Shown here: piece by piece, positions 1-39,245 of the stretch
Position numbering within the stretch: position 1 is the stretch's first letter
Layout: every line of letters starts with the position of its first letter
DNA from: Catajapyx aquilonaris
Lineage: Eukaryota
Direction of reading: 5' to 3'
Length of the DNA: 39,245 nt
Assembly: GCA_000934665.2 (NCBI GenBank)
Contig: KZ538943.1
Span: 1 to 39,245 of the forward strand
Notes under the pieces: generated by a model
Databases searched by the model: none
Told to the model about the DNA's origin: nothing
The model's input: only the letters and a program-made list of their open reading frames with translations
Program-made: the position numbers and the translations under genes

Positions 1-464
1 CCAGGTGGAAACAGAAAAAGGAGTGATTCGGCGAAACCGATTCCACCTTCTGCCAGCTCCAAAGCAGGAAGACCAAGAACGGCATCCGGAGGTTGAGTAG
101 CAAGAACCACCGGGAGGTGCTACGGTAGAACTGGAGCAAGAAGCAGGAGGTGGGCATTCACCAGTGAAGAAGGGTGGGAGTGACCAACGTGAAGTGCGGA
201 CACGATCAGGGAGAGTAGTGAAGCCAGTGGAAAAGTTGGACTTGTAAGTCAGGAAGTAAGGGGAAGAAAATTGTATTAGTATGGAAACAACAGCAAAGGG
301 GGGAGATGTAGTGTGTTGTATGAGTACAAGGTTGGAAATAAAGGGGGACTCCAGACAAGATGGCTGACCGAGTTGGACGTGTTTCACTAGGGGGACTAAG
401 TAAATGACTCGAATAAAACACCTTCCCATGATTTCCTAGTGTGAAAGCTGTGGATAGCAGTACA
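1..464 (+). mobile_element. 3' end of a Ty3/Gypsy-like LTR retrotransposon (pol C-terminus, PPT, 3' LTR)
   Basis: Frame 2 reads QVETEKGVIRRNRFHLL...*...RTRSGRVVKPVEKLDL* (2-247, internal TAG at 98-100). The GxxRRNRxHL and TRSGRxVKP motifs are typical of Gypsy (K02A2.6-like) integrase tails. A polypurine tract AAAGGGGGGAGA (295-306) directly precedes TGTAGT. Confidence 0.85.
307..464 (+). repeat. 3' LTR (~158 bp)
   Basis: Starts TGTA right after the PPT, has AATAAA at 412-417, and ends TACA at 461-464. The right end is inferred because the 5' LTR is outside the window. Confidence 0.65.
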
Positions 465-638
465 ACGCGCGGGGAATGCGAAAATTCGCAAAATTTCGGA
501 ACTTCAAGGTCACGGCGCGACCTCTAAATATTATCCGATATTGCCTATATTTTGCAAAAGTCCTTTTTTGTCAAAAGGAAACTTTTCATGACAATCCTTG
601 CTGACTTTTCAAACTTGCGTCATTTTTGGACCACCCTA
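465..638. mobile_element. Terminal fragment of a non-autonomous DNA transposon (TAGGGTGG-type, hAT-like end)
   Basis: Ends TTTTTGGACCACCCTA, the reverse complement of TAGGGTGGTCCAAAAA. The partner end is not in the window. Confidence 0.35.
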
Positions 639-1343
639 ATGGACATGCATCATCGTCAGGTAGCTGGTGGCAAAGGGTCCCTATGACGCCTTCAATGCTA
701 TGATTGTGTACACCATTGTCTCTTGATTAACCATCTTACACCACCGCACCGTCAAAAAGTGGAAAATGCTTTAGATATTTCAGATTAAGGAATACTGGCT
801 CGAGATTTAATTGGCATTTTGACGTAACCTGGATAACCTGTAAAGCCCACATGACCGATATGACTAAGATAATAATGTGTCCAAAATTATATTTCCTGCT
901 ACATGGTCCCTGCTAATGATTACATCAATGTCCATATGAGGTGTGGTCTTTTTCGTATGCCTTGATACACTCTATACTATAGTACAGTAGGCTATATATG
1001 CGGTTATAATTATCACCTGTGGGGTGTAAGTGTGAGCCTTGCAGGAGTCTGTAACTGAGGAAATACAAATAAGGTTATAAAACAAGAGATAAAAATCTTG
1101 GAACGAGGAGAATCACCTTCTGCCAAGATAAATTGTATTTACTCTCCAAGAACAATATTTTTGGCAACAAAAATATATTCAAAATTAACTATTGGGGAAA
1201 CCAGACCCTTCCTTCCACATGGCAGTACGCCCTGCCCTGCTTGAGAAACTAATCTTAGAGACCCCCATCCCACCATTTGGCTTACAATTTAACGCCTTAT
1301 TGCCTAGAATTAGATATGTACGGTATGTCATAAAATGTTTCAG

Positions 1344-1522
1344 CTCTTTTATTGCTTGTTGGAGCGTTCAGTAATCTGCAGAGAATGTCCATGCTGCCAA
1401 AGAATGATGTCTCAGACCTTATAAAAAGAGTTCTGAAAGAGAAGTCTCAAGATGGTGTCAAAGATAACATGCCTTCTGAGATGATGGATTTTGAAAACGG
1501 AGAGCCAGATCTAGCATTCTAA
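1344..1522 (+). CDS. Putative terminal coding exon of an unidentified plus-strand gene
   Basis: Acceptor TGTTTCAG at 1343, then an open phase-1 frame xLLLLVGAFSNLQRMSMLPKNDVSDLIKRVLKEKSQDGVKDNMPSEMMDFENGEPDLAF* (TAA 1520-1522) with protein-like composition. AATAAA follows at 2027-2032. Family not recognised. Confidence 0.45.
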
Positions 1523-2106
1523 TTTATTACGCAAGCAAACGGAGAATTAAACTGGCAGTAACTGCAGTAACAGGCACATAATACAGACAGCAGTACACTC
1601 CCCATAGCATCCCAGCAGAGTCAATTTCAAGACTACATGACCTGCACTTAATTACCTCTTTGTAACTTAACCATCAACACTGTGAAGATATGTGGTGCAC
1701 ACAAATGGACAAGTGCCCGTCAACGATTCATTGTCCGAAAGTCAGGTCTCTAGCTTTCATTCACTTGCACTCACAACACGGCGCCCAACATTGAACGTTT
1801 GTCTCTCAACCCCCACCACCTTCTCCCTATATTTATCCTCCGAAAATGATATAGAATATTATATATGTGGCACTGGAGAAACACTGTAGTTACATCCTGA
1901 CAGCCTCAACATAAATCCAATTTAACTGGAGTAGTCAACGCAGCATGTGGCATGCATGCATGTTGTGAAGCTCTGGATTGTATCATACCATATAGAGCAT
2001 GTTTGCCACGCACTTGAACACCCGGAAATAAATATGAAGCGGTGCATGCTAGGCGTTGATGACCACTGATATCCATTAATTGGATGAAATGCCAGAGTAT
2101 TAATTG

Positions 2107-2112
2107 TTTATT
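2107..2112 (-). promoter_or_regulatory. Candidate polyadenylation signal of the SCP-like gene
   Basis: AATAAA on the minus strand about 350 nt past the stop codon at 2460. Confidence 0.3.
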
Positions 2113-2459
2113 GTAAATGAGTAGACAGTTTGTCCGAGTAAAAGCCCTCACCTGAAATATATGTTCAGTTGAGCAACGCTAACGACATGCAATGAATAAC
2201 TCGCACTTTTTAAATACCATTTTTTTTAAATACGTACTTTCAAAATTTTCAATGGCGTGATCATTTCATCATAAATACTAAAACCAATCCTTCTCTTTCA
2301 AATACGCTGTACCGTGTAACCATTATACAAAATGATGGTGTTTGTCATCCAAGTAGGATCTCTCTTGATTGTGAACCGACGATGAAGATAGGGACAAGGT
2401 CTGGCCAACTGGTAGGAGTTGAGCAAGTGCCGGGGAGGGGGGAGGGGGGGGCACGTTGG

Positions 2460-2687
2460 TCATACGATAACGGACCGTCGGTTGCTCTGCTTATTATCTG
2501 GGTCGTACTTCTCCAGGTCTTCTGGAGCAGCGTTCAGGGCACTATAGTCGATGGGGAAGGAGCAGGTGAGAGTATGCGGTAGACACACTCCGAAGATGAA
2601 CTGCCCGGGGCCATGGGGGGCTCGACCCAGGAGGAAGTTGGCAAAGCACAGTTTGTACACGTGGTAAGTCAGCTTGGTGTCTTCATT
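2460..2687 (-). CDS. SCP/calexcitin-like gene, last coding exon
   Basis: Acceptor TTGGTTGCAG|AAT; encodes NEDTKLTYHVYKLCFANFLLGRAPHGPGQFIFG...NRRSVIV*. Confidence 0.92.
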   Translation of the reverse strand, partial: NEDTKLTYHVYKLCFANFLLGRAPHGPGQFIFGVCLPHTLTCSFPIDYSALNAAPEDLEKYDPDNKQSNRRSVIV

Positions 2688-5600
2688 CTGCAACCAAAAC
2701 ATGGTAAGATGACTCATGCTGAGAATATGAAAAATTGAAAAGGTAGGGCCCTATTTGAAATGTTCAGGGTGGTGTAGGCCTACTTGCACTACCCTGTACA
2801 TTTATACAGTACTTATGAATGATGTTTATTGGCACTGATGACACCTGTGACAAAACTGCTCTAATTCTAATATGTTTCTCAGTTAGTTTAGTAGGGTATA
2901 GGTAAGACCTAACTATGTGTACATACCGCACACTCCTAATGGGGTACTCACCGAAGTCATTCCATTGTAAACTTCGTCTAGCCCATCACGTACCACCGTT
3001 GGATCAAATCCCATAAAAGATGTGTAAAAGAGGCCAAGTTCTTCCTTACTCACCACACCAGAGCCTGAAAAATGCATAAGATTAGATGTTGGTCTAGATC
3101 CAGAGGAACACAACTGGGCTACGTGTATTATGGGTCAACAAGAGCTTTGAAGACGAATGCTTCCACTTCACAACGTCTCTCAAAATAACTCCCCAGAATA
3201 TTGTTGCGACATGATATCGATCTAGAGAGCAAGTCGTGTAGGGGAGACCGGGGCACAGTGGTACACTCTTGAACATTTGAATTTTTATAATAGCTCCAGT
3301 TATACCTACACACCCAATTTTTTCGGCATGCTGGAGGTACTCTTTGGTAATATAAGTGACTAAATAATATATTCACAGGTAGTGTTATCCCTTTGGCTTA
3401 AATAAATTTTAGAAACTGCCCTATGCAAATGGATCACTGTGCCCGGATGCCTGGGGCACAGTGGTCCGGAAGTGATTGGGACCCCTAATTCACACAGTAA
3501 GTATACTTTATTTTTTATTCTACATCTAACCCCTCTAAATAAACAGGAAATAAATGAAAGGGACTTCTGTTACTGCAACCTGCGGACACAAGTGAAACAT
3601 TGTCTCTCTCCAGAAAGTTGACCTTGTCCTGTTACATCATTTGGCGCATGAACTTTATTTTATACTAGTGTCTGTCAAAACCATAAGTATATAAAACTAC
3701 GATGATAACTGTACAGAGGCAAAAGGGTCGTCCACAAAAAGGTGCTCACTGGTCCATGGACCACTATGCCCCAGCAACTGACATGATGTTATGAATCGTA
3801 GCTTCGTTCCATTGAAAATGACGCTTTCCAAATTTCCAGCATTTATGCACAAAGGATGACACTATATTCAACAACATTTTTACATCAGGTCATGCCCAGC
3901 ATCTACGCCTGACATAGCATTTAAACTGTGGGTTAGAAGTTACTTCACTACCCTTTAAATAGATTTCTCCTGATACAGCAGGATCGTAGGCATCTCACAC
4001 GTGGCAAGAAGCACAATAGTAATAATTATGCTTCACTAGGTACCAGATGAAGACATTATTCCGGTTCCTTATATTTTTAATAAAATGGAAAGGACCACTG
4101 TGCCCCGGTCTCCCCTACTTTGCTGGCTCTGAATCTTTGTGGACAATCTTGAGAAACATTTGGATGCGAGAGTCAACTCAGGCGCCGACGTTGACAACGT
4201 TTATTAAAATAGAAGAGTGAAAGGATGCGTATACCACTAGGAACAATGCATTCATTTAAGAGGAAAATGTCAACGAGGTTGAAAATATTGCAGTAATGTG
4301 GTAAAATATTATGCAAGTTCAGCTATTTTCTCGGTCGCAAGGCCTGCCAGTTTCTCTTGTACAGGGTGACCGTTAAATACGCGCTTTAAATCTGAAACCT
4401 TCAGGTTTTTGGATGATCTGTTAACTTCATTCTCATTCTGGTTAACCCTGTAATGCCCCTTGGGTCATATCTGGCACACCATTTAGTGCAATTTGGCACA
4501 CTTACAGAAAATATAAAAATTGCAAAAATTGCAAAAATTGCACTAAATGGTGTGCCAGATATGACCCAGTGGGAATTACTTAGATTAGTGGCATTACAGG
4601 GTTAAACTTTTATCACTCTGTAAACTGAAGTGTTTATTTTCAAATTTAGGGGTAACCAGAATGATAGTCTTCAAGCTGGTAAACTAAGATCACAAAAGAC
4701 CATACACCTCAAAAAAGACAATACCATGCATTCTTTCACACAATATGTCCCATTCCCGCCTCCGTTCTTTCTTGCTTCAGATATTTTTAAAGGCACTGTG
4801 AAAATGTTTGAAAAGTACTGTAGGTTACTGGCATGTCCCTAAACTGAATATGGTATTATTACATTACTTAATTTTATTACGTACAGTACATCAACTGGTC
4901 AAAGTTGCTTGTAGGTCAATACAAGTTTACCTATATCTGCCCTGATCTGCCCCCCGACGTACTTTTGCTCTGTACAGGTGAACTTTAAAATGGCCACATG
5001 CTTGAATAATTCAGTGGGCCTACCATGTAGTACAGTATACTGCCCCAAATGCCGAGAAAAACCGTCTCACACTACAAGTTGTCCAGTGCCCGTGATATTT
5101 TAAGCACAGGGGCAGTGAAGCCTAAGCGAATGATTGTGTTCACAACTTTATACCACCACAAACCTCTATCTCATGCTCCTGGCTATAGTAGGCTACATAT
5201 CTTGCGATATAAAATTATTAATCACTTTTAATGTTTTTAGCCACACTGGGCCATTTTTTCCTATCTGAAGTGTACAACTATGTGCATCTAGTAATATTTT
5301 TAAATGAATTTAGAGTTTTCAGGAGTTTGATCACCTCAAACAATCTATGCTACATCTATACTGCAGTCGCGGCATTGCACTGGTACAGTTCAGTTTATTG
5401 GCCTTGACCAAAAGCTGAAAATGCATTTATTGAATTTAATACACTATTGACACAAAAAATCAAAACAAAAGAGACTAATTCATTTCGGTTTTTGTATCAC
5501 TTCATGCAGTATGACGTTTTTCATCAAAGCAGGAACAGGTGGGAACAGGAATTGCTTGTGGAGCTGCTCATAGTGATCGTGGTGGTGGTACACTACTGGA

Positions 5601-8600
5601 AAAAAACTGTCTTGTACTACCCCCGCAAGCGAAGCTAGGCAAGCTATTTTTCAGTTGTGTACACTGCCGTAGCCTATACAGAAAAACTTTGTATCTGCAA
5701 ATAGCCGTACGATCGACTTCTCGGGGGGTTTCAGCAAAGCGCTTGTGGAAGGTATGCACAAATGAGCACCAGAGAATACCCGTGCCATATACCTTTTCGT
5801 CATAGTCTGTTACTGTTTTCGATATTTCCTGCCCCTGCATTTTATCCAACGAGTACCCTGGTGGCCTGGTGGGAGATTGACATAAAGTTCTGACTCATTC
5901 TGTAGAACAATATATTTATTATTTAAACTGATTTAGCAATCAATCGTAGATTTTTGTGATATTGCCATATAAATTACGTGGAATATTGTGATGGTTAGAC
6001 ACCTGGACTATCTCAGCAGCGTTAGTGGTCCTACTATAGGGGCAATATTCCCTGCAATTCCCATTCCCATACCCATTGCTTCCGCACGATGTAACGACGC
6101 CTACGGGAGGTCAAGGAATCTCCCTTCCAGTCCATTACGCGGGAATCACGCACCTACCACCCTGAACAGTACCGGTCCATTATACAGAAAGCACCTCTGA
6201 TGATTGCAACTCATATACCACTCTGATATTACAGTATAATAGGGGAATGCCGCAGACGAGCAAGGCAAGAAAATCTATTAAGTAGATGTGGTCAACCGGT
6301 AGTCGGGTTGGTATTGGTGCGTGCCTACGACCATTATGGTTCTTATGCACGCCCCAATACCCTCACAAACAACCAAACAAATCTACATTACATACTAGGG
6401 TCATGACCCCCGGTAGTATGCAATGCTGGTGCTGCCCCCTGGGTGCCCCCAGTGGCGCGCATTTCAAACCATGGCAGGGGGTGCCCTGGTATCCAAACAC
6501 ACACATGTTTGCACGCCATTGGCTGTGGGGACATGGCTAACACAACTTTTGAAACCTAGTTTATCCTAACATAAATTATGCTAACCTACCCTAAAATACC
6601 TAACCTACCCTAACTAACCTAGGCTGAGATAAATGGTTTTTAAAGAGACCCAATTGTGGGGACGAGAAATGTCCCCGCAATTTGAAAATGTCCCCGCAAT
6701 TTGAAAATGTCCCCACAGTTACAGTTAAAAGTCCCATTTCCGTCCCCAGAGCTAATTGAAGACCCGTACATGCCATTTCGCCGCATCGGCTCACATTTTA
6801 GAGTGCGAACCACGTGGTGCGAATCTTACATTCTACTCGCACCAGTGCAGTGCGGTGTTTGTAACCCCTACCTATAGCGGATTTTTGGGACACATTATAT
6901 ATTATACACAAATCATGTGCACGGCACGAGGAGATCGAATGTGTTGCAGGCTAAGAGTAGAGTCACTTATTGATTGGTTGGATTCTAATGCCTGTTTTTC
7001 CCGAGGTGATTGATTTGGTCCCTGTGATCTTGCGTCAAGTAGGAAGGTCTCAATTTGACTGATTTCCCAGTTAAAGAGTCCATTGTCTGGATGGTCTGCG
7101 CATTTTGGGAATGAATCACTAGAGTCCTAATGCTATTGGATTAACTGGATTGTGTTATTGCACACCCCTGAGGTTTTTCTTATGAAACACCCTTTGTTTG
7201 ATGGTGATATGGGCTTTTACTGTTATTCATTGAGTGCGCTTATTATCGTGTTGTATCATTGGCCAACATCAAAATGTACTTTTGTATTGTGACTTTGAAC
7301 AAAAAAAGCACAAAATTGGCGAAACAACTTCCACTGCCTTTTGCTTTCGTTGTACCCTACTTGTACGTAATTTTGTTTGTGGGGTGATACATCCCAACTT
7401 CAAAGTGGACCAAGATCATGCATTATCATCGCAAAAAAAAAAAAATGGTCTAAGTAGAAAAACGGGGAGGTGTGGTGTCCGAGACGGTAACGTCTCGACT
7501 TGCTGAGTGAAAGGTCCCCGCCTGGGAGCTCCCTTTCACCTGCGTCAGGAGGGTCTCTGACCCGCACCTTGGAGGTGTCTGGCAGCCTAACCTCCTGGGG
7601 AACAGCACATGATCCATTTATCGGTATTGCACTTGCACCTACGTTCTCTCCCCAACAATCCCTACCCTTACCCATTGTCCTTGATTTCCCTGCACCGGAG
7701 TTTGAAGAAAACATAAAATTCGGAGAAAATTCCAATGGTGGTGTGGTAATGCACCCCCCTAAAAAGGGCTCAGCTCCCTCTAATGGGGTAAAGCATATAA
7801 GTAGAAAAACAACCATATCGATTGCATAATCAACCAGGTCAAGCAACAAATTACTGGTTGTACCTTATGAGTAACTCCTTATTGTCAACCGACAGAAAAA
7901 AGGTACTATCTCTGGAATTATCCAGTTACGAATAGCAGGGTCAAGGATCTGGACGTCTCCTGCAGACCAAATCTCAACAAGACTGCTTTAATCGATCAGA
8001 AATTCCAGAGAGGGCACTCCTTTTCCTTATACAGTCGGTACACCATGCGGTTGTACTCCCACGACTCTACCCCTGTCAAGACGCACACAAGAGCGCTCAC
8101 CATTTCGGTTGGCAATCTGGAAAAAAATTCTTGGAAAGTACTGCAGCCAAAGTGGGAAGTCCTCCAGACAGCGAGCCTTGTTCACCAAATGACCCCAAGC
8201 GTCCAGCCATTCCTCCAGGTTGACATAACTCCGGGAGCTGCAGTCAGACGAAGCTCCTTCTTCTGCAAGCAGTGACGGAGACATCCAACCTGAGTGAAAA
8301 TTGTTGCTTCAGAGCAACAATCAAGCTCGAAACACCAAAAACATGTCAGAAGAGAAGTATAGAGCTCGGCTAGGTAGACTAGAATCTCATTCACTGAGAG
8401 CTCGACTTTAGGCTTTGATTTTCTTCTCCTTCCCCACATCATGAGCAGAAAATTCCATTTCCCTCAGGCCACTTTCCTTCTTCCAAAATGACCCTCCTTG
8501 GGTAGTCTCGCAAGAATCCCGAGTTGCTATACTACTGAGGTATTATTTTTTTTTTGTGGAAAGGAAAGATACCCCGGAGGAAGGATCTGAGGCTTAGGGT

Positions 8601-11600
8601 GATCAAAGAAGCTTTTCCGCCGCCTTTTGTGCCCAAATGCAAAATAGGGTAATGAGCAGGGGTTGCCCCACTGACCTGCTTCAAAGACTGGTTTCGGAAA
8701 AGGAAGGATTGGACAACGGAGAATCGATACTCTTGATGGAATTTTGGACACGTACCTGGCCAAAATGCTTGAGAGTTGGGGATTTCCTTAAGGCTCTTAA
8801 TGGCAATGACTTTTGGAAGATTTGGCTGCTACTGGTTGTTACAAATTGTCTAATAATATCTGTATAGCCAACATGCACTTGTTTTTAATTAAATAACAAT
8901 ATTGGGTTATCTACAATCCTATTATTCGAATTCTTCCATAATTTTATCTCATTTTGGCCCTTTCCGCATACGAGAGGAAATCGGGTGGAATTCTGTTAAT
9001 CGAACCGTGCTCTTCAATCGTGTTTTCATCCGCAAAACCGACAAAAATATCACAATTTTGTAAACATGCACTACATATTTAGTTGTACAAATGATATTAC
9101 CCATCCCATAATTTACATTCTTCTTTGTATTCACACTGATCACTATGCTGATTAGATTACATCATTCAATAACGTAATTATTATAATTGCAGCCCTTTTT
9201 GATATGGGAGTTAACACGTCATTACATTAGGACGACTCAATAATTATGAGGCATTCCCATTTTTGTTTTTAGATATTTAGATATGGGCGGACGGGGAGGT
9301 GTAGATGGCCGAGATGGTAACGTCTCGGCTTGCTGAGTGAAAGGCCCCAGGTTCGATCCCCGCCTGGGGAACTTTCCTTTCACCTGCGTCAGGAGGGTCT
9401 CTGACCTGCACCAAGGAGGTGTCTGGCAACCTAACCTCCTGGGGAACAGCACATGACCTCTTTACAGACCTTGCACTTGCACCACATGTTCCCTCCCCAA
9501 AAATCCCTATCATTACCCCATGTCCTTTCATCCTTGCACCGGAGTTAAAAGAAAAAGCAGAAAATTGCAGGAAAAATGGTGGTATTCCACTCCCCTATAA
9601 GGGCCTACGGCCCTATCACGGGGTAACGTAAAGAGAGAGAGAGCGAGAGAGAGCGAGAGAGAGAGAGAGAGATAGGCGGGAGGAGAGAAACGCGATTTAG
9701 GCCGCGGACTTCCACGCAAATGTGAAATTAGCATAAAGTTCTACGGATGTAACCAGCCTTAAGTACATTTGGTTCCGATACTATCTGCCCAAAAACCTCA
9801 GTACAACCGATCACCGGCTTCGAACTCGAGACTTCCCAAGGCCTACTACTACTACCACATCGACCATTCCCTCCGTCAAATGTGCCATGGTGGAAATTAC
9901 GTTCGCTGCGGATTCCCTTTGCTGTCAACCGCACAATTTTAATTGCTCAGCTCCTTTAAATGGCACACCTCCAACCGCTATCGTTGTATTTTCTTTCCCC
10001 TCGGTAATTGCAACCAAGCATGCATGAGCAAGTACGATCGCTAAGGGTTCACGCTACAAAGCACCTGTGTAAAAGCAACGCTCAGGGTGAAATCGAGATT
10101 TTGAGTAGAAAAGCAAAAGGGTACGAACCTGAAGACCTGCGGCTGCCTCCACCAGGTTGTCTGGTGAGGAAACACTCGAGGAAACCAGAATGAACTTCCT
10201 TCAGGATGTTGAATTCGACCGAATCCGGAGTCCAGTCTGCATAGTGCCGAATCCGCTGCCGGGAGGGTCAAACAACTTGAATTACTTCCCAATGCATCAC
10301 TTGTGGGATATTCACCGCATGTATGCCTCGCTTAACTACCATGCGATGTTCAAATGAATATATGTTAGCTCATCATGGCCAGTCAAATTACCGTACTTAT
10401 CGATCATGAAGGGATTTTAACATGTGAGATTTCCCTGCTGATAAACTTGCATACATTTTGGGATGGATCTGATTAAACAAACTTTCATTTGAACAATAAG
10501 CCAAAAATACAAAAGTCCGTTTAGGGATCAGTGAATTTGCTCATGAACTATTCATGCCGAAAATTCTGCCTCGGAGCAGATTGTAATTATTTCTATAGGT
10601 GTTATGGAAATACTGCTACTGTACTTGCTTCTCGAACGGAAGTCTGAGATAATTGTGCTGTTACTCTTGCAATATAGTGTTAATGGTGTGCTTTACTTCC
10701 TGGAATCGCATCATCAGGAGTCAAAAGTCGTCTGGAATGTTCCGCCAAAATTAATCCACTGCTCCACAGCTTCTCAGAATTTACCTCGTTTGAGCATAAA
10801 TACCAGTGGTGCATATATACCTAATTGGACGCGGCAGGCTGGGTTACGAACGCATTTCCCTTAATTTTAGCAGAACTTTTGAAATGATGCCCTGATGCCA
10901 TGTGCACACCTTGTAAAACATATGGCGTGAATTACTAGCAAGTGCGTCAAAGGTATTAGTGTCTGGACAAAATTCTGGACGAATATTTGAAAGTATAATT
11001 TTATCTGATGAACTTTGCTGATGTGCAGGAAATAACGGATCATGATAGTAAGAATGATTAATTTGACTACTGTTATCAAAATACCGTGTTTGTTTTTAAC
11101 GCGTTGCATGCACATCAGAGAACCCAGAGTATGGACTTCATAATTATGACAGTCACTAATACCTCCGGACACCCCCATATTCTCCACAAACCTCTCTCCG
11201 CGCTTCTGTACCTCATTTAAAGCGTCGAAATCCTCAGCGGAAATGACATTGTCATGGTTCATGTCCAAAACATGCCGGAAAAAGTGAGTGAACTTGGCCT
11301 TCTGGAAGTCGGACAGGAAGTGCCGTCCAGCGCGCTGGTCCGGTTCATGGTTGCTCTCCTCGTCATCGCAGGAGCCCCTCTGCACCCACGTGGCTGAAAG
11401 ACAAACATTGCAGGCCAGACAAGAGGTATATTATGGGTGTGTTTGCATTCCAGCCCGACACCAACGGCACCGGAGATGAATCCACCCGTCTCCAGTACAG
11501 CCGGTATATGTGCTGCTAGTGTTCACGATAAGCGACATTTTCATGGATAAGACGTTGTGTAGCTGACAGCGCCATCCCCTAGCTGGCGGGCAGCAGTAAA

Positions 11601-14600
11601 TGTACAGATCAGGTTACTGAAACCTGCTGGTCCACCGGGAAAGAAATGCAATTTATTACACGGTTAAGCTCTTCTTGGCGTGGCAGAGCGGAGATTCGAG
11701 CTAACGTCCGCATGAGGAAATTGTGTGCTTCCGGGACGTAGGGCATCTCGCCCCCCAAAAATATATATTTCCAAGCCTAATCCTCTTAGAATTGGTTTCT
11801 ACACAAGTAGGCCGCGGAAGATGCGGCAAGGTTCCAGGCAAATATTGCGAACATATAAAAAATCGGTTGATTTATAGCCACTTACAGCTTCCCTAACAAA
11901 GGAGGCCAGAGGGAGGGCATCGCCACTAATCTACAACGAGTCTAATCACCATCGCAACCTATCACACGCAGCAGCCCCCGATTCAACTAATTCTAACGGC
12001 TGGAAAATCAGCGAAATAGACTTCTGGAGAACTGCTCCCCAACCAACCGTCCATAGAAAAAGCAATAAGTATTATACGATCATGGGAAGCGAGAGCAGTC
12101 CCTTATTATGAGACGACGGTAAAAAGAAGCCCCGAGCCAATTAATTCGGCCAGGGAAAATAATTCTCATCCTAGACTAAATTAGGAGGGTTATGGCGGTT
12201 TTTTCGGATGACAACTCCTAAAGTATAGATATTTGTGAAAATATGATATGTAACCGTGAGCTGTTTTAGCTTCTCATTTAATTGGCTTATATGGTTAACC
12301 AGCATCATGATGACTCGTGTCTGTCTACAGTTCGCGATGCACTGACACTGAAGGCAAAATTGATATTTTTGCCAGGTTCAACCCAAACGTATAATTTGAT
12401 TCGTGCTACTTGCTTTCACACACACAAGCAGAAACTAATGAATCCCATTCCTTGTCATCATCATCATCCCTGCCATGCACTGTAATTACATATTCTGCTC
12501 CAGTTTGTGTGTGTGTTCTTGTCTTCAATAAGGTCTGGGGACGGAAACAGGTGTGTTACTGTAACTCTGGGGACGTTGACCCAATTGTGGGGACATTTTC
12601 GGTCCCCACAGCTTGACCCACGAGAATATCACCGTTACAGTGGGGACATATACCCACTATTTCGTTTTGCAGGGTTTCACAAAAGTCCATTTCTCTCAGC
12701 CTAGGTTGGTTAGGGTAGGTTAGGTTAGGTTAGGTTAGTTTACACTCGCTACGAAAAGTTCAGTTTCCACGTCCCCCACACCTTAGTGAAGACAGGTCAA
12801 CATGTATGTGTGTGTGTTGGGGGGGGGGGGGTAAAAACTCCAAAATGTGACGATGAGGCGAGTAACAGCGCCAAAATGGACATGCGGCTAGGTTATGATC
12901 ATCATCTGAAGACAGCCATTTAAGATGGCCTGGCATCTGGCAGAGACAAGAACGACCAGTGGTGGAGTGTTTTAGCTTTTTGATGGGAGCCTCCATTTTT
13001 CAAAGGAAAACTTTGTTCCTGGCAGCTAGGAGCTGCCACAAGGGGGGCGTGAAATCCATATGGCGACTTTAGAGATCCTATTCAAGTTTTCGCAGGGTGA
13101 GGTGGAGTAGTAGGGTAAAGCTGTAGCTGGGTGAGAGAGCGTGGGGGGGAGGGAGGAGGGTTGGCCTTTTAATTTATGTCCCGAGCTGCTTGCAATTTCA
13201 AAGTTTCGCCGAGTGCTCATTCCATACCATTCTGGTGCATGGCCCGGAGCCGGCCTAATTAACGCCAGATTCTCGCCCAAAGTATCTCTCACACACATGC
13301 ATTTTGTAGGCTTGTGGGTGAGGCAGTGACAAGCGACAGTCCTGCTCCGTTAACAAGCAGTTACCGGGCATTTTTGCGGGCGTGCCTTTTCCTCCAGCCT
13401 AAAAAAGGGGGTACGTTAAACATTTACAAAGCGGCAATGGACCTGAAAGAGTGAGCTGTTCTTCCGGATATGCCAAGGATTTCGAAGCATCCGCTTTCAA
13501 ATATGCATGTAATATCTCTGGCTGTAAAGTTGGCTTCGTTGATATTAATAAATCTTGCCCGTGATTCTGTCTTCACCAGAAGGGTATTCAATGCGGTTGG
13601 CAAACATGGCATCTAAATCCCTGGTATAGTCGCCGGAGAAAGCCCCAGGAAGCTTAACAACCACGAGTACCAATCACATATCTTCTGACTCAATATCTAT
13701 AGGAGTGTTTGATAAAGGTCGAAATAAGAGTCGAGGAGCTGGGAGACTGACCAGGGACTGGCGACTGGTTTACTTACGCCGGCACCAGGTGTCTCGCATG
13801 GACAGGTGTGGATCCGGCTTGGGCTCTCACAAGTCAGCCGCGCCGTATAGTCTAGAGCAGTGGTTCCCAACCTGGGGGTCGCGAAGCCTTTTCCGGGGGG
13901 TCGCGCGTTGCCGCGGTAATTTTTATAACTTAAAAAATTACTTTAAAAAATTGTAATAACAAATTTTGTAGAAAATTTCATCGCGAATGTTTTTTTTCAA
14001 CGCCTACTAACACTCGGGGAGGGAGGGGGGGTCGCAGGTTACTTGACTATCATAAAAGGGGGTCGCGACCCGAAAAAGATTGGGGACCACTGGTCTAGAG
14101 TCTCTATACAGGGTGTTTCAACTTCTTTGTCCGACCAGTTATCGGAAAATTGCACGTAGCTGCTACTTTGTAAGCAGTGACTTGCAACTGGTGATTTGTC
14201 GGAGGAATGGGGAATTGGGAAAAATAGGGTCACACATCCCATGGCATGTGTGACCCTCTTTTTTCCAGGCGTGACCCTCAATTTTCAGCGGGCAGCACGT
14301 ATGCTACTTCAACATACGATTCGCAGGGAATATTCCCCGTTCCTCCGAAAAATCACCGTCTGAAAGTCACTGCTTAAAAAGGAGCAGCTACGTGTAATTT
14401 TCCGATAACTGTTCCGGCGGACAAAAAAGTTGAAACACCCTGTATAGACCATAGATATTAAAGCTACCTTTAATATCTATGGTCTAAACGAGCCGGATCT
14501 GGTCTGGTGGCCGGTGAATGTGGAATCTACCATAAGTGAATTATTTTCATCCATATAAAGCGGCTGATTTTAAAGTTGCCTTTTGAATCGAAGGCGACTC

Positions 14601-17600
14601 AGCTTGCATGGCAACCACGTACTCATAACTAATGTTAAAAATCCAACAGCTTTGCCGAATATCCACGCAGCACATGCCTGAAGCATTCAAGCCCAACGGG
14701 GATTCGCAACAAGCCAATTAAGACTTTTCCAAACGAGTTGAAAGCTTTAGCGATATTGTGTGTGCGACGTACTCCGCACGGACTGAGCAAGCATGACGTG
14801 ATTGACGATGAAAATAGCACCGGTTTGCATAGAACTAGTTAACAACGAAACGGCAGCCACAAAAAGAAGCGTTGTTGTGAATACGAGCTCATTCGAGCGG
14901 AAACTATCCTAATCTGGGGACTCAGTGTGGCAGGACATTACCGGTTGTTTTCACGCAGGAATCTAGATGAGCCGTATCCATTTTGTCACGCTGGGAAAGG
15001 GTTTTGCAAAAAAAAATGGCCAATTTTTTATAACTGTCCTTTCGCCCTTAATAAACCCCACTTTCAGTAAGCCCCTAAAGACCGCGAGGTTGGGTCTAAA
15101 AAAAACTGTGAAATTATCGCATCCTGGTATACAGGACCGCAACCTTTTGGGTGTCGTTTGGGTTAGAGTGTTTGATACCCCCCCCNCCCCCCCCCCTGCA
15201 AGTCTTGGGCAAAAAAAGATACTTCCGTGCTCGTGTGATATAATAATCCACAGTGTCATGTACCCGGTGCCCTGTAATGCAGCCCTGATAACCGCCCGGG
15301 TTTAAATTTGGTTCCACGCACACACGACACATATCCACATGCAAACTTTCGCCACTTTCACGTGTGCTCAAAATGTGTATCCTGAATGAGGAAATTGCAG
15401 TCTTCCCAACTTGTTGCTGTTGTATTCAGCCGGCTAAATGGGCCATATAAAATGATGGTTTTTCTGTATATAGCTGAAAGATCAAGACGTGAGAAGTATT
15501 CGGTTTTTTGAGTTGAATTTTGGTCATATTATTGATGTACTGTACAGTGTACACGCCTCATAAATTAAGCACTGCATTTTGCAGCCCCCCGCACAATAAA
15601 GCAGATTAAATAATAATTTCATCGATGCCTTCAATTTTTTAGCAACTAAGCTTGGGGCCGAGGGCTTATATTGTATGTGCCACCTAATCAGTAGCCCTAC
15701 AAAAACCAATGTCCTCGTAGGATTTTGTATGTTGTCGCCCTAATATGTTGGTGCCTAGGTCTGAACCTACCGGTGCGTGGTGGACAGAGAGGTCAGATTA
15801 ATTTTAATCCTGCGGTGACATAAAGGACACCTCAGTTTTTTTTATAAAAAAAATCGTTGCGGCATCGGCAGGACTTTTTCTTGGCCTGCAATGCCTATCC
15901 TCGCACGAAAAAGAATGGCAATCAATAGTTATGGGAGATGTTCAGCCTTAAACGAGGGCTAGTAGCCTGGGGAAAATGGTGTTTGTAGTGTAGGTGACAC
16001 CAGCAGGAGGGAAAAAATGTGGACGATGGCCCAGAAACCAGGTCGCTGCACTTGTTTTTTTTATTGGCACTATCGGACACCCCCCCCCCCCCCCACCCCN
16101 CCCCCGCCCCGATTTGGAATGCTGTCGCCATCTGCGTCTGCCTTCAGCTCCAGTCGAGGCCAACTTTGCTCAAATCCTTTAATATGATATATCTAGCGCG
16201 CCGCCTCGAATTCATCAGCTGTTGTGGAATTTCTACCGACTCGCCTAGAAACGGATCTCTCAGCATCTGTCATATTGTTCGACCTTTGTGCAGTGCCTGG
16301 ATGTAAGCAAAGGCTGTTTCATCCTACGTTCTGTGATGTTTAAAAAGGGCAACGATGGAAGGAGCACCAAAATGTGGTACAATTTAAGGAAAGAAAATGC
16401 GACAAGAATAGTAATACCGGTATATTTTGTTCCAAATGTTTTTTTTTAGTGCAAGTGCTACTTATAGATTTAGATGGGATTGGCTTGCAGATATTCTTTA
16501 ATGAAATATCCTTTCATTTCGAGAGTGTGCCCATCACCTGATACTCTACCTGCTAGTGAGGAACGTGACATAACCACGTTATTGACATTATACAGGGTGT
16601 TTCAACTTTTTTGTCCGAACAGTTATCGTAAAATTGCACGTAGCTGCTACTTTGTAAGCAGTGACTTGCAAACAGTGATTTTTCGGAGGAACGGAAAATA
16701 TTCCCTGCGAATCGTAGGTTGAAGTGGCATACCCCGCTGAAAATAGAGGGTCAAGCCTGGAAAATAGAGGGTCACACATGCCATGGGATGTGTGACCCTC
16801 TTTTTCCCCATTCCCCATTCCTCCGACAAATCACCGGTTGCAAGTCACTGCTTACAAAGTAGCAGCTAAGTGCAATTTTCCGATAACTGTTCGGACAAAA
16901 AAGTTGAAACACCCTGTATAGTAATCCACGCGGTTTGGAGTATAGTGCACTCCAATTAGGGGATTAAATAAAATAGCCATTACACATTTTGAATGAGTTT
17001 TTGTTGCATTTCAAAATGCTAACTATAGCATTTCAAAGCAGCAGAAGAGCTGAAAACCCGACAAACTGCATAAAGCATAGCGAATCCCTGGTTTATTACA
17101 GTGTCCAAATTCTTTCATAAAGACCAGGCAGACACTGTAACATCATGTGGCGTCCTTTCTAAATCACCCAACGTGCCTAAAATGAAGGCCAACACTGCAA
17201 TACTACCGAGGCGAGCTTTTTTTTTACCTCCCTAAATAAAACATAGCCCGCACTGTAACAGTGTCACTTTCCAAATCGAATCGGATCCACATCTAAAGGA
17301 AACACAGTCGACCCTGTAATAGTGGCCCTTTTCTAAATCAAATACGGTTGGAATGAACTTGACTGCCACTCTTGAAATCCCCTCTGCCAACCTGAATCAA
17401 AGAAAGTTTTTACAGCAAAATCACTGTACATCAGGCGTAGGATCGTCGCAATTATTTTGCACGTATTACAGTCGTTCAGTCAACTGGTACCATAGCAGGC
17501 TCATGAAAGTCCCCCGTAATCACACGCTGGTTGAAAAACTTCACGGATGCAACCAGTGACATGTGAGTCGGGAATTTGTGATTGTCGGAGCGTGCAACGA

Positions 17601-19548
17601 GCATTTTGTTCCTCTCGCTCGGCTGTTACAGCGAGTGACGGAAACCGCCGCCAGTCTCGATAGCCATTTAATACCTTGCCGGATCATGACGCCCCATCAG
17701 CTCCTCCGGAACAAATAAATGTTCAGAGAACTCGCCTTTTTTACCCAGTCTTCAAACATAATGGTGATATTAACCAAAGGTATGTAAAATAGCTGAACAA
17801 AATTTATCAAAGTATCACTTTATGTCAGCTTCAAACGCTTGAAATTTGAATCCTCATGATACACCTTGTATACTGCCACATTATCTTAGGTGTGAACAGG
17901 AAAATGACGCTATAATTGCGACAACTCTAGAAATATTCTGATGCGCCAGCCCTTACGTTTCCCAAGCTCCAAAATCCCGCGTCACCCACTTATTCTTTCA
18001 GCAGGCATCTTTTATTCATCGTCATCAAGCTCTTTACCCAGAATCGGAAGCGAGTGGTGATGATGCCATTACTATTTGCGTCTCATTCTGAATGCACAAG
18101 TCCCGTTGTGAAGTCGAAACGAGAGCAAGCTGCTTTACCTCCCTTTAGTCTGATATAATTTTGTATTTTGGATGCAACTTGCCCATCGCAGTCTCTCAAA
18201 CGATCCCCGCCGGGAGTCGAACCCAGGATCATACCCATACCAAATGGATTTTGCTCGCCTCTTGAGCTCGGGAACTTGGCGACAAAGCGATGGGCAAGGC
18301 TGTTGTTTCTGTATGATATCAGATGCCCTTATATATCAACTTGCTCGTTAAAATGCACCAACTTTACCCGATTCTTTTCGAACATGCTTGTTATTATCGG
18401 GTAGTGGATTCAAGTTGCTGCAGGTTATGAGGGTTCAACCGACTCTCACTTGAACTCCGCACGGGATTTGCAACGTTGGCTATGACCGGAATTTCCTTTC
18501 GCTTCCACCCTCTAAAAAATACGTGCCGGCTTCGCAACAGGAGCAAAAGTTGCATTCGTGAGCGATTCCTCTCCTTGTCACACTGTAGAAGTGACGGGCA
18601 AGAAACCGCGATGCGGGGGTCTGTAATGAGGAAATGTCTCGCGCATTTTTACTCTCATTTTCTTCTCCATCTTGAGTTCTATTCTTGTTCGACACGTCTT
18701 TCTCTGAAGTCTTCAAAAAGCTTTCGCGCCTTGCTGCAACACCCGAATATGCAGTACAGCACGCTATGGTTCTAAATTTTGCACGTATCGGCACACAAAA
18801 GTTGTACTTTTGAAATGTGGCGCTTTGTGGCACAATTATTCGCCGCACATTTTCCAGTTGGCAAGTTTTCTCAGTCCAGTGCGCAATAAGGCAACCACAT
18901 ACAGTTAGCTTTATGCTGTTCTCTCTCCACCCTCGGGCTCAACATAGCGCACCTGTTGCTTCATCACAGCGGCAATGAAACTGATATATCAAAAGCTGTA
19001 GCATAATGGAATCGAAATTGCATTCGTACCTTGCATACCGGTATATGGATTTCCGCGCTGTTAAGAGAAAGAGCGAGCACATCACAGCCGTTACGAGAAA
19101 GACGGCCTCACAGCCGTTAGGGGAAGAACCGCGGTCCTACTAGCCTTTATGGAAAAGACGGCCTCACAGCCGTTAGGGGAAGAACCACGGTTCTACCAGC
19201 CGTTACGGGAAAGACAGCCTCACAGCCGTTAGGGGAAGAACGCGGTCCTACCAGCCGTTACACGAAAAACCACTCTCCTAACGGCCATTATGGGAAAGAC
19301 CTGGTTTTATCATTGTCCATAATCGGAAATGTGGGTTGCTCACCCCAAACATGGACACTCCAGCTGTAAGGGCGCTCCTCGCTCTTTGAATCCGCTTCGG
19401 CGTCCTTGCCCTCGGCGTCGCTTCCGGTTTCTGGCAGGGTTCGCCATTTCTTGATCAGCTCTCGCGTCCGGTCCCGCGTCTTGTCGCAGGCCTGACGCCA
19501 GTTGCTTAGGATCTTCTTGGAAATCCTTACCGAGGAACTCCTCTCCAT
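2460..19548 (-). CDS. Sarcoplasmic calcium-binding protein / calexcitin-family EF-hand protein, 6 coding exons, 347 aa: join(19344-19548,11212-11393,10129-10255,8101-8289,2952-3064,2460-2687)
   Basis: All introns are GT-AG with matching phases (1,0,1,1,0); total 1044 nt. Family motifs: LSDFQKAKFTHFFRHVL-DMNHDNVISAED (EF1), VNLEEWLDAW, LEDFPLWLQYFPRIFFQIA-NRNGSGVVSKEE (EF3), and C-terminal FLLGRAPHGPGQFIFG. An in-frame TAG lies upstream of ATG 19548. Confidence 0.92.
2952..3064 (-). CDS. SCP/calexcitin-like gene, coding exon 5
   Basis: TTTTCAG|GC...TCG|GTGAGT; encodes (G)SGVVSKEELGLFYTSFMGFDPTVVRDGLDEVYNGMTS. Confidence 0.92.
3241..4115. mobile_element. Non-autonomous TIR DNA transposon with TA flanks (Tc1/mariner/pogo-type), ~875 bp
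   Basis: Perfect inverted ends GGGGAGACCGGGGCACAGTGGT / ACCACTGTGCCCCGGTCTCCCC, each bordered by TA. Internal copies of the GGGCACAGTGGTCC motif occur at ~3431-3467 and ~3759-3775. No transposase ORF. Confidence 0.85.
4446..4601. mobile_element. piggyBac-like MITE (156 bp)
   Basis: TTAA on both sides (4442-4445, 4602-4605); termini CCCTGTAATGCC / GGCATTACAGGG; internal 34-bp perfect inverted repeat. Confidence 0.85.
6506..6770 (-). mobile_element. Microsatellite-associated non-autonomous element with CCTAA/TTAGG repeats, copy 1
   Basis: Its reverse complement aligns with 12514-12802 (GTCTTCAAT.AG.TCTGGGGACGGAAA...CTCAGCCTAGGTT.GTTAGGGTAGGTTAGG). It abuts (CA)n and has internal TTTGAAAATGTCCCC tandem repeats. 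Confidence 0.7.
7463..7797 (+). mobile_element. tRNA-derived SINE family A, copy 1 (B box deleted)
   Basis: Homologous to 9292-9672 and 20083-20435; TSD TAAGTAGAAAAA at 7451-7462 and 7798-7809. Confidence 0.88.
8101..8289 (-). CDS. SCP/calexcitin-like gene, coding exon 4
   Basis: TTTTCACTCAG|GT...AATG|GTGAG; encodes WMSPSLL...YVNLEEWLDAWGHLV...LWLQYFPRIFFQIANRN. Confidence 0.92.
9292..9672 (+). mobile_element. tRNA-derived SINE family A, copy 2 with (GA)n tail
   Basis: A box TGGCCGAGATGG and B box GGTTCGATCCC; body shared with the other copies; (GA)n tail ~9632-9672; imperfect TSD AGATATGGGCGG / AGATAGGCGG. Confidence 0.88.
10129..10255 (-). CDS. SCP/calexcitin-like gene, coding exon 3
   Basis: CCCTCCCGGCAG|CGG...TCAG|GTTCGT; encodes RIRHYADWTPDSVEFNILKEVHSGFLECFLTRQPGGGSRRSS. 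This frame is not in the ORF track. Confidence 0.9.
11212..11393 (-). CDS. SCP/calexcitin-like gene, coding exon 2 (EF-hand 1)
   Basis: TGTCTTTCAG|CC...GAG|GTACAG; encodes TWVQRG...FLSDFQKAKFTHFFRHVLDMNHDNVISAEDFDALNE. Confidence 0.93.
12514..12802 (+). mobile_element. Microsatellite-associated non-autonomous element with TTAGG repeats, copy 2
   Basis: Imperfect ~35-bp terminal inverted repeats (TGTCTTCAATAAGG...GGGGAC / GTCCCC...CCTTAGTGAAGACA), (TG)n on both sides, and a TTAGG-like run at 12701-12739. Confidence 0.72.
13858..14092. mobile_element. hAT (Charlie/Buster-type) MITE, 235 bp
   Basis: Termini CAGTGGTTCCCAA / TTGGGGACCACTG; exact 8-bp TSD GTCTAGAG (13850-13857, 14093-14100). Confidence 0.92.
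14109..14442. mobile_element. Tc1/mariner-type MITE, copy 1
   Basis: TA|CAGGGTGTTTCAACTT...AAGTTGAAACACCCTG|TA with ~100-bp imperfect TIRs; second copy at 16593-16916. Confidence 0.92.
14445..14486. repeat. Perfect 19-bp-stem hairpin
   Basis: TAGACCATAGATATTAAAG-CTAC-CTTTAATATCTATGGTCTA. Confidence 0.85.
16593..16916. mobile_element. Tc1/mariner-type MITE, copy 2 (inverted relative to copy 1)
   Basis: Same TIRs and TA flanks; the interior is the reverse complement of 14109-14442. Confidence 0.92.
17131..17340. repeat. Degenerate ~60-bp tandem repeat (~3.5 units)
   Basis: (A)CACTGTAA-like motif at ~17131, 17191, 17251 and 17311, with recurring TTT(C)TAAATC and CTAAA blocks. Confidence 0.45.
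18203..18280 (-). mobile_element. Degenerate tRNA-like (SINE head) remnant
   Basis: B box GGTTCGACTCCC within CCTGGGTTCGACTCCCGG on the minus strand; no intact cloverleaf or CCA. Confidence 0.35.
19085..19270. repeat. Minisatellite, 56-bp dimeric unit (26+30 bp), ~3.2 copies
   Basis: Alternating CAGCCGTTACGRGAAAGACGGCCTCA and CAGCCGTTAGGGGAAGAACCGCGGTCCTAC subunits starting at 19085, 19111, 19141, 19167, 19197, 19223 and 19252. Confidence 0.9.
19344..19548 (-). CDS. SCP/calexcitin-like gene, first coding exon (exon begins at acceptor 19604)
   Basis: Encodes MERSSSVRISKKILSNWRQACDKTRDRTRELIKKWRTLPE...WSVHVW, donor G|GTGAGC. A (CT)n-TGTTGCAG acceptor at 19605 implies a further upstream 5'UTR exon. 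Confidence 0.88.
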
Positions 19549-20082
19549 TGGATCAGCGCTGGTCTACCGTTTCAGGCCTGTAGCCTGACTTCTCTGGATA
19601 GCATCTGCAACAGAGAGAGAGAGAGGGTAAACTATTGTCGGTGGGGCTGGAAAACGGAACAGCAAATACAGAAAAAGGGGAAAGAATGCGTCCTGATATC
19701 GATCCGCAAATTGTCATTGAATTTTTGGGCTGACAGAACCTCGTGGTGCCTTTTTCTCATTGTAAGGAATTCGGGAGAAAACATTTTTTAAAGATATCGG
19801 TTAGATTAAGCTCTTGATTAAACGCACTGACTGTTGAAGTTATTCCACAAATTGCTGCCAGAACTTAGATTAATTATCCGAGCCAACATACCGCAAGTAT
19901 TGAATATGGCAGTGTTGTGGAAGAAAAACATACAGTAGCCTGCATTACGGATATCACGCTGAGCCTAGCTGGTATAAAACAATATAAATGAGTTATGCAG
20001 AAAGTGTCAATTGTTAAAACGTACAAAACTACTGATACATTACGAGTATACATACACGAGTATTCGTATAGCATACGTATAT

Positions 20083-20435
20083 TTATTTATTTATTTAATA
20101 CCCCGTGATAGAGACCTGGGGGCCCTTTTAGGGGGGTGGAATACCACCAATTTTAAAAATCTGTTTTTCTGACATTTTCTTCATCGCCGGTGCAGGGAAG
20201 AAAGGACATGAGGTAGGGATAGGGATTTCTGGGGAGGAGACAAGGGTGCAGGTGCAATGTCTTAAACGCTGGGCCATGTGCAGTCTCCCTGGAGGTTAGG
20301 TTGCCAGACGCCTCCAAGGCGCGGGTCAGAGACCCTCCTGACGCAGGCGAAAGGGAACTCCCGGGCGGGGTTCGAACCCGGGACCTTTCGCACAGCAAGC
20401 CGAGACGTTACCATCTCGCCCACTGCGCCTCCCCG
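20083..20435 (-). mobile_element. tRNA-derived SINE family A, copy 3 with (TAAA)n tail
   Basis: A box TGGGCGAGATGG, B box GGTTCGAACCC; TSD ATTCGTA(TA)GCATACGTATAT at 20062-20082 and 20436-20454. Confidence 0.9.
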
Positions 20436-23400
20436 ATTCGTAGCATACGTATATGGAGAATAATAATATTATAGCCTCACTGTTTTACCAATATAAAAAG
20501 CCCCAGACACTAAAATAGTTTACTGACTGCATTTTTATGCATTACACTATGTACAGCTTACTTCCTCCGCTGTTACGCTGGTCCATTCTGTCACGCTGAC
20601 GTTATTGCACGAGCGGAGTTTGTCCATTTGGTCATGCCTCTATTGGTGTCCTTCCATGCATGTATTTTTCGCCTATGATAAGGGCACAGTCCGTTCATAT
20701 GACTAATTCAAGGTGAGAATAATTGGCCTGGTTCTCATACGGTAGTTAAAATTCAGCACACACTCTTTGCCATATGACTAGACACTAGACTCAAACACTA
20801 GAGTCAAAAGAGTAGGACTAAGTTAACCCTGTAAAAATGCCCTTACTCCACCTATACCGCTGCATATGCTTCATCGCATGGAGTGTTTCGTCATATTGAT
20901 TCAGTCATATTAGGGTGACCTCCAGCCGGCCAGAGGATCACTTGATATAGAGTATCATTTTGGTGTCCGCAGTCTAGTTACCAAGTTAATGCGCTTTTAG
21001 TATGCAGTGTAGCATGGCTTGTAAGGTTTTCATCTTATCGCGCACATGAAACGTGTCTGAAAAGTCCGGCCTTCCTGTAACTTGCAAGAAAAATTATGCA
21101 ACTTTAACCATGACCTAATTTGGTGTGTTGATCAGTTGCGGTGTGCGTTTGACATGTAGCACACATGCATGAAATTTTTTGCTTCGGAAGATAACAAAAT
21201 ACCGACCGGTATTCGGTCGTGATAACGGTGTCGGAGAAGCAACAATGAACGGTTTATTACAGCATGAAGTGAGATAAGGGGCTCTAGATGACCGTATAGA
21301 GCGCGAGTCACAAGTTTTGAGGAGTAACTTACGTGTTGGATGACCGTACGTCTAATCAATATTCGCCTGTTCCAGGTAGTGTGTGAAATATACGGTATAT
21401 TCACTACTGCATTGATATACCGGTACCCAGGAGTGTATAGCCTACAGCGAATGACAGTGACTAGTGATATTCGTAATTATCTCGAAATCTGACATAATAT
21501 AAGATTTTATCATTATTAAAAAACGGAATCCTTGCAGGCTACTCTATAGGTAGTAAAATACTGTACTTACAATCCACATCATTCCCATCTGCAAGTATAC
21601 CTCCTCGTTCTATACACATGCCGAGTAATGTGAAATCCGCAATTAAATCAGGGTACACAAATACTACAATTGCATAATTAATTATCTCAAAACCCTGACT
21701 CGTCCCCTATTCATTTGGGCCGTTGAGTTGAAACTGGGCCAGTACGTGCCTCGTTTCCAGCAACCTGATGGTTAATCATCAGGTGACACTTAAACTCAGG
21801 CCTGTAGACCACATCATCGTATTGCCTGCAGTTATGTTGGGCCCATTCCGCGCAATATGTTGGACCCCACACATTCCTTGATTTTACGCACGACCATATA
21901 TGAGCAATGTGGGGGCCATGGGTGCAAAAAAAAATAGCCTCTGCCTCTGGCACAACTGTGGAGAATAGGCTGTCTCGGTCGCTAAAGGGCCAGCCTGATG
22001 AACATTCCGTGTTGGATTATTTGCACGCCACACGTGCCATGCCAGTTTAGAAATGAAGCCCAAATGAGTTCCACGATACCCCAAAATACGCCCATTGCAA
22101 TAATTTATTATTACGATAGCAGTAACTTGATACCTGCCAGGTTGTGAGCCTACGATTTTTCTTTGTGTAGATACTATTAATCCGTACAGTATAGTTTATA
22201 GATCATCAGGTGGTCTATATATACTTGCAGCCTGCATTATATCACCCAGCTTGGATCAAGCCACATTTTTGAGCAACATGCTATAATTAATGAACCGGAA
22301 GAGCTGCGCCAGTGCGATGCACTTCCGCGCCCATTGTTGTTTCAGGGATTCGCATTGTGCACACCGACACGACTCGCGCCCACATCAGCACAATTCTGCA
22401 ACTCCGGGCCTGACATAAAGTTGAGGAAGCTCACTAATGGAAGAAGGGCGGCCCGATATTGTTTCAGAATGTCCGGCACGACACAACTAGCCCACTCCCG
22501 GCATGTAATTAGATTCGATTTATCCAGTCAGGAGGCCCAACTGTAGATGGAAACAATTGACCCGTGATATATCGTTTCCCTTCCATCTCAGATTTCTATC
22601 CGGTTCTTGTCCGCGCCAATCTGTTTCAGGGCGGAACTGGCAGCCCCGATTTCGTGTCGTGCTTCACCCAGGGCACCAGCCACGACTTCATTTTGGGAGG
22701 GGGTTTCAGGTCAACCCCTGCCCCACTAACACCACCTATAGGGTCAACGTCCCACCTTTCTTACGGACATATCGTGGGCATACATGTGAAATTCACAGAG
22801 TCCAAAAAAAACAGTTTCTAGATAATAATTGAAGGTAATTGGCATTGCACTTGTTTTCATGCTAGTTAAGACAGAAAATCCTGGCTTTCTGGCTCATTAC
22901 GATATAAGTTTGCAAGGAGTGCATGTTTGAACATGATTGGAAAACCGTTAGGATTATTCGGTTAGTTTCAGCGTAGGAGTCGGAAGCAACTAAGGCTCCA
23001 ATCTAAGCGAAAGTATAGAAATTCTATCCACGTAAATCATCCGACTGATCCATGGCTGTTATTAGAAAATGAGGACGCAACCGTTGGATGAGTACATGCC
23101 TATGTACACTAGTGGATATGACAAGATGCAGTGGGTTTCCGGGTCCCAAGAATGAGTCGCTATAGGAAGGCTCCATTTCTGTCTGCCACGAAGATGAGTT
23201 TAGATTCCACACAGGGCTTCCTCTCTAGCACAAACCGAGCTTCATATCAATAAGAGCAATTTCTCACCGCACGACAGTGGTGGATTCGCAAGGGCCCTGG
23301 GACTTGCACTGTCTCACTCCTCACTTTCAAGCACCGATTCCAGCATGCTTTTGGATCTACAAGGGGCCTTGCAAGCATATAGATCTAGCTCAAGACATGG

Positions 23401-24978
23401 ACTATTGCCCTATTGCTTGTAATTACAGAAATTCAAACTCAATCTCGGAAGTAATTAGGACTGAAGAGGAGTCACACTGCCTACAGTATAACGTGCCAGA
23501 ATATGTACAGGCCTATTTAAAATGTTGGCCAAACATACCTTAAATGTTAAAGTGGAAGATAAATGCCTTCATTTTTCTAAAGCAAAATAATTATAATTTG
23601 GTGTTATAGCTCCAGGATACTGTACGTTTTTCCAAAACGCACAAATGCTCTTTTAACAAGACAAACTATATTGATACATACAGTAATTCAACATTGTGGC
23701 CATCAGAGTATGCTCGTCTGGATAGCAGTAATTACGAATTCTGTTTTAACAAAAGCGGCTTAACTGGCGATTTAAAATTGCATCATAGTGACTGTGGAGT
23801 CGAAACGTGACTTCAAAACAATTATTATAAGTGGTTTTCATGACGTTTCGCACCATCCCTTCCCTAAATCCAATCAACGCTAGGCTGATTTTTTGAAATG
23901 CCCAATATTTAGCACCGTTACGTGACAGGATTTGTACAACTTATTTGCTTCAAAAATGTCTTCGACACATTTTTTGTGGATTGGAAAAGCTGAGACAACT
24001 GTCGCCATAGGGGATTTAAGTGTGTGAAATACTATCACATCCTAAAATCGAATCAGTAATCACAATTTGCAATACAGTGAAATAGCTCTCAAGGCATTTC
24101 GAAAGTGACAAAGTCCGCAGCTCTTCACGACGAATCCATCAACTGTCCATTCCCAGGGCTGTAAACCCACACGTAAATGGCACACCCACCCCCAAAAAAA
24201 GAGAACTGACCATTACAAGATTAGAGTTAAAGCTCTGACATTTCCAAGAGTGCACCATACTTTTAAGAAGCAAAGTCCTGTACCGATTAGAACAAAACCC
24301 AAGAACATCGTAACCAAGTCACCTTGATGAGCTTATTTTCGTTGCCTTGCGCCTACCTTTTGCTCGCGACGGTACCCGTACATGCACAGTTACGAAAGTG
24401 AAGCAGAGAAATCGCGTCTTTTGGAATGAGCCAGAGTCTTGAGCCCTAAAGTGGATTTCCCCTTACACCTCGGCACAGCATCCCTAAGGTAGGCGTTAAT
24501 CTTACTGTTAATCATCTAGATGGGTCTCATCAGCCGACTTGAGCGCGATTCACTCCTTGACATTACCCCGAGTCTTTACTGAAAGCACCATCTCAAAACT
24601 GAACATTATTTTATCAAGCATTTAAGCAGGCTCCTCTTAAACCGGGTTAATAATTAGGCCTAGATTGGAACCAGAGGCGACCATCAGGCCATAAGACACA
24701 AACATGCTTGTACAATTTGAGCTGGTTTCACCAAGGGTTTCACGAAAGAAACTTGAACAAGATGAATGCCTCAACTCGAATAATCTTCAAAGTGCAAAGC
24801 TGTGTCTCATAAAATATTAGAATGAATACGTTGGGGGGGCTTGGTGGGTGATGCATCCTGGTTGAATCCGACGAGCTGGAGCCAAAATATCGTTGGGTGG
24901 GTGGGTGGAATGGCAATTTTGTGTGTGTCGCCTGTCGGGGTAGGAAACGTTATGTAGCCAACCATGTTCCTGTCTGTA

Positions 24979-25046
24979 CAGTCGCGAGCATAAAGATGTG
25001 GACGACCAGAGATGGTCTACCGTCCACATCTTTATGTTCGCGAGTG
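24979..25046. mobile_element. Tc1-like mini-MITE (68 bp)
   Basis: TA|CAGTCGCGAGCATAAAGATGTGGACG ... CGTCCACATCTTTATGTTCGCGAGTG|TA; 26-bp TIRs with 2 mismatches. Confidence 0.75.
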
Positions 25047-28000
25047 TACGTCATTGACGTGCACCAGAAGCCAGGAGAGCGCGGTGTAAAAACATCCGTA
25101 TTTCTCCTCGCCGAATGAATCCTGTGCAGCGAATGAATCCTGTGTAAATATAATCAACTGTGCAAACACCATGTTTGTCTCAGGTATAGATAATTTTGAA
25201 GTTCGTACCACGATACCAAAATGGCCTAAAAATTAGCCTATCGCGATTCGGGTGTCGCCCAAACTTAGCGGAACTGTTGTTCTGCCATATATGTAATTAT
25301 TAGACTATGGCCGGTAATTGAAGAGATGTTTGCGTACTAATAATGAGGATGGGACGAGTTCCTTTTCATCTTTCCACATCATGGTGCCGCAGAAGGAGGA
25401 GGTAAACTGAAGCTGGCTTCTAGGGGAGATGTGACAAAACACTAATGAGAGGCGCCGTCCTTGTTTCTCAAAGTCATCACCTTCCTTTTCTAACCTGCGG
25501 TTCTCATCAACCGCATGACTTCCTGCTCGATTCCCAGAGAGATGCTCCCCGCAAGGTAAATGCTGCCTGGTCAGACCAGCACAGCCCCCCCTATAAACAG
25601 CCAAACTCACTTTGCCCTGATTAAATTGAATTTCCTCGGCCCTTATTATTCGGCCACTCCAATATTTTACCGTACACAAACACAGGCCATTCAGAGGAGG
25701 TTCGACCCGGAACTGGGTGTACTGTGAACGGTACGTGTAATTAATTTGTAATTTTAATTATTTTTTTGGAGGAATGCATTTCGATATTGTTGTTGTGGGT
25801 GTAATATTTGTCATGAAAATTGGCATTGTTGGGGTGACACCGGGAATGCATGTTATATACCGGAAGCGTATATATTGTTCTTGCAGATAAATGGCACTGT
25901 TTGTTCCAGTGCTAATGAAAATGGCTAGCCCGATACCGCAAGGGTGAACACGCAAGGCTGTGAACCAACATCCCACTCATTTTGCGTTTCCAATATACAT
26001 GGATTTTATCGCAAATTACCCTTCATAGCGCAAAGTGCCCCTGCGAAATATGAACGCTATCTATATTGCTCTAGAGTATATACATTGCCGTACATATTAA
26101 AACGACCATATAGCTCAGTGATCTTGCTAGGACCACATTCGTCCATTCACTGTCATATACGACAGTGCTGACCTTAATAGTTAAAATTGAATCCGGGGCT
26201 CAGTCATGTCAGAGCCATTTTCTTTTTTGGTTATTAATATGCTTAGATAATATTTTTTGATCATGTCGCTGCTGTGTCTGATGTCTAGTGACAAAGTGAA
26301 CTTTGACAGGTCTATTCCTGCAAGCTCTCTATATGGAGGATTGAATGAAGCTGGGTGCACACGGGCGCTGATTGGTGGATCCCAACCAAAACGACCCAGT
26401 GTCAAAGACAACGACACCCACATGAACTCAGCTTATTTATTGTTCTTTGCAATTACAGCATAGCCACATGACAATATGGTGTCTCCCAAGCAAACTTGCC
26501 AGAAGCGTTAAAAATATTGTTCTCTCAAATTTCAAAGGCGGTGCCATGTAATTTAAACAGGACATTAGCAAGCTGTTAACATATTTCACTTACGAAACAC
26601 ATCATCCATTATGCCATATATACTGAGCTCCCAGCAAACAATGCATATTTACTAGGAAACTGTTGGAAGGAAAAGATCAAAGCAGATATTTATAGGCACA
26701 CTTTCAGGTTTAGATGGGAAGTCAACTTGAAAGCCTCTTCCCCCAAGAAAAGAACGGAAAAAACGATCCAGGCCAGAAGCAATATTCGCAGGAACGATAT
26801 CAGTTGACACTCTTTTTGGACCGTTTTCCACTTGGAAAAAAAGGAGGTGAGGGTAGGGTTGGAGTGGACACCGGACACAAAAGTTGAACAGAAGCGAGTA
26901 AGAGGAAACTGAGAAAATTGGAGCCGATGATTCCAGAGGCCATTTCCGTGAGGCCAGCAGCCATTGGGTGCGCCTGGAACGACACCCCCAATTGCAAACC
27001 CAGCACTGCCCGTTCAATTTGGCCAAAAGTGCTACTTGTCGCCAGAGTTCCAGTGTCTCCAATGCAAACCCACCCACTCCACCCAGATTTCACTGCCTAG
27101 AAAGCAGTCCTTCCCCCCCCCCCCCCCCCCCCCCCNAAACAATTGTTAGTGTCAAAGGTGCCTTTTGCAGACAATGAGTTTGCCGACCAAGTTAGCTTCT
27201 TTGCTGGAGTTGAGAGGGCCGCCCTGTTCAATCAGGACCTAGAGAGTCTTCCTGGGCCAAAGCAAGATTGAGGATTAGATGAGATCCGGAGCTATGGTGT
27301 CCTCTCTCTTATCAGCGCAAGTCACCCATCCTATCGACACTCCCTGGATTCCCTTATCTGTAAGCAATCGCGACTAATTGACCTGCGTCAAGTGGATCTG
27401 TCACCTCATTCGGTTTATATAGGGTAGGGAAAAGGTCCTTGGCTGAAACTAATGCTCGCAATCTGGACCTCATCCATCTCGCATGACAGAAGAAATGGGA
27501 CACTTTTGGAGAGCTAGCTGAACGGATTCATTATTAAATAGCTCATCGGCGACCGAGCCTGAGGGGGGAGAGGCGGGACCCAAAAATGGGGGTCCTTTTA
27601 TATTAATTCTGTCGTGGAGATCATCAAGCCTGCCGGCTCTTTTTAACTCACAATGCGCCAGTTTCCAATTTAAATAAATCGATGATATGCAGGTCATTTT
27701 TAACCGTCTCCATGGTGACGAGGCATGTATGTGCATAGCAGGACAGCTGGACTTTATTCCGGCGGAATTACATTCCAGGTTGCATTGTTCAAACCTCCCG
27801 AATGCAAAGTGCCTTTCCTTGTTGCCTGGTCACAACTGGGTCCGTAAAAAGAGGGGAAAAAGTTGAATAGTGCGCAAGCGTCTGGAAAACGTGGATGGGT
27901 GACCTAGCTATATATAAATAGGAATGGGGATGCTTCTCGATTCTATCTGTTATTCGCTGCCGGCAATTTATACCGCCATTATAGTTTTCTCTGAGAAAGG

Positions 28001-29848
28001 CATAGTTGGTTTGGGCTTGTCCGTTTGCAGTATTATTCGTCGCATGTAATTTATTCATATATAGTGCACACTGTATAGGGCTGCCAGTCCACTATCAGGG
28101 TGGATAGATTCAAATTGCATGCAATATGCTTTTTGTTGTCGTGGAGTATTACGCTTGCATTATGCAGCATAATAAGGCTAGTCAAACTATGTTAAAAAGT
28201 GGCGCGCTCATATTGCCACCATGTCACCAACAAATTAGTTCTCACGGCAAAACAAGGTGTTCAATTTTTTTTTAAATTATTTATGAAACAGAAACGATGT
28301 GCTTGAATTACCGCGTTTCGACCAGTTAAATAGTACGGGAAGTGTAAAGTTTATTGTTTGTCCAATCATCAAAGTGTACCCTCTAAAATTAGAATACTAC
28401 ACAGATTAAGTATATGATTCCAATTATAATGAAACCTTTACATAGCGTGGTGCATGATATATTTCTGTACTGAACTGACAAGTTCCCATTACAGAAGACA
28501 GTACTAAACTAAGAAAATATCCTTAAGGCTCATTCACATTCACGAATTCGTGCCCCGGAGTCTGTAATTCGGGCCCGACCTGTAAAAGGTCGTAAGGCCT
28601 GCTCGTCTGGGAAATTACTTAGGCTTAATCTCACCCAGATGGCAATCCAGCCTGGAATATATATGAAAAAGCAGCAACCTCTGCCTGAGAAGTGGTTCCC
28701 TAAACTTTATGGACATATTAATTCCGCTATACCCAGGGTTTTCCTAATAATGATGGCCTTTAAAAAAATACTATCCATTTGTGTGTTATAAAGTTCATTT
28801 ATATTCGACAAAAATTATATACTACAAACAATAACCAAGTTTTTGTCGCATCCAGGATTCTCTATAGGTACACCGAATTATGAAACTAATTTGTGTCACA
28901 CACTCCAAAAAGCCTCTTTGAGTTCAAAATTCTGTATACATTTTCGTGTTATTCTGGTGAAAATTACAGTTCAGATCACGTTGCAGGCACGCCTGCTCTC
29001 GACAGACTATGATATATTCAGATTTGGTTACCGGTGCTTCTGAACTGCTACCAATAAAGCAACTAGACCGAAAGAGAAAAAAAGGTTGTACTTTTCCGCT
29101 TTTTCCTTCCCCCCCCCCCCCCCTTTATACCGTCCCAGTTTGTTGATTTATTGTCACGTCCGTAAGAGCGAAACGACCCTTCGCACAAAAGTTGAGAAAA
29201 GAGGCCCCTCCCATTTGAAGCTCGTTTGACAAATAACCCCTATAGACGCCTCTTTTACTAATAAAAAATGCATGAAAAAAAATCTATGAGTAAGGAGTGT
29301 CAATTGAGTTGGCCCATTATTGGCATTAATGCAGCACTTTCCCAAGTTTAATTAAAACGAGGCACTAGGACACGCACTGTTGAGCACATCCCAAATACAA
29401 TTCTCTGAGGGATGTTTACCGAGCGGAATCCGACAGAGTTTTAGCTACCCCCTAACGGGCGCGTTGCCTGGTTAAATCTGGCCATGTGGCTGCCTTTTAT
29501 TGGTCGCAAAAGAACAAAAAGGTAAAAAGCACGAGCCCTGCGGAGAAAATCCTACCCCCGCCAGCCTCTCCTTGGGCTGCAAAACGCTTGAGCGGTTCTG
29601 ATTCAATTGACATCTCCCGAGCAAAAGGTACGTGAGGCTCTGACATAGAACCAGCAAGAGGAGGAAAAAACGCCCAACTTTACAAGCTATTTTTTCTTTG
29701 TATTTCAAAGCACTATTATTTTTTTTGTCAAGAGATGGGTAACTACCCGGAAAATACATTTGATAAAGGAAATTGCTAAGGTGTCTTATGTTAAAGATAA
29801 CAAGTTCTTATTGTTTGCCATTTGTTTTAACAACTGCTATTCATTATA

Positions 29849-30457
29849 CAGGGTGGACCAACTTCAAGTGTCGTTTTATAACGGCGATTAAAGGGACACT
29901 CCACTCAAAATACAAGTTGGCCCCCAAAAATCGGGCAAAAAATCCTGATTCCGAATGTGCAATCGTTTTTTTTCTACGCCCAACGGTAACACGGAAAATC
30001 ATATATCTACACACGTCGTCTCGCGTCGTCTGCTAAGAAGGGCGATACAACAGCATCTCGCGGCAAACCGGAGAAGTAGAGAAGGTGCTCAACAAACAAC
30101 TGCCGCGCCAGGATGCCTTCTCTAGTTCCGCCCTGTTCACCTGCGCCCACCTGCCCCGCGCGTGGTTTTCGAACGACACACTTCCAGCTTTCACATTGGC
30201 CTTACCATTCGTCTCTAAGAAAAACTGCTTATACCCTCGGAATCATGATTTTTTGCCCGATTTTTAGAACCCAACTTGTATTTTGAGTGGAGTGTCCCTT
30301 TAATAGCAGTGATTTTGCGATGACGTAGCAGCGACGTGTAAAATGTCCCACTTTGGCGCCATCGAAGTGGGCCATTTTACACGTCGCTGCTACGTCAATC
30401 GTAAAGCGCTTCTATTAATAGCCGTTATAAAACGACACATGAAGTTGGTCCACCCTG
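29849..30457. mobile_element. Tc1/mariner-type palindromic MITE interrupted by a nested insertion
   Basis: TA|CAGGGTGGACCAACTTCA...TGAAGTTGGTCCACCCTG|TA. Removing 29892-30303 restores a ~197-bp near-palindrome. Confidence 0.9.
29892..30299. mobile_element. Kolobok-type non-autonomous element (TTAA TSD), nested
   Basis: TTAA|AGGGACACTCCACTCAAAATACAAGTTGG ... CCAACTTGTATTTTGAGTGGAGTGTCCCT|TTAA. 5'-RR termini with a TTAA TSD fit Kolobok rather than piggyBac. Confidence 0.82.
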
Positions 30458-31638
30458 TATATCTGACCGCTCTCCATATGCGATTGTTTCAGAGTGAAAA
30501 CCTCCACATTAATGTTAACAATATACATAGAGCAGACAGAAGCGGCGCCAGATTCGCTATAATTGAACACGAACATAATTTAATTTGGCGTTGTTGAAAC
30601 CTACCAAACAGCGAAGCGCACACATCATAATTGTCCTGACGAATAATAGTAACTAGGTGCAGCAATGTGGGTGGCTAGATACAAAAAAAAAGCGACGTAA
30701 TTTTCATATCACTCGTAGGAAAGTCGCTTAAAAAACAACGGTGGGCATCAGGCAGACATAAAAGGGATGGGTTCACAGCATTTTTACTCCTCCCCAAAAT
30801 TGATTACCCGTGGTGACAGAGGTCGAGGAACTTTCTGTAATCAGCGAGTAGGGTGGTAGTTTCATTACCGCCACTTTCATTCTGTCAACGACACCATGCC
30901 AGTCGCCTCGGCGCCTCATTGCAGCAGGAGTCAAACGCAAGATAATTTGACATCCTCCAGATGTATGCCCTACATTGCGCTTCCACCAAAAAAAAAATAG
31001 GCGAATGGCCCCACAGAGCCCGCGGTATACCTCTTAATAGCCTCATCCTGGATCAATATACCGATTATGTTATTAAGGAAACCGAGGCATGGTGTGGTCT
31101 ACTGTATAGGACACAAGAATGAGCCGAGGCCAGTGTGTGCTGAAATGCAGGACTCTAACGGCAGTTGGTATTGCGCATGCGGCTTTAATCTCCTACTCCC
31201 AGGATGGCTATGGGAGAGATAAAGTGCAGGCCGCGTGCTTCTATGGCGACAGGATGAACCGCACCGTGGAAGGTTGAAACTTTCCAATCAGTGGCTAATC
31301 GGCAGCCCAGGTATAATTCTATTAATTCCCTACATTAGCCCCCTGGCTCCTGGTTTACGTGGCTTACACTCTGGGCTTGCGATTTAGGTCCCCATTGTTT
31401 CAATTATTTTCTCATGCGCTTGGGAAATGTTGATATTTTCGCTACCTATTACAAAGTACGTACAAGAATGTCATTGGACCAGTGGCAGCCTGATATCCCA
31501 CTAAAACTGGCTTATTTTCACTCAAGTAACAGACTCGTTACGAGCGGTTGCGAGAAACTGAGGCAGTGTGGATCGGAGCGCCTCCGATTCAATTCATGAT
31601 GTCACGTGAGAACTTCAAAATTTACCCCTATTTCCATA

Positions 31639-31935
31639 CTAGCTGCGGCACCCGGCGTTGCCCGGGAAGAAATGAATGAAGGGAAAACACCTGCCAGTAC
31701 CACCATCAACTGTCTGTCTTTCTGTGTGTCCGGCCACCAATGCCATCTGTGGTCCTGCTACTCCAACACCTTCAACCTCTCCCGCCTGTATAACGGCAAC
31801 CGTCATTTGCCTGCCATCTGTAGTCAACCCCCAACACCTCCATCCACTCCTGGGGGTGGAGCACAGATGGCAAGGCAAATGACGGTTGGAAGGCGGACAG
31901 ACAGACAGACTCACAAATGGCTTTATTTATATAGA
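31639..31935 (-). mobile_element. Non-autonomous Helitron (297 bp)
   Basis: Minus strand starts A|TCTATATAAATAAAG, carries (CTGT)n, and ends with hairpin CCCGG-GCAACG-CCGGG then TGCCGCAG-CTAG|T. Inserted in an AT site with no TSD. Confidence 0.88.
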
Positions 31936-32349
31936 TTGTTCGGTGCCACGGGAGTTGCCCTCTCACCATTGGTTCCTCCATCCGCGCATGCTCAATACTC
32001 GCCCTTTCGTCACACTTTGTCAAGGTGAGCCATCGAGATGTGACCCACAGGCATGTTGACCACTGGCACTGACCAGATGTAGGAAAAGTGGAAGATGAGA
32101 GAATACGGGAATAACGGGACAGCCCTTGATGGATTTTTACCATGCCAGAAAATAAGCCAGTGATTCAGGAGACGCTTTAGCCCCTGAAAAGGCGGCAATT
32201 TGTGAGATAAAAGAGGCGGAAAGGTTGCGTACCTACAGGATGTATCTGTGTTCCTGAATCTCGCGTCAGGGATTGAATGGATGTCCCACTGCCTTGTAGA
32301 CATCTCTAATAAACACACCATCCGATATTACATTTTCACCATAAGTACT

Positions 32350-32487
32350 ATGGGGCTTAAATTGTTTTGACCACTTTATCCTGATCTTGAAGCAATCCTT
32401 CACACACCCGTACCTCCTCACCGTGGGGCCTGTGCGAAGGGTTGCTTCAAGACCAGGATAAAGTGGTCAAAACAATTTGAGCCCCAT
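32350..32487. mobile_element. Hairpin MITE (57-bp arms; PIF/Harbinger-like GGGGC ends)
   Basis: ATGGGGCTTAAATTGTTTTGACCAC... and its inverted copy with 4 transition mismatches. TSD not clean. Confidence 0.7.
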
Positions 32488-33366
32488 GAAATAACTAATG
32501 TCTCTTAGTGTGTAAATAACTAAATACTGTATAAACTCAAAAGTTTTTTTCTGTAAACATTCACAACAAAAAAAAACACTTTCTGATCCTTCCTACCCCA
32601 TGTAGTTTGACGATTTCCTACACAATTGATGTTTATGCACTTGACTTCCAGTACTTTTTGAGCTCTAGATCCCCCATTTTTTGAAGGGGGCAAATCTGAT
32701 TCCGTTTTCGAAGGTTTGAAGCGCCACTCTGATATATGACTTGCTCCTGCAGAGTCCCTCATTCCTCCCACAACCCCATACCGAAAGGCGGCTGAGCCTT
32801 TGAGACGAAGAGAAGCTTATCAGAGAAGCCCAGAGTGCAGAGTACGAGGCATCCAGGCCACCACTCTCGCAAAGGGAGGAAAAAAAATAGACGTGCCGGA
32901 TGATATTTGAAGACCTGTTGACTCTTTACTGTGCAATAAAATCAGTGGTTACTCCGGTTAAAATCCTCCAAATGGATAGAATCCATTCCCTTTCGGTGAA
33001 ACGCGACCCTTGCCCTCGCTCTAGTTTTTTTTTTCGCCCTCAGACAGTCGTATTCTTTTCATAGGTTGGGTCCGGTTCCTTTCCCACGAGATTTCTGTGC
33101 GAACTGTATTCAGGACCAGTAGGAGAGAATCCTTGGAAATGGCAGGACTTTTTTCACCATCAGGAAATTATTTCTGTGTTTTCGACTCGGCCTATGTTCA
33201 GATTGTTATCGAAAGTGTTGCCAGGTCGCACTTTTATGGCATGGCAATATTGGGGTTCAGGTTAGCTTGTAATTATTTTCTAGCCAACGTTTCCATCACT
33301 CTTAACCATTTACCTTCTCTAGAGAGGGTAAGAAAGTGGCCATTTTTTACCTTACATTGTAGGGTA

Positions 33367-33414
33367 AATATTCTTGGGTAAATTTACCTTAGAATCAATT
33401 TACCCAAGAATATT
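33367..33414. repeat. 18-bp perfect inverted repeat abutting the assembly gap
   Basis: AATATTCTTGGGTAAATT (33367-33384) / AATTTACCCAAGAATATT (33397-33414). Confidence 0.75.
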
Positions 33415-33555
33415 NNNNNNNNNNNNNNNNNNNNNNNNNNNNNNNNNNNNNNNNNNNNNNNNNNNNNNNNNNNNNNNNNNNNNNNNNNNNNNNNNNNNNN
33501 NNNNNNNNNNNNNNNNNNNNNNNNNNNNNNNNNNNNNNNNNNNNNNNNNNNNNNN
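33415..33555. other. Assembly gap (141 N)
   Basis: Run of N followed by poly-C. Confidence 0.99.
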
Positions 33556-35247
33556 GACCCCCCCCCCCCCCCCCGCCCCCGATGTCTTACAAGTCAGTCC
33601 TGCTTTAATCCTACCTAAATCTGGTTCAACGGGGGTAGTCCCCACCGAATTGTTGCATGGACAATTTGGTCCGGCACTGGAGCATTTGCTGCTGTGTTTA
33701 TGTTTCGAGGGATTGGGGCCAATGCAATGGTGTGAATCAATAGTCGCGCATCTTGGAAGATGTCGTCAGACACTTCCCAAAATGTCTCGCTTTGCCGGTC
33801 TGCTTGTACACATTGGGGAGAGCATTGCGCCTAAGGGAATTGAGTGAGTGACTTAGGGTTTTACCTTTTCTGCTTTTCAACGGGGCTTCTTGGGCCACTT
33901 CGCGCGGAAGGTGAGAAAAGGAGGGCCATATGAATCAAATTGGATTTGGACATTTACATTTGGCTAGTAAGCGTTGGATTATAAATAGTTTGATTTTTAT
34001 TCCTGTTTTGAAATAATAAACGATCACAGTTATTGTCTGACGCTGTACAACCAATACATTTGTCGTTTATATCGAGGGGAAAACCGCTTACATAGCTGAT
34101 CAAAAGAATGATGGCAATTGGGCTTTACCAATATCGGGAAAAATGTTTAATTCCATGAGTATTAAACCGCATCGATTGTCACAGAATGTCCCCATTTAAA
34201 GTGTTCCGCTTATCCAGGATGATTTCAGGTCCTGAATTTTAACCTGAATAAATAATTTGAAATCCGGTACCGATACACATACAGTATAATATACCCGTCA
34301 CGTTATCTCGGCCGTGTAATGACGGCTACTCATAATATTTTATGACACATTTTCATGAAAGTACAGTAGATTTATGATCAAACTTTAGAACCTTTAATGG
34401 CGCTGTTGGTTATTTATTATCGACACCCTGTAATTACCACCAAGTAGTAATTTGAAACACAAAAGGCGACTGTTGCATCTCCTTCCAGGATGTCCCCCAT
34501 GCCCCGGAGTCGTTTTAAGGACCCCCCATTGATTTTCACCCCCTCACTCAAAGTCACGACAAACATGCATCCCACCATGTAACTCACCATTCTACGTAAG
34601 TGTGGACACTAGAATTCTTGGAACTGACTGAAGCTCATTCCCCTCATCTTACCCCTTTTGTTTGCTAGCCAAACCGTGCTTCAAACCGAGTTACCCGCAT
34701 AGGGCAACTCCAGTGCGCATAGGGAACTGCAAACAATACCGACGCTTATGGCAACCTGTTTACAAAAGATATCACAAAGAAGCCGTGTGCCTAGAAGGCT
34801 CGGAGACAGAAGAGGAGCATGGCATCACACGCCCAGTTTTCCATGCACAAAGGAGGCGAGAAAGACCAAAACCCGCCAAAACCTCAACAGGGAATTTCAT
34901 TACAGACTACTTGTGCCCAGTAAAACTTCATTCTAACATACACCCTCAATAACTAGCAAATGGTCAAGACAGCTTGAAACCAACAATTCTTAAGACCTAT
35001 TACAAGCCAAGTCTCCAACTCTTTTCTACAGGGGGAAGTTGCTTGCACCAAAACGGAATCGATAGGCTGCCTCCTACCTACAGGGTGTCAAACTAGGGCA
35101 AGAGTGAAAAAATAATATGCCGCAGAGGTTTTTCCCCCTTCACGGCCGTTCTCGTTTCATATTAATGTCTCTCTGGCAAAACAACCCCTCAGCTGTGTGT
35201 CATTCCGGGCTCAAAATACACCCTAATTTGCAATACCAGCCCCTGGC

Positions 35248-35327
35248 TATATAAGGTGCTCGTGCTATCAGCGTTAGTTAGTTCCGGCAGTGTGTGCAAA
35301 AAAAAAAAAAAAAAAAGAAGGGTAAGC
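35248..35327 (+). promoter_or_regulatory. Pol II core promoter (TATA + initiator) with short first exon and splice donor
   Basis: CTATATAAGG at 35247-35256; TTAGTT initiator-like motifs with A+1 at 35276 or 35280 (about -30 spacing); AGG|GTAAGC donor at 35322. Confidence 0.6.
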
Positions 35328-38009
35328 TAAGTACCTGAGAAATGTCGACCTGCCACGTAGTCTCAGACCCGACTGAACCTTGAATGGCTAGTCACCCAGT
35401 GATCAATCCGTATAGTACTGCGTGTTCCGTTGCACGCAATGCGTCGCCCTGCAATCTTCGATTGGTTTGGCTTTTGGGGCGAGTCATGGTGTGTTTTGTT
35501 CCCCCCTTTTCTTCTGGTTCGGGACACGCTCTGTGTTGATGGCACATTCGGACCATGGTTTTCAAGTGCTGCATGGCAAAGACAAGAATTGCTGCGTGCT
35601 TTCCACACTTTTATACTAGGAATCGTTTTATGACACTTATTTTTTTTTTTACTGCAGCTAGAACGCGATGCTAATCTAGGAAAGGGGTGTACACTTTTCC
35701 CGCTAGTGTAATGCCATGGAGGAAATGGCCTCGAAGTAATATGCAACAGCTCGAGTGCGTGACTCCATAATATTAGGTCGACCTTTTGTAGACGGTGACA
35801 TGTAGATATTAGTAGCGGTATTCCGACATCTACACTCAGTAAAGTCGCCTGAGAACCAGCAAGTAAACCCTCTGCTTCAACACAAACATACCGTACAGTA
35901 GTCCCAGTTTGACCCTGAACTCGTCACCCCAATATTTTTTGCATAATTATGTCCAAGTGCAGGAAGTCTCTAACAATGCCGGAAACTTGGGGTCGGAAAG
36001 CACATCAAGAGCATCGCTGATTGTTTCAAAGAAAATTAGTGTCCAAACACTCTCTTCCGTTTCTTGTTACGCTCATCACCAAAACTGAAGGCCCACTTTG
36101 CGTCCTCAACTCGCAGTACCTAACACTGCATATACAGCGACGACTTTCCAAGCATTTTGTAGCCCCATAAACGCTCCAAATGACGGCCCTACCTTTGACC
36201 CCGCCTTACTGAAACAAGACGCTGAGCACACACCCTAGGACTCTGGCGTCACCTTGGCACACTCCCTCATTATATGCTCATCCAGAAGGAGGATTTGTCC
36301 GCTCCGTTCACGCGCGAGTCAACACATTTTCCTTCCCTAATTATCACGGGGCATGTGGGTAGGCGAATAATTAGCGAAGGTGGCTTGGTGCTTTTCCAGC
36401 CTCCTTTCAATTTGCAGCTCTTCCGAGCAGTTATTTGCGGGCGGGAAGCCAAGCATAGAAGGCAAACGGAGCTCTCTGCCGAAAAGCCAACATTCGGTCG
36501 ACTTCATTTCGGACCGGCGAAGGCGGGGGCATCGTTTGTCCTAAGGCTGAGGCGGAGATGACATCGTCATCTAATCGGACCACGGAATAATAAGCTGTAT
36601 GGTATTCCCCGCCAGATCTGATCCGGCTCGGCGAGACGCGGCGCGGCGGAAGACCAAGCCGGATCCACGCCTATTCGTGCGCAACCATTCGTTCGGAAGT
36701 TTTATGGACCAAACTGTGATATAAAGTAGTATCGGTAGGTTCATTAAGGTGAGATGAAACTTTGTCATCTTGAGTAATATTACATGAATCTTCTGCCTTA
36801 AAGCTTGTCCAGACGTCCATGAAAATATGTGCATGAGTTGCCAGAGGCTCCTATAGTGGCGGAGTGCCTGGGGGGTAGGGAAGGATCTAGGATCATTTGG
36901 CAGGCCCAGCAGCTTCCCAGAGTTTTCAGGATGGTGCCCACTGCAATGGACAAATTTTCTACAACTTTGGTAAGTTACATTGCTTGGAGGTCGGCCATTC
37001 TCTGAGCAATCAGAAGTGCAACTTGCTGTTTGTCCTTTGCGTGAAGCGCCCATTTTATCGCCCTTACAAAATAAAGAGATAGGGAAACGTGCGAGAAGAC
37101 GGGGAAGGTTTCTCAGTCTCTTCCTCAGGTCGAGTCTGGCAGGATTATCATCTGGATTGGCTCTGGTGATGCACATGGTGCAGGAGGATCCGAGGAAAGT
37201 TGAAAATTTACATCTTTCTTCGGATCCTCGTAAAAAGACGTCACATCACTGACTCCCCAGAGCCAATCCGTCGGATAATCCTTCCAGGTCTGAGTGCTAG
37301 GGTCGTCGGAACTCGCTCTCTCTCCAGGCGCAATATCTACGCATTTACATATCATTTTTCAGCCATTTGTGCTGATGCAGACGGCTACTAAGCAGTTACA
37401 GGCTATTATAACTTCCTGGCAGTGACCGAAGCAGTAGTGGTGGAGTGGATATGGTGTCCGACTGCTAATCGGGAGGTCCTGGGATCAAATCCCGGGACAG
37501 GCAACTCTGACCGTGGTTTTCTGTGGTTTCCCACGGTCCTTCCAGGAAAATTCCGGAGTTGCTACCAAAATTAATAGGCCACAGCCTCTTCCTTCCGTCC
37601 CTATCCTACCCCAAAGAGTACAGTAAAATGAAAAGCAAAGAGTTCCAGGCAAAACAAACTTCCCCCCTAAAGAGCCGAAAAAGGCTGATAACGGGGTATG
37701 AATTATTACTATTATTATGATTATGATTACTATTATTATTATAACTTCCTGGCAGTGTACTGTATACCACACCGCTCTTCAAAGAAATATATCCAATTAG
37801 AGAAGAAATCTTGTATTTTCATTTTGTGTTCTCAACAGACCAGGCCTGCCGAATGACCCTAGATCCTTCTCCACACCTCTAGGTGCCAGGAGCCGTGGGT
37901 AACTCGTGCACAAGTTTTCTTGGACATCTGGACGGGCCTGTACATCCTGGCGAGCTGCCTGGCGCAAAAGAGGAGACGGCTATCTCGCAAATAATGGTTT
38001 ATTCACAAG
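35280..38009 (+). ncRNA. Candidate spliced, extensively base-paired long non-coding (hairpin-RNA-like) gene. Proposed exons 35280-35321, 35658-?, 36418-36734/36748, 36804-36969, 37129-37287, 37839-38009; probably continues downstream
   Basis: Plausible acceptors and donors bound the segments. Exon 36804-36969 pairs with exon 37839-38009 over ~94 positions with 12 G-U vs 3 C-A on the + strand. Exon 37129-37287 is itself a hairpin. All three frames are closed in 36418-36561 and only short ORFs (~40 aa) appear where checked. Confidence 0.62.
37425..37736 (+). mobile_element. tRNA-derived SINE family B with (TTA)n-like tail
   Basis: A-box-like TGGTGGAGTGG and B-box-like GGATCAAATCCC; body GGTTTTCTGTGGTTTCCC...CCAGGAAAAT...AGGCCACAGCC resembles insect SINE bodies; 21-bp TSD TATTATAACTTCCTGGCAGTG at 37404-37424 and 37737-37757. 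Confidence 0.9.
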
Positions 38010-39245
38010 GTATGACCAAAATGTCCCCCCAAATGGGCCGAGTGTGCAGGAAGGATGCACATACAAGGGGTATTAATAAACTTTGCAGTAACCAATCAGT
38101 TCCATTGCCCTTAGCGAGGCAGTTTTATCAAACAAGTGTTGCTGCACGAGGCTGTTCATTAGCTAGAAATAAATACACTGATGGTGTCTTTCATGCTCAT
38201 CAGTACAGTTGTCAGGTAGAAAATAATAATGAGATCTGGTACCTACAGTGTATACTCAACCATTTTCTAAACCAACTCGCTAATGTACTGTACAGTATAG
38301 AGTTCCTTCTGCAATTTTTAAATCCTGCAAATCCGGCTTCCTGAATTTTCGATTTTTCTCAGGTGGCACAAATTGCCACTTGTTCCATTTTATGTACTGT
38401 ACGTTTAAAAAAGTGTAGTTATGGTTCAGAGGGGTTTCAAGTGAAAACTTTTTTGTCACACTCACAGGTGTTGTAACATGCATACATGTCCTCTACTCAT
38501 CTATCCCGCCCGTGCACTGGGTCAAGTTCAGGACAAGAATGTGTGATCTGAGAATCGCCATCTTGGATTCCAAGAGTCCAACGCAAGTTCTGTAAACCAA
38601 ATTGTAAATTATACATTTTATATGGGTAATTTATATGAAGTAATTTATATTAAGTAAAAGAAAAAGAGAATCATTATTAAGATTATGAAACCCTTTGACT
38701 GTTGGCTACATCGTTTAATCCGTGCATATGGCGGGAATTTGACAGGAGCTTCGTTCCCACCAATAAGCATTCGGCCTCTTCTCGTCGGGGTTGCATCCCT
38801 GATGTTATTCTTAAGAGTTTGCATTTTAATTTTAAAATATTATTGTGTTATTTGTAAAATTTTCATATTTATATTTTTAAAACTAAATTTTTACACAGAT
38901 TTTTACGCAAATGTTACCCATAACCCCAAGGTAAATTATTCACATATTTGCGGTATAAAGAGAGCATGTCTGCAATGATGATAGAGAAAAAGCGCAGGTG
39001 GAGAATATGCCTGTAAACGTCCGTTGGCACCAATGTAGATCTGGCCTGATTAGTTGCTCCAGTGGGACTTGAATGGAATTTCTGTAATAAAAGGAGACAC
39101 AACGCTCGTGCTTTTGGGACACGCAAAACCTGTTGATCAGCATAGAAACACAAGATGCAGTTGGGCTGTCGCATCCTCGTTTGGTCCATCACATCGCACT
39201 CATTCTGCCGAGTACATGGGCTTTCAGTACAGAATAGGCCCAATA

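Follow-up and report, generated by a model that had tools for sequence, protein, structure and literature searches.

The question raised by this locus is whether two nested pairs of inverted repeats, lying on contig KZ538943.1 of Catajapyx aquilonaris (assembly GCA_000934665.2), are the arms of a hairpin RNA put together by splicing or the worn remains of a palindrome without RNA function. Here, the window denotes the whole stretch of DNA analysed, positions 1–39,245 of this contig, and all positions refer to its forward strand. A first-pass annotation had proposed a spliced hairpin-RNA gene at 35248–38009 with its stem arms in different exons. The features on which the discussion turns are as follows (a slash marks a putative splice point).

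35248–35255, plus: TATA-like box TATATAAG; the associated Inr-like TTAGTTC has its A at 35280
35280–35321, plus: putative first exon, 42 nt, largely an A19 run; donor AAGG/GTAAGC at 35322, score 8.9 against a 95th-percentile threshold of 5.73
36418–36748, plus: CpG-rich patch forming putative exon 2; acceptor 36417, donors 36735 (score 6.5) and 36749 (score 10.6)
36804–36906, plus: block A, the left outer arm, pairing with 37839–37936; directly after acceptor-like TAAAG/ at 36803
36907–36969, plus: unpaired 3′ tail of putative exon 3, to donor TTG/GTAAGT (36970); without a partner in the right half
36907–37135, unstranded: left spacer x, 229 nt, containing putative intron 36970–37128 and a local hairpin at 36942–37041
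37129–37287, plus: block B, the central hairpin, centre 37206/37207; acceptor CTCTTCCTCAG/ (37128), donor /GTCTGA (37288)
37288–37838, plus: putative intron 4, 551 nt, equal to right spacer y up to the acceptor; the spacer itself runs to 37842
37404–37424 (left) and 37737–37757 (right), unstranded: target-site duplication TATTATAACTTCCTGGCAGTG, 21 nt, a 100% identical direct repeat, 333 nt apart
37425–37736, plus: tRNA-derived SINE with an (ATT)n-like tail, 312 nt, a young insertion in spacer y
37839–37936, plus: block A′, the right outer arm; begins 4–5 nt past acceptor TGTGTTCTCAACAG/ (37838)
37937–38009, plus: unpaired tail of putative exon 5, to donor AAG/GTATGA (38010)

The inverted repeats lie where they had been placed by the first-pass annotation, with a repeat search and blastn in agreement. 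They form two nested pairs, A (36804–36906) with A′ (37839–37936) and hairpin B (37136–37287). The repeat search returns 36872–36906/37843–37877 (35 nt, 86%), 37136–37169/37254–37287 (34 nt, 82%) and 37184–37206/37207–37229 (23 nt, 87%, arms without a gap between them), while blastn returns the outer pair as 36807–36906/37843–37933 (73% over 101 columns, E 4e-10) and the inner hairpin as 37136–37287 (68% over 162 columns, E 1e-10). A/A′ and B are each 78.4% identical over ungapped columns (76/97 and 58/74), their arms thus being about 22% diverged, and carry 13–14 gap columns per arm; the A:A′ columns consist of 76 Watson–Crick pairs, 10 G.U pairs (plus strand), five A.C and six transversion mismatches, with 13 gap columns. 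The annotation had paired the whole of 36804–36969 with the whole of 37839–38009; this holds for the first ~103 of 166 nt and ~98 of 171 nt only, and tails of 63 and 73 nt are unpaired.

Subtraction of the 333-nt SINE and duplication brings the centre of the outer pair to 37203.5–37208 and that of the inner core to 37206.5, and chance placement of a hairpin within the 603-nt interval would match this centrality about 1–3% of the time (simple arithmetic). One centre of symmetry and equal identity point to a single origin for both pairs, in an old palindrome of about 0.8 kb, or 1.13 kb including the later SINE. Relatedness between A and B, and complementarity between the outer flanks, are both at null level.

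The two spacers are of nearly equal length and share nothing else that could be detected. Spacer y measures 222 nt without the SINE and one copy of the target duplication, spacer x 229 nt. Their complementarity gives a local score of 15 against a null of 16.7 (259 of 300 shuffles equal or higher) and a lenient score of 10 against 10.6 ± 1.7 (373 of 500 equal or higher), which bears out the earlier statement that the introns have no complementarity to each other; no similarity is found between x and y in either orientation, and resemblance of the spacers to the SINE or to the rest of the window is at null level. The local hairpin at 36942–37041 has a folding z-score of −3.5 on the plus and −2.5 on the minus strand. 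Simulated spacer copies reach scores of 118 and 58 at divergences of 22% and 35%, respectively, and in 90% of 200 simulations copies with 45% divergence and 8% indels can still be recognised. Neutral decay of the spacers at an equal rate, also with one arm constrained, is thus ruled out by simulation. As the spacers cannot be aligned although decayed copies would show, the blocks have changed far more slowly than the sequence between them.

The SINE has a tRNA-like head, a simple-repeat tail, a target duplication and a high copy number. The head gives a weak Rfam tRNA match at 37438–37495 (21.8 bits, E 0.38; gathering score 29), and loose ends of other SINE copies begin at 37425/37438. Summed contig depth over the element is 600,856, against 25.8 in flanking bins. 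Neither the SINE nor its duplication figured in the earlier description of the right ‘intron’. In a further run (X5) coverage is confined to the SINE (3 of 30 bins) and is uninformative on expression.

Copy number was examined in DNA contigs of the same genome from two runs (X1 and X2) at 80% likeness or more. The numbers of contigs aligned are 3023 and 2772, thousands of them recruited by the SINE, while bins outside it have a depth of 25.8–37.5 in X1, apart from the final, partial bin (38509–38600, depth 72.2), which is outside the structure. Small rises in depth over the arms fit, by arithmetic, the arms’ own inverted self-matches. Depth outside the SINE is flat in both X1 and X2; the arms and spacers are single copy at this likeness, and the locus is not a high-copy fold-back. 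No look-alike target of the arms exists among the other contigs at 80% likeness or more, a test outside which short 21-nt targets fall; blastn finds no further copy of the blocks inside the window, and two metagenome pattern scans with the arm cores gave 0 and 0 matches.

No coding signal was detected. No ATG ORF of the five-exon model exceeds 41 aa, which upholds the view that there is no real ORF. Both A and A′ have stops in all three plus frames, A′ also in two of three minus frames, and different frames are open in A and in A′; the mismatches show no 3-periodicity (5/11/5 and 5/5/6 by codon position). Inverted protein-coding paralogues are ruled out by these stops, the differing open frames and the absence of third-position bias. 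Pfam yields no family under E 0.01 for 10 ORFs, eight of them from the region, and phmmer no match among 1.84 billion representatives for a 224-aa minus-strand ORF (36571–37245), a search of low power for a 33-aa arm-derived match. For the EF-hand ORF, an Atlas look-up gave leads at family level only. An Rfam gathering scan of the window has no matches; an E-value scan of 35000–39245 gives only the weak tRNA match in the SINE and otherwise nothing at E ≤ 1.

Each splice motif quoted by the annotation is present at its coordinate, and with a rough PWM these motifs rank between the 90th and 99.2nd percentile among all GT/AG in the window: donors at 36970 (score 8.61, 99.2nd), 37288 (90.0th) and 38010 (7.44, 98.2nd), and acceptors at 37128 (99.0th) and 37838 (95.0th). 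Good splice-like sites occur at chance density in 35200–38400, where sites at or above the 95th percentile comprise nine donors and 11 acceptors on the plus strand and six and 12 on the minus strand, with about nine expected. As to position, acceptor-like plus-strand sites at 36803, 37128 and 37838 lie at most 8 nt before the start of all three blocks. In edge tests framed after the data had been seen, the three-acceptor sum is 21.05 against a null of −0.24 ± 6.36, a value attained in 0.18% of 5029 random placements at radius 8, taking the better strand, and in 1.9% at radius 5; the minus-strand sum, −0.03, is background. The four-edge test is equalled by 3.0% of 1410 placements and gives −2.8 on the minus strand. 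Donors do not coincide with block ends (p 0.47). Geometrically, each block is an exon overlapped with the mirror image of its partner exon, and complementarity is kept only where both mirror partners sit in proposed exons.

The TATA and Inr motifs and the 42-nt first exon described earlier can be read in the sequence, and among 35 TATAWAWR sites in the window only that at 35248 combines an Inr at +26 to +34 with a donor, no more than 200 nt away, that scores at the 95th percentile or higher; the combination arises 0.58 times per window by chance in shuffles, and the A19 run that fills most of 35280–35321 argues against this being a genuine 5′ exon. In the exon 2 region, CpG observed/expected over 36451–36750 is 1.39, the second highest of the 300-nt windows, compared with 0.75 for the window as a whole. 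A search for a repeat origin of this region gave weak matches only (best E 0.01 over 31 nt).

The claim that the joined exons form a nested rod stands. The three putative exons (496 nt) fold in this way at −255.8 kcal/mol; 100 dinucleotide shuffles give −161.6 ± 5.7 (z −16.5). The annotation had proposed comparing the fold with shuffles and with the opposite strand: the shuffles are clearly surpassed, but the minus strand does almost as well (−242.1, z −13.9). Block B alone gives −78 kcal/mol on the plus strand (z −10.9) and −75.6 on the minus (z −9.4), and the unspliced RNA retains 85 A:A′ pairs and 49 B pairs. Because the minus strand and the unspliced RNA fold nearly equally well, folding informs on neither strand nor splicing. 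G.U asymmetry was rejected as a strand indicator: 12 mismatches are G.U-compatible on the plus strand and seven on the minus, beside 18 transversion mismatches, which is not significant (two-sided binomial p 0.36). For a structure under selection the pairing is poor, with 78% Watson–Crick pairs, 13–14 gap columns per arm and a longest uninterrupted helix of 16 bp.

What, then, is the locus? Our candidate is a spliced non-coding hairpin RNA from the plus strand, a reading that we hold tentatively and rate somewhat below even. Most economically, the blocks would be exons 3, 4 and 5 of an unannotated non-coding Pol II transcript, which may start at the TATA/Inr (35248–35280) or within the CpG-rich patch (36450–36750). 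The unrelated spacers would be introns evolving freely, one of which took in the SINE. Splicing would allow A (36804–36906) to pair with A′ (37839–37936), B (37129–37287) capping the rod, and the mature product would be an imperfect hairpin of about 135 bp. Exon-confined complementarity, the acceptors and single-copy status lend indirect support to a generic spliced hairpin of this kind; transcription, its strand, splicing and any selection on pairing are inferred.

An inert relic is a serious possibility, though it too falls short of an even chance. The locus would then be a decayed fold-back or non-autonomous DNA transposon, a palindromic MITE nested in an element with terminal inverted repeats of ~100 nt, or an old local fold-back duplication, with no RNA function and its motifs arising by chance. 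Such a history would suit a window rich in palindromes, where three TA-flanked TACAGGGTG MITEs and two short palindromes are among at least five further palindromic elements, and arms whose 22% divergence and many indels are those of neutral decay. It would also suit strands that fold alike without a G.U bias, splice-like sites at chance density, a promoter combination expected 0.58 times per window and the rarity of expressed inverted duplicates, for which Chen et al. 2017 (PMC5398296) give 5.7–7.8% of intergenic inverted duplicates expressed in mammals. The inner hairpin lies between the copies of an imperfect direct repeat, GTCGAGT/GTCTGAGT, which may be a target duplication that has become worn, but is equally readable as an extension of the palindrome. 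The annotation had denied both terminal inverted repeats and a target duplication; the second is indeed absent at the outer arms, whereas those arms, at ~100 nt, do count as terminal inverted repeats. Against a relic stand that missing duplication and the lack, among the DNA contigs of the two runs, of a second copy with 80% likeness or more, while the SINE draws thousands. Two independent elements would need to be concentric within ~3 nt (about 1–3%) and to share an identity of 78.4%, and one neutrally decaying palindrome cannot yield unalignable spacers beside 78% arms. Acceptor-like sites at three block starts on one strand (0.2–2%) also speak against it, as do the unrelatedness of A and B and of the spacers to the SINE or the rest of the window.

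It is quite unlikely that the blocks are constrained for another reason, as untranslated exons of a larger gene with a leftover inverted exon duplication, as a minus-strand transcript or as a palindrome acting at the DNA level (cruciform or regulatory). What block-wise conservation beside free spacers demands is constraint and not pairing itself, the pairing is imperfect, neither strand has a G.U bias, and the window stops at 39245, beyond which downstream exons could lie. Weighing against these options, the minus-strand edge scores are at background (−2.8 for four edges, −0.03 for three acceptors), the coding signal is absent on both strands and no neighbouring coding exon was identified within 35–39 kb.

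Inverted repeats flanking an exon drive circularisation, and A/A′ could promote back-splicing of exon B (37129–37287) into a 159-nt circular RNA, itself a hairpin, although this is very improbable. In its favour, the two arms are a 100-nt complementary pair, one lying 229 nt upstream of the exon and the other 555 nt downstream, the exon has a 99th-percentile acceptor as well as a donor, and 85 A:A′ pairs are kept in the unspliced RNA. On the other side, donor 37288 is only at the 90th percentile, and acceptors right before A and A′ suggest exons, not intronic pairing elements.

If the spliced hairpin transcript preferred here exists, a hairpin RNA can be built by splicing its arms from separate exons, and selection can preserve such pairing long after the intervening palindrome has decayed. 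The locus would then be a long-lived exception among hpRNA loci, which the sources used here describe as recently evolved. It would also offer a sequence-only signature for similar loci, namely complementarity restricted to the part of an exon that overlaps its partner’s mirror image. A stronger version, which we consider unlikely, is a natural ‘intron-split’ hairpin gene, in which an ancient palindrome has lost its pairing except between sequences that are both exonic, with the arms in exons 3 and 5 and hairpin exon 4 as the cap; no described Drosophila hpRNA would come near it in age, and small RNAs, or an editing or regulatory duplex, would arise from it only after splicing. Should the locus be inert, it would add another decayed palindrome to a repeat-rich genome and would warn against taking strong fold z-scores and splice-like motifs alone as the sign of a gene.

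Comparison with known systems narrows the kind of RNA that might be made. The ihpRNA transgenes used for RNAi in plants and flies carry arms separated by a spliceable intron and produce a tight mature hairpin. The locus shares with them sense and antisense arms divided by a (here putative) spliceable intron; theirs are engineered, with perfect arms and a single intron loop, whereas the arrangement here is natural, the arms are imperfect, the two spacers are unrelated and a hairpin exon forms the cap. To palindromic MITEs and fold-back DNA transposons it is likened by its inverted-repeat arms (~100-nt outer arms), its lack of coding capacity and the presence of such elements in the same window, whose clear MITEs have arms of 88–97% and TA flanks; it differs in being single copy (at 80% likeness or more), in lacking an outer target duplication and in having spacers that are unrelated and equal in length.

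Drosophila hpRNAs (such as Nmy/Tmy; endo-siRNA precursors) are one of the classes suggested for the locus by the annotation, and like them it has a long inverted repeat in a putative single non-coding Pol II transcript, at a single locus without an ORF. The parts of the hpRNA literature used here speak of ‘nearly perfect inverted repeat structures’ that arose recently and whose targets are extensively complementary. In contrast, the arms of this locus are 78% identical with helices of at most 16 bp, they are ~22% diverged, no look-alike is found at 80% likeness or more among the DNA contigs, and the arms of the putative RNA are split over three exons. The label of a Drosophila-type hpRNA or endo-siRNA precursor fails on these points. 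With no helix longer than 16 bp, the predicted RNA has less in common with a Dcr-2-type siRNA precursor than with a long imperfect hairpin, whether a miRNA-like or editing-type substrate or a decaying hpRNA.

The long (‘giant’) miRNA hairpins of invertebrates (PMC12553114) resemble the 152-nt inner hairpin, an imperfect long stem-loop (z −10.9), and differ in that no Rfam family matches this locus at E ≤ 1. The vertebrate intergenic inverted duplicates (PMC5398296) likewise consist of two reverse-complementary copies with a spacer, whose transcript could fold into a stable hairpin; most members of that class are unexpressed, while here there is block-wise conservation and the blocks start at acceptor-like sites.

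On the 3′ side of the locus, an AATAAA is located at 38075–38080, past putative exon 5.

Two nested pairs of inverted repeats lie within 36804-37936, on which a repeat search and blastn agreed. On ungapped columns both are 78.4% identical (outer pair 76/97, inner pair 58/74), and the longest uninterrupted helix is 16 bp.

Features of the structure and its surroundings
35248: TATA-like TATATAAG, followed by an Inr-like A (35280) and, at 35322, a strong donor
36451-36750: CpG-rich patch, o/e 1.39 (the window's second highest), 53% G+C
36571-37245, minus strand: longest open reading frame of the window, 224 aa
36807-36906 with 37843-37933: outer pair, left arm A and right arm A', 73% over 101 columns, E 4e-10 (blastn)
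37136-37287: inner hairpin B, 68% over 162 columns, E 1e-10 (blastn)
37184-37206 and 37207-37229: core arms of B, abutting with zero gap
37425-37736: SINE with a tRNA-like head, an (ATT)n-like tail and a 21-nt target duplication on both sides

The first-pass annotation had joined three plus-strand exons (36804-36969, 37129-37287 and 37839-38009) into a nested rod, and the resulting 496-nt RNA does fold in this way, at -255.8 kcal/mol against -161.6 +/- 5.7 kcal/mol in shuffles. With a z of -16.5, the nested inverted-repeat fold is therefore real and far above chance. The plus strand beats shuffled sequence as anticipated, but the reverse complement behaves similarly (-242.1 kcal/mol, z -13.9); B alone gives z -10.9 on the plus strand and -9.4 on the minus strand. 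Mismatches of the G.U type number 12 on the plus strand and 7 on the minus strand, alongside 18 transversion mismatches (binomial p 0.36). Unspliced RNA 36780-38030 retains 85 A:A' pairs and 49 B pairs. The fold follows from the palindrome in the DNA and points to neither strand nor splicing.

The right spacer, between B and A', contains a perfect 21-nt direct repeat (37404-37424 and 37737-37757) enclosing 312 nt, which the earlier description of the right intron had overlooked. This insertion is a young, very high-copy tRNA-derived SINE; its head scores under the gathering score against the Rfam tRNA model (21.8 bits, E 0.38). When DNA contigs of two runs were matched at >=80% likeness, the SINE stretch drew nearly all matching contigs (3023 and 2772), summed contig depth over it reached 600,856 against 25.8 in flanking bins, and the loose ends of other copies started at 37425/37438; the family also occurs in a further run, X5. 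Two contigs, 35000-37451 and 37679-38544, match the window without differences, and their join is backed by the duplication. Subtracting the SINE and a single copy of the duplication leaves a right spacer of 222 nt against 229 nt on the left, and puts the centre of the outer pair at 37203.5-37208 and that of the inner core at 37206.5. By our own arithmetic, a 152-nt hairpin dropped randomly into the 603-nt interval would be equally central in ~1-3% of cases. The shared centre and the equal divergence of both pairs point to a single palindromic ancestor of ~2 x 397 nt.

The two spacers bear no detectable resemblance to each other, as the annotation had said of the introns within them. Local scores were at null level in inverted orientation (15 against 16.7; 259/300 shuffles at least equal), in direct orientation (14 against 16.9; 294/300) and under lenient scoring (10 against 10.6; 373/500; global z 0.34). 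Left-spacer copies simulated with 22% divergence, as in the arms, scored ~118, and those with 35% scored 58; even with 45% divergence and 8% indels, 90% of 200 simulations still yielded a detectable copy. Since homologous spacers would have remained detectable, equal-rate neutral decay of the palindrome is excluded, as is constraint on one arm with the other free. This leaves two histories: constraint on the blocks with spacers that diverged to saturation, or spacers that lacked homology from the outset. Within the left spacer, a local hairpin (36942-37041; -34.9 kcal/mol, z -3.5 on the plus strand; -27.1, z -2.5 on the minus) spans the proposed donor at 36970.

Splice sites were scored with a rough position weight matrix, and the block-edge tests were devised after the data were seen. 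The proposed sites do rank high, at the 90th-99.2nd percentile among all GT/AG of the window, but such sites are no denser near the structure than expected: at or above the 95th percentile there are 9 donors and 11 acceptors on the plus strand and 6 and 12 on the minus, with ~9 expected by our own arithmetic. Their placement is unusual. Acceptor-like sites at 36803, 37128 and 37838 all lie <=8 nt upstream of the three block starts, with a summed score of 21.05; among 5029 random placements, each scored on its better strand, 0.18% reach that value (1.9% at radius 5; minus-strand score -0.03). When the four edges of the two spacers were tested, the figure was 3.0% of 1410 placements, and in a post hoc three-edge version 0.35%. 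Donors showed no association with block ends (p 0.47), B alone ending at one. The acceptor at 37838 mirrors to 36907, the point where A stops; on a simple reading, each conserved block is what a proposed exon shares with its partner exon when the latter is mirrored. There is moderate evidence, so graded because the tests are post hoc and the matrix rough, that complementarity is retained only at positions whose two partners would both belong to the putative mature plus-strand RNA. We tentatively read the blocks, with confidence a little short of even, as exons of a candidate plus-strand, spliced, non-coding hairpin transcript, which would function as a long imperfect hairpin.

A coding explanation of the arms is ruled out by stops in all three plus frames of both A and A', open frames that differ between them, mismatches without codon periodicity (5/11/5 and 5/5/6) and a lack of protein matches: Pfam returned no family under E 0.01 for 10 ORFs, 8 from the hairpin region, and the 224-aa frame had 0 relatives among 1.84 billion representatives. 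The annotation's view that no real ORF exists holds also for its five-exon model, whose longest ATG ORF is 41 aa. Its TATA and Inr promoter fares less well: the motifs are present, and their combination with a donor occurs at a single one of the window's 35 TATA-like sites, but shuffled sequence yields 0.58 such combinations per window and the putative 42-nt first exon is mostly A19. That run (35301-35319), possibly a retroposon tail, lies 320 nt from an inverted T-rich run at 35640-35652. The CpG-rich patch just upstream of A, with a top-scoring donor at 36749, could be a candidate promoter and alternative start.

That the structure is instead an inert palindrome or transposon relic is a distinct possibility, if short of even. 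The base rate of expressed inverted duplicates is low; a mammalian study gives 5.7-7.8% for intergenic ones (PMC5398296). Depth in one DNA run, X1, is flat outside the SINE (25.8-37.5; the last bin, 38509-38600, which is partial and lies beyond the structure, has 72.2), and slight increases at the arms (+9.8, +6.6 and +7.2) equal the contribution expected, by our own arithmetic, from the arms' own 34-35-nt inverted self-matches. The hundreds of genomic copies expected of a decayed fold-back transposon were not found at >=80% likeness in the DNA contigs, nor was a further copy elsewhere in the window. A and B are unrelated, and neither spacer resembles the SINE. A target duplication, which the annotation had denied, is indeed missing at the outer arms, but an imperfect GTCGAGT/GTCTGAGT flanks the inner hairpin and is alternatively readable as an extension of the palindrome. 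The structure's arms also differ from the clear MITEs of the window, which have 88-97% arms and TA flanks.

Other repeats and open frames in the window
4450-4579: short palindrome, 45-nt arms at 93%, loop 40 nt
7460-7640, 9306-9483 and 20270-20438 (inverted): dispersed repeat, 3 copies, 85-91% alike
10867-11430, minus strand: EF-hand-like open frame, Pfam EF-hand_5 E 0.028, below cut-off
14103-14448, 16589-16921 and 29845-30461: three palindromic MITE-like elements, TACAGGGTG... termini, TA flanks
19065-19300: tandem array, period ~56 nt, 4-5 copies, 67-96% identity
32350-32487: short palindrome, 57-nt arms at 93%, loop 24 nt

It is unlikely that the blocks are under constraint of another kind or belong to the other strand. 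A role of A:A' pairing in promoting circularisation of exon B RNA is very improbable. Nor is the locus assigned as a Drosophila-type hairpin RNA (hpRNA), one of the labels first proposed. Published accounts describe hpRNAs as nearly perfect, recently evolved inverted repeats with extensively complementary targets, recognised via 21-22-nt reads from the arms, whereas the arms here are imperfect and old, with no look-alike target at >=80% likeness in the DNA contigs. We regard the locus as a well-defined candidate that can be tested, not as an established gene.

Among the other elements, the three MITE-like palindromes carry a Tc1/mariner-like signature in their TACAGGGTG... termini and TA flanks; complementarity between their arms is 88-97%, and 29845-30461 has additional nested inverted repeats. 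The open frame at 10867-11430, whose Atlas features are closest to EF-hand clusters (0.90-0.93), probably represents an exon of a gene for a calcium-binding protein. The window is draft eukaryotic sequence (44% G+C, CpG o/e 0.75) with N runs and poly-C tracts; the N run at 33413-33555 and the long poly-C tracts with embedded N at 15174, 16083, 27113 and 29109 look like assembly or sequencing artefacts.
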